Source: Cyanidioschyzon merolae (Eukaryota). Taken from it: DNA of 64,000 bases. Position 1 is the stretch's first letter, and each line of letters begins with the position of its first letter. This document shows positions 1 through 64,000 of this stretch, one piece after another. The notes under the pieces were generated by a model. That model worked only from the letters and a program-made list of their open reading frames with translations. It ran no database searches and was not told the origin of the DNA. The position numbers were made by a program, and so were the translations under genes. The DNA lies in assembly GCA_000091205.1 (NCBI GenBank), contig AP006498.2. One strand, 5' to 3'.

Positions 1-110
1 TTACTAGGCAAGCGGCTGCCGCTGGTTGTGGCGCGCAGTCCTGCGATTCCATCGCTACCGTACCGCAGTTAACTGGAACGTCTCTCCAATCGCGAAACAG
101 CGAACCCGGG

Positions 111-3100
111 TTGAGCAATCCGAAAGAGGCTGCCAATAGCTTCGAACCTGCTTCGTCGTCGTCGTCTTTGTCGTCGTCATCTGCTCCTTACGCGAAACCC
201 TTGGATACAAGTTGTGCTCCAGCGCCCACGGGTATATTCCAAACGCGACATGCGCAGCTGAAACTAGATCGTGGTGAGCTCTGGAAGCTGCGAAGCGTCT
301 TTGAAGCTCATGACCCACAACATCGGGGTCTGGAACTGCCAGACTTTTACGAGCTGGTGCACGAGTACTTCCCCCAAGCAAGCCTGAATGATGTCGCTTT
401 CATCTTTCGGTTGTTCGATGTCGAACAGAACGGTCGTTTGTCTCTGCGTGACTTCATGTGTGGCTACGCAATCATATGTCATGCGACGGCCGAGGAACGC
501 CTTCGCCTCTGCTTTGCCATGGTGGACCGCGACGCCTGCGGCCACCTGGACGAGCGACAGGTTGCACAAGCGCTGCACCTGCTCAGCAGTTATGCTGACC
601 TGCTCGTACAGTTTAGTTCTGTAGGTGACCACGAAAATACCGGGGATCATGATGTAGACGCAGATGCTTTGCTAGAGATGGCGCGACTTATGGTAGAAAC
701 GGCGACAAAGGAGCGCCTCAAGGGCACCCTAGGTAGCGCTCGGCAGAGTCGCTCAGTGTGTCCCATCGCAACAGAGCATGCTGAGTCTGAAGTGAACACA
801 CACAAAATTGCGTTCGACGAGTTTCTTGAAATCGCCTTGAGGAATCCGCACATCCAGCACTGGTTGGCGGACATCGGTAGCGCTGTGGGCGCTGTGCATC
901 CATCGCTACGAGATCAGAAGGAGGTCGAAATGATTGTTCTCGAGATTGAGCGACTGGGTTTCATTCGGACAGAGGCTTGTGCGAACGCTGCAGCACTCCC
1001 GCTCGAGAGTCGTCCGTCGACCAGTGAAGCGAGCATGGCGAGTTCCGCTCCAGTAGCGCGTTCGCTGTCGAGTTCGCTGGAAGAGACGGCACCGTCCAGC
1101 CAAGAGTACCTGCAACTGATACATCGTGGACGCTCACGTGAATCCAGCCAGCGTGGAGGATCTCTTTACTTGTCACAGTCGTTTTCCACAGTTCACCTTG
1201 CCGAGCAGGGCGGACAGCGACAGCTGTCGTTGCCTCAAACACCGGAGCTTCATCAAAATGAAGCGCGTGCTTCCATCCCACGCCTTCACGAGTTTAGCGA
1301 TGCGGAATTGCGCTTCGGATCCAGCCCAATGCGGATGGAGCGCAGATATGGATCGTTTCTGAGGGCCAGTCGCAGTGTTCTGTCGCATGAGCGTGCCTCG
1401 GCGCCGGACTCGCCGCCTGTTACCCGAAATGCCGGGGAAGGCCGGGCGCTTGCCACCGTAGCAGACATGAATGAGGAGGACCAGGCCAACCTGGACAATG
1501 ACGGTGAGCAGTCCCTTCAAGAGCATCCGTCAAAGCGACTCGAGGAGCACCCCGAGCTATTGTCGAATGAACCCGCTGCGCCGACGATGATGACGACGAC
1601 GACGAGTGCAGAAAACTTGCGCTCCAGTGACCAGGCAGCCATTGCCAAGATGACTTCGTTCCTGCTGCACTCGCCTTTTGTCATCGAGTACACGGCGCTT
1701 CGGTTTGAGCGCAAAATCGGTGAAGGCAGCTTCTCTGAGGTCTGGTCCGGCGAGTGGCTCCATCTGCCGGTCGCCATCAAGGTATTTAAGCGCTTTGATC
1801 CGAGCATGACCGGCACCTGGCCAATGCTGCGCGACGCAGGAGCCTCGCTAACCGGGACTTGCGAGCCACCCGGTATCGACGATCAAACAGTTGGCACCGC
1901 AGCTGCTTCCGCGAAAACCGCAACCCGCCCGGAATGCAGCACTGCAGCAACAATCGATCATGGGTTGGCTTCTTCGAGCTCCTCGGACTCGGAATCCTCC
2001 GTCGAAGCGATGACCTTCGAGACGGACGTCCAAGGGCACAGCGCCGGTGCCAGGCTTGATGAGGCGCTCTTCGCAGCGGACGCGGCAGCGGGGCTCAGCA
2101 TGTACGGTATCGACAAATCGCAAACGCATTACAATGGCCAGCAGCAGCAGCAGCAGCGAAAACATCCACGTCCTGGAATGCACCTCCTCGATGAGACACC
2201 GCGACGTCTCGATGAATTCAACCTCGTCTCTTTCGTTCGAGAGGTGGAGCTTCTGTCGCAGCTGCGTCATCCGAACGTGCTTCTCTATATGGGCGCCACT
2301 GCAGACCCCCGAAAACCGCTCTGTATCGTGAGCGAACTCTTTCCGGGTGGCTCGGTCCACGATTTGCTCTTCAAGCGACGGAAGCGCTTGAGCAAGCATC
2401 AAAAGCTGCGCATCGCTATTGCCGTGGCTCGTGGGATGCTCTACCTGCACTCCTGCAAACCGCAGATCCTCCATCGAGACCTCAAGTCGAGCAACGTGCT
2501 CGTCGACGAGTCACTGAACCGCATCGCGATCTGTGACTTTGGTTTATCCGCCCTGCGGCGTGCCGGTGCAGGTGAGTCGAGCAACTACGGGAGCGCCTGC
2601 GATGCCGATACCATGGGCACTCCCTACACCCTAGCACCCGAGGTCATGGGCGGAGAACCCTACACCGACAAGGCCGACGTCTACTCCTATAGCATTGTGC
2701 TGTGGGAGCTGCTGACGCGCAAAAAACCCTTCGAGAACCTCATGCCCGTCCAGCTGATGTACAAGGTGTACGCCCAGAACGCACGGCCGCCGCTGGGCGA
2801 GGTATATGCCGAATTCCAGGCGCTGCTCTCCCGGTGCTGGGAGCGAGATCCGCAATCTCGCCCCGACTTTGGGACGATACTAGATATTCTGGAAGACATC
2901 AGCCTCGAACTTGCGACGAACGCAGAGGATGCCTCTAGGTCATCCTCTGACGACGATACCGATAACACTGGCGTTGGTGGCGGCAGCGGCAGCAGCGGTG
3001 GCGGTAACGTTGGTGCAGACGCCCACGAGCGCGCAGCAGCACCCAGCCAGACCAAGCAGTTGCAGCTCATGAACGCAGTGGTGCAGAATGATCTTGCGCG

Positions 3101-3803
3101 GGTGAAGCGCCTCCTCGAACGTGGTGTCTCGCCTTGTTTCTGTGACTATGATCGGCGTACGCCGTTGCACGTTGCCGCTGCCGAAGGTTTTGTGGATATC
3201 GCGGTGTGCCTGCTGGAGCATGGTGCAGAGGTGAATGCACGCGATCGCTGGGGCTCGACACCCCTGAGCGAAGCGATACGCTTCCGTCATGAGCACTGTG
3301 CACAGGTGTTACGTGACCAGTACGGGGGCAGGATTTTCGATCAGAAGAGTCATTTCGAGCTTATCGATGCAGTTGCACGCGGTGATATTGCGGCGGTTCG
3401 CTCATTCATTGGCGAGGGCGTCGATGTGCGCCAGGCGGACTATGATCGACGTACCGCTTTACACTTGGCGGCTGCCGAGGGATACACTGAGGTGGCGAAA
3501 CTGCTCGTAGAGGCCGGTGCCGATGTCATGGCGACGGATCGTTGGGGCAGCACACCACTGCAGGAGGCGATTCGCTTCAAACATCCGGAAACTGCTGTCT
3601 ATATCGAATCGGTGATGGGTGCCCAGTTACGACAGCGTGCTCGCGGTTTAAGGCGGGATATCGGCGGGTCATCATCGAACGGTGCTGCCTCGCCACAGCG
3701 TTCGTTGCTGCGAACGAACACACCAGAGTCGGATCAGTTCGGACGGGGTCGATCGTCGCCGGCACCGCAGTCTCCGGGTAATGTCGATTACTATGGTGAC
3801 TAG
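111..3803 (+). CDS. Ser/Thr (TKL-like) protein kinase with N-terminal EF-hand pair and C-terminal ankyrin repeats
   Basis: EF-hand loop DVEQNGRLSLRDF. Kinase motifs GEGSFSEV...VAIK, HRDLKSSNVLVD, DFGLS, APE. Ankyrin repeats TPLHVAAAEGFVDIAVCLLEHGAEVNARDRWGSTPL and TALHLAAAEGYTEVAKLLVEAGADVMATDRWGSTPL. The listed start at 111 is TTG and no in-frame ATG precedes the EF-hands, so the true 5' end is uncertain (an upstream exon is possible). Confidence 0.85.
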   Translation: MSNPKEAANSFEPASSSSSLSSSSAPYAKPLDTSCAPAPTGIFQTRHAQLKLDRGELWKLRSVFEAHDPQHRGLELPDFYELVHEYFPQASLNDVAFIFRLFDVEQNGRLSLRDFMCGYAIICHATAEERLRLCFAMVDRDACGHLDERQVAQALHLLSSYADLLVQFSSVGDHENTGDHDVDADALLEMARLMVETATKERLKGTLGSARQSRSVCPIATEHAESEVNTHKIAFDEFLEIALRNPHIQHWLADIGSAVGAVHPSLRDQKEVEMIVLEIERLGFIRTEACANAAALPLESRPSTSEASMASSAPVARSLSSSLEETAPSSQEYLQLIHRGRSRESSQRGGSLYLSQSFSTVHLAEQGGQRQLSLPQTPELHQNEARASIPRLHEFSDAELRFGSSPMRMERRYGSFLRASRSVLSHERASAPDSPPVTRNAGEGRALATVADMNEEDQANLDNDGEQSLQEHPSKRLEEHPELLSNEPAAPTMMTTTTSAENLRSSDQAAIAKMTSFLLHSPFVIEYTALRFERKIGEGSFSEVWSGEWLHLPVAIKVFKRFDPSMTGTWPMLRDAGASLTGTCEPPGIDDQTVGTAAASAKTATRPECSTAATIDHGLASSSSSDSESSVEAMTFETDVQGHSAGARLDEALFAADAAAGLSMYGIDKSQTHYNGQQQQQQRKHPRPGMHLLDETPRRLDEFNLVSFVREVELLSQLRHPNVLLYMGATADPRKPLCIVSELFPGGSVHDLLFKRRKRLSKHQKLRIAIAVARGMLYLHSCKPQILHRDLKSSNVLVDESLNRIAICDFGLSALRRAGAGESSNYGSACDADTMGTPYTLAPEVMGGEPYTDKADVYSYSIVLWELLTRKKPFENLMPVQLMYKVYAQNARPPLGEVYAEFQALLSRCWERDPQSRPDFGTILDILEDISLELATNAEDASRSSSDDDTDNTGVGGGSGSSGGGNVGADAHERAAAPSQTKQLQLMNAVVQNDLARVKRLLERGVSPCFCDYDRRTPLHVAAAEGFVDIAVCLLEHGAEVNARDRWGSTPLSEAIRFRHEHCAQVLRDQYGGRIFDQKSHFELIDAVARGDIAAVRSFIGEGVDVRQADYDRRTALHLAAAEGYTEVAKLLVEAGADVMATDRWGSTPLQEAIRFKHPETAVYIESVMGAQLRQRARGLRRDIGGSSSNGAASPQRSLLRTNTPESDQFGRGRSSPAPQSPGNVDYYGD

Positions 3804-3996
3804 TGTCGACGGGAGCACTGCGAATAAACGAGTTCGGGTTTACTTGAAGCAAAGTTTGTTCGGGCGACGAAGACGAGTGCGGCTTCATGCGCTGCAAATG
3901 AAAGCATTCGGGTTCACCAGAAACGCTGGTTTATCCTGTTTCCAGCACCGCCGGCTGCGTGTGCAGGCGCCCCGGCAGCGCCAGCACATGAACGCA

Positions 3997-4135
3997 GGCC
4001 ATGCACGAACCCGTACGGTAGAGAATGAACTGCTTCGGAGACCTCAGCTTCTTGAGTTGTACTGTTCGCCATGGGATACAGGCCGTGCACGAACCCGTAC
4101 GGCAGAGAATGAACTGCTTCGGAGACCTCAGCGTC
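3997..4135. repeat. tandem duplication, ~69 bp unit x2
   Basis: ccgtacggtagagaatgaactgcttcggagacctcagcttcttgagttgtactgttcgccatggga is repeated twice in direct tandem with about 3 mismatches. Confidence 0.7.
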
Positions 4136-4733
4136 TTGAGTTGTACTGTTCGCCATGGGATGCGTTGTTTCGTGCAGCTCTCAAGCTTCCAGGGAGCGCG
4201 AACGAGCTGGGTAGCCCCAGCGGCACCTAAGGCACCAGAATATCCAGGTGATTTCGAACGCTTTGGCCAAGTGCCAACCTATACCGAACGTGAAGCCTTG
4301 GGTTGCGTGGGAAATTCTTTGGGTTCCGCTCCAGAGATCGACGATGCGTACCAGGAAGACGCTATGCGCTGAAACGCATTCATATGCACAGCAGGATGGC
4401 ATTCGATTCGCACGGAAACCCGAGGCCGTCGTATCTGGCACCGGGCGATAGATAAAGACCGTAAAGCAACGTTCAAGGAGAGCGTCGATGCACCAGACGA
4501 GTGATAAACGGGATCAACATCAGCAGAGGTGTATGCGCTCCGCCCCAGCAACCTAGCTGGAAGCGAGTACGCTCGGTACGACTCGTCGCAAGAGCGAGGT
4601 ACCCGACGCGGCACCAGAAAGCAGGGAAACGCGCTCTGTCGTCGTAACGCTCCGTCGACATGCACCGACACGCGGGGCACACATCCGATACTGCGACAAT
4701 ACCCTACTGCTCGGAGGTGAGACGGGAATTCGT

Positions 4734-6950
4734 TCAGGTGAATGCACGCCGCCGCAACACCAGCACGAGCACCACCATGCTTGCGAGCGTGAGCGTGTCT
4801 ACAGTCACAAGTTTTCGCAGCCATCGCCACCACTGTGCAGACAGCGTACCCACAGGTCGCCAAGCGCTTCCCGAGGTCAATGCTCGGAGAAAACGCCGAA
4901 CGACATCGATACAGAGCACCAGATGCAGACCAATGATCATTCTGGGCGTGTTGGGCGAGCGCCTAGCACAAAATAAGTTCCGCCACCAGTACCAGGAGGT
5001 TCGCAAGTGCCAGCAACTCTCGAGTGCGGGCTGGCGTTCCAGACTGGACGTCGCGGCGGTTTCGCGCGGAGTACACCTTTCCGGAGTGCCAGCAAAACCA
5101 GTGCACGGGAACTGCGGAAGCGAAGCGCGCTCCGATGCTGGAGTGAATGCAGCATCCGCACACACGTTTTCTGGCGCTGCTGCTGGTGCTGCACTCGTCG
5201 ATGTTGCAGTCGATGTCGTTGGACTATCTCTCCTGCCGCCGATGATACCGTACAGAGAGCAATTAAGCAGCAGAAACTGACAGAGACTCGTGCTGAGCGA
5301 CCACCAAACAGAGCAGCAAAAAGTTCGTGAGCAACCGGCTTCAGCTAGTCTGATTCCGAGAAGCAAGAGCCGTGCGCTATCGTACCAGTCCCAAGCACGG
5401 AAGAGCGCGCTTTGCCGAACGCACGAAACCAGCAGCCGACAGGAACTTGTCGCGAAAGGTCCTCGAACTTGTGCAGCTTCTATTGAGTGCTGGGAAAGCG
5501 TCCGTTGAGACGATGCGATGGCGTGACGTGGTTGCGGTGTAGCTGGCATAAACGTACCAGCACACTTAGATGATGATGATGATGATATGGCGCCTCGTCT
5601 CTGACGAGGTGGGCACGTAGAGTGCGACTCCGGCGTGGGCGGAGCAGACGGCGCCATAGCGCTCTTCGCCTTGCCTCCAGATGACAGATGTAGTCGCTGC
5701 GAAAGCGCGACTGCTAGCTGCCCGTCGAATGTTTCAGGAGCATGGACTTTTTGCGCTGCAACAGACGCCCTGAAGAGCTGCTTGCACTTGCACAACAGCC
5801 AGCGTGACATTACGCAAGCCAGGAGCACACTGATCGTCCATGCTATGATGCAGAGATCGCCCCGTCGCCAGACAAGTGCCATGTTGCATGGCATGAGGCG
5901 CCGCCCGCTTTGGATCAGGGGTTCACAAAAACGCCATGCGACACGTGAAAAACAGATCCCAGCTATTGCCTTGGATTGTGCAGCAGATGTCGCAAGCAAC
6001 AGCTTCTCGCCAAAGGGCCAGAAGCAACCGAAACGGCGCCCTCGAGCAGCGAAGACACTTGCCAGGGTAAGGCCTGACATGAACGCAATGATCCATTTCA
6101 CGAAACGCTTCGGAAGCAGCTTGACTGGTACAAACCGCGGATATGCGGTTATCATGGTAGAAGGTGAATTCGCTCGCAACTGAACTGTGGCAGGTTCATC
6201 TTGCGTACGGCTTGGTTGCGGTCCCAAAAGTGCTCTCTGGGACGGTCTTTCGCGCTTGCCTAGCACGCCGTCAAGACGTTCTCGTAGTGATGCCTCTAGA
6301 CGCCTGGCGATGTACCATTTCCGCACGGCTGCCTCTACCTGCTCGAGCTGCCGCTCAACAGCCTCCTTGCAGCGTGGACAGAGTGCATACGCAGCATCGA
6401 TAGCCTGGAGCTCTCGATCGTACTGCTCGAAATGGGGAGTTCCCACGCCCCGCAGCGCTGCCTTTCCGCGCTGACGCGTTGCAGGCAGAGGCTGGCCCGG
6501 TTCCAGGAGCGCCGCCCTCGCTAGTCTCCAGCGTTCCAGTGTATCCAGGCAGGTTGCGCAGAACACGTGCATCGGACAAGGCACGTCAAGCGGATCCGTG
6601 GCCTTCAATGAGCCTCCGAGGGGCCGGCTATCGGGAGAGGCAACCTCCTGTGCGCTCAGTGTCAAAGTGTGGCGGGTCGATGCCGGCAAAGGAGTGAGCG
6701 CTGGACTCGGACGCCCACATCGAGCCGCGTAGAACGCAGGCCAGTGCTCGTCGTATCCAGACTCGCTTTGGGGGTCAAAACCATTGTAGGCGTCGCAGTG
6801 AGCGCAGATCAGGTGCGATATCGGTGCAGAGCCTTGCCCAGACTGTGAGCTGAAGAACGCGTGTCGTATCCAGCGCCGTAAACGCTGCACAAGTGTTGTC
6901 CCTGGGAGAAGCGCACCGCAAAAGTGACAGTGGTGCGTCCAAACCTGCAT
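4734..6950 (-). CDS. membrane protein with N-terminal 4x CxxC zinc-finger-like region, possibly Ima1/Samp1(TMEM201)-like
   Basis: ATG at 6950. Four CxxC pairs (CHFC, CAHC, CATC, CPRC) are followed by hydrophobic TM-like segments (WIIAFMSGLTLASVFAA; LCIIAWTISVLLACVMS). The C-terminal half is S/T/A-rich low complexity. The family assignment is inference only. Confidence 0.5.
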   Translation of the reverse strand: MQVWTHHCHFCGALLPGTTLVQRLRRWIRHAFFSSQSGQGSAPISHLICAHCDAYNGFDPQSESGYDEHWPAFYAARCGRPSPALTPLPASTRHTLTLSAQEVASPDSRPLGGSLKATDPLDVPCPMHVFCATCLDTLERWRLARAALLEPGQPLPATRQRGKAALRGVGTPHFEQYDRELQAIDAAYALCPRCKEAVERQLEQVEAAVRKWYIARRLEASLRERLDGVLGKRERPSQRALLGPQPSRTQDEPATVQLRANSPSTMITAYPRFVPVKLLPKRFVKWIIAFMSGLTLASVFAARGRRFGCFWPFGEKLLLATSAAQSKAIAGICFSRVAWRFCEPLIQSGRRLMPCNMALVWRRGDLCIIAWTISVLLACVMSRWLLCKCKQLFRASVAAQKVHAPETFDGQLAVALSQRLHLSSGGKAKSAMAPSAPPTPESHSTCPPRQRRGAISSSSSSKCAGTFMPATPQPRHAIASSQRTLSQHSIEAAQVRGPFATSSCRLLVSCVRQSALFRAWDWYDSARLLLLGIRLAEAGCSRTFCCSVWWSLSTSLCQFLLLNCSLYGIIGGRRDSPTTSTATSTSAAPAAAPENVCADAAFTPASERASLPQFPCTGFAGTPERCTPRETAATSSLERQPALESCWHLRTSWYWWRNLFCARRSPNTPRMIIGLHLVLCIDVVRRFLRALTSGSAWRPVGTLSAQWWRWLRKLVTVDTLTLASMVVLVLVLRRRAFT

Positions 6951-7814
6951 CTAGTTTCAGGGACAACTGGAGGAAGCGCTACTTCCCAGCGAACGCGAAA
7001 CCTGGCCCGGGGTTTGCTAAAAGATGATATTTGGCTTCGAGCTCGATATCCAAAAGCGCTTGCCGGGTGTTAGGTTGCCGTCTCGACGAGAGCAGGGGCC
7101 CGTCGTCCAAACTATGATCAAACCGCGAGTGATAAGCAGAAGATAAAGGTATCAGTGAGCTAGATGCTAGTTAAGAGAAGCAGCTCTTTTCTAGCGTTCA
7201 ATACAACTCGTTGTGATCACTATACGGTAAAGCTATTTTGCGGGCTACCGACAGAACACCAGAGACAGCTTCTTCAAAGCGTCCAGCACGCCATGTCGGG
7301 TGGAGTACGAGACACACCTACTGGTGAACTAGATGACGTATATCTGAGGCAGCTGTTCCCTTGCGTTTGTGCTGTGGTTACTGGTCATCTACCGACGGGC
7401 TCTCTAGTGACAACACCCAGTCGCATAGCAATTCGCCACGGCGCTACGCTCAAGGTAATCGTCGATGGATTCAGGTTTGTTGCTCCCCCTGCAGAGGGTA
7501 ATTCGATGCTACTTTGCGGCGGATAGCAGGAGATCGACATCAACAAGTAATTTTCCATATAGATCACAGGCGAACTACCAGTAGGATAGATGCTTCATTG
7601 TGCAGTGCAGTGAAGACTGCAATCCTTCTTCAGGTAAGTAATACTATAGTACTCAGATGCATGAGGGACACTGAAAGAAAGATGTGTACGAGCACTGCGC
7701 CAAAAACCGGTATTCTTAAAGACTGCTTGCTCTCAACGTTATGAAAACGACCCGATGATCATCCGACGAAAAGCAAAAGCGACGATCGTAGCCGCCAAGG
7801 CCTCTCTGTTTCTT

Positions 7815-8450
7815 AATAGCTTGTTCGCGTTGTCTTGAAAACACTGGTGTACAATCGCAAAAAAAGTCCTAGTTCAAGAAAGGACCTCTTCTACCGAAAT
7901 CGCATCTGCTATAGCTTTTCTGGGACTCAGCAATCGTTATTCAGTACAAGAAGGTCGGCTTGTTTTTCAGTCGACGAGACGTCCTTTGCACGAAACGGTC
8001 TGAACTTGGATGGGTATTCCGAGAGGGGCAGCCCGCTGCATGTGCGATTGAACTCGAGGAGAACGGCTGAATCACCTATTCTAGATGGAGTGGATTCATT
8101 TAGCGGCCTCACATTTGCTCGTAGAGAAGGTCCGGACAGCAGCACCAACCCTTTGTCGAATCACTGAATACTTTTCCCCTGACGTCTGGCGACGGTCTTC
8201 CATTCGAAAACGCGGTATTTCATCGTTCCCCATGCGTTCACGCTTCTGCGGATCCTCTCGGATAGAGCTACTTTTCGATCCTCCGTACGCTGTGTGGTTC
8301 AGTCGCATCGAAGGATTATTTTCTACTGTGAAACCTAATGATCGCTCCACTGGGCGAGTCGCTAGATCCTTCAGCACATGATGACACACCGGTGCACGTG
8401 TCGTGTTTCGTCCGCAAGTCCTTCTCGCTCCATGAAGGCGCTCGCCTATG
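7815..8450 (+). repeat. dispersed repeat family R2, copy a
   Basis: Nucleotide homology to 36005..36340, e.g. ttttctactgtgaaacctaatgatcgctccactgggcgagtcgctagatcc versus ttttctattgtggaaagtaatgatcgctccgctgggcgagtaagtagatcg. Copy a carries an extra insert of about 190 bp. Confidence 0.6.
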
Positions 8451-8816
8451 GGCACAAAGAAGCTCTTTTGCTTCTAAAAATAAAAAATCTACGGGAAATG
8501 TTTGAACATGCGAGTTTAGGATCCAAAAAAGCCATCACCGCCGGGTTCGACAAAAAACCAGAGAGCAAATCCTCTTCTCGCCGACCACGCAGCGAAGAAG
8601 AGCAAATGACGAAGAAGAGGAGAGATAGGCGAGGAAACTGTTTGCCTGATGTGGTGATGACGAGTCTGTAATGGAGCATCGGGCACGAGTTCTAGAAATC
8701 CTTGCACTGCTGAGTTCAACCAGCGGCAACATAAGTATGGATTTTGTCAGCCGAGAGTTCAACACCGACATGCATATCACACGGTATGCGGTGCTGAAGA
8801 AGAGACCCAAGTAGCT
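8378..8816 (+). pseudogene. degenerate Fanzor/TnpB-like C-terminal remnant (third, diverged lineage)
   Basis: Translation of 8671..8816 gives MEHRARVLEILCTAESTSGNISMDFVSREFNTDMHITRYAVLKKRPK. This aligns with the family C-terminus [49 protein letters not shown]. The RuvC-III motif is degraded (NRDFNAAINI becomes SREFNTDMHI). Confidence 0.5.
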
Positions 8817-9299
8817 TACGCAATCAAACTTCGTGGACCAGCCTCTGATGCTTGACATGTGATTCGATAAACTGAGACCGATACCAGGCGGCCGGTCCAA
8901 AGAGGCAGGGAGGCGACTGCGCGAAAGTAGATATATATACCATCCATCGACGTGCAACGTTATTCGTTTTAGAGAGTATACATTCGATACTGGACGCTCG
9001 CGACTGATGATTCGTTCACAAGGTCATGCCGAAAGCTCACAGAACTTGCCGCGTCAAATATTCGATTCCGTTAGAAAGACAACTGATATGCATTTTGTGA
9101 CGATTGACGAAATCGAGCACGCCAGCAGGATATTACCGCTCACGGGATATGCCCACAGAACCTGTGTCTCTTCCGTTTCCGCGGAAAAGAGTCTTGGACT
9201 CCGACATCAGTCATCTCAGCGATCGCTTCCAGCAGGGCATGCGACAGCGCAGCATGCGAAAGGGGGAATCGACGGACTGGAATTTCATGACTTGGCCTC

Positions 9300-9441
9300 C
9301 AGTCTGGAATTTCCCTCCAGTGCGTGCATTATCATGGACAATATTGCGTCCAACAAATCCTCTGTCAAATGGAACATCGTGCTCTTGCGTGTGCAGCGGA
9401 CAGCGTACTCGCCGAGGGCACCGCCCAGAAGAAGCCCGTGA
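9300..9441 (+). pseudogene. degenerate DDE transposase remnant (Tc1/mariner/pogo-like tail)
   Basis: ACIIMDNIASNKSSVKWNIVLLRVQRTAYSPRAPP resembles the Tc1/pogo C-terminal 'DNAxxH...LPxYSPxLNPIE' region. A homologous remnant lies at 53700..53840. Confidence 0.4.
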
Positions 9442-10120
9442 TTATCGGGTAGGCAACGAGCGGGGAAACGGAGGTCGACCTCGAGTGGCGCCCTCTCTAC
9501 CCGTAGACGACAGGTACCGAGCGATGAACCAGGCTTTAACGCGACACAGGGCGCCCTCTTGGTGAAGAGCGTGCGTTGGATATACGGGAACACCTGACTG
9601 CATACAAGTGTCAGCGCTGCGAAGGCCGCTCCGAGGCTTCACAGAAGAAGAAGCTGAAAATTGCAAGCAAAGCGTAGAAGTAACGTTCGCATATGCATGA
9701 AATGCTTCGAGACCAAGCGGAAGCGGGAAAAGCGGTACTTTATCGCTGCCACCAACATCCTTCGACTGCCTGCATCGGAGCTAGATAGACAGGGCAGACC
9801 GGGGTCCATCAACCAGGAGCTACGGGAGTCCCGACAAAAGCCTTCACAGACCAAAGCCGCATATGCCACTGCTGACGACACCGAGAAGGAACCGAAACTT
9901 TAGTTTGTACGCCCGAGTTAGAGGAGTCGCTCCATTTGATTCTGACGCGGCTGTAAAGCCACCTGAGAGAATCAACGAAGAGCAGCACCGTTCCCAAAGA
10001 TTGATCCGATTGGCAACCCGGACGCGAAGTACATACCCCATTCCGCATGAGCTGGGGTTTTGGCTGTCGTTGCAGGCGCTTTTGCGCAGAGCCAGAGGCT
10101 CCATATGCTACGAAGCGGTC

Positions 10121-11218
10121 ATGCGGTATTCGCGAAGAGAAGCACAACACGCAGGCTCGTGGTACCAGAGTGACACCGAAAGGCTTAGCCAGGCGCTGGA
10201 ACAGTGGCTGAGACGTGTTCCATCGCAGCTGACGCCTCTAAGGCCAGCCGATGACGCGATACTGTTTCGGAACCTGTGGGGTAAACGGGACCACTTTCTG
10301 GATGACAGCAATGTCGAAGCATCGCTCTCCTCTGAGCAAAATCCGCAACAAGTTCAGACCCAGACACAAGTTCAAGGCCGCGGAACCCTCGAGATCCTGG
10401 TGGTGCCGCACGCTGGTTACGCTTACTCGGGTGAAACCGCTGCATTCGCCTACGCTCAAGTGGATCCAGCGCGCTTTGATCGTGTGGTGATTATCGGGCC
10501 CTCACACCACGTGTACATGCAGAAGTGCGGCTTATCGGGAGCGGAGCGGTTGGCGACTCCCCTGGGCGACTTGCTGGTAGACACCGCACTGGTCCAATCT
10601 TGGAGTCAGCTCTATCCGGAGCTTTTCGAGATACTGTCCAAGAGTACTGACGAGGACGAGCACTCAATTGAAATGCAGCTACCCTTCTTGGCGAAGGTGT
10701 TTCAGGGACGCTTACAACAGGTTCGCTTTGTGCCGATCATGTGTGGAGCGTTGTCGCCATCCAAGGAGAAGGCATGCGGGCGTTTCTGCGCAGAGCAGGT
10801 GTTGCAGCCCCGGACACTGCTCGTGGTATCTACCGACTTTTGTCACTGGGGTCAACGTTTTGGTTATACACCCGGCTGCAAGGACAAACTTGCTCAAGAA
10901 CGCCAACGCCTTGGTGTAGGCCTCTCCGACTATATTCGTGCGCTCGACTCGATGGGCATGTACTTGATTTCCCTGAAAGATGCCGAGGGCTTCCGCGCTT
11001 ACCTCCAGAAGACTGGCAATACGATCTGCGGCAGACATCCTCTGGCGGTGATGCTCTGGGCAGTGCATTTCGCGGAACCTTCTGCCTGGCGACTTGTGTT
11101 CCTGCGATATGCGCAGTCCTCAGCTTGTGTGGATGCGCACGATAGCTCCGTGAGCTATGTGGCTGGCGCTGGCTACAGGGTTTACGAAGAACCCAGAGAG
11201 ACGAAATCCCTGAGGTAG
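10121..11218 (+). CDS. MEMO1: MEMO1 family protein (AmmeMemoRadiSam system protein B / Memo-like)
   Basis: ATG at 10121 gives MRYSRREAQHAGSWYQ, as MEMO1 starts. Motifs are LVVPHAGYAYSGETAA, IGPSHH, HSIEMQLPFL and VSTDFCHWGQRFGYT. The track ORF starts upstream at 9863. Confidence 0.9.
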   Translation: MRYSRREAQHAGSWYQSDTERLSQALEQWLRRVPSQLTPLRPADDAILFRNLWGKRDHFLDDSNVEASLSSEQNPQQVQTQTQVQGRGTLEILVVPHAGYAYSGETAAFAYAQVDPARFDRVVIIGPSHHVYMQKCGLSGAERLATPLGDLLVDTALVQSWSQLYPELFEILSKSTDEDEHSIEMQLPFLAKVFQGRLQQVRFVPIMCGALSPSKEKACGRFCAEQVLQPRTLLVVSTDFCHWGQRFGYTPGCKDKLAQERQRLGVGLSDYIRALDSMGMYLISLKDAEGFRAYLQKTGNTICGRHPLAVMLWAVHFAEPSAWRLVFLRYAQSSACVDAHDSSVSYVAGAGYRVYEEPRETKSLR

Positions 11219-11806
11219 GGTTACAACGAAAAGCCAAGATGAGCGTCGATGGAAACTGCTTGTTTGGAGCGGCGCAATGAAGGCATGATGCGGATTTTCT
11301 CGTGGCTCGCTTCGTTACCGCCGTTTGAGGTGCCCGGTTTCACTGCATCACTGGTATTTTGTCAGGACGCGCACGCTTACTTTGCTTGCAGTGCTTCGAT
11401 GCGACGAGAGCATGTGTATCCTGCTCACACCGTTGGCATTTATAGTGCCGATCATCCCACAACGAACGAAGTGCTCTACTTGTTGCGGTGTTTGCCCCGC
11501 GGCACTGAGCGTGCCTCGTATTCTTTCTCCGAAGCGCGCATCACGAAACGCTTCCTCTTTGCGTCAGTCTAGAAGCAGATACCTCGATGTAGACGCACGG
11601 AACGCAAAGAAGAGATGCTAGCTCGTAAAAGTAGCAATGCTGTTTACCGAGCTCTAGCGCTCGTTCCAAGCCTCACAGCGCGTACACCTCGCTACTGGCA
11701 GTGAATTCCAGGGCAGGCGGCCACCAAGAGCGAGCCAGTGACCCTATGCCAATTCGGATTCAAGAAAAAGGCGCGCAGACCTCAAACGGCGTACTGCCTG
11801 CGTTGT

Positions 11807-12949
11807 TTAGCGAGAACACAAACGCGTTCGAAAGCGATAGTGCGCAACGAACCATTCGTCACCTCCTTGATAGGACCAGAGTTCTGCACATGCCATGAAG
11901 AAGGTTCGCCAGTAGGCCTCCCATCGGATCGCCTCCCTTTCGCTTCCATAGACTTGCCGAAAGAGTTTTCTAACCGCTTCACGATTGCGGTCCATGTTGC
12001 TCAACCAGTGCTCCGCGGTGTTCGCGTAGTGCATGCCGTTGACACTCCATTTGCGCTCCAGTAACAAGTGCTCTTGGAAACGATACAGCAATCTATCGCT
12101 TGGCATGGTACCGCCTGTAAAGAAATACCGAGCCATCCAGTCCGCTTCACTGGTCGCCTCGAAGTGGTACGGCACAGCACGGTGAACAAAGATATGGATG
12201 AAGAGCTTGCCCTGTCCGTCCGGCTTTAACCAACCCGCGATCTTTGCCAACAGTCTATCGTACTGCTTCATATGCTCAAACATTTCGACGCTCACGATGC
12301 GATCGAAAGCGGCACCCGCCGACACATTGCTGGGGCCGTCCCAGTCGTTGATGTCCGCAGTAAGCACCTGGATTCGCGGGTTCGATTCACCTTTGGTAGT
12401 CCAACCGGCGCTCTCAAGGCGGTTCTCAATAAAAGCCCGTTGTGACTTGGAGTTGCTCACTGCAACGATGCGCATATTCGGATAGCGCTCGGCGAGGTAG
12501 AGACTGAGCGAGCCCCATCCACACCCCAGGTCCATAACATACTGACCATCAGCGAGCTCAGCGCGTTCACATGTGAGCGCCAACATAGCCTCCTCTGCTT
12601 CAGCCAGAGATCCGGTGCCGCGGCACGCAAAGTACCCGCAGGAGTACTTGAGGCGTGGTCCGAGCACGAGTTCAAAGAACGCACTGGGTACCTCGTAGTG
12701 CTGCTCGTTCGCAGCAGTCGTGTGCTCTGCGATGGAACTGCGTCTATGCAAGTCCTCAAGAAACAACTCTTCTTTGTCGGCGATAATCGTTACGAGAGAA
12801 GTTTCAGGCTCCGATCCAGGACGAACGCCTGGGAGTGGACTGTACAGCTCCGCGAGCCGTTCACGGAGGAGTTTGCGTATGCCTGCTCGAATCACCCAGT
12901 CGGGCAGGAGGTTGCGCTCCAGCAACCTTTGCGCCACGCTCAAGAGCAT
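11807..12949 (-). CDS. cyclopropane-fatty-acyl-phospholipid synthase (CMAS family SAM-dependent methyltransferase)
   Basis: ATG at 12949. SAM-binding motif VMDLGCGWGSLSLYLAERYP. Diagnostic CFA-synthase motifs are FDRIVSVEMFEHM and a C-terminal WSYQGGDEWFVAHYRF. Confidence 0.9.
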   Translation of the reverse strand: MLLSVAQRLLERNLLPDWVIRAGIRKLLRERLAELYSPLPGVRPGSEPETSLVTIIADKEELFLEDLHRRSSIAEHTTAANEQHYEVPSAFFELVLGPRLKYSCGYFACRGTGSLAEAEEAMLALTCERAELADGQYVMDLGCGWGSLSLYLAERYPNMRIVAVSNSKSQRAFIENRLESAGWTTKGESNPRIQVLTADINDWDGPSNVSAGAAFDRIVSVEMFEHMKQYDRLLAKIAGWLKPDGQGKLFIHIFVHRAVPYHFEATSEADWMARYFFTGGTMPSDRLLYRFQEHLLLERKWSVNGMHYANTAEHWLSNMDRNREAVRKLFRQVYGSEREAIRWEAYWRTFFMACAELWSYQGGDEWFVAHYRFRTRLCSR

Positions 12950-13106
12950 TGTTGGAGTCAGTCCAGCTCTTGATACGAACGTGAAACAAAGTGAACGACT
13001 TGCAAGGAGTGCCTCCTGTTTGAACGCGGATAACAGCGTAACAAATAGTTATGAAGCGCTTTGGATCGTCGCACGGGGTATTGACGCGCAGCCTTTTGTG
13101 ATTTAT

Positions 13107-13790
13107 TGTGCTGGATAGAAAACGTACATTGACCATTCATCGTTGATTCCGTGATTAGATATTGGCATTCGGTGAACGCATCCATCATGGTGCACGCTAC
13201 CTTCAAGTTCCATGACTTGTACTTTTTATCGGATGTACTGGTTATTTCGTACGTTCTATTGTGCACCGAGGCTGCCTTGATGGTCAGCAAAAGTGCCTGT
13301 ACCGATGATTCGAATGCTGCGCAGAGACTGCGAGGCATTGCCATATGACTGAGGACGTCAGCTGGAGGTATCGTTCACCCGACACGGCATCGGGATTCAT
13401 GATCATTCTGGAAGCTGGAAAGCCGTGCAGAAAGGCCTGCTGCCTACTGCCTGCGGCAGCGCGAAGCGGTATGCTCGGAGACGATCGGGTCTCGGGCGAT
13501 GTCTAGATGCATCCTGTTCGCTGCTCTTCTCAGCGTAATCTTCGTTGCAGACGTTCTGCTCAGATCTCTCTTCAGCACCCGACACTATAGATGCCTACAA
13601 AGTACAATCACCGTTGACTCGTCCGTCTCTAGGGCGCTTCCGCTTTGGCGATAAACTTTCGTAAATACGGAGAACGTTTCCCTGTTAAAATGGCTACCGT
13701 AGATTGCCAGAGGGATTCTCTTATCTGGTTGCTCGTTGGTGGTTCGATTCCGTTCTCTTTTGAATTTATTATGTAAGGAAAACGCCCGCT
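13107..13790 (-). repeat. non-coding dispersed repeat (~650 bp), copy A
   Basis: Reverse-complement match to copy B and copy C over about 650 bp. Its forward-strand 3' end reads ...gttggtggttcgattccgttctcTTTT, a tRNA T-loop-like GGTTCGATTCC followed by a T-run. Confidence 0.85.
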
Positions 13791-14634
13791 CATCTCCGAG
13801 TTCTACCGCTCTCCATGATAGAATGCTCTGCAGCTGAGACGCTTCTATATGTTGTCGAAAACACGTGGTGTCTCGCATTCATTTACGACAATGCAAGACG
13901 GCAGCAACCGTTGCAGAAATCGCCAAACAAGCATATCTCTCTGCTGGAAGGAATGAGTCCGATTCCTCGTTCGCTGCACGAGTTCAGGCTCAGATCGCAT
14001 CTCACTTGAAAGACAGCACGGGACTGTGACAGCCACTCGTGAAATGCCTGCACAGCAGTGCAGTGTTGTGCCATGATTTTTCTGATAGGCCAGGATGTCC
14101 ATAGGTACTCGTCACAGCGTGGATGTTCTCTTCTGGTTTGCCTGATGCATGAGCCCGACACAAGGATGCACAGACGGAGCGCGCTCGGCCGAAGCAGCGA
14201 ACCTCTGATTGACCCGAAAAGAAGCTAGCAAGACATGCGATTACATGCACACAGTCGCATTTTTGTGCATGTTCTTCGAGGCGCTCAGCGCAAGTCGCGG
14301 GCAGGGAGATGTTCGCACTCTTGAAAGTCGGGCCCGTACATGGTGAGGTTTTTGGTCGTGCCCTGGCGGCCCGCACTTGAAAGGCATCTCTCGGATGGGC
14401 GATTAAGTCTCGCATGAGCGCCGGTGCCGAAACGATCAGGTTTTCGTCTGCGGGTCCCATCGCTAAAGCAAAAAGGAAACTCTCTGGAATTGTATCAATC
14501 TACAATATACTGTTCATTTAAGAATCTATCCAACTTCTGAACACGCCATTGCCGAAACAAATAGGTTCTTCAGCTGGCGAGTGCAGTGCGTAGAAGCGAA
14601 TCCGGTCAACAATGAATGCGGAACGCATAGAAGA

Positions 14635-15265
14635 ACGGAATCGAACCACCAACGAGCAACCAGATAAGAGAATCCCTCTGGCAATCTACGGTAGCCATTT
14701 TAACAGGGAAACGTTCTCCGTATTTACGAAAGTTTATCGCCAAAGCGGAAGCGCCCTAGAGACGGACGAGTCAACGGTGATTGTACTTCGTAGGCATCTA
14801 TAGTGCCGGGTGCTGAAGAGAGATCTGAGCAGAACGTCTGCAACGAAGATTACGCTGAGAAGAGCAGCGAACAGGATGCATCTAGACATCGCCCGAGACC
14901 CGATCGTCTCCGAGCATACCGCTTCGCGTTGCCGCAGGCAGTAGGCAGCAGGCCTTTCTGCACGGCTTTCCAGCTTCCAGAATGATCATGAATCCCGATG
15001 CCGTGTCGGGTGAACGATACCTCCAGCTGACGTCCTCAGTCATATGGCAATGCCTCGCAGTCTCTGCGCAGCATTCGAATCATCGGTACAGGCACTTTTG
15101 CTGACCATCAAGGCAGCCTCGGTGCACAATAGAACGTACGAAATAACCAGTACATCCGATAAAAAGTACAAGTCATGGAACTTGAAGGTAGCGTGCACCA
15201 TGATGGATGCGTTCACCGAATGCCAATATCTAATCACGGAATCAACGATGAATGGCCAATCTATA
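14635..15265 (+). repeat. non-coding dispersed repeat, copy B (inverted partner of A, ~845 bp spacer)
   Basis: Begins agaacggaatcgaaccaccaacgagcaaccagataagag... and is near-identical to the reverse complement of A. It diverges from A/C at its distal end (~15250). Confidence 0.85.
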
Positions 15266-15927
15266 CGCTTTGTCAAACAAAAAACAATAGAAATGAATCC
15301 GCTTACAGCGAGGATCCAGCGCAGACGCGTCGCCCTACCGCCATCATATTCCACAATTGTGTATCATTGTCCAAGATACCGAGCAGCCGGAACAGAGGCC
15401 TCCTCCCGAGCCTTTCGCACCGCCTTGGCGCGACGGCTTTTTGAAGACCAGTATTCCAGCCGCAGCACCTGCTGCGTTTGCCCAGAGAGCAGCAGCCGTT
15501 CCGTGTGTGTGCCCTTTCTGGTTTCGAACGCTGTATTGAAGCACATTTTACGCACTCCACAGGGAAACAAGTGTCAAAAGCGCGTGTTGCACTATCAAGT
15601 ACGGTTCGTTGCCTGCGACGCAACGCTAGGTACAACGCTGCGCCTTTGCTCCGTGGCGCAGTGTGCAGCCTGCGAGCCTGTGCGCCTTGTGCACAGTCTG
15701 TGCACTCGTTTCGAGACTATCCAAGCGCGTGCTCAGCTGAGCGTAGAAGGAAGAATAAGTTTTCGTGGCATAGGTAGCGCATTTCAAAGGTTTGGCGCGG
15801 AACCGAAAGACGCACGGGGCAATCGCCGCCTCTGCTGGCCGGAAAACCGTCATGAAAAGCAGGTTGTGCTGCGGGAACGGCGAATCAGAAATAAGTTGGG
15901 TTCCACTTCGAGCTCCGTGGTGCGAAT

Positions 15928-17857
15928 ATGTCGCGTCCCAGATACCTCACGAGCGAGGAGCCAAGCCCGCATGCATCGCCAGTGCAGCCGGCTAGGGTAC
16001 GAAAGGCGCAGTTATCGTCGCCGCTTTGGGAGCACGCGTGCCCGCAGGCATTGCCCGAAGAGTCGATGCTGTCTCTTGGCCAAAAGCGAGCTCTTGGGGA
16101 TCGACACGCTTACCATCGAGCTTTTGACGATGCTTGGCAGCGTCCCGGTCCCCGAGAGCGATCGACTTCAGAGCCGCTGCTCATGGGAGTCGACGCCTTT
16201 GTCTCGGGCGACTTGAAATTCAGCACTGCTGCGGAGGTTCCGCTGGACAGGTCTGCCGCCCATTGGAACCCGGACTCGACACCACTCCCGGGTCGATCGT
16301 TTGATGGGGCGTGCCTCCAGCAGACGGACTTTTCCAACTGGTACGCTGATGAGCCGAACTCATCCCTGATGATTCACGATGAATGCTTTGACACATCCGC
16401 AATCGATGGAGAAACGTATTCGGACTCGACATCGGGCGGGGTAGACGTGCGTCCGGAGCGGCCACCTTTCGCTTCTCCGCTGAGCGAAACCGACGATACG
16501 ACGGAGGATAGGCCGCTGGTACACCCAATTAGGGAGTCGACGAGCGCTTGCCTGTGCCAGTATCGCATAGAATTCATGTGTGAGGCGTGCGTCTCTCGCG
16601 CTGGGAATGCGGACGGGGTAGTATCCGCCAGCCCGAGTGATTCCGAAAACGACCACTGCAGATTGCCAGAGCAATGCCCAATAGAACGGCCTGATGCCTG
16701 CTGTGGTCTCGGAACAACTGAAGCAGCAGGCAGCAGTAATGATCAAACACAGGTATCGACTGCGCAGCATGCGTCGGGCAATGCAGAGCGCTCCTCATCT
16801 GACACTCAACACGAGCGGCGATGTGAGGTATGCACATCATGCACCATGCAACGAGCGAGTCAGTGTGCGCACCATGCACAGTCAAGCGTCGTATGCCCTC
16901 TTTCCACTGGGGAACGTAGTTCACGGGATTCCGGGCTCAGTTCACTAAGGAATGTTCCCGCAGCGTCCGGCGATGCGCCTCCTCTTCGGAGCAGTGTCGC
17001 GGATGCAAGTGCGTACGACGCACGTCCGGAGGATCGAGATGCAGCTTGCATGGCGCTGCTTCCAGGTTATGGAGGCACGAACTCCGCGGCACAAGAACAA
17101 ACCCGAAACGGATTTCCACTAGATAGGCATCTGGACTGCACTGCAGCGGAGACGCTGGTTGGCTCTGGGCGGCGTCGTAGTCTTGCTGCGGCAAACGCGT
17201 TCCGATCCCTGCTTCAAGGTCGGCAGCTGCCCAGCCGAACAACGCAGCGATGCAGCGCGGCACATGAGCCGTCCGATCTCATGGACACCGAGTCGGGTTG
17301 TGATGACTCGACATCCAACGCATCGTCACCGCCATCGTCGTCGATAGTCGCGAGAGGCAGCATGTTCTCATCAGACGCGAGTACCTTTCCTGCGGATGAT
17401 GGTGCGAAACGCTCGCATCATTTGCCTTCAGCGAACTCGCCACCCGGCTCGTGTTCATCGAGTGACTCCATTGGGGCGCTACGCTCAGCGCCCATGCGAG
17501 ACGCTTCTGCTGAAAGAGCACAGCAGAGCGCCCGGCGACAACGGGAGCCGCGTGGACCTCCAGATGAGCAAGCAGCAGGTGCATTGGTGACTTGTGCACA
17601 CCTGTCGCAAATCGACACAACGCAGGCCTGGTCGGCGCCAATCGGCGAGTCCGGATGCGCCCTAGTCAAGTCAGCGACGCCGTTGTGTACGCACGACCTT
17701 GCGCCGGTAGACGGCGCTTGTGGTGTCGATGCTGCACACGAGAAACCAGCGCCTCTGCTGCACCTTGTTGACTCGAAGCAAACTGCAGCGTACTCGAGCG
17801 GTGCCTGGGATTCATCTGCTTCCTATGATGTGAGCAAAGACGACGACAACGACGACG

Positions 17858-17888
<31 letters not shown>

Positions 17889-20406
17889 AATGCGCTGGAC
17901 GCTGGAGCACCATCAGCGGATGCAGCAAACGGCGCTGTCGCCTTCTGCGGCCGTTCTGGACCACACCACGTCCATTGAGCTGCGTCTTGCGTTGGAGCAG
18001 GACGTTCCAGTCTCCGGACGGGCGCAGGTCAACAACGCAGATCGCGGTGATGCACCAGTATCCAGGTGTGGGCTACGCGGTGTCGGCGCTTGGCACGCTG
18101 TGGACACGACCGCCTGCAAAGCAACCTTTCCAAGTGTCCACGAACCTGCTTTTCCGCGTACAGATCAACCCTCAGACTCGGAGGATGCGTCGGGTCCACG
18201 TTCGCTCAAATGGTGCCGTACCACCACCATTGCGGATCCCGGTGATGGGAGTGGTTTGCGAGCGGACTCGCGCAGCGCCTCGAATGCGCCTACGCTACTA
18301 GTTGAAGGTGACACGAGCCACGTGACTGCCGGCTCGGGCAAAGTACCCTGTTCGGCTGCAGTCGCTCCAGGAATCGCGGACTGCTTGGCACCGACAAAGT
18401 CCTCGGAGACGCTCCCAGAGCATCGCCGAGATCGCAAGCATGCGCTACGAAAAGGCCAAAGCGTCTGGAGGCGGACCAGGTCTGCAGTAGCTCGTTCGTT
18501 CGAACACGCCGTTCAGAGTGTGCAAAGAGCAGCAAAACGCGCTTCGGGCCCCGGCGCTTGTACCCATCCGAGCGGAGCAAGACCCCAGGCCGCGGATCGG
18601 TGCCCAGAGAGCGTCTCCGTCGCCAGCAACACGGCCGTGAAACAGACTGCGCAGGGGTTTACGGATCTGTCGCTGGAACAGTCTTTGTATGATCGCTTGG
18701 CAGCGGACTTGGAGCGGACCATCGAACGGCTCAAGGCTCCTGTGGTGGCAAATGCGGTAGCTGCGGATCGACCGCTAGCCAAGGCCCCAAAACAGCATGC
18801 ACACCATTTTGGTTTGCACATGTTCGAGCAACTTCGCGGACACTCGTTCGCTTGCCGACGACGAAAAGCCGCGACACGTCCTGGTCCCAGCGAGACTGCT
18901 GCAGATGCTGGGGCTGCAAGCGCATGCCTGCCGGCCGCAGATGCCACGGACTTGTTTCGAGCAGCGGACTGGGACAACGACGCTGTGCCAGCAGCAGCAG
19001 CAGCAGCATCACAGACGGAAGCCTTATTCGCGGTAGCAACGTGTGCGGATGGATTCGCGGTATCCTTCAGGGCACTTGACAGGCGCCTGGAGCGCGAGGG
19101 CCTAGCCGCAGGCGCAACCTCGGATGCAGCGCGACTACCATGCAACTGGGTCAAGAATCGCTACGCTGATATTCTCCCTTTCGATCGGACGCGGGTTCGC
19201 TTGCTGGAGGTGCAGTCCGCGGCCGCTGGTGGGCCGCCCTGGCTCCCCGCCACCGACTACATCAACGCCAGCTGGATACGGGGAGCGATCCCCGAGAGTC
19301 GGCGCTTCGCCTACATCGCAACGCAGGCACCGCGTGCCAACCATGAAAGCGAACGAGACTTTTGGCACATGATCGCCGAACAACGAGTGCCCTGTATCGT
19401 GATGCTTACGCGCACCATGGAACAGGGGCGAGAGAAATGCGCTCCATACATGCGAACCGGGGTATTCGGGGCCTATCAGCTGCGAATCGTTCGGGAGTAC
19501 CACTGGCGTGTGGAGGGCGCGTGCTCAGCCTGGTGCCTGCAACCGCCGTGTGCTTCAGTGCAAAGCGATGCGAACGCTGCGGTATTGGCGGCTATACGCG
19601 ACGCGGAAACGACGACACCGTTGATTGTTCGCGTGATAGAGCTTCAACGCGTGCGACCGCTCAACCAGAAGCGGGATGCAGCTAGCACCCAGAGCACCGT
19701 CTCGCTGCCGCTGGAGCGCATCGGGGATCGATGGCGACTCGTCCAGCTGCAGTATACGGCGTGGCCGGATCACGGGGTCCCGCAGTCGGTGGTGCCGCTC
19801 CTGCAGCTCGTCGATCTCGTGAACGATGCCCGGACGCTCTACGGAGCTAGCCAGGCGGCCATGTTGGATCGACTCCGTGGCAACCTCGACGCCAGAGAGC
19901 GTTTGTTAACGGTTAGCTTGCAGGAGCGGGGCACAGCGATGGGGCCGTGTTCGCAAGCAGCAGCGGCAGCAGCTGGTGCTGGTGCTGGACCAGTCGGAGA
20001 CTCAGCGCCGCTGGTACGCTCGGCCAGCCGGACTCGATACGGCCCTGTCGTGGTACACTGCAGTGCAGGTATTGGCCGCACGGGTACATGGATCGCGCTC
20101 CATTTGCTTCTGGAGAAACTGAAACACGGTGATGGGCCGGCACCCGGCGAAACCTTCGCTGACTTTACAGCCCAGACGGTGCTGCAGTTGCGTGCACAGC
20201 GCATGGGTATGGTTCAGACCGCAGCCCAGTATCGTCTGCTGCACGAAGCGTGCTTGCTGGGCTTGCGGCGTGACTCGCAGCCGTTGATCAAACTGCCACC
20301 GGATGAGGACTTGTTTGCGGAGGCATCGACGAGGTCTCAGATGACTGCAGCAGATCGGGCGGGCGCGTTCCCTGCTCCGCAACATGACGACAGTGTCAGT
20401 CGCTGA
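15928..20406 (+). CDS. classical protein-tyrosine phosphatase with ~1000 aa disordered S/A-rich N-terminal region
   Basis: ATG at 15928. All classical PTP motifs are present in order: NRYADILPFDRTRVRL, DYINASWI, FWHMIAEQRVPCIVMLT...KCAPY, WPDHGVP, VVHCSAGIGRTG, QTAAQY. No TM segment is evident. Confidence 0.85.
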
Positions 20407-21194
20407 ACGGATGCTTTGCGTATAAAACATGGAGCGTTCAGGTGAGGAAACATAGAGACTTGTACGTTTACGGGTTGCCAGCTGCAGATCACGGGTACAC
20501 GCTCTTCGAGCAAACTCAACGACGCCGTGGGTCATACTCACCAACAAAATCATCCCCGTCATCCTGCTTCGAAGACCAGCTAATGAAGAGTACCAGCATC
20601 GTGATGAAGACACCGAGCAGCACGATGAGCAGACGTGAGTCGTCGATTCCAAGCGGCTCACCGGTGCCGTCGGTGGCCCAGGCGGCAGACCCCAGGGTCA
20701 TCCATGAGGTTAGCGTGGTCACAGCGCTAACGGGCACTGCCTGCCAGCCTGCCGGCAGCCGTGCGCGCTCTTGTTTCGTACTATGCAGCGCACACTGAAG
20801 ACGCGCGGGAACTCGCCTTGCCGCCACAGCAAGCTTAAGCGTTGTGCCGCTGGTGCTAGTGCCCGCTGAAACCGGTCCCCGAACGAGACCCAGCGGAGAA
20901 ACGAAAGCACAGTTGACCATGGATAGTATATAGCGAAAAACTCGAGAAGGGCTTGTTCTTGTAACTGGACTAGGTGTGCTTAGGCACGTTCCAAAGGCAA
21001 GCACACGAGCAACACGTGCTCCGTGTTGAAACTGTACCGATGCGTGCTCTCCGACGATCGCCGCCGAGCTCACGATCGAGGCGCAGGAGGCCGCACACTG
21101 GGATGCGTAAAACGCTCAATTACATGTGCCTGCGGATAGCGCGCCCGCTCCTGACGAGATCGCGTTCCGGCGGCGGGCGTCGTCGTCGCGCACC

Positions 21195-22072
21195 GTTGGA
21201 TGCCACACGCCGTGCTATCGGCATGATTATGGGTAATTTTATATACACAATTGGTCTATACGGTCGTGCGTAGCAGAAGACATCCAGGGTCGCATCCGAT
21301 GCACAGAAGCGCTATCGGCATGATTATGGGTAATTTTATATACACAATTGGTCTATACGGTCGTGCGTAGCAGAAGACATCCAGGGTCGCATCCGATGCA
21401 CAGAAGCGCTATCGACATGATTATGGGTAATTTTATATACACAATTGGTCTATACGGTCGTGCGTAGCAGAAGACATCCAGGGTCGCATCCGATGCACAG
21501 AAGCGCTATCGGCATGATTATGGGTAATTTTATATACACAATTGGTCTATACGGTCGTGCGTAGCAGAAGACATCCAGGGTCGCATCCGATGCACAGAAG
21601 CGCTATCGGCATGATTATGGGTAATTTTATATACATAATTGGTCTATACGGTCGTGCGTAGCAGAAGACATCCAGGGTCGCATCCGATGCACAGAAGCGC
21701 TATCGGCATGATTATGGGTAATTTTATATACATAATTGGTCTATACGGTCGTGCGTAGCAGAAGACATCCAGGGTCGCATCCGATGCACAGAAGCGCTAT
21801 CGGCATGATTATGGGTAATTTTATATACATAATTGGTCTATACGGTCGTGCGTAGCAGAAGACATCCAGGGTCGCATCCGATGCACAGAAGCGCTATCGA
21901 CATGATTATGGGTAATTTTATATACATAATTGGTCTATACGGTCGTGTGTAGCAGATGGCATCCAGGGTCGCATCCGATGCACAGAAGCGCTATCGACAT
22001 GATTATAGGTAATTTTATATACATAATTGGTCTATACGGTCGTGCGTAGCAGAAGACATCCAGGGTCGCAGC
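21195..22072. repeat. minisatellite, ~97-98 bp unit x ~9
   Basis: Unit gctatcggcatgattatgggtaattttatatacacaattggtctatacggtcgtgcgtagcagaagacatccagggtcgcatccgatgcacagaagc. Copies differ by a few ordered substitutions (ggcatg/gacatg; acacaatt/acataatt). Confidence 0.9.
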
Positions 22073-22209
22073 GTCCACCAGGTAGGAACGCCAGCCAGAC
22101 GCCACTCACATCGCTGCGACGCTAGAGCGCCCGTGGGATCTGCAAAGAAAAACCCTGTCGTGGCGCTTGGTATGCGTACTGGGATCAACGCCCACGTAGA
22201 TAAAGCCTG

Positions 22210-23847
22210 ATGGACGTTGCCTGCGCACCATACAGAACACAGTCGCTTGGATGGGGCATCCTAGCGACGCCTGCACTTGGCGAAAAACCTCGCTGTGTCA
22301 AACTGCGGCGCGAAACCACGCCTTGGCCGTCCCTGCGTAGACACTGGCCTGGCTGTCTGCGACACGGCACGAAGCCGCTGTCGAGGGACATCGGTCTGCT
22401 GGATGCGGTGCATTTGTACCTTAGATCGAATGTACAGCTGCGTGGAGGCGCTGCCGCTGGGGGTCCGTCCAGCTGTTGCATGAGCGCAGACTCGCCAGCA
22501 CAGCACCAGCGACGGTGGAAGCGCCCTGGGCAAACGTCCGGAAAGCGTCGCCCGCGCAAGTCTTTGACTTCACCAGACAGCGAGCGTGCTACAAACGAGG
22601 AGGAGCAGTCAACACCGAGGCAAGCGGACACAACGCGAAAATCGCCCTCTGGTAGTGCAGCACTAGCGGTAAAGTCGCAGCCACCGACAGCGACGACGGA
22701 GAGCACCATTCCGCAGTGCTCGCGCGAGTTCATCGAACTCTGTCGCGTACAGTTCGAAGTACTTGCGAGTGTCCTCGGCGTAACTCGTTGTGCACTGTGC
22801 GTACGGCGCGAAGCACCCGACGGTGCCCTAGAGTTTGTGCCGCTCTGTGTATATCCCGAGTCGCAGTGTGTCTGGGTGGTTGGCGCAGCGCCTGGCTCTC
22901 GTCCGCCGGTAGGCCCAGCGGCACTGCCGGGTGGCGTCGCCGCTGGACGACTGCTCCCCGAGTACCCTTTTATTGACCTGAACGCTGACACTGCAATGCC
23001 CTTGACTGACGGGGGATTATCGGCGCCACTCCTTGATGGGAATACCGTGCTCGGAATCTTGGTCGTTTGGCGCGATCACGGAACCGATTCAACGCCGAAG
23101 CCACGAATACTGCCCGAAGAACCCTCGCACTGGACCATGGACGAGCGTGTGCGACTCGTTTCAATTGCGAAGACGCTTGCACTAGCGCTCGTACTGGACC
23201 AGCGTCATCGGCACAAGGCGTCTGGTGCATCACAGGCGTCAACGCGAGCTGTGGTGTCATCATCACCGACGAATGACGGTGACATGCAAGAGGTAGGCTC
23301 CAGATGCGAGCCCCGTGCCTCAGCCGAAGCGCCACCGCATTCGCATGCCGACCCGTTGGCTCCAGCGTCAGCGCGAGAACCGAAGGCCCCGACAGGTGAG
23401 CGAACGTCGCTGAAGCGCAACCGCCGGAAGCGCACGGAGAACAGCGCCCAGCTGCCTGCGTCGGAAACGCTTGCGCACTGGGTTGACACGCGAGTACTGT
23501 CCAGTCATGAGCGCCAAACTTGGGGCTCTGCGCAGGCTCGGGAGAGCGCCATGATCGCACAAATTCGCGACGTACTCAGCAATATCCTGCACCAAGCGAA
23601 AAGCCCAATCACGGCTTTGCGCACCTTTGGAAAGTTACTTCTGCGTCGACTGCCCCCCGGTGATGTGAATCGAGACCTGGCCCGTGATATCATTGTACAG
23701 TGTGAGCGACTGAATGAACTCTTATCGCCGTTGGACACTGTGACCTTGCAGGTTGCCCAGTTGCCACCAGCGAAGGATATCGATCGTGTTTCGCCAGCTG
23801 CGGCCTCAAAGAACGCACGCCCGTGGCCAAGGTCGATGCCGCACCCG

Positions 23848-23883
<36 letters not shown>

Positions 23884-24945
23884 GCGGCAACGTATGCGCT
23901 ACCAGGCAGGATGTTGCCACCGCCGCCACGCTCCTTGCTGCTCCCGGCACCAGGAACAAATGCACAGGACGCAGTAGTGACACCAAGCAATACCAATGAT
24001 GATGATGATGATGAGCTACTCCATAGTAGGAGTAGCGCCCTCGAGAACGGCAGACTACACCTCTGTTGGATGAACGACATCGTGCGCCCGCTGCTCGGTA
24101 CTGCAACTGCGCTGGCCATGGAGCACGGCGTTGAGCTGCGCGCGCGCCTTGATCAGGTACCTGCGATTCTCGCCGATGCCTTTGCGCTTCGTGAGGCAAT
24201 CAGTAACGTGCTCGAGAACGCTATCAAGTATACGGGCACGGTACAACCTGGCGCTCGGGGTCGCCTTGTCCTCCTCTGGATCCAACTCGTATCCCTGAAT
24301 GCAGGCAGAGATCGCAGCGCGGGTGAAATCACGGAACTGCGCCCCCTGGAAGCAGTGCCTGGTGGTACCTTCGATGCAGAGGAGCCGCAGGCACACGACG
24401 ATCTTGCAGTGGCCCTGTTCGTCGGGGATACCGGTCCGGGTATCCCTCGTGGTGAACTGGAACGAATTTGGGAGCGCGGTTATCGAGGACGTCGCGCTCG
24501 GCAGGACAGCGCTGCAGAGCGCGCGAGTTTGGAAGCAGGCTCCGCTGGAGCAGAGAATCGCGAGAACTCGCCTATCTCGTTACCGTCAACATCGAGACGG
24601 ATGCAGTCGGGCGCATCCGACACTGACTCAGCGCAGCATGGATTAGGACTCTACTTGACGCGCCAGCTCGTAGAGCGTATGGGCGGTATGGTCATTCTAC
24701 AGAGTCCGTGGCCGCAATCAGAGCGAGCGCGTTCACCACCCGGTATCAGTGGGACCACAAACGATGCCCAGTGGGCGACACACATCCTTCCGCAGAACGC
24801 ACCGCCCCTTGAGGAGATGCACGTCTACGTCAACGCACCGGCAGCGGATTCAACGACTCGAACGGGGCAGCGAGCACATCGTCGAGGGACCCTCGTTGGT
24901 ATTGTGTTTCAGCGAGCAATATCGGCTGGAACGCCCGCTTCATAG
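22210..24945 (+). CDS. GAF-domain sensor histidine kinase (HisKA + HATPase_c), no receiver domain
   Basis: ATG at 22210. GAF-like region ...PLCVYPESQCVWVVGA...LLDGNTVLGILVVWRDHG. H-box HQAKSPITALRTFGKLLLRRL, N-box LENAIKYTG, G1 VGDTGPGIP, G2 GLGLYLTRQLVERMGG. No D...D...K receiver after the kinase. A poly-Thr/poly-Q insert lies between the H and N boxes. Confidence 0.8.
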
Positions 24946-25099
24946 TATATATTCCCGGGGCTATGAGCTCGCGCAAGCGATGTGCTGGTTCGCGAGCACC
25001 TGCGCTGGTGCCAGTCGTGCTGGTGCGCACGCGTCTCGACTGGTAGCGAGTCAGCGGTGCGGGTGCGGCTTCTGGGGAACCGCGGGCGCGCTCCAAACG

Positions 25100-25160
25100 T
25101 ACACACACAAACACACACAGGCATACACAAACAGAGAGAGACAGACATACATACACACAG
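25100..25160. repeat. CA/AC-rich microsatellite
   Basis: acacacacaaacacacacaggcatacacaaacagagagagacagacatacatacacacag. Confidence 0.6.
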
Positions 25161-25406
25161 GGCGTGTTTCGCGGCTGTCGTCCCAGAGAGGAATCCTGGC
25201 CCCGTGACGTATGCATCGTCGGCTGTTTGTTGGTGACACGGGGGTTTGGTGCTCCCCCGAATAAACAGCAGGCTGTTGTTTACGATACATGGCGAGTTCT
25301 CGAGTCTGCAGGTAACGAAAGGGGTTCCTGCGACGGGCACCCGGGTTGATCAAGCGCGAGCTTCGATACTGATAAACGGCCCGCTCGTTGTGTATGCGTC
25401 GTCTAT

Positions 25407-27734
25407 CTAGTGACCGGACGACGTCGGTGCACCATTACCCGCATGATGATCATCTTCTTCATCAAAATCATCATCATCATGAGTATCCGTTTGTCTGGTT
25501 TGCTGTGCTGCCTGGTAGAATGTAAACGTTTGGAGAACTTGCCGCTGAAAAACAGCCTTTGTCTGTAGTCCTGTCACCTTGTCATGCTTTTTCAAGATCT
25601 TTTCGAAGCCGGTTGCATTCAGTTCGATAAAATTCACCAGTTCCATGATTTCGACGTAGTGCTCTCGATACCGTTGACGGAGGAGCGCGAGTCGCTGCTG
25701 GTCTTGACGTCGCAGGGAGGCCTCGGCATCGACGGCGAGCGCTTGCGAGATGCGCTCGAGCTCTCGCTCCATGGCGCAAAAGAAAGCGTCTACCTTGACA
25801 GCTTCGATATGGAGGCGCTCGAAGAAGCGACGTTCCATTCGCCAAAAGGCCTCCCGATGCGATTGAGCCCATTGCTCGCTCGACATGAGCGGTGTGCTGG
25901 GTAGCGCACCGTTCCAAGGCTGCGCTCTCATCGTCGGGTTCCGAGACGCAAGTGTGGATCGTTGCGGCACTGCGACTACGGGCGCTGCGAGCGGGCTCGA
26001 GTATGCCAGTGTATGAGTCGTCTCGGCGGTTTGAAAACGAGACGGTGGCCTCTTATTGCAGCAAGCTCCCGGAGGCGTCTCGTTACGATCCTGTGCAGGA
26101 GGTGTTCTGGGTGGAATGATTTCCCCCAGGAGCGGGGTGCGCTCGTGCACGGGCTTGCTCCGTACAGCCGATGCTGGGTAGCACGCTGGCGACGCCCTGT
26201 CAGAGCCAACAGACGTTCGCGGACTCGTGCCTGGTGCATCGCGTCTAGCGGAAGCGTCTTCTCGCAGTGCGGCGCCCGGAAGCGGCCTCGCGAGTTGCAG
26301 CGGTGGCGGTGCTGCGGACGAGCAGGCATTGGCGGACCGCTCAGGCGCCGCCGCAAAATAGTCGCTGGGTGCATGACGCGGTGCACCGTGCTCTAGTTCG
26401 TAGAGCACATTCGCACTGGCCGTTTTCCGGAGCGCTGGAGCCAGTCGAGCGCTACGACTCTCGCGACGCTCGATCGCAGCAGCGCTGGTGTCCCCCGTGC
26501 TGGCCAATGGCGATGCTAACGGTCGTGGATAAGTATCCGTATGCATCGCTGGCGTTAGATTCAACGCAGTAACGTGTGCATCTGCTGCTCGTGCTGTTCC
26601 CGCTGCGTGAGCATCTTGATGAACACTCGGCGACGCAGCCTCGTCTTCCGCAGGTGCCGTCTGCGCACCATTCAGAGGTACGCGTGCGGCTGGGCACGGT
26701 GCGTCGCGGTGCCCTGCATTTTCTCCAGCGCTCGGGAAACCTCTCAGAGAATCAGGTACGCATCCCGTAACCGAGAAGCTGTGCTGTGAACGCAACGCGT
26801 TGCCACCCGGGTCACCAATGTGGTCGTCGTCGTCGTCGTCGTCGTCATCGCTTTCATCATCATCATCATCATGATCGTCATTATCGTTATCGTTCTTGGT
26901 AACGGTGTTGCGGTTGCGAGTCCTGCTGTCATTTGCGGCGCTAGCGCCCCCGGAGGATGCCATGTCCGCGACCCGCAAACGTTCCGCGTGATCCTCCACC
27001 CATCCAGGCGATTCTGAGACCTGCGATACCCCCGAGGGCATTCTGGTTGCTCCCCGTGCAGATTCGCTGCAATCGCCCGGTGAAGCAGACCGAGGTTCCA
27101 CTGCGGTGCTCGCTTGCGCAGATATCCCGCCCGACACCTGTTTCTCGTTTCCAATGGCGTGCATCCACACACTAGCCCGCGTGCGCTGCTCGATATCCTC
27201 CGAGCCAGCAGAGATAACCGACACGCGGGCCAGACGGGCTCGCTCCTGCTCTGTCGCGTGGTGTTCGAGTCCTGTGCTTGGCGCGCTGGCCGCGTCTGAA
27301 GGAAGACGCTCGAATTTAGCGTCCGTCTGAGCATGGGGTGCAGCACCAGCGCCATCAGCTGTTTCTGGTGCTAATGCTACTGCCTCCGCACCCCAGGAAC
27401 CGTGTTCCACAGGGGAACGGAGCGGGGCTATTCTTGCTGTCGCTCTCGCATGTAGCGTATCCACTTCAATTTCCTCCTCTGGGGGCGGACTCGACACCGA
27501 AGCAGTGGAAGACGAAGCACCCCGTCCACAGACCGCGTCTCCACGAATCCATATAGCTAGCGTAACTTCACGAAGCGGTGAACAGCTCATGGCGGGATCA
27601 CCGGCCCCGTACTTGCGGAGCTGCTGTCGCACACTGCCCAGTCGGGAGATATATTTTTTCAACTCGCTATAATCAAGATAGTGCTCCCGCCACTCTGCAA
27701 CTGCATTGTACATGAGCTGCTTTGAGAACTTCAT
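25407..27734 (-). CDS. SPX-domain protein (SPX split by a ~550 aa disordered/acidic insertion)
   Basis: ATG at 27734 gives MKFSKQLMYNAVAEWREHYLDYSELKK, the SPX N-terminal subdomain. The C-terminal part of the SPX domain follows (...FFCAMERELERISQ...GFEKILKKHDKVTGL). The track start at 27743 is TTG. A poly-D/E stretch DDHDDDDDESDDDDDDDDDH lies in the insert. Confidence 0.85.
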   Translation of the reverse strand: MKFSKQLMYNAVAEWREHYLDYSELKKYISRLGSVRQQLRKYGAGDPAMSCSPLREVTLAIWIRGDAVCGRGASSSTASVSSPPPEEEIEVDTLHARATARIAPLRSPVEHGSWGAEAVALAPETADGAGAAPHAQTDAKFERLPSDAASAPSTGLEHHATEQERARLARVSVISAGSEDIEQRTRASVWMHAIGNEKQVSGGISAQASTAVEPRSASPGDCSESARGATRMPSGVSQVSESPGWVEDHAERLRVADMASSGGASAANDSRTRNRNTVTKNDNDNDDHDDDDDESDDDDDDDDDHIGDPGGNALRSQHSFSVTGCVPDSLRGFPSAGENAGHRDAPCPAARVPLNGAQTAPAEDEAASPSVHQDAHAAGTARAADAHVTALNLTPAMHTDTYPRPLASPLASTGDTSAAAIERRESRSARLAPALRKTASANVLYELEHGAPRHAPSDYFAAAPERSANACSSAAPPPLQLARPLPGAALREDASARRDAPGTSPRTSVGSDRASPACYPASAVRSKPVHERTPLLGEIIPPRTPPAQDRNETPPGACCNKRPPSRFQTAETTHTLAYSSPLAAPVVAVPQRSTLASRNPTMRAQPWNGALPSTPLMSSEQWAQSHREAFWRMERRFFERLHIEAVKVDAFFCAMERELERISQALAVDAEASLRRQDQQRLALLRQRYREHYVEIMELVNFIELNATGFEKILKKHDKVTGLQTKAVFQRQVLQTFTFYQAAQQTRQTDTHDDDDFDEEDDHHAGNGAPTSSGH

Positions 27735-28011
27735 GGTACTCAAACGTAAATCGTCTGTTGCATACTATGCTCAAGATCAGCAAGAAAATAGTGGTTCAAC
27801 GCACAGCGCGTTCGTGCTCCTGCACGCTCTCCAAGTCGAGCGCTCTGAACGAGGCGGCACCTCCGGCTCGCTCGTGATGCGCGTTAACGTTCGAGCGGCG
27901 GTTTCGTGCACGCCCGACACCGCACCATCAACGCCGCTCTAAAGTCGAACGACTTCGGGCGTGTACAGTAGTGGCGGCAACCGTGCCCTAGACTTAAAGT
28001 CTCCAACTGAA

Positions 28012-29092
28012 GTGCAGACGCTTCCTAGGCTTTCTGGACCGGGCACTCACTACTGCTTCCAACTTGTTCTCATATAGTTCGAATTTGAGAGATTGTCCAA
28101 TAAAGTTCATTCTTGTCCGCTCTGGAGGTCTCGTCTCCAGCGCTGCACATCTGCTTATATTGATAGCGGCATTAAAGTCGCGATTCACGAATTCCATGCG
28201 TTTCGTGCCATCATTGGTTGTACTTACCAATGCAAGGAGTCCACGAACTTTCGCCCTCCTTTCCATTTGCTCCTCCGTCAGCGGTCCATACTTTTTTATA
28301 TCTTCAGGGCTCCGCTGTCACTTTTCCATCTCCACTCTCTGAAGTGTACACCCCAGTTCATGCTGTGTATAGGACGTTCGGAACACATCTATCGGTATCG
28401 TGACGAAACGCCGTGCACACTCTTTGTACGTTCTTGTCGTTGGAGCTGGTGTACACCCTTTTTGGGTCTTCCATCGCCCTGCTCCGTACGCGACTACGAG
28501 CGTCTGACTGTCATCCTCCTTCAAGGCGCTCAACTCATTGAAAAAGTTCGCGAACGCCCGCTGTTTCCCACAGTATAGATTCATGCGCAGACGAGCCGGC
28601 CGGGGCTTTGTATATTCTTCCCACAGCGCATCCCAATGCGCAAACCGATCTTCTATGAATTTCCGAAAAGCTGTAAAGCCCGCTCCTCGGCTCGTCACCT
28701 CGCTCATAGCTTCCAGGTGATCTTTCATTCCTGAATTCCACGTACAAATTTTCTTCCTCGCATTCATTATACCGGATCCTCGATAGCATCTTGCTCTCGA
28801 GAACCTCAAAAAGACGCATATCTTTCTGACGTAAGTTACCATCAGTCCCATCTTCCGCACACTTTGGTACAGCGATGGTTATGATATTCGTATTCCCAGG
28901 GTCCACGCCAACGACAAAGTCGTTATCCTGCACCTCCTGCATCGCAGGATCCCCATCATTCTCATCTACATCCTTCGCCGAGCCGTCTACAAGGTTGTAC
29001 TTTTCCACTTCCTGCGTCACAGAATCCGCGTCCTTCTCGTCTATATTCTTCGCCACGGGCGAAGCCGAAGACGGACCAGGAGACGGGCCCAA
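28012..29092 (-). mobile_element. Fanzor/TnpB-like element, copy 1 (5'-truncated, diverged subfamily)
   Basis: Minus-strand ORFs give FVVGVDPGNTNIITIAVPK (RuvC-I), VVAYGAGRW...[29 protein letters not shown]...[14 protein letters not shown], a single in-frame TGA, then [11 protein letters not shown]...EFVNRDFNAAINISRC (RuvC-III). The 3' terminus ...gcgtctgcac lies at 28012 (minus strand). Confidence 0.8.
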
Positions 29093-29999
29093 CGGCGCTG
29101 GAGGCGCAGAAGAACGCGTTTGCCGTTGGCATGGATCCCGGGAACACCCACATCGTTACCATCGCAGCACCCAAGCGTGAGGAAGATGGCTCTGACGGCA
29201 ACTTACGTCAGAAAGACATAAGTCTGTTGAAGCTCTCATGAGCGAGATATTACCGAGAATCCGGTATAATGAATGCAAGGAATAAAAGTGAGACATCGAA
29301 TTCAGGAGTGAAGGGAATTTGGAAGCGATCAGCCGGGTGACGAGCCGCGGAGCCGACATGGAAGCGTTTCGAGAGGCCATGAGCATTCACGCAGCTCATG
29401 ACGAAAGCCTTTGGAAAGAATGCACAAAGTTCAGGTGGGCTCGTCTGCGTATGAACCTGTACTGTTGGAAACAGCGAGCATACGCCAGCTTTTTCAATCA
29501 GTTGAGCGCCCTCAAGGAGGACATGAGCCAAAGGCTCGTAGTAGCATACGGGGCAGGTCGATGGATGCCCCAAAAAGGGTGTACACCAGCTCCAACGACA
29601 AGAACGTACAAGGAGTGCGCACATGGTTATGTCGAAATACCTTTAGATGAGTTTCGAACATCTTCTACACACCACGAGCTGTGTTGTACACTTCAGAGGG
29701 TCGCGATGGAGAAAAGCCAGCGGCTCGCTGACGGAAATGCAAATGGCAAGGAGGGCGAAACTTCGAGGACTACTCGCATTGGTTACTACAACTACTGATG
29801 GCAAGAAACGAATAGAGTTCGTGAATTGAGACTTTAACGCCGCCATCAGTGTAAGGAGGTGTGCAGTACTGGAAAGAAGACCCCCGGAGTTGGCGAGAGC
29901 CAACTTTGCGAGGCAACCTCCCAAAATGGAGTGATACCAGAAGAAGTTGAAACCAGTAGTAGGTGGCCAGTTGCTGAACGCCAGCACAGTCGTCTGCAC
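29080..29999 (+). mobile_element. Fanzor/TnpB-like element, copy 2 (5'-truncated, head-to-head with copy 1)
   Basis: AFAVGMDPGNTHIVTIAAPK ... [48 protein letters not shown] ... RRAKLRGLLALVTTTTDGKKRIEFVN then TGA then DFNAAISV, a stop inside RuvC-III. It ends ...cagtcgtctgcac at 29999 and is about 80% nt identical to copy 1. Confidence 0.8.
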
Positions 30000-30330
30000 A
30001 TCGATGGGTAGACATTCGGTCTACGGCGGACGGTGTGAGAAGCGCCACTCTTGTACACTGGCTTTCCAGCGTTTCTCTTTTGCAAGGCGTTTGGTGGTGT
30101 TTCCAGAGACGAATTGTTTATCAAAAACGTCTTCTGTCGATCTTCGAAACCAACGTGCTGCTTCCTCTGTGCGGCACGGGGCGTACGCTATGCGCTTTTC
30201 TGCTGATTGACAGCGGAAGCGACAAGTCCGGTTACTGCCTTGAAGACTTAGACGCTTTGGAGAGACCATCATATCGATGGTTTCAGTTTTCTGACCTCCT
30301 CCTAACCACCACGCTCGGATCTCTGTTGCA

Positions 30331-31243
30331 ATGGCACGCGCAGCAGCTCTCATGGCAGCCAAAGCTGAACCCGGGCATCGAGAGAGTGGAAAGCTGCATC
30401 AAAGGTGGCGCAAAGCCAAGGAAGCCGGTCATCTGAGCAAGCTTGCATCGCCTGCAGAGCTGCGAGCACTCGTCCATGCGAAACTGACACCCGAGGAGCA
30501 AGTGCTTTCTGGGATGCAGTGTGCAGGGCTGGCAGCCAAGGCACTTGAGGTACTCGACAAGTCGCGTACATCTTTAGAGCAAGACATAGAGTACGAGTCG
30601 TGTGACTGGGAAATAGAATCGGACGATGCCATGGACCGTGTTGCGAGACGATTCCTTGCCGATCTCGAACAGCTAAAGCAGACTGGCAGCACGCGTCGAC
30701 TCACCCAACTCAGTATTTGGCGTCGCATCAGTCGCTAGGTCGTACTGGCGGAAAGGCGAGCATGAACTGCAGGCTGAAGGCAGTCCTTTTGTGAGGCAAG
30801 TCGCGAAGATCGCGGACCAGGCATCCAAGACTCCGGGATACCGCCAGGTCGTTGCCTGGGAGCATCTGGAAGAGCTCGCAGATGCGGCAACTGCAGATGG
30901 TGTATTCGGTTCGCAGTCGCGGTCGATGTCACGTATCTTACGTCGCCCAGAAAGTCGGTTTCGACTCTTGCTCACGAAACTAGAGCTTGGTGAGGAGCTC
31001 TGCACACGCGACGAGCGGCGTTTGATGCTGGCATTGGATACCTCTGATGCGAGATTTGAACCCGAACGCATGCGCTCGAGGAAGAGGGCACCTGGTGGAG
31101 CGCAGGATGGCGCCTCTGCAAAGCGCGACCACGGGAGGTCTGCATCCGTTTCGTCGTCGTCGTCGTCGTCGTCGTTAGAGCCAGAGCACGAGGACGACGT
31201 GCACCGAGCGGCCAAGAACGCGTCTTCTGCGAGAAAGAAATGA
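30331..31243 (+). CDS. hypothetical protein (two adjacent non-repetitive ORFs, possibly one spliced gene)
   Basis: ORFs 30331..30738 and 30791..31243 look protein-like (non-repetitive, balanced composition) and end in a poly-Ser acidic tail. No recognisable domain. Confidence 0.3.
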
Positions 31244-32294
31244 CCACATCATCGGCGACGATCATCCAACAAAAACGAAACCCTGGAGAATCCTCAGTGA
31301 GCCAGCATTTGAGCGAGATTGCCGCTGAATCATCGCCGTGCCCTGGCCCTGTGGATATCGCATGATGCATCGTTTACAGCGTTTCACCCATGATACTGGG
31401 TGGTGATTATCGCCGCCGGAATACCTCAGGACTAGATCGCGGATCGTTGGAAGCTACGCTCGCGTCCATCGCGTGTACCATGTGCTGCAAAAGTGGTGCT
31501 TGTCTGCAGCTCCACAAAGAGCACATGATCGCGTGCTGTGCTGCGAGCACCACGCCGCCGGCCTCTGTCGGCAAACGCGCTCAAAGGCGTACTCGCGACA
31601 AGCATGAATTCAGCAGGAGTATTGGCGCTGGTTGAGGCACTACGACTGACTATCGAGAGACCAATCTCAGCAACCGCAGCATGCGTCGATCACTGGGGCG
31701 CAGCTTAAACTCCAGCAGCGATGCGGCCGCGTCAGAGCCAGACCTGCAGACTAGTGGACAGAGCGCAGCATGCCTCATTCTGGATTTCGCACAAGTACCC
31801 GCCAGAGACGCTTCTCAGGGTAGCCAGTGGCGGATCGCGTCTATTTCGCTACCGGGAATTCGGACGGATTCCGCGTCCAGTCGACCGGGGACGGTTCACG
31901 CTCTCCACTCGGACGTCAACGCGTTTCACTTTGGCGATGAAGGTGCTGCATTCATCCACCGACCAGTCTGCATGACGATTCGACGAACATCGGGCGGAAC
32001 CTTTGATGCATACCTCTGGAGCATGATTCGCAGAGGTGTACTTTTTTGCAGGTCGTCGAGGTGGAGCATGTGGCGAGAGCCACATATTTGAGCGACCTCG
32101 CACCGGGCGTGATCCAAGACACCATTCGGCTGATGCTCAAGCGTGCCTCGCGTACCCGACATGTCGTTGCTCACCTTCGTGATGCTGGTGTGCTTCTGTG
32201 GGTAGCGCACTTGCGCCCGTTTGCGAAGCGTAGCGGACCTTGAGGACAAATGGCACGCTCCAGCAGCCATGCGCTTGCATAGGTCATGCATTCA

Positions 32295-32847
32295 TCATGT
32301 GCTGCTTTCCAAAGCAGCACCCAGGGCGGGGTCATCAAACACGTCGTGGAAATCCCAGAACTGTACATTCCAGCGGGGGTGGTAGCGTCGACACCAGCGC
32401 TCAAACCCCTGGATATATGCGGGTCGCAGGTGCGCATCCAAAGCGTTCCGGAACGCTACCATGGACTCCTCGATGATCGAGGGGTCCATGAGAATGCTCC
32501 CCGACAACGGATCCAGCATCACCTTGACCGGAACATGCTCATAACCCCAGAAAGGCAGTTTCGTCCCGATATCGCCGACCGCTGCCCATCGGAATGAAAA
32601 CGGCACATGTCGCTGGAACGCTGCAGCGAAAGCGCGATTCCCGACTCGAGGCGACCCAAAAGTCACACTCATCACCAGATCCGATGACAGACGCAACGAC
32701 TGTGAATTCTCAAAACACGTCATATCGAGGGCAGCGATGCTTGCCAGAGCCCCGCCGAGAGAGTGACCTCAAAAGATCACCGGTTTGTGGTTGCAAGATG
32801 CACTATCCAAGGAGTTCATCGCACTACACGGTTGCGCTTCGCTCGCA

Positions 32848-32879
<32 letters not shown>

Positions 32880-35353
32880 AGCAGTTTCGCTTCGACACCG
32901 CGCTGCGGTCTCTGTACCCGCTAAGCTCAGCTGCTGTTGCTGCTGCCCGTGTTCACAACCGCCATGAATATCCGCACTGGACACCTCGGGAAAGCGGTTC
33001 GATGGTTGCACGCGCCTATCCAGGCTGGTAGCGACACCACAAGTGGCATCGCCGCAGGTGCTGCTCAAGGGCGCGCAAGCCGCATCCACTGCAGTTGGTG
33101 CAGTGCTCGAGGGCTTCGCAACAAGCGGTTTCAGCGTCTCCATTAACTCTTCACGCACGGATAAATAGGCGTGCAAAAATCCACCGTGCACCATTGAAGG
33201 CACTCGTCGCCCTATGAGATACGAAAAATCGTCACCAGCCTGAGCGCGAAAATCACCAAAGCGCAGGGAACGGATCCCGCGTACGCTCAGCATATACTGC
33301 CACCATCGACGATGTGCAAAACGGCCTCCAGGATCCACACCGAGTTCCTGTGACAGGGCATCATCAAGACCGCGCTCTATATCCGAATCGTCCTTGGCAA
33401 AGGCCTCCACTGATGCCTGGTGCTTCCTAGTCGAATCTATTTCGCGCTTGCTATGTGTTGTGGGCGGTATTTGCGAACAAGTCGCAGCCGAGGTGCCGCT
33501 ACGCCCGGCAGCCAAGGCAGTGGTGCTTACAGCATTCGTCGTACGAGGCATTCGAGTTGTACCGTCGACAGTCGCTTTCGCCGGTGACTCCCGCAACGAC
33601 CCGCGTTGACCGTGTTTGCTGCAGGCGCTCAAGCGCCACGTATCCTGTATTTGCGGACATTCACGTGCATGCAGGTGCTCCTCGAGAGGAACCCGTCGGA
33701 CATTCATATCTGTGCGTAAATTTCTGGTGCTTTTGGTACCGCGAAAGCTCACCACAATCCTATCCGCCAAGTCAATGACGAGCACATGTACATCTGTAAC
33801 GGCGCTGGAGCTATGCCGCACGACTCGTGCTTGCAGGGGGTCCATTTCGCCCACACCATAATGACTGAACATCTCTGCATACATATGCGGGTCATGCCAC
33901 GGTCGATAGGACAGGTACGCCATGTTGAAGATCAAAACATGCGTCTCGAGGACAAGTGAGCGCGAGAGCCAGCTGTCTCCATTTCGCAGTGCTTCCTGCT
34001 CTGTCTGGTAGTAGAGGTTTGCTTTGCGCAGCTCTCGCTCTGCATCCAGTGCGTCCGCTGGCCACGGTGCCGCCTGGCTGGCGCTGTGCGCGGACAACTC
34101 CCACTCGGAGGAAACGCTCCTTTGTGGGGCTCGCTTTTCTTGATATGCAGCTGGGTCCGGAGCCAGCGCAACGATCCAGGGCAGCCAAACACCCAGCACT
34201 GTCGGAGGTAAATGCACATAGAGCAGGAGCACCGACCATGTAAAGAGCATCGCGAAGGCACCACCATTGAATCGTGCAATACCCAGCAACCGCAACGGTA
34301 CGCCATCGAGGGACGCGTTCGCGCCGGGTAATGGTACCAGGCCCACTGCGATGGTATCGTTTGCAATCAGGAATATATAGGATATCGCAGTAAAGACACG
34401 GTAGAAACGAGCACCCATTTGTTTGTGATGACAACAGGTATACGGCAGCTGCTGGAGCACTCGGAAGGTGCGGTAGAGCTCCATGGCAATCCAGCCATCG
34501 AGGAAAATGCGCATGGTAACCACGAGCGCAAACGTAAGCGAGTAGGCCACTTGTTGTTGGTGTCCACGCATAGCAAACTGAACCAACATGCCCGGCCAGG
34601 TGAGTCCTAACGTCGTTCGAGACCAGCCGCAAATGGCTGTCTCCACGGCGGCGATGATCAAACAGAGACCAAATACCACGCGGTTTCGTTCTAGAAACGT
34701 GTGGCGATCCTTAATATCACGATAGAGTCGTAGAATAGCCATGGCGTGTCCATAAAAACCAAATATCCAGAACCATTGCCAGACCAGGTCGGAGACATAG
34801 AGAATGGCGATCGTGGTGCCGCTCGCTTCTCCGATATCGTTCGTGCAATATTGCCTATCATATTCATCGTAAAGAAAATAAATAGACCTTGTAGGAAGCA
34901 GCTGCGCATTTCGAAGGTGCAACGGATCCATCCATACCGATAGAGACGCAAAAAGTAGACGATCGTGAAAGTAAGCTGGAGCACGCAAAAGCAGTACACG
35001 ACGACGCGGTCAACGAGGTTGAGTGCCGGGAGTGCCGCTTCGAAACGGCGTGCAAACAGACTCATTGCTAGCGTGTAGGTGACGGAGAGCACGATTGCAC
35101 TGCATAAGTTGAGAGTTTGCCAAGTTACCTGCTTCGAGGATAGCGTCTCAAGGAGGAACTTGGCTTCCTTTGGATCGCTTCGAATCTGTGGTGGAGCAAA
35201 GAAACTCGACAAACGACTGCGGTGACGTGCACTGCTTCGACGTGTGCGCGTGCCTCGTTCCTGTCCATTGATGAGTTCGCTGCTGCCTCTTAGCGTGCTG
35301 TCTCCAAATGTCTCCGACTCGAACGAGGAGACGGAGGTACCACGATCAGCCAT
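32295..35353 (-). CDS. sn-1 diacylglycerol lipase-like protein (N-terminal multi-TM domain + lipase class 3), multi-exon or with an internal in-frame TGA
   Basis: N-terminal hydrophobic TM segments. Lipase_3 motifs are DRIVVSFRGT, VHGGFLHAY, GHSLGGALASIAAL (immediately 3' of an in-frame TGA at 32769..32771) and FGSPRVGN. A frame change near 34950 and a junk-like Q/A-rich stretch before GHSLGG suggest introns. ATG at 35353 (the track start is TTG). Confidence 0.7.
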
Positions 35354-36004
35354 GAGGGCAGCGTGCAAGCAGAATTAGAGTTGCATATTGTTCGGTACCC
35401 GTGCACTGCGGTGCAGAGTATACGGACCACGAAGCATGAATATGGCAAAGAAGGTTCGTTTTTATGTACGGAGCGGTGCGTATGCGCATCCGCTCACACA
35501 CGTTCACAAGCCCCAAGTCGGATAGCTGAGGATTCCCAAACTGCACTGTACTGCACTGCCGTTCTTGGTCGTTCGAATTCTCTCCATCCAGAAACGCATC
35601 CCATACGGACGCTCGAGACGCTCTCTGCTCACCAGCGCAACTCCATGAGGCTCCATTCCTGCTATGCGTATTCGTATGCTATGTTGATGTGTATAGCAGA
35701 AGGTCGAGATGTAGAAGCAATGTGCTGTATAGATCGTAGTCGAATAGAATGTTAGATACATATTCTCTACTGAACAGTGCAAGGAGGACTGCATTCCTCG
35801 TTCAGGTACGGTTCACCACAGTATTCAGATGGACGAGGAGCACTGGACGGAAGACGTATATGCGCGCGGTGCCGATAACCGACATTTTCAGAGACTGCGT
35901 GCAGTCAATGGTAGCAAACCGCAACCCGTTGATCACTTTATGGGAATCAAAAGCGACGATAGTGGACACCAAGGGCGTCCCTGTTTCTCACCAGCTTGTT
36001 CGTT

Positions 36005-36340
36005 TAGTGCTAAAAACACTGGGATAGAGTCGCAAAAGAAATGTCCGATTTCACCCGTGGCCATCTTCCACCGAAATCGCAGCGGCAGCATTCCCAGTCC
36101 GTTGCGCTCGGTATGAAGCGCAGGAGAGTCGGTTTGTTTTCCCGATTCTAGCGCGGAGTAGAGCTGGTTTCCATTCCCCCGTAAATTCCAAGGTTGAAAC
36201 CCATTGAAAGAGTGTTTTCTATTGTGGAAAGTAATGATCGCTCCGCTGGGCGAGTAAGTAGATCGTTCAGCAAACGGTGACACACCGCGGCGCATGTTGC
36301 CGATCTTCCGCAAGTCCTTCTCGCTTCGGGAAGGTCCTCA
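36005..36340 (+). repeat. dispersed repeat family R2, copy b
   Basis: Homologous to 7815..8450 (aaaacactgg...ccgaaatcgca...atgatcgctccgctgggcgag...ccgcaagtccttctcgct). Downstream sequence contains a segment inverted relative to copy a. Confidence 0.6.
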
Positions 36341-36865
36341 ACTGACGGCCATCAGGGAGTGCGTTCATTTCCACCAGTAGAAATCCATGGGGAGGTATGA
36401 ACATGCAGGTCGGGGGTCCTTGAGGATTGCCATCGTCCCGTCTGTTAAACACCGTTTCTCGTTTATCTCCAGTCTTCTTCCGTTTCTTCGTCACCTGCTC
36501 TTCTTCGCTCGACGGTAGCTTCGAACAAGAAAATTTCGTTTGTTACTCGAACCTGGCGACACCGGGCTTCCAAAATCCCTAGTTGCACATCCATCGCCTT
36601 CAGCTGGATATTTTATTTTCTGAAATGAACCCAATTTCAACGCGTCTACTACAGAACGCAAAAAGGCATGTCACTAGGCGCACCTGCAGTTGGAACCGGA
36701 CTGCGTTGAGATGCTGAATAGGCGGCTTCGCATCGCTTGGGTGCGCGGCGCTGCCGTACTCGTACGTCACAAGGCAGAAAGACTGCGGACGACGCCCGAA
36801 ACATGCGACTGGAATCAAAATCTGGTGCCTTGTAACCGACTCGTAGGTATCGTGTAGCCTGGTTC

Positions 36866-38584
36866 ATGGCCCATAAACAGAAAGCTGGGTGTATTTCCGT
36901 GCTGAAGCGCGGTGTGGAAGCCGAGTTCGCAAAGCTCTTCCACGACGGCGACCTGGAAGCAGCCCGAACCGAGTTGAACGAGTCCGTTCGCGACCTCATC
37001 GTCTGGGAGCGTAACACCGTCTGGCGAGATATGTTGCTCCAGGAGCGTCGGCTTCGAGACACGCACGCCAAGCGAAGCGGCACCCGCGACTCGCCGTTTC
37101 GGGCGTTTCGAGTGGTTCCATTTCTCGTGGCGGTGGTGCTCTTTCTGGGCGTCCTCTTTGCACCGGCATCGCAGTTTATGTTTCTGCAGCGGGCGCTGGA
37201 AGAACGGGAAAATCAGGGTCACCCGATATCGGCAGCTGCCGCAGCTGCACGGAACGCAGCCGCCCAACGCTGCCTCGCGCTGGTCACGTTCGCGTCGGTA
37301 CTCTGGGCCACAGAGGCAGTGCCGCTATTCGTCACCTCGTTGGCAATGCCACTGCTTGCAGTCATTCTACGCGTATTCCTCGACGAGAAAGGTGAGCGGA
37401 CACTCGGACCGACCGAGGCTGCTCACAAGTCCATCACATCCATGAGCAGTCCCGTGCTCCTGCTCATTCTTGGCGGTTACAGTATTTCGGGAGCGCTCAG
37501 CAAGCATGCCATCGACAAGGCGGTAGCGATTGCAGTTTTGCGCCATGCGCGACGACCTCCAGAACTGCTGCTATTACTGATGCTTTTAGCGGTTTTCTTA
37601 TCGATGCTGGTATCGAATGTGGCGGCACCGGTATTGACGGTCGGTATTGTGACACCACTGCTACGCAGCTTGCCACCAGGGACTCCCTTTATCAAGTGTG
37701 CGCTGCTCGGTGTCGCCGCAGCTTGTAACGTAGGCGGCATGACCTCGCCGATCGCGTCTCCGCAGAATGCGATCGCGTTGGATGCCCTGCGCGGTGCCGC
37801 GTCCATCTCTTTTCGCCAATGGGTAGCGATAGCGCTGCCGCTTGCTCTGGTTACCGTATTTGTGATGCATGCGTACTTAATCGTTCGTTTTGGACGCGGC
37901 CCGATGCAAGCGTTTCCACTGATTCCTATGCATAGTCCGCTGAAATGGAAGGATACTGGGATGGCGCACTTGGTTGTCATTCTGACGGTTCTGGTCACTG
38001 TGGCGCTCTGGAGCAGCAAAACTGTTTCGGATCGATTCGGTGGGGACGGCATTGTTGCCCTCGTACCTGTGGTGGTGTTCATGGGCACTGGTCTTTTGAG
38101 CAAGGAGGATTTCAATGCGCTACCTTTTAATGTTATCTATTTGGTGTCCGGCGGCGTCGTGATGGGCGCTGCCGTTCGATCCAGCCGCTTGCTGGAGCTC
38201 GTGGCCGCATCCGTGCATTCCGCAGTGGTTGGCGCCGGCCTCTACAAGACCTATCTGACCTTTATGCTGATGACACTTCTTGTGGCGTGCATTATGAGCC
38301 ACACGGTTTCCAGTATCATTCTGAGTCCCGTTTTAGCCGAGCTTGGCGCAGCGCTTGGTCATCCACGGCTCATGGTGCTGGGAGGTGCACTGGCGTGTTC
38401 CTGTGCAATGGCACTGCCCGTGTCAAGCTTCCCGAACATGGCCGTGATCAGCGTCGAAGATGAGCTCGGGAATCCTTATTTAAGTGCTCGCGATTTCGTA
38501 TGGGTAGGCTTTCCTCTGACGTTGCTCGCGGGCGCAGCACTGGCGAGTCTCGGCTATGTGCTTTCGTTTTACGCTGGCCTGTGA
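36866..38584 (+). CDS. anion permease of the ArsB/NhaD/CitMHS (DASS/SLC13-like) superfamily
   Basis: ATG at 36866. About 12 predicted TM helices. Motif [22 protein letters not shown] (SNxAxP-type). Internally duplicated hairpin-like halves. Soluble N-terminal domain of about 70 aa. Confidence 0.75.
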
Positions 38585-38589
38585 GCGCC

Positions 38590-40092
38590 ACGACCAGCTC
38601 GCTATCCTGCATATGCTGCGTTGCAGGATCCGCCTGATCTTTTTCTGCACGATTCGTCACGGGCGATATCGAATACGGACCAGGACGATCCGCTTTCAAG
38701 CGCCGATAGTGTACACACATGGCTACGCCATCGGCTTCGATCATCCCAGTGAATACCTTTTGCTTGCTGGCTTTGAGACGCTTGAAGTCGAAGATATTCA
38801 TCCAGTGCGTCTCCCCGTTTTCACCGGTGAACTCCTCCGTGCTGACATCGAACTCCGGGCTGATCTCTCTCATGATCCCGTAAAGGACGCCGGAGTCGAT
38901 TGTCACAAAATGTGACTTGATGTTGCACAACGGAACGACGTTGAAGCGCTTACCCATTAGGAAAGCATCCCGTCTCTCCGACTTTTCATTTTTTCCCCGA
39001 CTCAGCTGCTCTTCGGCGTTGCGTTCGAGTTCTCGGTTCCGAAACAAGAAACAGCTTAGGATGACGGGATAACATCTTTTTTTCATTTCTGATACATTTT
39101 CTACGGGATTGACTGGCCCAAAACTGCACGGTGCTCCTGTATAGCCGCACGGATTACAGAAGCTTCATTTGTGCTGCTGTGTGACGTCTTCTTGTCGACG
39201 AATTCGATCTCCTGTCCACTCTGGCGATCGTTCGTGATACAATTGATGATGCCCCACATCCCTTTGCGCGAGATGCCCGGGTAGAGCGCAAAGATAGATC
39301 GTACCACGAAGCGTTCGAGGTTCACGGTCAGATGGTTCTTCAGGTTCGTCAGGTACTTCATGGGCACTTAGAACTAAATATTCGAGTCATGCCTGTATCG
39401 AGTACCGTTGAAGCGGTACTTGGGGCATTTTTCGTGGAGGGCATATACTCGCGCATTTCGCTTCTACGCTTCCCCCGTGCCAAACATCAAGTGACGAATA
39501 AAGGTCTTGTCGAAAAATTCTTCCGGAACCTCTTCTGTTTCCATGCCCGTCACGTCGCGATACATATCCCTCGCGATATGCATCAGTCCTACGGCAGCGT
39601 CTCATACACTCATAGAGTGCGCCTCGAAACGGGTTCTGATGGCCTCTTGGGGCTTTTCCCTGTGCGGTTCTTTGATGTGTTTCAGAAGACAGGCTTTCAC
39701 CAGCATCTCGTAATATGATCGTCTTTCTCGCATCCATTGACGTCGGGCATCCCGCTGTCGCTTCTTCGACCTGTCTCGTTCCGCTTTGCTCGGCTCTGGT
39801 TTTCATTTTTCTCCGGCAGCCGGCGACGCCGGGCCTCCAGCATCCTCCACTTCCATTTCCATTACTTTCCATTGCTATGATAAGAATGCACTTTGGAAGC
39901 GTCTACTGTAAACTACGAAAAATCACTTGACTAGAGTACTGTAAGGGCTGAAACACGAATGAATCGCAAGACTATACTTTGCTATGACGTCAACGCAAAT
40001 ACGACTTGAACCTAAAGTACAACAACAAGTTAGCGAATGATCAGGATCGCAATTCCCTTCAAAAGCGAGATACGCGTCGAGTCTGATGCCTT
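38590..40092 (-). mobile_element. Fanzor/TnpB-like element, copy 4 (5' part only; truncated at its 3' side exactly at the permease stop codon)
   Basis: About 97% nt identical to copy 3 (58360..59362) over 1.5 kb. Contains ORF-A MKYLTNLKNHLTVN... and the N-terminal 212 aa of the nuclease ORF (MKKRCYPVILSCFLF...KADRPGP). Homology to copy 3 stops at 38590, 6 bp after the transporter stop at 38584. The 5' boundary (gtctgatgcct) is shared with copy 3. Confidence 0.8.
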
Positions 40093-40824
40093 CCAGACAC
40101 AGACGTGAGCGTAACGACAGCATTAAATGGAACAAAGAATAGAAACTCACTACTAACTAGCAATCCGATAGGAATTTCGTTTCCCACTACGATCGACGTT
40201 AAAAGGGGGAAAAGCTTGCCGTATCTTCGAAGGTTGATCTTCGAGGTGGAAAGTCTCGCGAGCCGGACGAATCCCCAGTGCTTGTGCTTCGTGCTCCACC
40301 CAGAGTCAGGTGATTTGGCGAGATCTGAGCAACTAATCCACAACGCAGTTTATTCTCGAACTAGGGGCAGTTGATGTGCCTCTGGGCGTCGCCCTGGTCG
40401 CAGTGGACTCTTAGTATATTGCTGCGCGCTGCCGCAGACAGACGTACTGTCTGCGCAGCTTGCGGACTCCCAGAATGATGATGTACGCCGACTCCGTGTC
40501 GATTGCAACACATCTCGAGCCGACGCCCTCAGTGGTACGGAAAAACCGTTCTGTCTCCGTGCAGCACCCGCTTCAGCGGTATAAGCGCTACGGCGAGTGC
40601 TCACGGCAGGCAGTCGTCGCAGGATAGAACATACGAAACGACCAGCGTATCCCAGAGGAATTGTAAGTAATGGAACCTGGAAGTAGGGTGCAGCATGGTG
40701 GACGATCACATGAATCTTAAAGCCCATCCCGGATTTCGGACTCCTTGGTCCATGGAAACGTTTTGTCATCATAAGAGCAGGAAATCGCTGACAGCGTTGA
40801 CGTAGCAGGCGCCACGCACGTGCA

Positions 40825-43197
40825 ATGCCGCTCGAGCGCGCCTGCAGCGCTTCTCCCGGTGCACAGGATGCGCTGGCGGATGCTCCAGCTCGTGTGCGAC
40901 TAGCTGGGAACGCTGCAGGTACGTCTAGACAGGCTCTTCTGCGAAGAGTTATGCCAGAGACTACCCGTTTATTTCGCGTAAAGCAGAGGTCTTGTGGTGC
41001 GAATTCGCTACCTTGTATCTTGCGCTCGTCACCGATAACGTTTGTTTTTCTACAGAGCGGCGGCGCTTTAACACAGGGAACTGCTCGCTCTGCGGGCGCT
41101 CGTGTAGCGTTCCGGCTCAGAGCGCGTGCCGCTCTGTCATCGCTTGCACAACCAGCGCGCCTTGCATGGACGTGCGCTGGGCAAAAACAGGTCCAGTTTC
41201 AAGCTACGTGCTCGCGAGTCGGGTTTCTGGGTCGGTTTCCGTCACGCAAGGCGATCTCGCAAGCAGCGCGTCGGTGCAGCAGGTTACGTATGGCGGGCGT
41301 TAGCGCTGACGGCCAAGCGCGCTTGCAGAGTCGACGCGAGCGTGCCATAGCCCTGCTCAAGCGGCTCAAAGAACTCGCGGTTCCGTTCTGGACCGAGCCG
41401 AGCAGTCGCAACGCCGCGTGGCGGTGGACACTGGGAACACTGGCGCTGGCGTTCGTCTGCACCCTCTATGCCGTTTCGTTGTCGTTCATTCAGCGCTTCT
41501 TCTGGAACGCGTTGAACGCGAAGGATGCGGTGAAGTATCAAAAATTCTTGGTTCTCTACGTTGCGGCACTCATCGCAGGGCCCCCGTTTCTGACGCTGTT
41601 CGAGTGGATGAGACAACGAACCGCCCTGGTGTGGCGTCGCTTCCTCACCGAGCGCCTTCTCGGCGGATACTTCCATGACCGCAAGTATTATACAATCAAT
41701 ATTCTGCGATTACAGAACAATGAGACCGTTCATGCAACGCCAGCGACGTCCGCAGGTGGCGTTCGTGTCGTGCAAGATGCTCTCGATAACGTCGACCAGC
41801 GAATTAGCGAGGACATTCGCGCGTTTACGGAACGTGCCGTTGGATTCGGATGCACCGTGGTGATCGCATTATTTGACTTTTTACTGTTCAGCGTGATTTT
41901 GTTCCGCATCCGCGCACAGCTGTTTCTGCTGCTTGTGCTGTACTCGACCATTGGGACGGCGGTGACGTTGTGGCTAGGCGGCCGACTCGTGCACCTGAAT
42001 TTCGCCCAGCTCCGACGAGAAGCAGATTTTCGGTACGCGCTTGTTCGCGTTAGAGAGAATGCCGAGTCGATCGCGTTCTACGGCGGCGAGGAACAGGAGC
42101 AGCGCGCAGTCTCGCGTCGGTTCCGGGCCCTCTTCGACAATATGATCCAACTGCTGCGATGGCAACGGAACGTGACCTTTGCAACGACCTGGTATCGCTA
42201 TCTGATCCAGGTGGTACCCGCTCTGGTCGTCAGTAGGGACTACTTTTCTGGTCGCATACCGCTAGGTGCATTGAGCCAAGCGTTTTTCAGCTACAATCAT
42301 GTGCTGAACGACTTGTCCCTGGTTGTGAATGAATTCGTCGGCCTTTCTGCGTTCGCTGCCGCAGTGAATCGGCTCTATGAATTGCACTGCGCTGTGGAGC
42401 CGCGGCTGCTCGCTGGTCAGCGCCACGAGCGAGACGCCGGGTCACAGGCCGACACGGAAGGCATCGTGACGCTGACAGGGAACGGCACGGCTGCTGGCGT
42501 CAAGCCAGCAGCTTTGCGTCTGGAGAAGCTGACGATCTACACACCCGAAGGCCGACGGCGGCTCGTTGACCAGCTGGATCTCATGCTTGAGGATGGCGCA
42601 CGCATCTTGCTCATGGGTGAGAGCGGCGTGGGCAAGTCGTCCACGGTGCGGGCAATCGCCGGCCTCTGGAAACGGGGCAGCGGCGTCGTGTACCGGCGCC
42701 CGCATCCGCGGAATACGCTTTTCGTTCCCCAGCGGCCGTATTTGATGTTGGGCACCCTCCGCGAGAATCTCTTTTATCCGCTGCATGGAGAGGATGCGGC
42801 CAACGTTGATGAGAAGACGATTCGGAACGTTCTGGTGCGCGTCAACCTGCCCGACCTTGTAGATCGATTAGGCGGACTCGACGTCGAAGCCGACTTTGCC
42901 GCCATTCTTTCGCTTGGCGAGCAACAACGGCTTGCATTTGCGCGCCTTTTACTGCAGCCGGAGCCTGTGCAGCTTGCGATTTTGGATGAATCAACCAGTG
43001 GCTTGGATGTCGAAAACGAACGCCGTCTCTATGAGCTCTTGCGGGAGATGGGTATTAGCGTGTTGAGTGTTGGGAATCGGCCGACGCTCATCCGGTACCA
43101 CAATCAAGTTATCCGGCTTTTTGCCAATGGCAGTTGGCAAATCGAATCGCCATCAGAGGCGGTAGAGCACCTCCTCGGCAGCAGCTTGCTTGATTAG
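40825..43197 (+). CDS. ABC transporter subfamily D (peroxisomal ALDP/PXA-type half transporter)
   Basis: ATG at 40825. TMD followed by NBD. ABCD signature NVDQRISEDIRAFTE, Walker A GESGVGKSS, C-loop LSLGEQQRLAFARLL, Walker B AILDESTSGLD. Confidence 0.9.
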   Translation: MPLERACSASPGAQDALADAPARVRLAGNAAGTSRQALLRRVMPETTRLFRVKQRSCGANSLPCILRSSPITFVFLQSGGALTQGTARSAGARVAFRLRARAALSSLAQPARLAWTCAGQKQVQFQATCSRVGFLGRFPSRKAISQAARRCSRLRMAGVSADGQARLQSRRERAIALLKRLKELAVPFWTEPSSRNAAWRWTLGTLALAFVCTLYAVSLSFIQRFFWNALNAKDAVKYQKFLVLYVAALIAGPPFLTLFEWMRQRTALVWRRFLTERLLGGYFHDRKYYTINILRLQNNETVHATPATSAGGVRVVQDALDNVDQRISEDIRAFTERAVGFGCTVVIALFDFLLFSVILFRIRAQLFLLLVLYSTIGTAVTLWLGGRLVHLNFAQLRREADFRYALVRVRENAESIAFYGGEEQEQRAVSRRFRALFDNMIQLLRWQRNVTFATTWYRYLIQVVPALVVSRDYFSGRIPLGALSQAFFSYNHVLNDLSLVVNEFVGLSAFAAAVNRLYELHCAVEPRLLAGQRHERDAGSQADTEGIVTLTGNGTAAGVKPAALRLEKLTIYTPEGRRRLVDQLDLMLEDGARILLMGESGVGKSSTVRAIAGLWKRGSGVVYRRPHPRNTLFVPQRPYLMLGTLRENLFYPLHGEDAANVDEKTIRNVLVRVNLPDLVDRLGGLDVEADFAAILSLGEQQRLAFARLLLQPEPVQLAILDESTSGLDVENERRLYELLREMGISVLSVGNRPTLIRYHNQVIRLFANGSWQIESPSEAVEHLLGSSLLD

Positions 43198-43687
43198 AGC
43201 CAACACCGGCTCGCCTGGCTTTTGCGAGTGTTTCTGGAGCGTATGCCGCAGCACGAACTGCGCTGTCGTCTGAGCACTGAAGCCGCAAAGCACGAAGGCT
43301 AGTCGTGCGCGTCTCGGCCTGGGCGCTGGGTTCGTTTGGCGCAAAGCTCTAAGGATGCTTTGCGCAAGACCAAGCGAGTTTTCGTTATATGAACGCGGGT
43401 CGTCAGCTGTGCACACCAGTTACACCCGTGCTTCGTACCCAGTGACATAAAGCTATCGCTGGCGCCGCGCGGAGCGAAGAAAATTACCAGACGCGATGGC
43501 TCGTTGGTTGCAAACCAAGGCGCCCCGCACGCAGTTCCGGTGCTCTTACCAGCAGGCTATGTGGCACCCGCGCAGTTCGTGTGAACGCCGCTCGGGCAGG
43601 TTGCGCTGGGCGCCGAGCGCTGGCCACACCATGGGACGCAAGGCAGCTGCTGCGGTAGCGAGGCATCACCCACCGGCTATGGAGCAA

Positions 43688-43918
43688 CCGTACATGATCC
43701 CGCAGAATACAGATTGTTTGGCGCGCTTTTCTTGCTCACTTCGGCGCACGCTGATCAAATCAGGAACCGTACATGATCCCGCAGAATACAGATCTTTTGG
43801 CGCGCTTTTTTTCGCTCACTTCGGCGCACACTGATCAAATCAGGAACCGTAAATGATCCCGCAGAATACAGATCTTTTGGCGCGCTTTTTTTCGCTCACT
43901 TCGGCGCACGCTGATCCA
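43688..43918. repeat. tandem repeat, ~80 bp unit x3
   Basis: ccgtacatgatcccgcagaatacagat(t/c)ttttggcgcgc(t)ttttt(c)gctcacttcggcgcacgctgatcaaatcaggaa repeated three times. Confidence 0.7.
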
Positions 43919-44188
43919 CTTTGCTGCCGTCAAAAGCTTCGGAATGCCTCACAGAGCTACAGTCGTGCGCTTCCGACTGGATCAGCGTAGTCCGCACCCG
44001 TTGCCCCGTTACCGCTAGCGTTCGCGGACTGCTCGGTTTTCCATCCGTGACGTCTCTGGCGCGGCAATAGAATCCTCGAAGGCTGGCTGGCAGTCGTGTG
44101 TGCCAGGTCCGAGCGTGCTTGAGCGCCCGTTCCTGCTTGCCGAAACGGGTGCATACCGCGACAACGGCGAGCAGCGTGCGGAAAGGCG

Positions 44189-45760
44189 ATGCGAGCGCTG
44201 GTGCTCGAGCTCGAATGGCACGAGCAGCAGCGCGGTGTGTTTAGTGTCGACATCGCTGCAGATGGAACGATTGCGACAGGCGGCCAGGACAAGCGGGTAT
44301 CTCTCTGGCGTCTGGAGCCAGACTGGGAGCAGCTGCGTGCGCTCGCTGCCCAGCCACACGAGCCATCGAAGAAACAGCGGTACGCACTGGCGCAGGCGGC
44401 AGCTCAGTCGGTGCGTTTCCTGGACACACTGGAGGGACACGCCGCTGCCGTCTCCGTGGTACGCTTTGATCCCGTCGACTCGGGCCGACTAGTCTCAGGG
44501 GCGGACGACGGATACGCTGTCTTGTGGAAGTTCGACGCAGTGCAGGGCAAGTGGCGACTCGAAGCGACACTGCATGAGCACAACGACATGATCATGGACG
44601 TATCTTGGAGCGCGGATGGCAAGCTTCTGGCAACGGCGTCCGTCGATAATACGGTGGCTATCTGGAACACCACGGACTCGACTCGACCGCAGTTGTTGTT
44701 GTCGCTGCGCGAACATACGAATTATGTGCAGGGGGTATCCTGGGACCCGCTAGGGACCTACTTGTGCTCCATGGGCGCTGATCGCCTTCTACGGGTACAT
44801 GAGTGGTCGTCTGATCGCCGCCGGGTGATACGTTCGACAGCGGTTGGGAGCATGGTGCACAGTGATTCAACTGCGCATCCCTGCATGACCGCGGACGCCT
44901 CATGTCCGCCAAGCCATTCGGAAACGCAACAGATAACGCCTGTGCCATCCCATCCATTGGAGTCAGAACCGAGAAAACCTTCGTCCCGTCGTCTTTTTGA
45001 GAGCGAAGGGCTCATGCACTTCTTTCGGAGGCTCGCGTGGAGCCCCGACGGCAGCTTCCTCGTCTGCCCGGCGGGCATCGTCCCGGAGCCACGCGATGCT
45101 GCCCCGACTTGTTCGAGCAGAGACGCAGCGCCGCATCGGACCAAGGGCGCGCATGTGTTTGCGCGCTCGAACCTGTCGACACCGCTACTGCACCTCGGTG
45201 GACATGAAGAGTCGATTCTCGGGGCTCGCTTCTGTTCGCGGCGCTTCGCTCGTCGCCAGGATCCCACATTGGATGAGGACCTTGGTTGCTGGCGTTCGCG
45301 ATTGCCATACCGACTCGTTTTCGCCATTTACAGCGCGCGAGGTCTTTACATGTACGACTCGGAAACACCACATTCTTTTGCAGCGGTGCAAGGCCTCCAC
45401 TACGGTGCCGTGACTGACGTGGCGTGGTCCCCGGATGCATCATTTCTCCTGATGTCGTCGCTAGACGGCTTCCTCAGTCTGGTGTGGTTTGAGCGGGAAA
45501 CAGAACTTGGCAAGTTTTTTGAGGAATCGGGCGAGCTGCAGACTGGCAGCAGATCATCGCCTAGCACACCGTTGACAACTGGTTCTTGCAGCCTGGACGG
45601 GGGCCAGGGGTCCCATCGCAGCGCCGACCCAGTCATGCGATGCAACCGGGAACAGCCCATCGCCTCGACACTGGTATCGAGCGACGCCGACAGTGGCCAT
45701 GGTCGGAACACCGACCATTCGACGAAAGTCGGGGAACATGCTGTCAGCAGCACGACCTGA
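44189..45760 (+). CDS. CHAF1B: chromatin assembly factor 1 subunit B (CAF-1 p60 / CHAF1B / Cac2-like) WD40 protein
   Basis: ATG at 44189. VFSVDIAADGTIATGGQDKRVSLWRL; TASVDNTVAIWN; HTNYVQGVSWDPLGTYLCSMGADRLLRVHEW closely parallels CHAF1B ASVDNTAIIWDV / [30 protein letters not shown]. The 523 aa length fits p60 rather than HIRA. Confidence 0.8.
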   Translation: MRALVLELEWHEQQRGVFSVDIAADGTIATGGQDKRVSLWRLEPDWEQLRALAAQPHEPSKKQRYALAQAAAQSVRFLDTLEGHAAAVSVVRFDPVDSGRLVSGADDGYAVLWKFDAVQGKWRLEATLHEHNDMIMDVSWSADGKLLATASVDNTVAIWNTTDSTRPQLLLSLREHTNYVQGVSWDPLGTYLCSMGADRLLRVHEWSSDRRRVIRSTAVGSMVHSDSTAHPCMTADASCPPSHSETQQITPVPSHPLESEPRKPSSRRLFESEGLMHFFRRLAWSPDGSFLVCPAGIVPEPRDAAPTCSSRDAAPHRTKGAHVFARSNLSTPLLHLGGHEESILGARFCSRRFARRQDPTLDEDLGCWRSRLPYRLVFAIYSARGLYMYDSETPHSFAAVQGLHYGAVTDVAWSPDASFLLMSSLDGFLSLVWFERETELGKFFEESGELQTGSRSSPSTPLTTGSCSLDGGQGSHRSADPVMRCNREQPIASTLVSSDADSGHGRNTDHSTKVGEHAVSSTT

Positions 45761-47787
45761 AGCGCATATTTCGTGCCCGTACGTACACCGTGCACGTTTT
45801 TTGCCGCTGGATGCACAGCACTGGGCACGTACATGCGCCGACGCTGTCGTGGCGTCTGTTTTGGGCTAGGCGGTGGCGCCTTCCAGCTGTCACGGCACGC
45901 TGTACACAATCCCGCAGGCAGATACAGCGTGCTGCGTACGACCGCTTGACACCGGCACCATAACCAGCAGCAACAGCAGCAGCAGTAGTAGTACCAAAAT
46001 GTGCGACGGCGAGCATGCGCGGATAGAGCCATTCACGCAAAGACCGGGTGCTGCGCATCCCTTCGCCAAGCAAGCTGCCCGGGAAATCGTGCTCAAATTG
46101 GGATTCCCGGATCCTCAGGACCTGAACTGCTGCGTGTTCGTGTTATGCAAGAACAGCATGATTGAACGGTGCGTCACATCGTCGAAGTGCAAATGCCAGC
46201 GTCTGCGTCGAGTACAACTGCAGCGCATATCGTCGATGCAGAAGCACGGGAATCAGCGCACAGTACCCGGAGTGTGCCACTCTGAAATGACCATTCGAGG
46301 GCCGCCTCGCTATGGTGTTTTCTACCGACGCATGGGACAAGCGAGGAGAGGTTCACACCGATGCCGCGCTCGCAGTAGCTCTCGGGATTGCAGGCACTTG
46401 CTCCCGCAACGATGCGATGATGACTGCCCCGGAAGTACGCGCCTTGTCACTTTCATCGCTGTGCCAGGGCTGCGTCCGACGACCGATACTGGAACCCCGA
46501 GCAAATCCGCTGCAGAACTTTTTGCCTCGAGCACGACATGGACGACCGGGGTTCTCCATTATGCGCCTCTGCTCGCATCGGGTGACAGACGCTTCACGGA
46601 ACCTATAGGATCTGGTGCGCCATGAAGGCTGCTTACCCAGATGCTGATAGCAACTGCACTCTTGCTGATCCCCAGTTCGTTTCAACGATCTTGCCCCGTG
46701 GAATAAACCGGACTCCATGTCACTGGTGTCTTGAATGCGATGGCGGAGTCGCTTGCAAGGCGGGTTCCGTATCCGGGTTCCCGATTTCTGGAACGTTCAC
46801 TGCATTGAGAGAGAACGCCTGCCGCTTCGGAACACGCTGATAGAGTCCGCGTCTCTGACTGGTGGTCGAAGCCTGTCGAGCACCACGCAGCTCCAATACG
46901 CATCCACAGCATAACGGAGATAATTCGCACTTCTGATGCAGCGTAGGCCGATCTCGCGGCTACGCTGCATTCCCCAGGCCCATAAGCGACAATCTATGGA
47001 GTAAGCAATTCGTTGGTATCAACCAGGGACTAGCGCTGCCAGTTCCACAGCAATTTTCAACCCATTCCTCCGGAGGCGCAAGCGGCATCCAGTGCGTGCG
47101 TTCAGGAGTATCTGCGGACTCCCGCCCGGCTGCCTCGTCATCTCTTACCGAAATCCAGACCTCGAATGCGCCCTAGTATCGTCAGCAAGCGTTCCTGCGG
47201 CCCTAATGCCAATCCCTGATATGTCTGATGTGGATGTTCCCCGGAAACTCCCACAGAGATACGGTAATCACTTGTCTGGTTTCCGCCTAGAGTCGCGTAT
47301 CCAGCAGATACTCGGTAGGCAGCTCGGTCTCTCAACATCGGAGACTTGATCAATGTGCGCTCACTACCATTCATTATGGGGAAAGTGTCAGCTCCAATGC
47401 AGCAAGTATCCACGTGTCACTGAAAACTGCCTCTCGTTCCCTCGTCTGTAGACGCTTTCATGCCTTGTTCTCCAAACCGACTGGAGCAACGAATCCAACG
47501 CGAGTCGAGCGTCTTCGTGAACGTGGCAGAGTCACGGAACGAGTACGGGCGTCCGTAATCGACACGCAGCAACTGAGCGATTTTTCATTTGACAAAACGA
47601 TTTCATAGACCGGCGTTCCTCGAGTGGGCGCTGACAACAGGGCGCTGCCGCCGAAGATGGCGCGCATCGCTCGTGACACGCGGAGCGTGACATCCGTGAG
47701 CCATGCCTGCGCCTGCACGCGTTCGTGCGTACGCCCACCAGCAGCAGCAGCAGCGCTGTTTCGAACCTCAACCCTACCGTCGGAAGG

Positions 47788-48036
47788 ATGCTTCGACTCC
47801 CGTCAAACCTGAAAAATGCAAAGGTTGTTGACTTAGTGGAGCGTGCGCGGGTCCAACTGGAGCAATTGGTACCGACGAGAGAACGGCTGGGAGCGCTGTC
47901 AGAGTGGTACTACCGCAAGTACTTCCTTCCGGGGAAGGCTACGCCCCTGGTGCACATTATGATTGTGGTTGGAACCATCGGATATTTGATTGAATACCCA
48001 CACCTTCGAAAGGAGCTTGAGCACGCGAACCACTGA
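47788..48036 (+). CDS. small hypothetical protein with a C-terminal hydrophobic segment (possibly a mitochondrial membrane subunit)
   Basis: First ATG at 47788 gives MLRLPSNLKNAKVVDLVERARVQLEQLVPTRERLGALSEWYYRKYFLPGKATPLVHIMIVVGTIGYLIEYPHLRKELEHANH. It looks like a real small protein, but no family can be assigned. Confidence 0.25.
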   Translation: MLRLPSNLKNAKVVDLVERARVQLEQLVPTRERLGALSEWYYRKYFLPGKATPLVHIMIVVGTIGYLIEYPHLRKELEHANH

Positions 48037-49248
48037 GCATGCAAGATCGCTTGTGCAGGAGGCACGACGAGCCGCGCATGCGCACCAAACGAGGACGCTG
48101 ACCGAGACACGCACCGTTTCCGCGGGAGGTGGTGCTGCCCGCTGTACCAAGCTTGGAACGATTCCGATACCAGAGGGTCGTACGCTCTTTCAATTGAGGT
48201 ATCGTGTAGCGATCGCTTGTTGATAGACGCGCGGTTGTGTGGTCGAAAGGCCGGCTGGCTCGGGCGCCCCGAGCACCAAGCGCGCAACGCATCCTGTTGG
48301 CGGCGCCTGTTCTATGAACGAGCGTCGTTCGACTTTACGAAATAAACTGTGGAAAGTGACACGCTATCGACTCTGATCCTGAGCAAGCATAAGATACCAG
48401 AAACTAGAGGCACCCGTAGGCGTGTCGAGGCTCCTGTTCTGTGCACAGCGCAGCGAGTGCACGGACCGGGCGCGTCGCAGGCCTCGGCAGGTCGTGGTGA
48501 CCCTCAGTACGCCGCATGCTGTGCGGTGATGTGCTGGGTACGTACCGCCGTCGCTGCCGTTTTCACAATAGGGCAGAGCGTAGCCACTGGTGACATATCC
48601 ATCCGATTGCAAATGGCACTGTATGCGCTCAGCCGCAAGTCCCTGTGCCTGGTCGTGCGACAGCCGCATGTCCGCTGCTGCATCGATGGCAGGCACACGC
48701 CTGCCATCGATACCTCTTCAATGCATACGACCCGCAAAGCGTATGCGCGCCGAGTCCGTCCGGTGCGGCGCATCGCCGGAATCGAGTGCAATGCCGCTAC
48801 GTTCCAGCGGCAACGTGCCGGTCACCAGAGCCGCTGCTGATCGCGTGAGCTCCAAAAACAACTTCGAAACGATTCCGTGACTCTGGCACCGGATGCGGTG
48901 CAGTGCATGGAAACGCCCACTCGTCGTCTAACAGACAGTTCTAATGCTGTTGCATGCATCACCAGCGGCCGTCTGTGGCCACTAGCGGTCTCGAACGCGC
49001 GCAGGCTGTCGGCGAGTTCGGCCCGGCAGTACAACGCCTCGCCAAATCCCATATCAGATGACGCGACGCTACGGTCGCTCAAGGTTTGTATTCGACGGTA
49101 CGGAGCGGTGTCCCCGAGCCCGCCTCTTTTGCGCGCTGCTGGTTACGAAAGCGACACTGTACGTACGCCTGCAGCACCGCACCATAATCTCGGTGCTATT
49201 GCGACAGCAAAGCAGCCCCGGGGGTCAGAGTTGCCTTTCGCGAAGCGA

Positions 49249-49333
49249 CACACACACATGCATGCATGCATGCATGCGGCACGCATTCCGGCACACGCAG
49301 ACGCACGCACGCGATCGATCGCGATCGATCTCG
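49249..49333. repeat. simple repeats (CA)n/(CATG)n/(GCAC)n/(CGAT)n
   Basis: acacacacatgcatgcatgcatgcatgcggcacgc...acgcacgcacgcgatcgatcgcgatcgatc. Confidence 0.5.
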
Positions 49334-49459
49334 TGCGTGCCCTGTGCGTCTCTGCGCTGGCGGAATCGTCTGCGCCGATTTCGGTACCATGCGCGCATCT
49401 GAGTCCAGTTGACGTAGACGCTTCGTTGAGCGGGCAAGCACAACCGCCACCGTCGAGCC

Positions 49460-50242
49460 ATGCGTTCCATTTTACGCACTTTTCGAAAAACCAGTGTTTT
49501 CTGGAGGCAGTTCTGGGCGTTCGACTGTGAGAAAGCGCTGAACGCTTCGTATGGGACCTGGATGCAGTCGCAAGCTCGGTTGCTGCCGACGCTAGTGCCG
49601 GTGCGCCGTCGCTTTGCGTCAAGCAGCTGGGGCCAACAAGGTTCCGAGACAAGCTCAGCAACCAACAGCGCTGGTAGCGATAGCGCGGCTTCTGTCGCGT
49701 CACAAACGAAACGCGACTTTCGGCCGCGCACTATTCTTCGCTCGCAGACTCCCGTGGGCGAGCTCATCCGAGGTCGCGGCGAACGCGTCTACCAAATCGC
49801 TGCCAACGATACCATGCAGAACGCGCTGAAGAAAATGTTCATCCATAACATCGGTTGTTTGCTTGTTGTTGAGCAACCACAACAGAACGACGAGGCGTGC
49901 AAGCCGGTCGGAATCATATCCGAACGCGACCTGACGCGCTTGCTGATTAGCCGTGGTTCAAGTGGCGCCGCCTCAGCGGGCCGAACAACAGCTGACCTAC
50001 TGTTGACCGTCAAAGTGCATGAGTTCATGACAAAGGCAAATGCGCTTATCTCCGTGACACCGGATACGGACCTGGCATCGGTGCTTGAGCTGATGGCGTC
50101 GCGTCGCCTGCGACACCTGCCGGTTGTGCGCGACGGCCAAGCTATCGGCATGGTCAGTATTGGGGATGTGGTTCGTCGGCTCATTGAGGAGTCACGAGAA
50201 GAAGCCGATGCACTCAAGGAATACATAGCGGGTACGTACTGA
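49460..50242 (+). CDS. CBS-domain pair protein (CBSX-like)
   Basis: ATG at 49460. Two CBS motifs: VYQIAANDTMQNALKKMFIHNIGCLLVVEQ...VGIISERDLTR and ISVTPDTDLASVLELMASRRLRHLPVVRDGQAIGMVSIGDVVR. The N-terminal ~60 aa are presequence-like. Confidence 0.8.
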   Translation: MRSILRTFRKTSVFWRQFWAFDCEKALNASYGTWMQSQARLLPTLVPVRRRFASSSWGQQGSETSSATNSAGSDSAASVASQTKRDFRPRTILRSQTPVGELIRGRGERVYQIAANDTMQNALKKMFIHNIGCLLVVEQPQQNDEACKPVGIISERDLTRLLISRGSSGAASAGRTTADLLLTVKVHEFMTKANALISVTPDTDLASVLELMASRRLRHLPVVRDGQAIGMVSIGDVVRRLIEESREEADALKEYIAGTY

Positions 50243-50955
50243 TCGCGTAGCTGGTTGACGACGGCAGGATAGTGCTGATGCAGATCCCCGCGCAGCATCC
50301 AGACGCCGTGCTTTTCTAACGGTGCTCATGCGTGTCCACTGCGTTGCAACGTATGCACCATGCGTTATCCATCAGAACAGGTGACTATGCAAGAGAGATG
50401 CATCGGGTTTTGTTTGGCAGCTTGGGTCAGACACGCGCACGCGGGCACGTCCCAGCATGGATCCTATGGCCGCGCACGATTCGGTTGCATCCTGCAGCGG
50501 CTAACGCAGCAGCGCTTCTCGACGTCACGCAAGGCGTCGCCTGGCGGCGTATCGCCACGCGCACGATGTGATTGCATGCGACGGCTACCGCAGCTGCGAT
50601 GCGTGATGCGTGTGCATGTCACGTCCGTGCTTTGGTGGCGTTTTACGGAATCGCAGTAGGCGCTATCCTGGATGGTAAAGCAGTAGACCCGTTGCCGTGG
50701 AGCTGACGCCATGGACAACGCTCGAAGGCTAGCGCAGCATCATGTGATTACCTCAAGCGCAATTGCAGCTACAATGACGCACAGGGCGGTATCGACACCA
50801 GGCGTGTGCAACGGAACTGCACTGGGGTTGGTGGAGGTTCCGCTCCGCCCACGAGGATGCTTACTGGACGCTGGTAGTGAAGGCGGCGTTTGTCCCCAGT
50901 GGATCCCTTTACACTGTTCGAGCGCGAACAAGGCGACGCTCGGTCCGGCGGCCAT

Positions 50956-52281
50956 TCAAAGATCGCTTGTCTGCTGGCCACGGCGGTCTTGTTCGACCAG
51001 CCAGAGCTCTCTCAAAAAGGTGCACATCTCTGCATTGACGCGCTCGGGTGCATCGTCATGGGGACAATGTCCACAATCCTCAATGCAAATAAGACGCAGC
51101 TGCGTTGGTACTGGAACCCAGTTCGGGAACGCCGTACCCGGATGAAGCCCTCGATCGAAGGGAGTCCATGGATCGTCGCGGCCCCAGAGCACCAGCACTT
51201 GCTTCTCCGGCGATAGCTGTTGGAGGAGCTCTCGCGGCGTCGGGCCCGCGTCTCCGCGCAGGACGGCGGCGAAGACGTCACGAGCACCATCGTCATGTGC
51301 GGGCGCTCGCAGAATCTCTATGAGCTCTTCGGTGATGGCCTCGGCGTTTCGATAAATCTGGCGCAACGTCTGTCGTAAGGAAGCTGGTCTGCGAATACGC
51401 TCGAAGAGCCAGTAAACAAGCGGTGAACGGAAGAAAATGGTCGTGAAGAGCCACCACAAAGCCGCACCAATCGGCGATAGCTCGGAAAATCGAATACCCG
51501 TGAGACCGCCCGCGCAGTTCAAAAGCACGAGTCCAGCGAGGCGATCGCGCTGGCGCTCCTCTTTCGGGTAATGCTTCATCGTATCGATCGGGTTATCGGC
51601 GGCAACAATGGACGACGTGGTGACTTGGCGATGCTGAAGCATCACCCCGGTCATGAGCGCAATGAGACCGCCGATGCTATTGCCACAGATGACCCAGCGA
51701 TGGGGTGAATCATCATAGCGCCGATCCATTTCCCGAATAAAGTCGAGACAGAGGTCACGCCACAGCTCCAGTGAATATCCCTTGCAGGTCGCATCGACAT
51801 GCTCCGGCTCGTTCCTTCCATCGGACTTTAGGCTGGGCTTTTCGCTTGCCCCAAAGCCAAGCAGATCGAGAGCGAAGACTCGGTGACCCTCCTGCGCGAG
51901 CACCGGCTGATTTTTTCGAAAGTGCAACAGGTTTGCGCCGAACCCGTGGATCAATAAGACGTGAAACCGCGGCGCTTGCCCGTTATTAGCTTCTTCAACA
52001 CGGTAGTTGATGCGATACGTTTCTCTTGTCGGAGCGTAGGTCCACCAGAACGTTTCGTAGTGCCGTTGAACGCGGACAGCACCGTCGCCGGAAGCCGCCG
52101 CCGTCGTCGAGCACGCTGGGCTTGGGTCCTTGGTTCGCGACGGCTCCTGGGCCAGCGTCTGGACCAGTCTTCGGGTTAACGATGGGGAATTCGATCGACG
52201 ACGCCAGCGCACTTCAGAAGCCAGTCCAGAGTCGTCGCTCGGGGGCCTCACGCTGTGTGGCGCAAGCGCGTGCCGCGTCAC
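50956..52281 (-). CDS. alpha/beta hydrolase fold protein (esterase/lipase/ABHD-like)
   Basis: HGFGANLLHFRKN...LDLLGFGASEKP, nucleophile elbow ICGNSIGGLIA (GxSxG), C-terminal catalytic His in IEDCGHCPHDDAPE. The listed start is GTG and no ATG precedes the core, so the N-terminus is uncertain. Confidence 0.85.
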   Translation of the reverse strand: MTRHALAPHSVRPPSDDSGLASEVRWRRRSNSPSLTRRLVQTLAQEPSRTKDPSPACSTTAAASGDGAVRVQRHYETFWWTYAPTRETYRINYRVEEANNGQAPRFHVLLIHGFGANLLHFRKNQPVLAQEGHRVFALDLLGFGASEKPSLKSDGRNEPEHVDATCKGYSLELWRDLCLDFIREMDRRYDDSPHRWVICGNSIGGLIALMTGVMLQHRQVTTSSIVAADNPIDTMKHYPKEERQRDRLAGLVLLNCAGGLTGIRFSELSPIGAALWWLFTTIFFRSPLVYWLFERIRRPASLRQTLRQIYRNAEAITEELIEILRAPAHDDGARDVFAAVLRGDAGPTPRELLQQLSPEKQVLVLWGRDDPWTPFDRGLHPGTAFPNWVPVPTQLRLICIEDCGHCPHDDAPERVNAEMCTFLRELWLVEQDRRGQQTSDL

Positions 52282-53699
52282 TGGCGCAGAACACCGGGCT
52301 GGTGCCGGGGCTGGTGCGGTGCGCCCCAGTGCGCGATGACCGCCCCCAGCAGGGCATTAGCCCAATAAACCCAGGTTCACGTCGCTGCATACGAGACATG
52401 TACTGAATCGAAAAGCCTCCCTAGACTTTTCCCGTAGACCAGTAGCGTCTGCTGCGAGCACGTTGCAGGTAACGGTGTCTGAGCGGGTCAGGTCTGGAGA
52501 GATAACGAGCTTCTGATTGGCAAACGAACACGCGCCATGCCGCGCGCAAAGCCCTGGGCATCTAATCGAGACGAGGGTGTTTTCCAGAATATGTCCAATA
52601 AGATCCCACTTTACTTTCCATGGACAGAACGTAGCTCCTGACGAGGGATTCTCGTGCCTGGCAGCGGCCGACGTCTCCTTTCAATCGACAGAGCATTCGT
52701 ACAGACCAGGAGTGCGTGCAGTTGCACGATGAGGATCGGCATCAGCGATAGCGTTCCACCAGACACCATCCATACTTGCGCTTGGAGAAACTGGTCGATG
52801 CGTATGATGCGCTGAGCGCCGTGCATGCTGTGAGTATGTAGAGCGCCAGTGCGCGCGCAGTATGGAGGCGGAACCGCCTCGCCGTGCCACCGAATGCATC
52901 GGCTCGGAGATCCCGATATCAGTGGGTTCAGAGTGCAACCATGCGCACTGGACTTGATGGCAGTCGTGCGATACCCGTGTCAGCATAAGGAGGAACATTG
53001 AACTGCTCGAGATATTGCTGCTTTTCGTTTTTTCTTCAATTTTTTAGGATGCATCGCCTCGGCATTCGGGGTGCAGCCTTAAGGCGTTGTGCATTCAAAC
53101 GTAGGTTGAGGAATCTTGGTCGTTTTCTCGGAATGACGCATTGGAGTCAATGCCGATGGACATGATTACGTTACCGAAATCAACTTGATTCGCGACGCTC
53201 TCGACCGATCGTCCCTAAAATAACCGAGAACACTATCCAGTACACAGGAGCGAGCCTCCGCGATTCTCGATTCCTGATGCATAGCTAGTTCAAACGACCC
53301 GTACTTCAAGTTTTCGATATTTCTGTTTCATGGGAATTTGTGAGCACAGAGCTTTGCGTCGGCGGAACGGCTGGGGGAAAATATTCGACGTCTTTGCTTC
53401 ACGACGCGTTCACGAGCTCACGCCGAACGTTCACTGGACGCGTCACCTCAAATAATCGATGCCGTTCGAGAGACAAATCATGCTCGGTTTGCGGCCGGCG
53501 AAGATACTGCATTCGACAGCGGCATGATACCGCTCTCTAAGTATGTCACTTGTGCTTCCCTGTGTCTCTTCTTTTGTTGATGGAATAGGGTTTTGGACTC
53601 GGACTTGGGTAGTTGCAGCGATCGCTCCTAATGGAGCGTGCGTCGCCACGCTGGACAAGACGCGCGTGACTGCATCGGAATTTCTAGACTTTTGCAGAT

Positions 53700-53840
53700 G
53701 CCTGGATTTTGCTTCCGATACATATTCAATCATGGACAGCATCGCATTCCACGAATCCTGCATCGAATGGAACAGCGTGCGCTTGCGCGTCCAGCGGTCA
53801 GCGTCTTCGCCGACGGGATCGCGGAGAAGATGCCCTTAAT
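53700..53840 (+). pseudogene. degenerate DDE transposase remnant (same family as 9300..9441)
   Basis: ASEFLDFCRCLDFASDTYSIMDSIAFHESCIEWNSVRLRVQRSASSPTGSRRR aligns with GLEFHDLASSLEFPSSACIIMDNIASNKSSVKWNIVLLRVQRTAYSPRAPPRR. Confidence 0.4.
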
Positions 53841-54558
53841 CCCCGGGTACGGGTACGGGTGCGGAAGCGGAGCAAGTCTTCAACTGGAGCTGTGTGTATC
53901 CGTCTAGTCTGCGTTCCAGGCGATGAAGCAAGCGTTCAAGCGCCACAGAATGGCGCGCGCTGAGATACAGGTATGATGGACAAACGGGAGCACCTGCGTA
54001 TATTTCATGGACACCGCTGCAATGAGCGCACCAAAGCTCTCTACAAAGAACATGAAAACGGCAAGCAAAATGCAGATCGCTAGTTCCGCTCATGGAAGAA
54101 CTTCGTTTATGACTGTTGAAAGCAGTAAAGTCGGAACTCTGTTGCCGCCATCATCATCCGTCGAGTGCCGACGCTGCAGCTGGAGGGACGACAGTGATCC
54201 GCGACTTTCAAGCCAAATACAAGCGGAAGCGAACGGGAACAGTTGCAGCAACATCCCGTCAAGGCTGCTGCTCATGGCTCTGGGACGAGATCCGACCATC
54301 ATGGGTCTGAAAACCCGTGTGACCGAAGTGCACCCGTCCCATGTTTCGAACATGGCTGCCGTGCAACACTGCTGTTTGGGAGCGCAGTGTCTGCTTTTTT
54401 TGGTTAATGGCAGCAAGCGCACATTCGCGATAAACCATGCTGGGCTCGTTCATCAGACATCATACAGAATATTCGCCACTATCCGTTTGCGGAGGATTCG
54501 CCAGGATCGCAGAACTGCGGTTCATTGATGCCGACCGAGTCGTCTCTATACAAATCGC

Positions 54559-54836
54559 GGCATTCTAAAATGCTCTTTGTCGAGTATAGCTCCATTTCAG
54601 GATTTCATTCGTATGCTGGATCATGACGGCATCCTAGCATGCTCTTTGTCGAGTATAGCTCCATTTCAGGATTTCATTCGTATGCTGGATCATGGCGGCA
54701 TTCTAGCATGCTCTTTGCCGAGTATAGCTCCGTTTCAAGGTTACAGCAGTTTGCTGGATCATGACGGCATTCTAGCATGCTCTTTGCCGAGTACAGCTCC
54801 GTTTCAGGATTTCATTAGTCTGCTGGATCATCGTCC
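54559..54836. repeat. tandem repeat, 69 bp unit x4
   Basis: ggcattctaaaatgctctttgtcgagtatagctccatttcaggatttcattcgtatgctggatcatgac repeated four times with increasing divergence. Confidence 0.75.
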
Positions 54837-56070
54837 GGATATATCATTCGGTCGTCAGCGTATTCCGCGGCTCCGTTCCGACTAGAGCAAGTGTGTGTCG
54901 CTGCGCTAGCGCAGCTTCTGCGCCGCACTCGTTGGCCCCCTTTTTCCTCATGCGCTTCCGAAAATCACTCATTGAGACGCTCAGAGAGTTTCAGTAGGAT
55001 CTTTGCGCATTCGGGCTCAAAATGCCTCACTACTAGCCACTGCTCGCTTGCGATTCCCTCTACCGTCCGATGCTGGTGGCAGCGCCTTGCACCACGGGAG
55101 TACCCGCAGTCCGTCGTCGTTTGCGCCAACGGTGCACGTTTCATACTGAGACCCACTTTCGACGCGCTCGGAGAAGCAGGACGACGATGTCTGCGTTCAA
55201 GCCGAGCAACCACAGCTCTGCGCTAATGCCGAGAGCCGGGCCGGACGCCGCAGCATGCGGAACGACACCATGCTGCGTCGCGCAGCGGCAGCACGAGTGT
55301 AAGAGCCAGCAGACACCGGTCAGGGACCTCGAGATATGCCTCCAAAGTGGCTACCAGGACCCGCTTCGGGAAATATGACTCCGTATGCGGCCGGAGCTGC
55401 AGCATGGGAGAACCGTAGCCAAATGACCGAACGATCGCTCGCTGTTTACAGGGGAAATTTGTTCGGAAGCCAACGAAGCAAACACGAGGTTTCAAATGAA
55501 AGGCGAACAAGCAATTGAAAAAGAAAACAGGTTACCGACTCCTTCCGCTGCCTTAGTCAACATGCCTGCACTTTGGAGCAGAAAACTGCAGATGATTCGG
55601 TGAAGCAGCGAGCGGCAACGTCGTCTCTACTCGCCCCGCGTATTCGACGTCGGCAGTGGCTACGGTTCGGATCCGTTCGGATTCAAACCGGCATCCATCA
55701 GCCGTTTACCTCCACGCTGCCGCATAGCGGACGACAAGCGCACTTTCGAGCATGCAGCTATTCACTGGCGCGCTGCGCTCACGGGCATCGGCGTGAAACG
55801 CATGCGGTGGCATCCATCGGCCACGAAGACGCGTACCTAAACCTCGCAGCAACTGGGATATGGGGCCGACAAGACGTTCCCTCACATGACTCCTTCGACT
55901 CGCAATGCAGAAACTTCACGCTGGGCTGGAGCAGGCCTCCAAAGCATGCCTCACATGGCGCTTGCAGAGCGGGATGCATACGCTGCTGTTTCCGCTACCT
56001 GGCTCGCTTAACGCATTCACTTGGCCGCAACATCCCTGAAAGCCGAATGCGGCGCCATGACGTGCATGCG

Positions 56071-56838
56071 CTACAAGGAAGCACGCCATGGCCGAGCCTG
56101 CGCCCCCAGAAAACCCGAAACGGATTCCACTCGATTCACCGCGGCAGTTTGAAGCGAACGCTCCCCATGAGTTTCCGGGCGATGTCGCTGTCTAACGAAC
56201 AGCGCCGTTGCATCCGCGTACACCCGTTCACGAGCGGTATCGCGACGAGCAGCCTCTAGCGGCCGCTGCAGCTGCAGTGCGCAGGTGTCCGTCGACTGGG
56301 CAAGTGCGCCAGCGTCCACGAGTCGTGACATGCCGTAGCACTTGCGCCGCGCCGGCTCCCTATCATGGACATAGGCCAACGCCAACACGTACGAGCCCAG
56401 TGGGACAATCTGCCGATAATTGACAACGAGCTGTGCCGTGACATACCCGTCCGGGTCCGAACGCGGGTTTGTCGCCATCCCGATGCTCGCGTCGAGGAGC
56501 GAGGCGATGGCGCCTCCGTGGACGCCTCCGCTCGGGCCCTGCAGGTTGCGACCCACGTACGCTGCGATAATCGCTCCGGGAACTGCCACTTTTGCCTCTG
56601 TTGAACTTTGATCCGATATGGAGCAAAAGCGAGCCTCTTTCTGTGACAAGTCATCGCAGACCGCTGCTGGCAACAGGTACGCTACTCGCTGTTGCAGCGC
56701 ATGCGACAAAAAGTCCGGGCGTTGTGCTCCTAACCAGCTGGCTCTCGGCACTTCGCGCAAACCATATCGCTCTTCCAGTCGACGGACAAAACATTTCCAC
56801 GCCTCAAGCGAGGGCAGTGTATCCTCCGTGAACGCCAT
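56071..56838 (-). CDS. hotdog-fold acyl-CoA thioesterase (PaaI/4HBT/THEM4-like)
   Basis: ATG at 56838. Hotdog signature GGVHGGAIASLLDASIGMA. The gene start lies about 120 bp beyond the 3' terminus of Fanzor-like copy 3. Confidence 0.7.
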   Translation of the reverse strand: MAFTEDTLPSLEAWKCFVRRLEERYGLREVPRASWLGAQRPDFLSHALQQRVAYLLPAAVCDDLSQKEARFCSISDQSSTEAKVAVPGAIIAAYVGRNLQGPSGGVHGGAIASLLDASIGMATNPRSDPDGYVTAQLVVNYRQIVPLGSYVLALAYVHDREPARRKCYGMSRLVDAGALAQSTDTCALQLQRPLEAARRDTARERVYADATALFVRQRHRPETHGERSLQTAAVNRVESVSGFLGAQARPWRASL

Positions 56839-56954
56839 GGCGTCCAGTATGTCAGCTTCGAGAAGCGCAATGGCGCTGAATGAGTGCTTGCATCTGGAGC
56901 GTCGGGAACGCGGCGAGAACGTTCCGCGAACACACAGGGTAAATGGGTACCGAC

Positions 56955-59362
56955 GTGCAGACGTCTCCCAGTGTTTTTTGACCGGCCATCTACTACTGCC
57001 TCCAACTTATTCTCATCTAGTTTGACTTTGAGAGGTTGTCCAACAAAGTAGGCTCTCGACAGCTCGGGAGGTCTTTTTTCTCCATCACCACACATCTCCT
57101 GATATGGATAGCAGCATGAAAGTCACGATTCACAAACTCGATACATTTCTTGCCGCCGATGGTGGTTGTACTCAGTAATGGAAGGAGTCCTCGAACTTTC
57201 GCCCTCCATTCCATTTGCTCTGCAGTCAAGGCTCCGTACGTTTTTATATAACCTCAGGATTCCGCTGACACTTTTGCATCTCGACCCTCTGAAGTGTGCA
57301 CCGAAGCTCTTGGTGTATAAACGATGCTCGGAACTCATCTATGGGTACTGTGACAAATCGCCTCGCACACTCCGGGTACGTTCTTGGCGTTGCAGCTGGT
57401 GTGCTCTCTTTTTTCGACCCCCAGCGCCCTGCTCCGTATGCTACGACCAGCCTCTGACTTTCATCTCCTTTGAGGGCGCTCAACTCATTGAAAAAGTTCG
57501 CGAATGCACGCTGCTTCCCACAGTACAAGTTCAGACGCGGACGAGCCCGCCTGGGCATTGTATATTCTTTCCACAGCGCATTGCCATGAGCAACGCGAGT
57601 TTTGATGAATTCTCGAAAAGCTCGAAAGTCCGCTCCACGACTGGTAACATCGCGAATAGCTTCCAGGTGCTGTTTCGTGCCTGGATTCCATTTCTCAATT
57701 CTCTTCCTCGCACTCGTGAATCCCGATTCTCGATAGTATCTCGCCCTCGAGAACCTCAAAAGACGCATGTCTCTCTGGAAAAAGTTACCGTTGATACCAT
57801 ATTCCGCACGCTTGGGTACAGCGTTGGTTATTGTAGTCGCGTTCTCCGGGTCCGCGCCAACGACAAACTCGTTCTCCTGTACCTCCTGCGTCGCGGAATC
57901 CGCCTGATCGTTTTCTGCACGATTCGTCACAGGCGATATCGGAAACGGACCAGGAGGATCCGCTTTCAAGCGCCGATAGTGTACACACATGGCTACGCCA
58001 TCGGCTTCGATCATCCCAGTGAATACCTTTTGCTTGCTGGCTTTGAGACGCTTGAAGTCGAAGATATTCATCCAGTGCGTCTCCCGGTTTTCACCGGTGA
58101 ACTCCTCCCTGCTGACATCGAACTCCGGGCTGATCTCTCTCATGATCCCGTAAAGGACGCCGGAGTCGATTGCCACAAAATGTGACTTGATGTTGCACAA
58201 CGGAACGACGTTGAAGCGCTTACCCATTAGGAAAGCCTCCCGTCTCTCCGTCTCTTCATTTTTTCCCCGACTCAGCTGCTCTTCGGCGTTGCGTTCGAGT
58301 TCTCGGTTCCGAAACAAGAAACAGCTTAGGATGACGGGATAACATCTTTTTTTCATTTCTGATACATTTTCTACGGGATTGACTGGCCCAAAACTGCACG
58401 GTGCTCCTGTATAGCCGCACGGATTACAGAAGCTTCATTTGTGCTGCTGTGTGACGTCTTCTTGTCGACGAATTCGATCTCCTGTCCACTCTGGCGATCG
58501 TTCGTGGTACCATTGATGATGGCCCACATCCCTTTGCGCGAGATGCCCGGGTAGAGCGCAAAGATAGAGCGTACCACGAAGCGTTCGCGGTTCACGGTCA
58601 GATGGCTCTTCAGGTTCTTCAGGTACTTCATGGGCACTTAGAACTAAATATTCGAGTCATGCCTGTATCGAGTACCGTTGAAGCGGTACTTGGGGCATTT
58701 TTCGTGGAGGGCATGTACTCGCGCATTGCGCCTCTACGCTTTCCCCGTGCCAAACATCAAGCGACGAATAAAGGTCTTGTCGAAAAATTCTTCCGGAACC
58801 TCTTCTGTTTCCATGCCCGTCACGTCGCGATACATATCCCTCGCGAGATGCATCAGTCCTACGGCAGCGTCTCATACACTCATAGAGTGCGCCTCGAAAC
58901 GGGTTCTGATGGCCTCTTGGGGCTTTTCCCTGTGCGGTTCCTTGATGTGTTTCAGAAGACAGGCTTTCACCAGCATCTCGTAATATGATCGTCTTTCTCG
59001 CATCCATTGACGTCGGGCATCCCGCTGTCGCTTCTTCGACCTGTCTCGTTCCGCTTTGCTCGGCTCTGTTTTTCATTTTTCTCCGGCAGCCGGCGACGCC
59101 GGGCCTCCAGCATCCTCCACTTCCATTTCCATTACTTTCCAGTGCTATGATAAGAATGCACTTTGGAAGCGTCTACTGTAAACTACGAAAAATCACTTGA
59201 CTAGAGTACTGTAAGGGCTGAAACACGAATGAATCGCAAGACTATACTTTGCTATGACGTCAACGCAAATACGACTTGAACCTAAGGTACAACAACAAGT
59301 CAGCGAATGATCAGGATCGCAATTCCCTTCAAAAGCGAGATACGCGTCGAGTCTGATGCCTG
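56955..59362 (-). mobile_element. Fanzor/TnpB-like element, copy 3 (near full length, ~2.4 kb)
   Basis: 5' boundary shared with copy 4 (gtctgatgcct). 3' terminus ...gacgtctgcac at 56955 is shared with copies 1 and 2. Encodes ORF-A (58371..58634), the nuclease ORF 57244..58356 (MKKRCYPV...[20 protein letters not shown]...VVAYGAGRW...[19 protein letters not shown]...[15 protein letters not shown]), then frame-shifted segments [38 protein letters not shown] (57017..57229) and ...RPPELSRAYFVGQPLKVKLDENKLEAVV (third frame). AT-richer than the flanking host genes. Confidence 0.8.
57017..58634 (-). pseudogene. Fanzor/TnpB-like RuvC nuclease coding region of copy 3 (frame-disrupted or spliced)
   Basis: RuvC-I-like G-A-D-P-E at ~57850. 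TnpB-like 'V.P.D.F.R-S' motif before a Cys/His cluster. Ruv[14 protein letters not shown]. At least two frame discontinuities relative to copy 1. Confidence 0.7.
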
Positions 59363-59467
59363 CCAGATATGGAGATGCGGGTATCGACCGCGCTATATAG
59401 AAAAATAGGGAGAGATACTAGCCCCTAACCAGCAACTAGATAACAGTTTGCTCCCGCTCCACGGAAA

Positions 59468-60055
59468 GCATTGAAAGAGGGAAACGTTCTCCGTATTTAC
59501 GAAAGTTTATCGCCAAAGCGGAAGCGCCCTAGAGACGGACGAGTCAACGGTGATTGTACTTTGTAGGCATCTATAGTGCCGGGTGCTGAAGAGAGATCTG
59601 AGCAGAACGTCTGCAACGAAGATTACGCTGAGAAGAGCAGCGAACAGGATGCATCTAGACATCGCCCGAGACCCGATCGTCTCCGAGCATACCGCTTCGC
59701 GCTGCCGCAGGCAGTAGGCAGCAGGCCTTTCTGCACGGCTTTCCAGCTCCCAGAATGATCATGAATCCCGATGCCGTGTCGGGTGAACGATACCTCCAGC
59801 TGACGTCCTCAGTCATATGGCAATGCCTCGCAGTCTCTGTGCAGCATTCGAATCATCGGTATAGGCACTTTTGCTGACCATCAAGGCAACCTCGGTGCAC
59901 AATAGAACGTACGAAATAACCAGTACATCCGATAAAAAGTACAAGTCATGGAACTTGAAGGTAGCGTGCACCATGATGGATACGTTCACCGAATGCCAAT
60001 ATCTAATCACGGAATCAACGATGAATGGTCAATGTACGTTTTCTATCCAGCAAAA
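59468..60055 (+). repeat. non-coding dispersed repeat, copy C (same family as A/B)
   Basis: gggaaacgttctccgtatttacgaaagtttatcgccaaagcgg...caatgtacgttttctatccagca is about 97% identical to B and to the reverse complement of A. It lies about 105 bp outside the 5' end of Fanzor-like copy 3. Confidence 0.85.
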
Positions 60056-60513
60056 ATATATCGGTAATAGGCGAGCGCTTCTGTAGCACTTGTGGCGGTA
60101 GTGAGGCGCACAGGGCTGAGCGCTCGCATGGGATGCACGCACTTGTCACACATCTGCTGGCGATGCCCTCAACCAACCAACCATCCAGCCAGCCAGCCAA
60201 GCAGGCGGGGGCAGCAGCGGGTGTTGTGCTTTCGTGCTGCCCGCGGTGCATAACTCACATACACCAGGGACGCTCGATCAAACTGCTCGTCTGGCTCACC
60301 GCGCCCAGACGCTGCAGTGACCAGAGTGCAACGCTTTCGGAGAGGTGTCGCACGGCAGACTCGGAGTTCGCTGCTCCTGCGGGCGACGACACCCGCCCGG
60401 GTGCTAGCGACGATACCGCTGCCGCAGCGCTATCCCGAATGATCATCACGACACCCGCATCTCCGTTCCTTACTTTTGTCCAGGGCATTAAAACCGAGGT
60501 TTACGTTCGATAG

Positions 60514-62352
60514 CTAGAGCTCTTTGGATCGACCAGAGTCTTGCACGATTCGATTCCAGAACGATGCGGCGGCAGCTGGCATTGCAGACCCCGCTGCATC
60601 GGTGACTTGGGCTGGTGCGTCTGGGGCCCTGGAGGGCGCCGCACGCTCCCTGTTGTCCGACACCTGAAGAGCGGCGGCATCCGTCGTTGGGGCAGTTCCG
60701 TCGCCTCCGGTGGAGCGCGTGCTGGGTGCCATCCAAACCGTCCCTCGATACGCCCGATCACGAGCTAGACCAGAGGCAAGTACATCCGCCATGGTGCGGT
60801 AGCGCGCTGTACCCGATGCGCTGGTTGTCTCCGTCTCCCCGAGGCGCGGGCGGTTCTGCAACATGTCCAAGAGGCGTTGTCGCTCCTGTTCTTCCTCTTC
60901 TCGTTGAATTTCGAGAAAACTGCGTCTTGACGGGCGTTGTTGTTGTTGGGCACGTTGCACCTGCGACTCAGCAGCACGTGCAGCGGCTCCGGCTAGCGAC
61001 AGGTGCGCGTTGCCAGCGCCAGTAGCGAGTGTCGATGCAGCGTTCGACGCCCATGGTGCAGGGCGTGCAACGCTCCCGCTACGATATCCTGGTCGATGCG
61101 ACCCGGCCTGCTGCTCAGCGGACGAACTCCTGGATCCAGTGTCTGAATGAACGCCTGGGTTCGTCACCAGCTTGTTCAACTGATCGAGCGCGTCCACTGA
61201 AGTCAATCGAACGTGAGAGTCCTGCGGCGCTAGTCTGGTCCGTAATTGTCGTTCTAGATACGCATGCTCTGGAGGTTCGATCTCTTTGCTGGCAGCTGAT
61301 GGCCACAACAACAACGTCGGGTTCGGATTCTCACGATCAGCGCCCGTCGCTGCTGCTCGATTACGGGCCTTTACCTGCTGCCATCCCTCGAGCTTGCTCG
61401 TGGTGCTGGCAGCGGCCTCGCTCGGAGCCAACGAAGCGTCTCCAAGCGAATGATCTCCCTGCTCTCCTGTTCTTAATGTGGCATCCGTGCTGTTTTTCTT
61501 CCTCCTGCGACGTCTTCGCGATCCAGCGGCTTGCTCTTGGGGCTCGTTAGCGCTTGTCGAGCCAGCTGCATCCGCTGCAACTGCTGCTAATGCATCTTTG
61601 GATGCCACGCTCTGGTTACTTGACGAAGCTGCCTCGGTGACCATCGCTGATGATACAACGGATCCGCGATCGGATACGCTCCGTGCCTCGCTGGTACCAG
61701 GGTCTGTCGATACCCCAGCAAAACCGGTATCCCGTGTACACTTCAGTGTAGATGATATGCTCTCAGAGTCATGTCCAGGGCGAACTGCAGCAGACTGCAG
61801 CGCTCTGGGCATTGCGTCAACCTCAGGGCTGCTGCGGACGGCTGGCCAAGGTCGCGAACTCCCCGCCGAGGGCGTTGCGATCCCTGGCTTTGGTTTCGTG
61901 CTCGAGACAGAGCCAGACGCTGGACCAGGCGCCGGTATGCTCTGGTCACGAACGCTGAGCGCTTCGACAGAGAGGTCTGGCGGCTGCCCTGGGGTTGCCT
62001 CACTGCCCAGCGGGGGCGCCTCGGCTGCGCTCCGAATCGTTGCATCTGTGGATAGCGCGGATGCAGTTCGACACTGCAAGTCCGCAGCAGTTCTCTGCAC
62101 CAGCGACCATAACACTCGGTTCATAGGCTGCGGCGAGGTTGACTCAGGCTGCTGGCTTATCGGTAGCCTTTCATCAAGAAATCCGTATCGCCACCATGCG
62201 ACGAGAAAAAGGGTTGGAAACGGGCCGCGTCTAGCTCCAGACGGATCTTGAAAGTACCATCGTGGCTGCGAATCATAGAGCACAGAGCTTACGGCCTGGT
62301 ACCAGAAGTTGGAGGCTCTCGAGTCGCCGCTCTCTAGCCCGTCGGCGTGCAT
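60514..62352 (-). CDS. GYF-domain protein with long S/A/Q-rich C-terminal region
   Basis: ATG at 62352 (the track start is TTG). The GYF motif WYFQDPSGARRGPFPTLFLVAWWRYGFLDERLPI lies near the N-terminus. Confidence 0.75.
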   Translation of the reverse strand: MHADGLESGDSRASNFWYQAVSSVLYDSQPRWYFQDPSGARRGPFPTLFLVAWWRYGFLDERLPISQQPESTSPQPMNRVLWSLVQRTAADLQCRTASALSTDATIRSAAEAPPLGSEATPGQPPDLSVEALSVRDQSIPAPGPASGSVSSTKPKPGIATPSAGSSRPWPAVRSSPEVDAMPRALQSAAVRPGHDSESISSTLKCTRDTGFAGVSTDPGTSEARSVSDRGSVVSSAMVTEAASSSNQSVASKDALAAVAADAAGSTSANEPQEQAAGSRRRRRRKKNSTDATLRTGEQGDHSLGDASLAPSEAAASTTSKLEGWQQVKARNRAAATGADRENPNPTLLLWPSAASKEIEPPEHAYLERQLRTRLAPQDSHVRLTSVDALDQLNKLVTNPGVHSDTGSRSSSAEQQAGSHRPGYRSGSVARPAPWASNAASTLATGAGNAHLSLAGAAARAAESQVQRAQQQQRPSRRSFLEIQREEEEQERQRLLDMLQNRPRLGETETTSASGTARYRTMADVLASGLARDRAYRGTVWMAPSTRSTGGDGTAPTTDAAALQVSDNRERAAPSRAPDAPAQVTDAAGSAMPAAAASFWNRIVQDSGRSKEL

Positions 62353-63399
62353 CTCCGGCAACTCGAATAGACGCGAAACAACACCCTGCCCGTGCTTTGC
62401 ACTTCACTCGCTTCTGATGCTCTTCCAGATCAAGTAAAACGCGCGTTCAGAGACTCCCCCTTTGTTTTCCTGGTAAATCCCTTGCGTCAATCGCTGGTAC
62501 AGTGCCTCTCGCAAACCGTACGAGACGTCTTTCGAGCACAATCCGTGCCGAGTGCTTGCCAGCATGAAGCCGAATGCAGGTCGACAGCAGGTGTTCCGCG
62601 ACCTTGACTCCGTTACCGCGCTACCTAGGACCTTTTACAACAAGTACGTAACGGATGCTGTATACGAGAAAGACGATGCTCACGATCACCTGTGAGAAAA
62701 ACGCTCCAGGATAGCGCAAGTGGCTTGGAAAGCTCGCCGGGGCGCAGCTTTCGACGGCGTGAGACGCAACGCCGCGACATCGGCGCCCGGGCCTGTGTTT
62801 TTGCCCGACTTTTCGAGTCGATGCCTTGGGGCATCTGTTTTCGCGTGCAGCGGCAACTGGAGTCTTTGCGGGCATACAGTGCTATGTGCACCAGCGGCAA
62901 TGCCGCCCATGAGCACATATCGTGTAGGATGGTAGCAGTACGCACCCATTTGCGCTATAGAGACTGTGGGATGCTCGGTGGCGCTGGCCTAGGGCAAGGT
63001 GCACCCGTGCGCTCGGCAGCTTCCGGACCAGCACACCGTTTTCGTTTGTGTTGTGTTGTGCCTGCGAGGAGAACTCAATGAACGGAGTGCATCCTGTGGA
63101 TTCGAGAAAGATCTTGGAAAGACTCAGTGCTGTTCATGGTCACTAGAGAAAATGGACTTTAGTGGACAAGTAAGTCCGTCATTGTACGGTCAGCAGGTGG
63201 ACGAGGCACCACCCTCGCATCGTCCGTATACTGGACGGCGTGCTCCACGAAAAAACTGATTAAGAGCATTCGAGACGGTCGTTGCCTGTTGAATCTGTTC
63301 CAATCCATACGCGCTCTAAGAAATATTATCAATCATGACACAAAAAGGAAAGTTTCACCACCGGTGAGAGGATGAACAATGAAGAGAAAACTGTGGAAT

Positions 63400-63884
63400 G
63401 AGACGAGCCTATGCTATGGAGAGAGCGCGTCGAACAATATACGAGCGATATCGTTCCGAAATGCGGACGCTTATTACAGAATCGACGGCCGCTCGTCTCA
63501 CTCAATGGGCCTCTATGCAAAACATTCTAGACCTGCATGTGGTAACGCAATGAGGCGCGAAGCGCTGTGCGGAACAACGTTACCGGCGAGCACGCGGATA
63601 GCGGCACCCGCGGCGGCGATGCAATTTCGGGATCGCCTGCGAATTATTACACGAACAGGGTCGTTGAGCATCTTGCTCATCATCGAAGCGTTCCTCGTGG
63701 CTGCCCGTTCACAAAGTCTTGGATGCTGCTCGTAGACAGCGTCGCCGTCCATCACTCTAAAGCGGTCGAGGAGTTCGTGGCTGAGACTGGCGTTGAGCTG
63801 CTCCTCGTGCCAGCCGATTCCCGCTGGCGCAAACCGGTCGAAGGCAGCTTCTCTGTTGTCGAGCGTTATTCTTACATTCGTTGA
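63400..63884 (+). pseudogene. Tc1/mariner-type DDE transposase remnant
   Basis: ...PANYYTNRVVEHLAHH...WMLLVDSVAVHHSKAVEEFVAETGVELLLVPADSRWRKPVE resembles the Tc1 DDE_3 tail (DNAxxH...V..F....G...L.LP.YSPDLNPIE). Frame breaks lie upstream. Confidence 0.45.
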
Positions 63885-64000
63885 TCAATGGGCGAGCCAT
63901 TCACATCTATGACACGCTGCATCGACATGTCGTTCTATACTGCCTTTATCGGCCCGGAGCTGCTCTTTCACGCTTCTGCTCGTGCGCAGCGGAACGGAAG

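Follow-up and report, generated by a model that had tools for sequence, protein, structure and literature searches.

An inverted pair of ~650-bp repeats in Cyanidioschyzon merolae as highly probable copies of TE-N2_CMe, the 5' module of the Fanzor1 element CMe-1A

Described relatives and the repeat in the window

The alga Cyanidioschyzon merolae harbors the Fanzor1 element CMe-1A, ~3 kb in length, in ~150 copies that individually share ~80% identity with the consensus; the 5' 635 bp of CMe-1A are 95% identical to a separate element, TE-N2_CMe, which is present in ~70 copies (Bao and Jurka, 2013, Mob DNA 4:12, PMC3627910). Both elements lack terminal inverted repeats (TIRs), their target-site duplications (TSDs) were not definable, and no class was given (PMC3627910). 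Previously, 253 copies of a transcribed 3.2-kb repeat with a truncated, WSV486-like ORF, together making up about 5% of the genome, had been reported (Nozaki et al., 2007, BMC Biol 5:28, PMC1955436); that paper did not resolve a separate 635-bp module. WSV486 of WSSV may itself be a Fanzor1, and the table of Bao and Jurka lists one Fanzor in the WSSV genome. The element MCi-2 of Mucor circinelloides provides a case in which one Fanzor1 core is associated with differing or absent 5' modules (Bao and Jurka, 2013). Fanzor proteins are recognized by a DPG motif in RuvC-I together with a shifted RuvC-II glutamate (10.1101/2023.08.09.552727).

We analyzed a 64,000-nucleotide stretch of C. merolae DNA (GenBank GCA_000091205.1, contig AP006498.2), referred to below as the window. 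Two of its ORFs are exact C. merolae 10D proteins (BAM81691.1 and BAM81697.1), C. merolae being the host of TE-N2_CMe, and its gene content includes long intron-free eukaryotic ORFs for a kinase with ankyrin repeats, a tyrosine phosphatase, Memo, a histidine kinase, and a CMAS-type methyltransferase. A sequence-only reading of this window had described a ~650-bp non-coding repeat in three copies, A, B, and C, with A and B arranged as an inverted pair. The repeat and the pair are indeed present, with 99% identical arms and slightly shifted limits, as are all three copies; a diverged copy, D, and a weak remnant had been overlooked. The copies and the spacer between A and B are as follows.

13104-13763, plus strand: copy A, solo module of the TE-N2_CMe type (nhmmer, family profile positions 2-650, E=6e-194)
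13764-14628, no strand assigned: unique spacer between A and B (no second match in the window)
14629-15281, minus strand: copy B, solo module of the TE-N2_CMe type, inverted relative to A (nhmmer, profile positions 5-646, E=2e-187)
40129-40775, minus strand: copy D, diverged module at the 5' end of Fanzor1 element copy 2 (family profile and sensitive self-BLAST)
52765-52906, plus strand: degenerate, weak module remnant (nhmmer, profile positions 107-262, E=1.8e-6)
59403-60056, minus strand: copy C, 5'-terminal module of Fanzor1 element copy 3, CMe-1A type (nhmmer, E=5e-196)

Copies A and B sit in opposite orientations in the intergenic region between the divergently oriented methyltransferase and tyrosine-phosphatase genes. 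The left end of A faces the methyltransferase gene and its inner end is a T-run; the left end of B faces the tyrosine-phosphatase gene. When the window was compared with itself, the inverted arms extended over 13125-13756 and 15263-14632 and were 99.2% identical over 632 nt, or 96% identical when extended without gaps to 13086/15302. The arms are separated by 875 bp, not by the 845 bp given earlier. Copy C is 96.0% identical to A (13106-13737 vs 60055-59427) and 95.6% identical to B, the overall range quoted being 96-98%, while D, whose self-BLAST match lies at about 40124-40702, is 65% identical to A. A three-way alignment of A, B, and C reveals a common core; at the inner end A agrees with B, and at the outer end it agrees with C. 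Within the spacer, a 152-aa ORF (14002-14460, minus strand) is unsupported and has no exact match in the protein collection; the spacer is without a Pfam match or a Fanzor1 HMM signal.

We consider it highly probable that the repeat is the TE-N2_CMe element, or equivalently the 5' module of CMe-1A, and that an 11-mer resembling a tRNA box B in two of these copies is there by chance. On the basis of the descriptions by Bao and Jurka (2013) and Nozaki et al. (2007), A and B are assigned to TE-N2_CMe, and C and D to the 5' module of CMe-1A. This identification, for which host, size, position, and the published description were used rather than an alignment with the consensus, would account for each of the properties compared. 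The repeat here is found in the same host, belongs to the same size class (630-660 vs 635 bp), and corresponds to the 5' end of a ~3-kb Fanzor1 element. It also exists as a stand-alone unit, A and B both stopping at the inner end of the module, and it is an old, diverged family. Alignments of left and right ends, judged by eye rather than by a formal test, show no reverse-complement similarity and hence no TIRs. A check for TSDs, as the sequence-only reading would have expected of a mobile element, yielded none that is significant: the longest flanking direct repeats are 7 nt, and the 7-mers flanking the arms, ATTTATT at A and ATTCATT at B, are matched as well in 15-22% of shuffles. This result agrees with the published failure to define TSDs (PMC3627910). 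Compared with the published description of TE-N2_CMe and CMe-1A, nothing substantive differs. The module limits determined here, 650-660 bp, are slightly above the published 635 bp.

Both the repeat and its link to the Fanzor1 element had already been published in 2013, and the tRNA/pol III lead can be closed (see below), so that the discovery value of the locus is small. Two observations are added to the published description, namely Fanzor1 units devoid of the module and sharp mosaic blocks of identity between neighboring copies.

The view that the repeat is a dispersed, non-coding, non-autonomous family and not a one-off segmental duplication is borne out by the ~70 solo and ~150 Fanzor-linked copies per genome that have been published (PMC3627910). 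About 10 distinct module loci were found in the window and metagenomes combined. Scanning metagenomes with a 26-base degenerate pattern returned 15 contigs from about 8 distinct loci, a number that does not by itself demonstrate 70 copies; most of the published copies, being ~80% identical to the consensus, would miss an exact 26-base pattern. A scan of a viral contig collection for the module gave 0 matches.

The module and the Fanzor1 core

Beside copy C lie minus-strand ORFs that contain RuvC-like motifs and belong to a family with 222 metagenomic homologues and 1417 cluster representatives. No Fanzor match was obtained with Pfam, with NCBIfam, in PDB with a single ORF from the window, or in PDB with a narrow family profile (A2). 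A broad family profile (A6), built from 79 diverse representatives, matched the PDB structures of Fanzor1 from Parasitella (9cf0, E=2.7e-21), Spizellomyces (8gkh, 1.3e-13), and Guillardia (9cer, 1.7e-6). The alignments underlying A2 and A6 carry VVGADPGNTNIIT, VDEFRTS, and FVNRDFNAAIN, and so display the RuvC-I DPG motif, the RuvC-II glutamate by the zinc-finger region (DEFRTS), and the RuvC-III motif NRDxNAAxN. Because the family both matches solved Fanzor1 structures and has the Fanzor signature, the earlier label "Fanzor-like" is correct. The Fanzor1 elements of the window comprise, besides modules C and D, the following parts.

59049-59402, minus strand: non-coding leader of Fanzor1 copy 3 (no HMM match upstream of 59048)
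57044-59048, minus strand: Fanzor1 coding region of copy 3 (family HMM positions 5-605, in three frames)
38585-40128, minus strand: rest of Fanzor1 copy 2, consisting of the leader and the N-terminal half of the coding region (HMM positions 5-368)
27930-30058, no strand assigned: Fanzor1 "copy 1", two 3' halves of elements forming an inverted pair with right ends outward and arms ~73% alike

Copy 3, with RuvC motifs DPG/DPE, DEFRTS, and NRDFNAAIN, is probably a pseudogene, judging from a coding region broken into three frames; the copy in the window itself has DPE and frameshifts. Module C had been placed 105 bp from the Fanzor gene, whereas recognizable Fanzor1 coding sequence starts at ~59048, ~355 bp beyond the inner end of the module (59403). 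Copy 2 is cut off at 38585, where it adjoins the stop codon of a CitMHS transporter ORF (Pfam match). In a self-BLAST, 38585-40702 and 57854-59980 form a 2.1-kb repeat, 87.8% identical, that holds D and C.

Read in the orientation of the Fanzor1 gene, the element begins with a left end near 60056-60075 and continues through the ~650-bp module, which ends T-rich, a ~350-bp leader, and the Fanzor1 coding region to the right end. The same order is seen, at 65-75% identity, in D and in four metagenome elements (L005, L011, L024 element 1, and L026). In C and in all of these, the Fanzor1 unit is immediately preceded by the module, and the elements are ~3.1 kb long. Similarly to the 3.2-kb repeat of Nozaki et al. 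(2007), window copies 2 and 3 measure ~3.1 kb and carry an ORF of the Fanzor1 family that is truncated or frameshifted.

In A and B, homology to the Fanzor-linked copies ends at the T-run, at the same inner point in both. Further solo or partial module copies are present at the L012-type locus and in L009, at 2464-2765. Conversely, Fanzor1 units with no module start with a 5' end of their own ~25-30 nt past the position of the T-run (the L006/L022 locus and L024 element 2). Since Fanzor1 units without the module exist, we conclude that the module and the Fanzor1 core are separable units. As in MCi-2, one Fanzor1 core is thus found with differing or absent 5' modules; unlike in MCi-2, the 5' module is here a separately dispersed family itself. 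The locus is of modest value in that it illustrates, in compact natural form, how a Fanzor1 family lacking a transposase is assembled from a separable 5' module and a core unit.

The module shows no sign of coding potential: codon-phase bias, frame preference, tblastx, and a six-frame search with the Fanzor1 HMM were all negative, and the longest ORF of the module had no homologue in a protein search. Conserved RNA structure was sought by sliding alifold on both strands of seven diverged copies with column-shuffle controls. No clean covariation was detected, and a few marginal hairpins (z from -2.6 to -4.8 at tiny energies) were all that was recovered. Within CMe-1A, the module may serve as a left-end cis sequence and is probably the promoter or 5' leader of the Fanzor1 gene. 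The solo copies A and B, in turn, would be module copies that inserted in opposite orientations between two genes and are either non-autonomous or dead.

Alternative origins of the repeat and of the inverted pair

The end of copy A contains a short motif on which the proposal of a tRNA-derived SINE, or of another element transcribed by pol III, had been founded.

13741-13751, plus strand: tRNA box-B look-alike GGTTCGATTCC, mirrored in B at 14637-14647 (minus strand) and not conserved in C, D, L005, and L011

The motif had been quoted correctly, and TTTT follows 9 nt on at the ends of both A and B. Such a retroposon would be transcribed from box B, terminate at the T-run, and spread with the help of the non-LTR retrotransposons of the alga, of which 26 are described (PMC1955436). 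The solo unit does end at or near a T-rich run that is kept across the family, and, like tRNA-derived SINEs, the repeat is short, non-coding, dispersed, and non-autonomous. The sequence GGTTCGANTCC occurs twice in the window against 0.08 occurrences expected; as both GGTTCGATTCC matches lie in copies of a single repeat, together they amount to one independent occurrence. With its threshold lowered to 80%, ARAGORN draws a degenerate cloverleaf on 13686-13763, but it makes 47 such calls in the window and 36-58 in shuffled sequence, so that this single call is noise. At the default threshold it finds zero tRNAs in the whole window, and at both the default and the 90% threshold zero in 13000-15400. 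Rfam contains no tRNA or SINE family matching at the gathering threshold or at E<=10, the one match being a spurious snoRNA in the spacer; no A box was found within two mismatches; and the fold of the terminal 94 nt, which leaves the motif outside any T-arm, is no more stable than those of shuffles (z=-1.7). The columns that hold the 11-mer in A and B read GGGGCTAGTATC in C, GTAGTGAGTTTC in D, GGGGCTAGTCTC in L005, and GGTTCGTTTC in L011. In a tRNA-derived SINE the promoter is located 5', whereas the box-B-like motif is at the 3' end of this unit. The unit, moreover, ends in a T-run and not in poly(A) or another A-rich or LINE-like tail, has no significant TSD, and is built into a DNA element that is grouped with the Fanzor1 transposons (PMC3627910). 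We therefore regard a SINE or pol III origin as extremely improbable. The 11-mer would instead have arisen by chance, through substitutions in the A/B variant of a TE-N2_CMe module.

The arrangement of A and B invites three further explanations, of which the one considered from the outset was that A, spacer, and B move together as one foldback or long-TIR element, or as a MITE-like derivative of one. The ~630-bp arms, 99% complementary with their left ends outward, have the appearance of such an element, and the two 7-mers could pass for its duplicated target. These 7-mers, however, besides being at the level of shuffles, border each arm and not the whole unit. At their outer ends, over ~20-40 nt, A and B are no more than ~45-50% alike, and therefore the true termini of A and B are not inverted repeats. 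Each arm is a complete family unit that also exists singly, and the spacer, for whose recurrence together with the pair we searched, is confined to this one locus in the window and among 26 metagenome loci. A foldback element is consequently very unlikely. Somewhat less remote, though still improbable, is that B arose by local inverted duplication of A, or A by that of B, as opposed to an independent insertion homogenized later by gene conversion. The 99% identity of A and B, their common inner end point, and their proximity (875 bp) would all be expected of a duplication. Against it, the A/B identity block stops about 20 nt inside the left end defined by the family, and the outermost ~20 nt of B are a D-like variant (TGACAAAGCG) unlike A; the duplicated segment would also have to coincide almost exactly with the mobile unit, and C, 46 kb away, has a sharp-edged identity block of the same kind. 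A single inverted duplication of A is thus a weaker alternative to conversion. Finally, on the model of maize Mu killer, the inverted pair might give rise to a hairpin RNA that silences Fanzor1 elements. The pair has the form that such a silencer would take, in that it duplicates the non-coding 5' end of a transposon family in inverted orientation and lies between two divergent genes. Since C. merolae has no RNA interference machinery (PMC11376382), a silencing role by way of hairpin siRNA is so improbable that the idea was dropped. We return to independent insertion of two TE-N2_CMe modules followed by homogenization, which is also where the distribution of identity along the copies points.

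Mosaic identity among neighboring copies

Identity between the copies was determined in bins. Between A and B it is ~100% only from about 13125 to 13756 and ~45-50% outside this block. Between A and C it is 98-100% from 60055 to ~59478 and then drops to ~55%. Between C and D it is ~60-65% across the module and at least 98% from ~59365 inward, that is, in the leader and core. C is therefore chimeric, its module being of the A type and its core of the D type, and the edges of the blocks are sharp. Most likely, the near-identity of A, B, and C reflects ectopic gene conversion or recombination among nearby copies and not recent SINE-like amplification; similar blocks could also result if a recombinant master copy had recently transposed nearby.

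Metagenome contig L021 starts with the outer flank of C and continues with a module that resembles C as far as 13582 and A from 13684 on, followed by the A/B spacer; the switch from C-like to A-like occurs once, between 13582 and 13684. Such a junction would be expected of a 46-kb inversion by recombination between A and C, or it may be an assembly chimera. Two other contigs, L001 and L002, contain the A/B spacer in opposite orientations, which could represent either a real flip or an assembly ambiguity.

Homologous recombination is very efficient in C. merolae. Conceivably, though we think it unlikely, copies of the family still exchange sequence and rearrange the chromosome by homologous recombination, possibly stimulated by cleavage by Fanzor1 and its guide RNA; if so, the family would have a homing-like means of spread without a transposase. 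The mosaic blocks, the L021 junction, and the orientations in L001 and L002 would fit such exchange and could equally be explained by old conversion events or by assembly artefacts at repeats. As an instance of copy homogenization in an alga devoid of RNAi, the locus could help in studying how Fanzor1 elements persist. Several metagenomes contain contigs ~99% identical to the window, whose ends tend to fall at the repeat.

Spacer orientation and junctions between module copies

The two solo copies of the ~650-bp repeat module, A and B, form an inverted pair around an 875-bp spacer. When two metagenome assemblies (L001 and L002) were compared over window positions 13591-15260, the spacer was found to lie opposite ways round relative to the methyltransferase flank. 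The spacer could have been flipped by recombination between A and B, or the difference could be an ambiguity of the assembler. Metagenome contig L021 (Ga0123519_10018716) was compared with window positions 13100-14714 and 59469-64000. In this contig, the outer flank of C, the module at the 5' end of Fanzor1 element copy 3, is joined to an A-type inner end and the A/B spacer. Along the L021 module, C-like sites give way to A-like sites in one switch only, between 13582 and 13684. Either a 46-kb inversion polymorphism or a chimeric assembly could account for the junction.

Another diverged copy of the module was detected in L021 (9237-9397) and in a second metagenome locus, L019 (8198-8326). It is ~78-80% identical to C over the stretch seen and lies ~7.6 kb to the right of C, at roughly window-equivalent 67.7 kb, beyond the window; this copy and C have opposite orientations, their left ends facing each other with host genes in between.

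The left (outer) ends of two modules are found close to host genes that read away from them: D, the module of Fanzor1 copy 2, is 50 bp from the start codon of an ABC transporter gene (40775-40825), and A is 155 bp from that of the methyltransferase gene (12949-13104). Such closeness could mean that the modules inserted into promoters or that they have a promoter pointing outward, but two cases are too small a sample to judge by.

Paired Fanzor1 elements

Fanzor1 copy 1 consists of two element 3' halves:

27930-30058, inverted pair of 3' halves, right ends outward
27961-28940, one arm of the pair
30058-29097, the other arm

The arms are ~73% alike, and their identity to other copies is 73-85%. 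Both are broken near one shared internal point (~57893-57901 in copy 3 coordinates), near the site at which copy 2 is cut (57854).

Other arrangements were seen in metagenome loci. L024 (818-6359) carries a head-to-head pair of Fanzor1 elements: one bears the module and has its left end at 3897, and the other is a module-less core whose 5' end (~3913) is only ~16 nt away. L022 contains a Fanzor1 unit that lacks the module and is preceded, ~0.7 kb upstream, by the reverse-transcriptase (RVT_1) ORF of a retroelement (814-2710).

Other repeats in the window

3995-4161, 83/84-bp tandem duplication (96%), within the kinase-ankyrin ORF region
7501-7904 / 8259-8438 and 35670-36081 / 36154-36334, dispersed repeat pair, 70-74% identity
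21117-22192, 97-bp tandem repeat, ~9-11 copies (98-99% identical), in the interval separating the phosphatase ORF from the histidine-kinase ORF
43648-43886, short tandem array, 79-80-bp units x3
54554-54898, short tandem array, 69-bp units x4-5

The dispersed pair has no relation to the module and may be another old element family. Metagenome contig L010 aligned to the 97-bp array in several registers, which suggests that it carries a different number of repeat copies. Contigs L002 and L003 aligned with an offset at the 83/84-bp duplication, the copy number of which may therefore vary among strains.

Follow-up and report, generated by a model that had tools for sequence, protein, structure and literature searches.

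The 3' flank of a phosphate transporter gene in Cyanidioschyzon merolae consists of a dead fragment of CMe-1A, a transposon family that is already known and published. We analysed a 64,000-nucleotide stretch of contig AP006498.2 (the window), in which this fragment, copy 4, begins directly behind the transporter stop codon. Our preferred reading, to which we assign a probability of about 0.6, is that copy 4 is an old, fixed and dead CMe-1A (Fanzor1) remnant, shaped by insertion, by later deletion, and by conversion with another copy in the window, copy 3. The junction between gene and element is real and old, but ordinary.

The transporter coding sequence (36866..38584, plus strand) specifies a Pho91p-like low-affinity phosphate transporter of 572 amino acids with a CitMHS domain, as concluded from the ORF listing and from a Pfam match at E = 3.5e-28. 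The protein is identical in 572/572 residues to XP_005537731.1/BAM81695.1 of C. merolae 10D, and its C-terminus is intact, with the same final residue as in the orthologues from Cyanidiococcus, Cyanidium and Porphyridium. Its coding sequence differs from those of environmental strains at 5-9 of 1719 nucleotides, with no internal stops, and ends with a TGA at 38582-38584. Self-BLAST places the start of the similarity to copy 3 at 38585, which pairs with 57854 and is the first base past this stop. The initial annotation had set the start at 38590, 6 bp past the stop, and thus missed the position slightly while correctly describing a truncation exactly at the stop codon. Across the junction, the minus strand of copy 4 runs ...GAGCTGGTCGTGGCGC|TCA, and copy 3 has ...GAGTTTGTCGTTGGCGCGGAC (VVGAD) at the equivalent place. 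Microhomology at the junction amounts to at most 0-1 nt.

The junction CTGTGA|GCGCCACGACC is identical in all seven independent JGI metagenome contigs (L001 and L006-L011), which fall into two SNP groups and share 95.0-99.4% identity with the window overall, the lowest value (95.0%) being that of L008. Two of them, L010 and L011, extend over transporter, element and downstream ABC transporter gene and are collinear with the window throughout. That the join of gene and repeat is a mis-assembly through repeated sequence is next to impossible in the face of this base-identical junction and this collinearity. Assemblers can cross between copies, as L008 illustrates by switching to a copy-3-type 5' module at the transporter locus; since the window sequence is matched by L007, L010 and L011, we take this contig to be a probable metagenome chimera.

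The next gene downstream (40951..43197, plus strand) encodes an ABC transporter of subfamily D and matches XP_005537732.1/BAM81696.1 of C. merolae 10D exactly, so that both flanking proteins assign the window to this strain. Since this accession is adjacent to that of the transporter, no annotated feature appears to lie between the two genes. The order of transporter and ABC-D gene is syntenic with Cyanidiococcus, and the search for an empty site proposed initially yielded two related Cyanidiales loci that keep the gene order and carry no element. In Cyanidiococcus yangmingshanensis (L002) the transporter is followed by a 639-bp spacer with no CMe-1A match, and at the locus of GCA_041825655.1 (L003) the transporter is present with no CMe-1A sequence within 827 bp. 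Element-like sequence is thus missing from both orthologous loci, and the refuting condition named initially does not arise there.

We compared the window with the 3169-bp CMe-1A consensus (Additional file 2 of PMC3627910) by BLAST and found positions 40770-38585 to align with consensus 2-2194 at 81.9% identity. Copy 4 (38585..40770, minus strand, consensus 2194 down to 2) therefore has a complete 5' terminus, from consensus position 2, located 180 bp upstream of the annotated ABC-D start codon. It lacks consensus 2195-3169 (975 bp), and thereby its RuvC half, its 3' terminus and whatever omega-RNA region there may be; copy 4 is a family fragment, not a complete CMe-1A member. As initially proposed, the element lies antisense to the transporter and supplies the gene's whole 3' flank, its 2186 bp filling most of the 2366 bp that separate the stop codon from the annotated ABC-D start. 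The retained length had been put at 1.5 kb; the element-derived tract is longer, since similarity to copy 3 goes on past 40091 to about 40770, there at only 62-64%.

The 5' module of copy 4 (40092..40770, minus strand) is 80% identical to CMe-1A consensus 1-635 and corresponds to TE-N2_CMe, a 635-bp non-coding sequence that also exists as a separate element (Bao & Jurka 2013, PMC3627910). Solo copies of the module are found in the window at 13119-13756 and 14631-15275. Unlike TE-N2_CMe, the module in copy 4 is joined to Fanzor coding sequence, and it is only 62% identical to copy 3 and to the solo modules. It belongs to an old subfamily different from that of the copy 3 module. We considered whether the module might be a pre-existing target repeat, the true element end then being at 40091, and ruled this out because the module makes up positions 1-635 of the published consensus and because the switch in identity lies at consensus ~680, not 635. 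A stretch within the module resembles a tRNA T-arm; a tRNA reading was dropped, as neither ARAGORN nor Rfam returned a match, the Rfam scan of the whole window included.

The initial assignment of the repeat to Fanzor elements is borne out by a profile of the 66-member protein family, which matches the central and RuvC regions of the Fanzor1 structures from Parasitella parasitica (9cf0, E = 8.6e-24), Spizellomyces punctatus (8gkh, 4.3e-16) and Guillardia theta (9cer, 1.2e-9), with no other match at E <= 10. The window copies map onto the CMe-1A consensus, and CMe-1 had been classed as Fanzor1 before (Bao & Jurka 2013, PMC3627910). PF07282 (OrfB_Zn_ribbon) is reached by 14 of the 66 members. 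The RuvC positions D, E and D can be traced in the family alignment, with D441 and E619 invariant and D691 present in at least 90% of the 66 sequences. The likeness becomes visible only with this deep profile: neither the window ORFs nor their close relatives were assigned to a family by direct Pfam and NCBIfam scans, a profile of 11 sequences found no match in the PDB, and an AlphaFold2 model built from 11 sequences (mean pLDDT 34.5) is unusable. In contrast to the solved Fanzor1 proteins, the CMe-1 consensus and the window copies retain only part of the zinc-finger cysteines, others being replaced (TSYTHHELGC... and ...LALVSTT). Copy 4 lacks this region and keeps nothing of the catalytic part.

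In tblastn, family protein P0121 aligns with copy 4 over residues 3-231 and 224-406 in two frames, across which the roughly 400 Fanzor codons that are kept are split. The coding region starts at 39862-39860 (minus strand) and is interrupted by five in-frame stops (39805, 39604, 39466, 39376 and 39370) and by a frameshift near 39103-39128, leaving no intact Fanzor ORF in the retained part. Copy 4 ends partway through the codons for GADPG, the RuvC-I motif, and keeps none of the three RuvC catalytic residues. The remnant is presumably unable to act as a nuclease or to move. Two open frames singled out in the initial annotation can be read in this light. The 212 codons credited to the nuclease ORF correspond to an open frame of 212 amino acids (38448..39086, minus strand), of which only the first 167 codons are Fanzor-derived, the last 45 being sequence antisense to the transporter 3' end. 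It starts at an internal Met downstream of the frameshift within the pseudogene, and we see no evidence that it is a gene. ORF-A (39387..39872) is not a second gene: it coincides with part of the sequence coding for the Fanzor N-terminus, read in another frame.

Copy 3 (56949..60042, minus strand, consensus 8-3092) is a nearly full-length CMe-1A pseudogene that carries the RuvC motifs GADPE, IDEFRAS and NRDFHAA in a frame broken by stops and frameshifts. Comparing its segment 57854-59980 with copy 4, we recovered the 97% identity reported initially (1456/1500, or 97.1%, over 38586-40085), as an average that is not uniform along the copy. Expressed in consensus positions, the two copies are 62% identical over 1-635, 67% over 636-680, 98.7% over 681-905, 97.9% over 906-2140 and 70% over 2141-2194; on the window, identity drops sharply at 40091/40092. 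An internal tract (38628..40091, minus strand) that is ~98% identical to copy 3 (about 57898-59361) is a putative ectopic gene-conversion tract. It is bounded at the junction by a diverged terminal piece (38585..38627, minus strand), which represents the end of the 75-bp repeat unit of the element and where we estimate ~65% identity to copy 3 by eye from the alignment. A 75-bp tandem array is present at this position in other family copies, and non-equivalent repeat units may have been aligned over the last ~43 bp, which would account for the low identity there. The portion corresponding to consensus 2141-2194 is as distant from the CMe-1A consensus (70%) as from copy 3.

This mosaic speaks against the initial description of copy 4 as recent, in which a copy-3-like element would have jumped into the transporter 3' UTR and been quickly truncated, its 97% identity dating the insertion. 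The 97.1% over 38586-40085 and the complete 5' terminus at consensus position 2 would fit such an event. The near-identity, however, is confined to the internal ~1.46 kb, the flanks being only 62-70% identical to copy 3 (62% in the 5' module and 70% in the last 54 bp). The five in-frame stops and the frameshift are moreover common to both copies, at a constant offset of 19270 bp, and the source of the tract must therefore have been dead already. In addition, the junction is fixed in all seven environmental contigs, which differ from the window by 0.6-5% overall, and the 5' module stands at 80% to the consensus, as is usual for the family. A recent transposition is thus largely refuted, and we regard it as improbable. 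The 97-98% identity to copy 3 would instead be due to ectopic gene conversion. The environmental contigs carry copy 3 bases near the edge of the tract: L007-L009 differ from the window at eight sites between 38602 and 38681, where the variant is the copy 3 base in four of the eight, and at a ninth site, 38686, L001 and L006 also have the copy 3 base. Gene conversion is inefficient where the flanks are only 62-70% identical, and the mosaic may alternatively reflect a recombinant element formed before insertion.

According to our preferred history, a full-length element would have inserted into the short spacer between the transporter and ABC-D genes after the split of C. merolae from Cyanidiococcus. 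In a later deletion the element would have lost its 3' third, RuvC domain and 3' terminus included, and the native 3' UTR would have gone entirely. One end of this deletion would lie in the internal zone of 75-bp repeats and a hairpin just upstream of RuvC-I, and the other may have stopped at the stop codon because further loss would damage a gene under purifying selection. Ectopic gene conversion could have homogenised ~1.46 kb in the interior of two copies, 19 kb apart, both of which were dead by that time. A deletion that ends exactly at a stop codon still involves chance; given a compact genome and some 220 copies of the family, such coincidences should, by a rough estimate, be on the order of one genome-wide. 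The 10D assembly contains ~150 CMe-1A and ~70 TE-N2_CMe copies. An intermediate state, for example a full-length element behind the transporter gene, was not found, and insertion followed by deletion is therefore indistinguishable from insertion of an already truncated copy.

In a rival scenario, copy 4 never was full-length at this locus: a double-strand break beside the stop codon would have been repaired by copying another CMe-1A from its 5' end, with synthesis aborting in the 75-bp repeat zone and the product being sealed by homology-free end joining. The absence of the native 3' UTR and the junction microhomology of no more than 0-1 nt are compatible with this scenario, and strand dissociation is plausible in a zone of repeats and hairpins. 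DNA repair by homologous recombination is reportedly efficient in C. merolae, as known from gene targeting, which we count in its favour. The scenario does not account, however, for the much stronger divergence from copy 3 of the 5' module and of the terminal 43 bp relative to the middle; for this, a later conversion would have to be assumed in addition. We consider it unlikely.

Other truncated copies in the window bear on the position of the break. The first consensus position of copy 2a is ~2093 and that of copy 2b ~2110, and other family copies contain three to four tandem 75-bp units in the break zone. The clustering of breakpoints in the repeat and hairpin zone is suggestive, with the qualification that 2a and 2b may stem from a single event. 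Truncation points among the gene calls of family proteins are uninformative in this respect, as these calls begin at arbitrary Met codons or contig ends. The order and orientation of copy 2a (27961-29081) and copy 4 would fit two halves of one element, separated by 9.5 kb. We rejected a split element as unparsimonious, because gene order agrees with Cyanidiococcus to either side of the transporter and because the layout seen today cannot be reached by a simple rearrangement.

Transposon-derived 3' UTRs and poly(A) sites occur in eukaryotic genes. In our case the element fragment lies directly past the coding sequence and so must carry the mRNA 3'-end signals, which we infer to reside in element-derived DNA. 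In C. merolae, 93% of primary poly(A) sites have UAAA as their signal, located 3-35 nt ahead of the cleavage point (PMC8831791). A pattern scan locates the first UAAA past the transporter stop at 38881..38884 (plus strand, +297 nt), within the element. This candidate signal, which occurs at the same offset in all four contigs that reach it (L007, L008, L010 and L011), may be used by the transporter gene. On the other side, the upstream region of the ABC-D gene would lie at the 5' end of the element.

Such an arrangement raises the question of exaptation, in which the remnant would be kept because it acts as transporter 3' UTR or terminator, gives rise to a regulatory antisense RNA, or forms the ABC-D promoter region. 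It is the only sequence between both genes, the +297 UAAA is conserved in offset, and every contig sampled shares the arrangement; such fixation is equally expected, however, of a neutral old insertion. Strain divergence is 0.3-0.5% in the transporter coding sequence and 1-8% in the element, which diverges 2-20 times faster than the flanking coding sequences, and the 100 bp right past the stop form the most variable stretch (7-8%). Unlike transposon-derived 3' UTRs in general, the element part of copy 4 hence displays no sequence constraint in the strain comparison, and a retained function has only a slim chance of being correct. A still more elaborate double co-option, in which the predicted UAAA (38881-38884) would be supplied to the transporter while antisense RNA from the old promoter reaches into its 3' end and modulates it, with recurrent conversion by copy 3 reshaping the region, seems improbable to us.

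Copy 4 resembles the CMe-1A elements described from the same genome in its lack of terminal inverted repeats and in its distance to the consensus, ~80% identity being typical of family copies (Bao & Jurka 2013, PMC3627910). It departs from the consensus in being a 3'-truncated pseudogene and a mosaic whose internal tract is 98% identical to another copy. Individual insertion sites are not described in that work. The present site illustrates that in the compact, transposon-poor genome of C. merolae a transposon fragment can replace the 3' flank of a gene and nearly the whole spacer, leaving both genes unharmed. The overall importance of the finding is small, and its relevance is mainly to studies of transposon decay. 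Dead CMe-1A copies appear to swap internal tracts by gene conversion, and if they do, insertion dates derived from copy-to-copy identity are misleading for this family. Truncated copies, finally, seem to break preferentially within a single short zone of repeats and a hairpin that immediately precedes RuvC-I.

We aligned the 3169-bp consensus of the transposon CMe-1A (Additional file 2 of PMC3627910) to the window and located a remnant, copy 4 (40770-38585, minus strand; consensus 2-2194, 81.9% identity to the consensus), between the Pho91p-like transporter gene and the ABC-D gene downstream. When the window was compared with itself, 38585-40702 paired in the same orientation with 57854-59980, a stretch of the nearly full-length pseudogene copy 3 (60042-56949, minus strand; consensus 8-3092, 81%); identity is 93.3% for the initial 1711 bp and 87.8% for 2131 bp. 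The transporter TGA ends at 38584, and the similarity therefore starts one base past the stop codon. The initial annotation was right that the repeat is truncated at this stop but had placed the start of homology at 38590, 6 bp after it. The junction reads CTGTGA followed directly by GCGCCACGACC in 7/7 JGI metagenome contigs (L001 and L006-L011), four of which were recovered with a degenerate pattern covering the final eleven codons of the transporter and three by exact-protein look-ups. These contigs share 95.0-99.4% overall identity with the window, the lowest value being that of L008, and the junction is common to two contig groups separated by several SNPs. L010 and L011 are collinear with the window from the transporter through the element to the next gene (98.7-98.8% identity). 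The junction observation is correct and robust; an assembly error is ruled out by its presence in all seven contigs and by the collinearity of L010 and L011 throughout.

Direct Pfam and NCBIfam scans gave no match for the family of the repeat. A word-indexed search yielded 49 relatives, which come almost entirely from JGI metagenomes and some of which carry the precomputed domain DUF8286, and an exhaustive profile search returned 2436. In an alignment of 66 members, the catalytic motifs are DPG, DEFRT and NRD.NAA.NI, with Asp-441 (D441) and Glu-619 (E619) invariant and Asp-691 (D691) nearly so (at least 90%). The resulting profile matched PDB chains of three kinds only, all Fanzor1, from Parasitella (E = 8.6e-24), Spizellomyces (4.3e-16) and Guillardia (1.2e-9); PF07282 was reached by 14/66 members. 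These matches, together with the alignment of the published consensus, uphold the original Fanzor label. The element family has been known since 2013, in the C. merolae genome itself (Bao and Jurka, PMC3627910). About 150 CMe-1A copies are present there, showing about 80% identity each to a ~3-kb consensus; the element lacks terminal inverted repeats, its target-site duplications are not known, and its 5' 635 bp are also found as a separate element, TE-N2_CMe, in about 70 copies (PMC3627910).

Copy 4 is complete at its 5' terminus. It ends at consensus 2194 within GGC GCG GAC, codons of the RuvC-I motif GADPG, so that none of the three catalytic motifs is retained, nor the zinc-finger region or the 3' end. 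Its Fanzor frame begins at 39862 and contains five in-frame stops (39805, 39604, 39466, 39376 and 39370), followed by a frameshift near 39103-39128; an 88-aa ORF (39101..39367) is a piece of this frame. The previously proposed ORF-A (39387..39872) is not a separate gene, as it overlaps the Fanzor N-terminal coding region in a different frame, and the reported 212 nuclease codons (38448..39086) comprise 167 Fanzor codons past the frameshift and 45 codons antisense to the transporter.

The 97% identity first reported between copies 4 and 3 was reproduced by base-by-base alignment (1456/1500 = 97.1% over 38586-40085), though it is unevenly spread. It is about 65% over 38585-38627 (estimated by eye from the alignment), about 98% from 38628 to 40091, and about 62-64% from 40092 to about 40770, with a sudden fall at 40091/40092. 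By consensus module, identity is 62% (1-635), 67% (636-680), 98.7% (681-905), 97.9% (906-2140) and 70% (2141-2194); some 1.46 kb of near-identical internal sequence is thus flanked by ends that are old and diverged. All five stops and the frameshift recur in copy 3, shifted by a constant 19270 bp, and the shared sequence was therefore dead before it was shared. These common lesions, the diverged ends and the fixation of the junction in all seven contigs speak against the initial description of copy 4 as recent. The near-identical tract appears to reflect ectopic gene conversion, the two old copies being separated by 19 kb. In the L007-L009 group, 8 sites from 38602 to 38681 differ from the window, the variant being copy 3's base at 4/8, and at a ninth site (38686) copy 3's base is also found in L001 and L006. 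Strain divergence is 7-8% in the first 100 bp past the stop, 1-2.6% in the remaining tract and 0.3-0.5% in coding sequences. Gene conversion fits both this tract-edge polymorphism and the elevated divergence past the stop. The comparison of element with coding sequences gave no sign of constraint on the remnant. In L008 (contig Ga0207433_10040788, 4785-5307), the same junction is followed by a copy-3-type 5' module, unlike the diverged module of the window, L007, L010 and L011; this contig is either a chimeric assembly across the 98%-identical tract or a true strain variant produced by a longer conversion.

An empty site, suggested earlier as a check, was found. The Cyanidiococcus yangmingshanensis contig is syntenic over window ~19-50 kb and runs from the transporter through 639 bp to the ABC-D gene; neither this locus nor that in GCA_041825655.1 carries CMe-1A sequence, which places the element's arrival in the C. 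merolae lineage. On the transporter's 3' side the native 3' UTR is wholly gone, and 2186/2366 bp up to the annotated ABC-D start are element-derived, so that the element does supply the gene's 3' flank, as originally proposed. On the simplest path, a CMe-1A element would have inserted into the short transporter/ABC-D spacer, and a deletion would then have taken away its 3' third and the native 3' UTR, with selection on the transporter coding sequence setting the gene-side limit. Alternatively, an already truncated copy may have inserted through aborted repair synthesis. The break on the element side coincides with the end of a 75-bp unit (25 aa), which occurs in 3-4 tandem copies directly upstream of RuvC-I in other family members. 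About 80 bp separate this break from a short, perfect hairpin of the consensus, GCTTCGCC-CGT-GGCGAAGC. The 5'-truncated copies 2a and 2b begin at consensus ~2093 and ~2110. That three breakpoints of a 3.2-kb element fall inside 100 bp is suggestive of a fragile zone but is no proof of one, because 2a and 2b may stem from one event. Copy 4 is an ordinary decayed transposon copy, and its neat boundary at the stop codon is probably a coincidence. It is common for a gene's 3' flank to derive from a transposon, and the conversion tract and breakpoint zone are side issues of minor weight. Tandem 75-bp units (3-4) are seen in CMe-1A-family ORFs of two metagenome contigs (L004, 7149-7449; L005, 6465-6691), and their number varies in the family, the consensus having a single unit and copy 2a two.

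The transporter ORF (36866..38584, plus strand; TGA at 38582-38584) encodes 572 aa with a CitMHS domain, 572/572 identical to XP_005537731.1/BAM81695.1 of Cyanidioschyzon merolae 10D, annotated as 'probable low-affinity phosphate transporter Pho91p'. Its C-terminal residue is the same end point as in the Cyanidiococcus, Cyanidium and Porphyridium orthologues; the stop has therefore kept its ancestral position, and the coding sequence is intact. The following ORF, taken from 40951 (40951..43197, plus strand), exactly matches XP_005537732.1/BAM81696.1 (ABC transporter, subfamily D), and from the adjacent accessions of the two proteins we infer that no feature is annotated between their genes. 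At 93% of the primary sites in C. merolae, UAAA serves as the poly(A) signal and lies 3-35 nt upstream of cleavage (PMC8831791). The first UAAA past the transporter stop lies within the element at 38881-38884 (+297), an offset kept in 4/4 contigs that extend so far. Judged from sequence, the 3' end of the transporter mRNA, if the gene is expressed, would have to lie in element DNA. The element 5' end is 180 bp from the ABC-D start codon.

A 130-bp CMe-1A scrap (36664-36534, minus strand; consensus 841-967, 70% identity) lies ~200 bp upstream of the transporter start codon, and with copy 4 downstream transposon debris thus flanks the gene on both sides. The spacer that separates the transporter from the SPX-domain gene (27738-36865) measures 9.1 kb versus 729 bp in Cyanidiococcus. 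It holds transposon remnants and a long minus-strand ORF (32769-34988 and 34691-35368), which has a weak Lipase_3 match in 32769-34988 and is missing from the syntenic Cyanidiococcus locus. Copies 2a (27961-29081, minus strand; 28979-27961 aligned to consensus 2120-3137, 88.7%) and 2b (29048-30089, plus strand; consensus 2110-3169, 77%) consist of the RuvC half and 3' end and form a head-to-head palindrome, whose axis near 29055 coincides with the consensus hairpin. Because the two arms share only 73% identity and differ in identity to the consensus, they may come from different subfamilies.

Copy 3 is also a mosaic, its 5' module being 96% identical to each of two solo, TE-N2_CMe-like modules at 13-15 kb and only 71% to the CMe-1A consensus. 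These modules, 1a (13119-13756, plus strand; consensus 8-634, 73%) and 1b (15275-14631, minus strand; consensus 4-635, 73%), share 99% identity and lie inverted to each other, their inner ends facing across a gap of 875 bp, a pattern that resembles homogenisation through gene conversion or else a recent inverted duplication. Another small Fanzor/CMe-1A scrap, a C-terminal protein-level remnant at 8662-8835 (plus strand), is 47% identical to residues 693-751 of the family protein P0121.

A second dispersed repeat (7501-8438 and 35670-36334) is 70-74% identical between its two copies, one of which lies just upstream of the transporter in a stretch also present in metagenome contigs. A weak DDE_3 transposase match (E = 0.016) in its ORF 8085-8381 suggests that the repeat is a decayed Tc1/mariner/IS630-like element. 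A tandem array of a 97-bp unit (21214-22070; 8.8 copies, 98% matching) lies between the PsbW-like and HATPase-domain genes, and smaller arrays are found at 3995-4161 (84 bp x 2), 43686-43916 (80 bp x 2.9) and 54558-54831 (69 bp x 4).

Follow-up and report, generated by a model that had tools for sequence, protein, structure and literature searches.

Repeat copies in the window

The DNA analysed here (the window, 64,000 nucleotides) comes from the CMP chromosome of the red alga Cyanidioschyzon merolae 10D, and four of its open reading frames match exactly the C. merolae 10D proteins BAM81689.1, BAM81691.1, BAM81692.1 and BAM81697.1. Copies of a repeat family, assigned below to the published transposon CMe-1A, were located by self-BLAST and by tblastn with a full-length family protein (P0009). 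An earlier sequence-only reading had placed the repeats at five sites; the family was found at all five, with wider limits than that reading had given, and a sixth remnant had been missed.

Among the CMe-1A elements of the window, copy 5 (56949..60062, minus strand, 3.1 kb; end at ~60062 by self-BLAST) is the most complete, and it is a pseudogene. Residues 3-748 of P0009 are distributed over four tblastn HSPs in three frames, with four in-frame stops and at least two frameshifts. The disrupted Fanzor1 coding region (57053..59060) contains the RuvC-I motif (57832-57867), the sequence VVAYGAGRW with Gly at the position of the canonical RuvC-II Glu (57421-57447), the alternative-Glu motif (57322-57354) and the RuvC-III motif (57101-57139), all on the minus strand. 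On the same strand the core starts with a short GC hairpin, AGCGCGGTCGATACCCGC (59380..59402), placed by an anchored comparison of ~80 loci and by alignment, and is preceded by a 5' module (59427..60062) equivalent to the ~635-bp element TE-N2_CMe and 96% identical to both solo copies in the window. The final ~85 nt of the 3' tail are absent from copy 5, where the tail profile matches 56949-56977 only.

Copy 4 (38585..40704, minus strand) consists of a divergent 5' module and the N-terminal Fanzor codons 3-406; the whole RuvC half and the 3' tail are missing, and its end abuts the stop codon of the host gene 36866..38584. Copies 2 and 3 are both 5'-truncated and lie head-to-head. Copy 2 (27924..29092, minus strand) retains a RuvC half with one stop and one frameshift, displaying the RuvC-I motif FVVGVDPGNTNIITIAV (28868-28918), VTIPIDVFRTS (28372-28404) and the RuvC-III motif EFVNRDFNAAINI (28156-28194), together with a complete 3' tail (27924-28034, minus strand). 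Copy 3 (29093..30096, plus strand) has two stops and two frameshifts, and its tail extends from 29988 to 30096 on the plus strand. Copy 1 (8378..8850, plus strand) has suffered an internal deletion that leaves the Fanzor 5' start (~8480-8640) and a C-terminal relic (8662..8850) with DFVSREFNTDMHI at 8740-8778, both on the plus strand. It lies directly downstream of a pseudogene of a DDE_3 (IS630/Tc1-mariner-type) transposase (7550..8375) in the same, plus-strand orientation, recognised with DDE_3 proteins of giant viruses as tblastn queries (E 1e-8 to 2e-11) and, for the ORF at 8085-8378, by Pfam DDE_3 (E = 0.016); this relic is 70% identical to positions 1508-2489 of a metagenome locus, L068. 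The sixth remnant (35670..36450, plus strand) likewise passes from a DDE_3 relic into the start of a Fanzor unit, which is then truncated.

Every window copy is a pseudogene, either truncated or carrying stops or frameshifts, and none is functional. In none of them does an ORF run unbroken across the full set of domains, and of copy 1 and the 36-kb remnant only fragments are left; among 80 sampled loci, just one (L025, with protein P0009; start codon tentative) is open across all domains. The three motifs quoted in the sequence-only reading are all present in copies 2 and 5. As regards their reading frame, in no window copy do all three share one, whereas they do fall in a single ORF in the open relative. 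The frame is broken between RuvC-I and the remaining motifs in copy 2 and before RuvC-III in copy 5, and this split is the result of decay. The element is, as had been noticed, AT-richer than its surroundings (GC of 0.50-0.51 versus 0.59-0.61 in the flanks). A search for empty sites among near-identical metagenome contigs revealed the same structure as the window at 10 of 10 loci, with no empty site.

A pair of copies had been described as about 97% identical, which holds for copies 4 and 5 (the third and fourth when counted from zero). Segments 38617-40120 and 57887-59390 display 90-100% identity per 100 bp, mostly at least 95%, while the other copy pairs are 71-78% identical by self-BLAST. 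This likeness had been taken as a sign of recent mobility, a conclusion that is unsafe: both copies carry the same four in-frame stops and the same frameshift, and their 5' modules are 56-73% identical, identity falling exactly at the core/5'-module boundary. Since the disruptions are shared and the 5' modules look unrelated, the pair appears to have been duplicated or gene-converted when already dead, and its 97-98% identity is therefore no evidence of recent autonomous mobility. A recent transposition of an active element would fit the high identity across 1.5 kb, and the 96-99% likeness among TE-N2 copies implies that something in the system was recently active; however, copy 4 is without its entire 3' half including the tail, and neither copy has both termini whole, as a newly inserted element should, so that together with the shared lesions this explanation is quite improbable. 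The comparison instead points to copying, or homogenisation by gene conversion, after inactivation, and illustrates how a repeat identity of 97% can arise when a pseudogene is duplicated or gene-converted. The C. merolae genome is known for efficient homologous recombination. The region at ~57854-57901 was also considered as a recurrent transposition breakpoint and rejected: it falls within the acidic tandem repeats, a variable stretch of the ORF, and the apparent breaks arise because DNA alignments fail there. The truncation of copy 4 at the equivalent region is real nonetheless.

Fold and catalytic site of the encoded protein

The intact CMe-1 element has a core of ~2.75 kb, often with a ~635-bp module of TE-N2 type at its 5' side, and encodes one intronless protein of ~750 residues with a basic N-terminus, REC/WED regions and a split RuvC domain. 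The sequence-only reading had anticipated exons that would need joining; the ORF is intronless in intact relatives and there are none to join. It had also placed RuvC-I near the N-terminus, while the motif actually lies at about residue 484 of 752, some 430 N-terminal codons (58371-59060) having been missed. The N-terminus displays basic clusters that may represent a nuclear localisation signal, MPPKGKRKK..GKKRPDRAVKKAKR in the relative P0111 (44% identical) and KKNRKGDALRRRRQERQ in P0009. In the P0009 model a disordered acidic tandem-repeat insert of ~85 residues immediately precedes RuvC-I.

The expected Pfam matches to OrfB_IS605 and the OrfB zinc ribbon did not materialise. When window ORFs, a stitched 470-residue reconstruction and full-length homologues were scanned, no OrfB/TnpB model matched at threshold, the best being PF07282 (E = 0.23) on the NRDFNAAINI motif. 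Likewise, phmmer with the reconstruction and a shallow 13-sequence profile returned only noise from the PDB. A 114-sequence alignment was needed for the profile search to succeed, and it then identified Parasitella PpFz (PDB code 9cf0; E = 4.2e-19), SpuFz (8gkh; 4.9e-11) and Guillardia GtFz (9cer; 0.009).

The AlphaFold model of P0111 (pLDDT 91, pTM 0.88) has SpuFz as its first Foldseek match (9ceu; E = 9.7e-18, TM 0.65/0.72), followed by PpFz and GtFz and then by Cas12f. The model of P0009 (pLDDT 84), the open copy, retrieves PpFz, SpuFz and GtFz at E values of 1e-15 to 3e-13. The structural comparison that had been proposed as a check came out in favour of the family being Fanzor-like, both the open copy and its 44%-identical relative matching SpuFz, PpFz and GtFz first. 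The predicted architecture is WED-REC-RuvC, and the top seven PDB matches of both models are Fanzor1 chains. ISDra2 TnpB (8H1J/8EXA) resembles the RuvC half distantly in structure (8h1j; E = 0.03, probability 1.0, for P0009). SpuFz1 (8GKH, 9CEU-9CEZ), PpFz and GtFz1 share the same overall fold with the CMe proteins at a sequence identity of only 12-16%, and the acidic tandem-repeat insert (~85 residues) sets CMe-1A apart from all three.

Profile alignment and the predicted models establish the Fanzor1 homology and fold of the family, and with the catalytic-residue alignment described below they bear out the original proposal of an element present in several copies and carrying the gene of a Fanzor/TnpB-like RuvC nuclease. 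Assignment to the TnpB of IS200/IS605/IS607 or to Fanzor2 was considered and rejected, as there is no adjacent recombinase in the loci examined, no Pfam match at threshold, and the best structures are those of Fanzor1. No TnpA Y1 or serine recombinase was found beside the Fanzor gene among called genes and Pfam labels in those loci, all outside the window. Unlike the bacterial IS200/IS605 TnpB systems, CMe-1A is without TnpA, encodes a protein of twice the length and has another residue in place of the canonical RuvC-II Glu; its host is eukaryotic and its location nuclear.

Three residues, D398, G536 and E569 (P0111 numbering), are invariant among the 114 homologues and D636 is conserved in at least 90% of them. 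In the HMM alignment the conserved D/E/D residues align with residues 777, 935 and 1000 of the SpuFz1 chain, which with an MBP offset of 394 correspond to SpuFz1 D383, E541 and D606. The RuvC-I Asp, D398, is therefore equivalent to D383 (motif DPx) and is present in copies 2, 3 and 5. At RuvC-II, G536 in VVAYG and E569 in VDEFRT lie 33 residues apart, E569 corresponding to E541. Such a rearranged RuvC-II, in which the canonical Glu becomes Gly or Pro and an alternative conserved Glu lies downstream, has been described for Fanzors (PMC10530073), and SpuFz1, PpFz and GtFz1 display the same catalytic D/E/D with the relocated Glu in a DE[FY][RK]TS motif. At RuvC-III, the Asp of NRDxNAAxNI, D636, is equivalent to D606; the RD is degenerate in copy 1 (SRE) and interrupted by a stop in copy 3 (NRD to N*D). 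The predicted active site of the family is formed by the Asp in GxDPG, with Gly at the canonical RuvC-II position, the Glu in VDEFRTS and the Asp in NRDxNAAxNI.

The Fanzor/TnpB signature (Bao & Jurka, PMC3627910) includes a C4 zinc finger that follows the TS motif and precedes the RD. This finger is not conserved in the CMe clade, whose consensus TTxVxxxDxxxLxxV...RGLLWC has one common Cys. In the CMe copies the site reads THHELGC...EKC, and β-strands are still predicted in the segment. SpuFz1 has CxxC...CxxxxC after the TS motif, of which no more than His-His-Cys and a further Cys are kept in the CMe clade. With these zinc ligands lost, the family fits the strict signature less well, while its assignment by fold is unaffected.

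Identity with CMe-1A

The features described above agree with those of CMe-1A, a transposon carrying Fanzor1 that was reported from C. merolae by Bao & Jurka (2013, Mob DNA 4:12, PMC3627910) as an element of ~3 kb with ~150 copies ~80% identical to the consensus. It has no TIRs, and its 5' 635 bp are 95% identical to TE-N2_CMe, itself present in ~70 copies (PMC3627910). The same survey lists one Fanzor1 family for the C. merolae genome and left the transposon class of CMe-1A as 'unknown' (PMC3627910). CMe-1A and the window copies share the genome, the length of ~3 kb, a Fanzor1 ORF and the lack of TIRs, and in both the 5' ~635 bp are a separately repeated element (95-96% identical). On each of these points the window element agrees with the published description, and no feature contradicts membership of the window copies. 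We conclude, with a probability of about 0.9, that the window repeats are decayed copies of CMe-1A.

The sequence-only reading had suggested that the family may be uncatalogued, and this suggestion falls, as CMe-1A with its TE-N2_CMe 5' module was published for C. merolae in 2013 (PMC3627910). A new family might have been argued from the absence of a Pfam match, from homologues labelled only PF26935/DUF8286 and from a literature search on DUF8286 that found no paper mentioning that domain. However, the family of Bao & Jurka 2013 agrees in length, copy number, divergence, absence of TIRs and the TE-N2 5' module, and the window is from C. merolae 10D, while rhodophyte Fanzors were also counted by Jiang et al. 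2023; novelty is hardly credible. Fanzor1 in C. merolae is already known, so that the Fanzor call was correct but not new, the family having been described in this genome in 2013. As a discovery it carries little weight: Fanzor biochemistry and structures are established, the C. merolae Fanzor1 is published and the window copies are dead. What the exercise illustrates is that a Fanzor can be recognised from three short motifs by a reader without tools. The open copy, P0009 (L025), provides a candidate Fanzor1 of thermoacidophilic origin, which would be of practical interest only where editors that tolerate heat or acid are sought.

Several observations go beyond the description of CMe-1A, namely a 112-nt 3' tail that is conserved and ends in a hairpin, no fewer than five alternative 5' modules, TE-N2 copies beside cores in either orientation, and DDE_3 relics upstream of some copies. 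Handles for classifying the element are thus available in the hairpin of the tail, in the variability of the 5' modules and in the DDE_3 relics, whose order matches that in the giant-virus relatives.

Element ends and possible modes of spread

Among the 80 sampled loci, almost every one that continues beyond the ORF carries the conserved 112-nt 3' tail, which ends in a hairpin of 8-12 bp (mean MFE -11.3 kcal/mol, z -1.9), 2-4 nt before similarity stops. A tail of ~100 nt is also found on sequences that have no ORF (L036, L071, L075, L083, L095 and L099). RNAalifold on 43 tails predicted three pairs and no covariation, and a hand-drawn three-helix structure (81% paired) performed no better than shuffled tails, its column-wise covariation not exceeding that of shuffles. 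Column counting is defeated because the terminal hairpin occurs in two registers. As covariation does not rise above shuffles, the tail may serve transposition as a signal at the DNA level and not be an omega RNA. Rfam, at the gathering threshold, had no match in the whole window.

The 112-nt tail is nevertheless the best candidate for both the RNA scaffold and the right end of the element. By analogy with SpuFz1, PpFz and GtFz, the Fanzor protein would bind an omega/fRNA transcribed from the 3' end of the element, its guide would read into the flanking DNA, and the complex would cut matching double-stranded DNA beside a TAM; in TnpB systems such guided cutting helps the element persist. RNA guidance, the identity of an omega RNA and the mode of transposition are all inferred for CMe-1A. 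Like CMe-1A, IS200/IS605 elements lack TIRs and have subterminal hairpins, and they provide the paradigm of a guide RNA encoded at the 3' end. Spu-1 elements, in contrast, carry 30-nt inverted repeats, while CMe-1A has none; the absence of TIRs that had been proposed was confirmed by negative TIR and ATIR searches.

At the other end of the element, at least five unrelated repeated 5' modules are joined to one conserved core and tail (~80 loci), and all module classes converge at the core-start hairpin (59380..59402). TE-N2 also occurs alone in the window as two convergent copies, a left arm at 13110..13756 (BLAST 13106-13756, plus strand) and a right arm at 14632..15268 (BLAST 14632-15263, minus strand), 99.2% identical and separated by an 875-bp spacer. 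The left arm is bounded by a candidate 17-18-bp direct repeat (13093-13109 and 13757-13774). The pair was considered as long TIRs of a larger element and this was rejected, the arms being independent copies that stand beside cores in either orientation. ARAGORN found no tRNAs, so that the B-box-like motif GGTTCGATTCC at the 3' end of TE-N2 belongs to none that can be detected.

These ends could reflect spread through the 3' end by a copy-out route, either retroposition in trans by a LINE enzyme or a rolling-circle process like that of Helitron2, with the tail serving as a recognition signal and not as an omega RNA. The assortment of 5' modules on a single core and tail, the 5'-truncated copies 2 and 3 that keep the tail, the ORF-less sequences with the same ~100-nt tail, and a terminal hairpin in an element without TIRs are all in keeping with such a route. 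So are the candidate long imperfect flanking duplications around TE-N2 and L056. Helitron2 elements that carry Fanzor1 have hairpins at both ends and duplications of 7-19 bp; in CMe-1, hairpins occur at the core start and at the 3' end. We nonetheless consider copy-out unlikely, as complementarity between the ends is no higher than in shuffled controls (5.7 versus 5.8), none of the sampled sequences joins the tail to a RepHel or reverse-transcriptase element, TE-N2 is without the tail although no other component is as young, copy 4 has lost its 3' end, and the candidate duplications are T-rich and few. A 9/10 match between the class-A 5' terminus and the tail hairpin was noticed post hoc.

The DDE_3 relics suggest another origin, in which CMe-1 is, or descends from, an IS630/Tc1-mariner transposon with Fanzor1 as passenger and the CMe-1A copies are its transposase-less derivatives. 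Twice in the window (7550-8375/8378-8850 and 35670-36450), a DDE_3 pseudogene immediately precedes a Fanzor remnant of like orientation, and L068 displays the same order with a collinear junction. On giant-virus-like contigs (L005 and L009), the Fanzor genes of two distant relatives are each preceded by an intact DDE_3 gene at a distance of 10-33 bp. The order DDE_3 then Fanzor on one strand is common to these contigs, the window relics and L068, and Fanzor1 in Tc/mariner elements is documented (PMC3627910). Unlike those giant-virus pairs and the Tc1/mariner Fanzor1 elements, the window relics are dead and no TIRs or TA duplications were found with them. More broadly, there are no TIRs around the DDE_3-Fanzor units examined or the CMe-1 cores, most CMe-1 copies carry no transposase, and two other relatives have no DDE_3 neighbour. 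Among the 80 sampled loci, a DDE_3 relic immediately precedes the core in L068 alone, a second weak match (L077) lying on the opposite strand ~1.4 kb upstream, and the adjacency could reflect a composite spread as one unit by another route. On this balance a DDE_3 ancestry is a possibility that we hold to be a minority one.

For CMe-1A itself, to which we assign the window copies, we offer only a tentative and somewhat doubtful history. The element may descend from a composite of DDE_3 and Fanzor1 of the giant-virus type, and/or may have spread by means of the 112-nt tail, which is also found on ORF-less elements and perhaps acts in trans as an omega-RNA and right-end module.

Fanzor repeats and their encoded protein

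Comparison of the window with itself and tblastn searches with a full-length family protein bore out the dispersed repeat at all five places named by the sequence-only reading. The largest copy, copy 5, previously placed at 56955-59362, extends from 56949 to ~60062 (3.1 kb) with its gene on the minus strand. Copy 4 (38585-40704) consists of a 5' module followed by Fanzor codons 3-406, without the RuvC half, copies 2 (27924-29092, minus strand) and 3 (29093-30096, plus strand) are 5'-truncated, and copy 1 (8378-8850) is a fragment. The cores, the conserved part of the element downstream of the 5' module, share 71-78% identity with one another, and the element is AT-richer than its surroundings, as proposed (GC of 0.50-0.51 versus 0.59-0.61 in the flanks). 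Copies 2 and 3 meet head to head at 29092/29093 and form a 2.2-kb diverged palindrome (27924-30096; arms 73% identical), both breaking in an acidic tandem-repeat region just before RuvC-I. Four intergenic tandem arrays, at 21214-22070 (97 bp x 8.8 copies, 98% identical), 54558-54831 (69 bp x 4), 43686-43916 (80 bp x 2.9) and 3995-4161 (84 bp x 2), are unrelated to the Fanzor element.

Single-sequence searches were uninformative, with no Pfam match and only noise from phmmer against the PDB. A homology search with the reconstructed protein retrieved 162 relatives, nearly all metagenomic; a second, with the most distant full-length relative (P0111, 44% identical), revealed a large family of 580-730-residue proteins, and an exhaustive profile search gave 1,880 clusters at 50% identity. 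Against solved structures, a 114-member profile matched Parasitella PpFz (E=4e-19), Spizellomyces SpuFz (E=5e-11) and Guillardia GtFz (E=0.009), with no meaningful match beyond the solved Fanzor1 chains. AlphaFold2 models were obtained for P0111 (pLDDT 91) and for P0009, the open copy of the subfamily present in the window (pLDDT 84; insert 383-469 disordered). The top Foldseek hits of both were seven Fanzor1 chains (E of 1e-13 to 1e-17, TM up to 0.65/0.72), with Cas12f, other Cas12 types and ISDra2 TnpB far behind. The conserved D398, E569 and D636 (P0111 numbering) align to the metal-coordinating D383, E541 and D606 of SpuFz1, while the canonical RuvC-II position holds an invariant glycine; such a rearranged RuvC-II site is a reported Fanzor feature (PMC10530073). 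The C4 zinc finger that formed part of the original Fanzor/TnpB signature is not conserved in the CMe clade. Profile matches, modelled folds and catalytic alignment thus show the call of a Fanzor/TnpB-like nuclease to be right in substance.

Just before RuvC-I lie ~19-residue acidic tandem repeats (..KHEEKKEA..TQKVQDNDLVVDA..) of variable number in the family (P0009 383-469; locus L003 7122-7370), predicted to be disordered (pLDDT ~30), the final one providing the strand that bears the catalytic Asp. Clade relatives labelled only DUF8286/PF26935 (L005, L009, L104-L109) are common in metagenomic contigs, of which at least L005 and L009 resemble giant-virus genomes (D5 primase, Herpes_ori_bp, RNA polymerase subunits; contigs up to 560 kb).

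Relation to CMe-1A and decay

Four ORFs of the window are identical to annotated C. merolae 10D proteins (CMP locus tags) encoded on a 908-kb chromosome. Matched by published description, the window repeats correspond to CMe-1A, the one Fanzor1 family listed for C. merolae by Bao & Jurka 2013 (PMC3627910). That family has ~150 copies, ~80% identical to a ~3 kb consensus, lacks TIRs, has undeterminable target-site duplications (TSDs) and was left without a class; its 5' 635 bp are 95% identical to TE-N2_CMe, a separate ~70-copy element (PMC3627910). The length of copy 5 and the divergence of the cores are similar, and copy 5 segment 59427-60062 is 96% identical to solo repeats at 13106-13756 and 14632-15263. 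As the window anatomy fits this description, the family, thought possibly uncatalogued, has been known since 2013; rhodophyte Fanzors were also included in later surveys.

Every peptide motif quoted initially was found in the window. The three RuvC motifs belong to one intronless ORF in open relatives, while in each window copy they are split over two reading frames, which reflects decay. RuvC-I lies mid-protein rather than near the N-terminus, since ~430 N-terminal codons had been overlooked. Copy 5 is interrupted by four in-frame stops, has two or more frameshifts and retains no more than the initial 29 nt of the 3' tail; copy 4 shares all four stops and a frameshift with it, and copies 2 and 3 contain stops and frameshifts besides their truncation. 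The 97% identity taken as a sign of recent mobility is correct for 38617-40120 versus 57887-59390, if copies are numbered from zero. However, these copies, 4 and 5, share their lesions, and their 5' modules are just 56-73% identical whereas their cores are mostly 95-100% identical; the pair therefore appears to have been copied or homogenised once already dead, and does not show recent autonomous mobility. Judged by its sequence, the element is non-functional in this window. Among 80 family loci fetched from metagenomes containing a C. merolae-like genome (99.3-99.6% identical), only L025, the locus of P0009, is open through all domains, in agreement with the 2013 remark that a few CMe-1A copies are still intact (PMC3627910). 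The original observation is confirmed and its interpretation right in substance, although an element already known, and dead here, is of low interest as a discovery.

Window 4807-15260 of C. merolae 10D has counterparts of 99.3-99.6% identity and unchanged repeat structure in contigs L014-L023, which come from various public metagenomes (JGI, ENA, Logan). Strains nearly identical to 10D, or else reads derived from cultures, are thus widespread in such data sets.

Element ends and possible mode of spread

The 112-nt 3' tail, the terminal hairpin, the varied 5' modules and the DDE_3 relics constitute anatomy beyond the published CMe-1A description. Almost every sampled copy reaching beyond the ORF has the conserved tail; within the window it is complete only in copies 2 and 3. 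It begins within the last codons, holds two short hairpins and a box, GCCACTACTGTACAC, and ends in an 8-12-bp hairpin of two sequence versions (mean MFE -11.3 kcal/mol, z -1.9), similarity ending 2-4 nt beyond. Covariation tests in the tail were not significant. By homology, an intact protein would act as an RNA-guided double-stranded DNA endonuclease with a Fanzor-type RuvC site, its guide RNA being transcribed from the element 3' end and reaching into the flank; the tail is the obvious candidate scaffold.

The same tail occurs on a few ORF-less sequences. Extra ~100-nt tail copies (L036 369-469, L071 1375-1463, L075 1026-1136, L095 678-779, L099 420-521) precede some Fanzor cores by ~1 kb and themselves follow non-Fanzor sequence, representing either ORF-less elements that share the tail or a tandem arrangement of elements.

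A short GC hairpin marks the start of the conserved core, and preceding it are at least five mutually unrelated modules, each itself repeated. In agreement with the reported lack of TIRs, terminal or asymmetric inverted repeats did not exceed shuffled controls. Upstream of cores, TE-N2-like sequence is found in both orientations, and some copies have it downstream as well, which makes TE-N2 an element in its own right and not a fixed part of CMe-1. The two solo TE-N2 copies (13110-13756, plus strand; 14632-15268, minus strand) are 99.2% identical and point towards each other across an 875-bp spacer. Of these, the left one lies between imperfect 17-18-bp direct repeats, CTTTTGTGATTTATTGT (13093-13109) and CTTTTGAATTTATTATGT (13757-13774), a candidate TSD; in 2013 none was reported for TE-N2_CMe, nor could TSDs be determined for the related CMe-1A (PMC3627910). 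The TE-N2 3' end has a B-box-like GGTTCGATTCC, at which ARAGORN found no tRNA.

A DDE_3 (IS630/Tc1-mariner-type) transposase has left three decayed pseudogenes on the plus strand, at 7550-8375, 35761-36271 and 63714-63917. The first two lead collinearly into the beginning of the Fanzor unit, as does the relic at metagenome locus L068. The same order, DDE_3 then Fanzor, is seen in the giant-virus-like contigs L005 and L009, which hold two distant relatives whose Fanzor gene directly follows an intact DDE_3 gene. Two other relatives examined have no upstream DDE_3, and a Tc1/mariner-derived origin of the element is a tentative, rather doubtful proposal. Spread by a 3'-end-dependent copy-out mechanism seems less probable still, and the two are not mutually exclusive. 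The DDE_3 relics match the repeat pair 7501-7904/8259-8438 and 35670-36081/36154-36334.

Follow-up and report, generated by a model that had tools for sequence, protein, structure and literature searches.

The segment at 56955-57230 (minus strand) of the 64-kb stretch of Cyanidioschyzon merolae DNA analyzed here (the window) is probably, with a likelihood of roughly three in four, the decayed 3' coding end of a Fanzor1 gene. On this reading the CAC that closes it is internal to the element, and the candidate omega-RNA scaffold is the tail that follows the stop codon and precedes GGCGUU. The 3' end is where an omega-RNA would be expected in this family. The sequence makes this idea plausible for the downstream tail, not for the segment itself.

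Fanzor1 copies and their relatives

Fanzor1 is a eukaryotic TnpB-like, RNA-guided RuvC nuclease that has been known, together with its omega-RNAs, since 2023. Judged from their sequences, the window copies and their relatives are Fanzor1-type elements. A protein search with a window ORF gave 222 homologues, the profile of these gave 1429 relatives of about 600-700 aa, and a broad profile of 54 relatives (A4) matched solved Fanzor1 structures, which bears out the original prediction of TnpB/Fanzor-type elements. The best such match is PpFz1 of Parasitella parasitica (PDB 9cf0, E=1.8e-20; Xu et al. 2024, PMC11423790), although the similarity is only distant; SpuFz1 of Spizellomyces punctatus (8gkh; Saito et al. 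2023, PMC10432273) is matched at E=3e-12. The match was reached only with the broad profile: Pfam, NCBIfam and PDB gave no match for the window ORFs or their close homologues, whether searched as single proteins or with a narrow profile. The RuvC catalytic residues D (GxDPG), E (DEFRT) and D (NRDxNAA) do not vary among the 54 relatives, and these motifs align with their counterparts in PpFz1 and SpuFz1; in PpFz1 it is DPGR, IDEFRTS and NRD that align with the family profile. One relative gave a sub-threshold match to PF07282, and an AlphaFold2 model built on a shallow alignment of 34 sequences had a pLDDT of 37.

The copies in the window are as follows.

57244-58718, minus: body of copy 3, with a 370-aa ORF (57244-58356) and an N-terminal fragment in another frame
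57841-57855, minus: RuvC-I motif GADPEN of copy 3, catalytic-motif codons present
57322-57339, minus: DEFRAS motif of copy 3, catalytic-motif codons present
56955-57230, minus: 3' coding end of the copy 3 Fanzor1 pseudogene, comprising the TNB region, RuvC-III and the basic C-terminal tail
57110-57130, minus: RuvC-III motif NRDFHAA of copy 3, within the preceding segment
28012-28952, minus: copy 1, a 5'-truncated Fanzor1 3' half with a TGA nonsense codon at the conserved ..EKC.. position
29093-29999, plus: copy 2, a 5'-truncated Fanzor1 3' half, head-to-head with copy 1
38585-40702, minus: copy 4, 5' half only, 88% identical to 57854-59980
8662-8965, plus: diverged Fanzor C-terminal remnant (about 40% amino acid identity), ending ..GGCGACTGCGC at 8922 and followed by a type-B tail

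No intact, potentially active Fanzor1 gene is present within the window, where every copy is a pseudogene. Copy 3 carries at least three frameshifts; its 56955-57230 segment is shifted in frame by a 2-nt insertion, and its basic C-terminal tail ends ...KLEAVVDGRSKNTGRRLH. Copy 2 has lost 28 nt and is interrupted in frame by a TGA within the RuvC-III motif, and copy 4 ends exactly at the stop codon of a CitMHS transporter gene. SpuFz1 is likewise multi-copy with many decayed copies. A near-intact ORF, of 722 aa, was found only in one metagenome locus (L013).

The kind of element is already known; the family is a previously undescribed and highly proliferated one, multi-copy and mobile in a eukaryotic host. 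A handful of hot-spring metagenomes yielded more than 500 related loci with unrelated flanks; they belong to relatives of Cyanidiococcus, whose lineage is known for very small, repeat-poor genomes. The genes flanking the window insertions are 83-84% identical to adjacent genes of Cyanidiococcus yangmingshanensis, in conserved order, and mark the host as a Cyanidiophyceae red alga with kinship to Cyanidiococcus. The syntenic intergenic regions of that species are Fanzor-free and span 0.64-0.73 kb, compared with 2.2-9.1 kb in the window. Its intergenic DNA is not alignable at the nucleotide level, and it is synteny and size that are informative; in a search for empty sites, the only same-species contig (L082) had the insertion. 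The pseudogene state of all window copies, together with the failure to find terminal inverted repeats (TIRs) or target site duplications (TSDs), would suit a duplicated host gene family with neither a mobile element nor a guide RNA. That explanation is hardly credible given the unrelated flanks of the metagenome loci, the short Fanzor-free syntenic regions and the homology of the protein to a solved Fanzor1.

The shared CAC motif

Copies 1, 2 and 3 share ...(G/A)CGTCTGCAC at 28012 (minus), 29999 (plus) and 56955 (minus), and a fourth instance, GGCGACTGCGC, is degenerate and has its end at 8922 (plus). The original prediction took this motif as the right end of the element, the 100-200 nt before it as the scaffold and the next 15-20 nt as locus-specific guides. 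The copies are real and homologous, but the motif is not a terminus. CGTCTGCAC encodes Arg-Leu-His near the Fanzor1 C-terminus and lies internally, 24 nt upstream of the family stop codon. Homologous proteins read ...RRLH-VSWRRLV-stop, so that CAC is followed by seven more, weakly constrained codons (VSWRRLV), the stop codon and a non-coding tail of about 80 nt.

The flanks had been described as unrelated immediately past the motif. Homology runs on, however, in all three window copies and in 68/68 distinct metagenome ends anchored on it, with GTCAGTTGGAGAC-like sequence in 67/68 and a CCACTACTGTACAC block in 60/68. Homology of copies 1 and 2, between themselves and with the family, reaches about 82-92 nt past CAC, and copy 3 goes on for at least 40 nt in a different, shorter tail (type B). 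Columns up to TGTACAC have an identity of 0.8-0.99, which drops to the background level past GGCGTT; the TT of GGCGTT carries 1.4-1.8 bits of information, and from position +9 onward the content is about 0. Locus-specific sequence thus directly follows the conserved right-end segment at GGCGTT in the type-A form, not at CAC. All three guides that had been predicted proved to be conserved sequence inside the element: those of copies 1 and 2 are the last codons, with the stop codon, plus the first hairpin, and that of copy 3 is the type-B tail.

The 60 nt preceding CAC are indeed conserved, but the conservation follows the codon period and is explained by protein coding. Entropy at codon positions 1/2/3 is 0.38/0.35/0.65 before CAC, and the periodicity is lost after it. 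The conserved stems expected in the last 250 nt did not emerge: RNAalifold on 45 copies detected no conserved RNA structure before CAC or in the region corresponding to 56955-57230 (-3.0 kcal/mol, one compensatory pair). A scaffold that ends at CAC is therefore very improbable, given the coding-type conservation and lack of conserved structure before CAC, the homology beyond it in the three window copies and all 68 related ends, and the conserved sequence, stop codon included, in place of guides. Some observations do fit such a scaffold. TnpB omega-RNAs are established to overlap the 3' end of the ORF (PMC10530073), 56955-57230 folded as a single sequence does somewhat better than its shuffles (z = -1.92), the two tail types part within about 7-14 nt of CAC, and RNAalifold can pair GGCG just before CAC with CGCC of the tail.

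The original prediction assumed the overlap known from bacterial IS200/IS605 TnpB elements such as ISDra2, which resemble the present family in having the nuclease gene on the right side, the omega-RNA (reRNA) scaffold at the right end and the guide taken from the flank. The TnpB scaffold largely overlaps the 3' end of the ORF, whereas here the ORF end shows only coding-type conservation and the structured, conserved part comes after the stop codon. On the downstream side of the ORF, Fanzor guide RNAs extend further than TnpB guide RNAs do (PMC10530073). The TnpB rule of a scaffold overlapping the ORF end should not be assumed for Fanzor1, and similarity that stops jointly in a few diverged copies may mark an internal junction, not a transposon end.

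The tail downstream of the stop codon

In the type-A form the element goes on for about 105 nt past CAC, to ...GGCGUU. The tail comprises, in order, an AGAC/GTCT hairpin, a GGCG-variable loop-CGCC hairpin, the ACUACUGUACAC block, a terminal hairpin and GGCGUU. The ACUACUGUACAC block between the hairpins is single-stranded and strongly conserved, and the terminal hairpin has 8-10 bp with conserved G.U pairs. Past ...GGCGTT, independent insertions have unrelated flanks; the terminus is fuzzy by about 10 nt. Two window copies carry this tail.

27928-28022, minus: type-A tail of copy 1 (covariance model 98.5 bits), the best candidate omega-RNA scaffold in the window
within 27928-28022, minus: GCGTCTGCAC, followed by the last codons and stop of copy 1
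27990-28002, minus: AGAC/GTCT hairpin of copy 1
27973-27987, minus: GGCA..TGCC/GCC hairpin of copy 1
27961-27972, minus: linker ACTACTGTACAC of copy 1
27932-27954, minus: terminal hairpin of copy 1, with GGCGTT ending at 27930
27910-27929, minus: putative guide position of copy 1, GATGGTGCGGTGTCGGGCGT, if the tail is an omega-RNA (offset uncertain by up to about 10 nt)
29989-30093, plus: type-A tail of copy 2 (covariance model 30.8 bits)
within 29989-30093, plus: variant-2 terminal hairpin of copy 2, CAGCGTTTCTC..GCAAGGCG
30092-30111, plus: putative guide position of copy 2, with GGCGTT ending at 30091

RNAalifold on a mixed tail alignment recovered only the GGCG/CGCC stem because the two terminal-hairpin variants are out of register; a variant-1 alignment and a covariance model served to assess structure instead. 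Pairing in the three tail hairpins is 91% and drops to 25-48% for slid partners. For 75 distinct model-aligned copies, an alignment that is fitted to the structure and includes related or orthologous copies, the figures are 85% and 30-51%; the covariation score is 0.128 compared with 0.105 for shuffles (0/500 as high), and double changes occur at 12 pairs (8/500 shuffles as high). An unfitted alignment of 20 sequences has only three double changes, which 44/500 shuffles equal, and covariation is thus weak. In 32 of 33 independent copies, folding favors the sense over the antisense strand (-22.5 vs -18.3 kcal/mol, p=1e-6), and the mean z-score of the tail fold is only -1.0. Rfam 15 had no match at the gathering threshold anywhere in the window, and a permissive scan of 27850-28300 gave chance-level matches only. 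Long-range pairing between CCACUACUG and CAGUUGG, which comes just past CAC, was considered and dropped, since the tail alignment, inspected by eye, has no compensatory changes. Apparent solo tail modules, or "ghost" elements, at L004, L016 and L024 represent a single orthologous locus (85% identity) and not three independent events.

These features suggest a candidate scaffold of about 80 nt after the stop codon, possibly from GGCGUCUGCAC, in which case the 15-20 nt that follow GGCGUU would be the guide. The tail RNA could then serve in trans an intact Fanzor encoded elsewhere in the genome. The scaffold could also begin around GGCGTCTGCAC, which would allow a small overlap with the ORF end. 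The family thereby gains a concrete candidate scaffold (GGCGUCUGCAC...GGCGUU) and a guide position.

Fz1 omega-RNAs consist of SL1 and one or more further stem-loops, followed by the guide, a layout compatible with the two to three hairpins seen here (PMC11423790). The SpuFz1 scaffold was defined experimentally, its RNA being transcribed and bound (PMC10432273); the present tail is a candidate predicted from sequence. The ORF here also differs from that of SpuFz1 in reaching 7 codons into the conserved module.

The tail might alternatively be a DNA-level transposon end, with subterminal hairpins read by a transposase acting in trans (for example of the HUH type), and/or the 3' UTR or terminator of the Fanzor mRNA. 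Hairpins with conserved stems and variable loops lie near both ends (GCGC-N7-GCGC on the left) and could equally serve DNA end recognition or mRNA 3'-end formation. The undetectable TIR, the weak covariation and one copy (L031) in which the distal half of the tail is duplicated in tandem (49 nt) are also in keeping with this. It is nonetheless rather unlikely. Conserved G.U pairs and the better folding of the sense strand speak for one strand functioning as RNA or single-stranded DNA, conservation of the ACUACUGUACAC block is close to that of non-synonymous codon positions, no transposase gene was observed beside the copies, and the position and size of the tail match the experimentally defined SpuFz1 scaffold (PMC10432273). 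The two roles are also compatible with each other. In TnpB/Fanzor systems the omega-RNA overlaps the right end of the element.

Left ends and type-B tails

The left ends of the family are too heterogeneous to yield a TAM, and its 5' regions are modular.

59427-60070, minus: 5' module of copy 3, with outer end ..GGATAGAAAACGTACATTGACC and, at the inner end, a TATA-like CTATATAG followed by a GCGG-N7-CCGC hairpin
13106-13737, 14651-15263 and 40080-40702: further occurrences of this module

The TIR plus TSD of a cut-and-paste DNA transposon were not found. In local alignments at 6 loci, the left end matched the reverse complement of the right end no better than shuffles did, and no TSD was evident. 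A resemblance seen by eye between left-end CCAATGACAAAACG and the reverse complement of ..CGTTTGTTGTTGG also scored no better than shuffles. SpuFz1 loci, in contrast, have clear 30-nt inverted repeats and a left-end CA motif (PMC10432273). The ORFs between copy 2 and the transporter gene include no partner transposase, only a lipase-like host gene.

Type-B tails are known from three sequences only: copy 3, the diverged remnant and a metagenome locus (L015).

56905-56954, minus: type-B tail of copy 3, with GTCGGT, a ATTTACCCT block (56936-56944) and ..AACGTTCTC
56905-56925, minus: possible hairpin GGAACG-N9-CGTTCC in this tail
8923-8965, plus: type-B tail of the diverged remnant, homologous to L015

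The element of copy 3 thus also extends past 56955, and the common tail speaks against this copy being simply 3'-truncated. The local alignment score of the copy 3 tail with that of L015 is 25, against 11.5 +/- 1.8 for shuffles (0/1000 as high); L015 and 8923-8965 score 29, against 13.2 +/- 2.1.

It is conceivable, if doubtful, that the Fanzor1 family in Cyanidiophyceae has at least two interchangeable 3' modules, attached to one ORF at most a few nucleotides from CGTCTGCAC, along with interchangeable 5' modules and no TIRs. If so, omega-RNA scaffolds or ends would be swapped within one nuclease lineage, and mobilization might proceed via subterminal hairpins rather than inverted repeats. The type-A module is about 105 nt long with three hairpins, and type B is about 45-55 nt, with the ATTTACCCT block and a different hairpin.

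Fanzor1 copies in the window

Self-comparison of the window gave the arrangement of the copies, and reading and then aligning the sequences revealed three homologous copies of ~950 nt each, all carrying ...CGTCTGCAC, a motif whose last nucleotide is at 56955 (-), 28012 (-) and 29999 (+). The copies are:

28012-28952 (-), copy 1, 5'-truncated, head-to-head with copy 2
29093-29999 (+), copy 2, 5'-truncated
~56.9-60.07 kb (-), copy 3, the longest
38585-40702, copy 4, only the 5' half present
8662-8922 (+), with tail to 8965, a fifth copy, diverged remnant of the Fanzor C-terminus (~40% amino-acid identity)

Every window copy is a pseudogene, through frameshifts, a nonsense codon, deletion or truncation; a near-intact ORF of 722 aa is present in a metagenome locus (L013). 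The copies encode the motifs VGADPGNTNIIT, DEFRTS and EFVNRDFNAAINI. Single proteins and a narrow profile gave zero matches in Pfam, NCBIfam and PDB. The window ORF has 222 homologues, and their profile recovered 1429 relatives, many with lengths of 600-700 aa and basic N-termini. The family is assigned to Fanzor1 because a profile of 54 relatives matches the solved Fanzor1 proteins PpFz1 (9cf0, E=1.8e-20) and SpuFz1 (8gkh, E=3e-12), with the DPG, DEFRT and NRD motifs aligned. The structure predicted for a family protein has a pLDDT of 37, too low to be usable.

The breakpoints of the truncated copies 1, 2 and 4 lie within the same ~50 nt of the gene (57854-57901, 28952, 29093, 38585), a variable-number acidic tandem repeat (..KEA.PATQEVQDNDLVV..) directly before RuvC-I. 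Most locus alignments split there as well, which suggests that the repeat is a recombination or deletion hotspot.

The 3' boundary of the element

The original prediction took CAC, the last nucleotides of the shared motif, as the common end of three copies, with unrelated flanks and guides immediately beyond. The motif and the homologous copies are real, but CAC is not an end. Homologous proteins terminate in ...GRRLH-VSWRRLV-stop; CGT CTG CAC are the codons R-L-H, and the family stop codon lies 24 nt downstream. From 79 related loci fetched, 68 distinct 3' ends were anchored on the motif, and homology extends beyond CAC in all 68. The consensus after CAC is GTCAGTTGGAGACGTTTTGTCTAG GGCG-(variable loop)-CGCC ACTACTGTACAC ..GGCG.. 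(terminal hairpin) GGCGTT, here termed the type-A tail (~105 nt, three hairpins). Per-column identity is 0.8-0.99 as far as TGTACAC and reaches background shortly past GGCGTT. The 36 independent insertions compared carry 1.4-1.8 bits of information at the TT of GGCGTT, 0.25-0.67 bits over the next 6 positions, and ~0 from +9.

Copies 1 and 2 have the type-A tail (covariance model, 98.5 and 30.8 bits). Copy 3 fits only the first 20 positions of this model; its downstream 40-50 nt are a type-B tail, a shorter alternative homologous to those after the Fanzor remnants in a metagenome locus (L015) and at 8922. The 8662-8965 remnant ends ..GGCGACTGCGC, followed by this short tail. The two tail types diverge ~7-14 nt past CAC, not exactly there. 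Since all three copies continue beyond CAC, the three guides proposed there are conserved element sequence.

In one metagenome locus (L031, 656-795) the tail has its distal 49 nt (CCGCCACTACTGTACAC...GGCGTTT) duplicated in tandem, suggesting that the distal half behaves as one unit. A weak tail-model match at 45657-45748 (-) (9.1 bits, E=0.77) is probably due to chance.

Coding constraint and the candidate omega-RNA scaffold

The flagged stretch of copy 3 (56955-57230) had been proposed as the scaffold of an omega-RNA, the guide RNA of TnpB/Fanzor. Over the 60 nt leading up to CAC, variability at third codon positions is about double that at the first and second (entropy 0.65 versus 0.38 and 0.35), a periodicity absent past CAC. 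The conserved stems expected in the last 250 nt to CAC did not appear: RNAalifold on 45 copies found essentially no consensus structure (-3.0 kcal/mol, one compensatory pair). As a single sequence the flagged 276 nt fold mildly better than shuffles (z = -1.92). Conservation before CAC is codon-periodic, and the part with predicted structure lies downstream in the tail.

In 20 unfitted tail sequences the three hairpins are 91% paired, versus 25-48% in slid controls, with just 3 double changes. RNAalifold gives the tail -12.4 kcal/mol over 100 nt, and an alternative in which GGCG just before CAC pairs with CGCC of the tail. The covariance model yields 95 matches (75 distinct), 85% paired versus 30-51% when slid; their covariation score of 0.128 exceeds that of shuffles (0.105; 0 of 500 reached it), with double changes at 12 pairs (8 of 500 shuffles as high). 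These values are supportive only, because the alignment was built to fit the model and contains related copies. On direct inspection, the terminal hairpin stays paired in both of its variants, by way of a G-C to U-A exchange and G.U pairs. In 32 of 33 independent copies the tail forms a more stable fold on the sense than on the antisense strand (p=1e-6); against shuffles the mean z-score is just -1.0. No Rfam 15 family matched the window at the gathering threshold, and hits from a permissive scan of 27850-28300, around the copy 1 tail, were at chance level.

Fanzor guide RNAs reach farther downstream of the ORF than those of TnpB (PMC10530073), and Fz1 omega-RNAs comprise SL1 and between one and three additional stem-loops (PMC11423790). 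The type-A tail resembles known Fanzor omega-RNAs in position, size and general architecture, and for this reason is the best candidate scaffold here; the guide would follow GGCGUU. The tail may serve as a DNA end or 3' UTR, either in addition to a scaffold role or in place of it. An omega-RNA for this Fanzor element is plausible, as originally proposed, although the segment, boundary and guides then named were wrong. With the type-A tail as scaffold, the putative guides would be:

about 27929-27910 (-), copy 1, after GGCGUU
about 30092-30111 (+), copy 2, after GGCGUU

Insertion sites, left ends and other repeats

The SPX protein and CitMHS transporter genes beside the copies share 83-84% identity with two genes that neighbour each other in Cyanidiococcus yangmingshanensis, and gene order is conserved. 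The genome to which the window belongs turned up in JGI metagenomes alone. Two syntenic intergenic regions there measure 0.73 and 0.64 kb (the latter the spacer at copy 4) and are Fanzor-free; in the window their counterparts span 9.1 and 2.2 kb and contain copies 1, 2 and 4, which are therefore insertions. No nucleotide-level empty site was found in a metagenome contig (L082) or in C. yangmingshanensis intergenic DNA. Copy 4 ends exactly at the CitMHS stop codon (38582-38590; gene 36866-38584), so the Fanzor remnant now contains the transporter 3' UTR. The SPX-domain gene (25407-27743, -) and the CitMHS gene (36866-38584, +) are separate and divergently oriented, likewise in Cyanidiococcus; in most other eukaryote matches a single Pho87/90/91-type protein combines both domains as a fusion.

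The element has a modular left side. A conserved ATC.GGCAG block follows a GCGC-N7-GCGC hairpin; upstream of the hairpin, some copies have a ~630-nt module starting ..ATGACAAAACGTTTACAT and others a ~750-nt region that in turn follows another tail module. Solo tail modules in three metagenome loci (L004, L016, L024) were rejected as independent events, being one orthologous locus. Alignment of the left end to the reverse complement of the right end at 6 loci gave no significant TIR relative to shuffles; no TSD was found, and no transposase among ORFs between copy 2 and the transporter gene.

At 13086-15302, two Fanzor 5' modules (~630-670 nt), 96% identical to each other, lie in inverted orientation on either side of a unique core of 875 nt, and their outer ends match that of the copy 3 5' module. 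The arrangement could be a derivative that is non-autonomous, or could result from rearrangement. Dispersed repeat pairs at 7750-8443, immediately before the 8662 remnant, and at 35924-36339, upstream of the transporter gene, share 73-75% identity and may belong to the diverged Fanzor subfamily. The window also contains tandem repeats:

21117-22192, 97 nt x ~11, 98-99% identity, also at the end of the L082 contig
54554-54898, short array, 69 nt x 5
43648-43886, short array, 80 nt x 3
3995-4161, short array, 84 nt x 2
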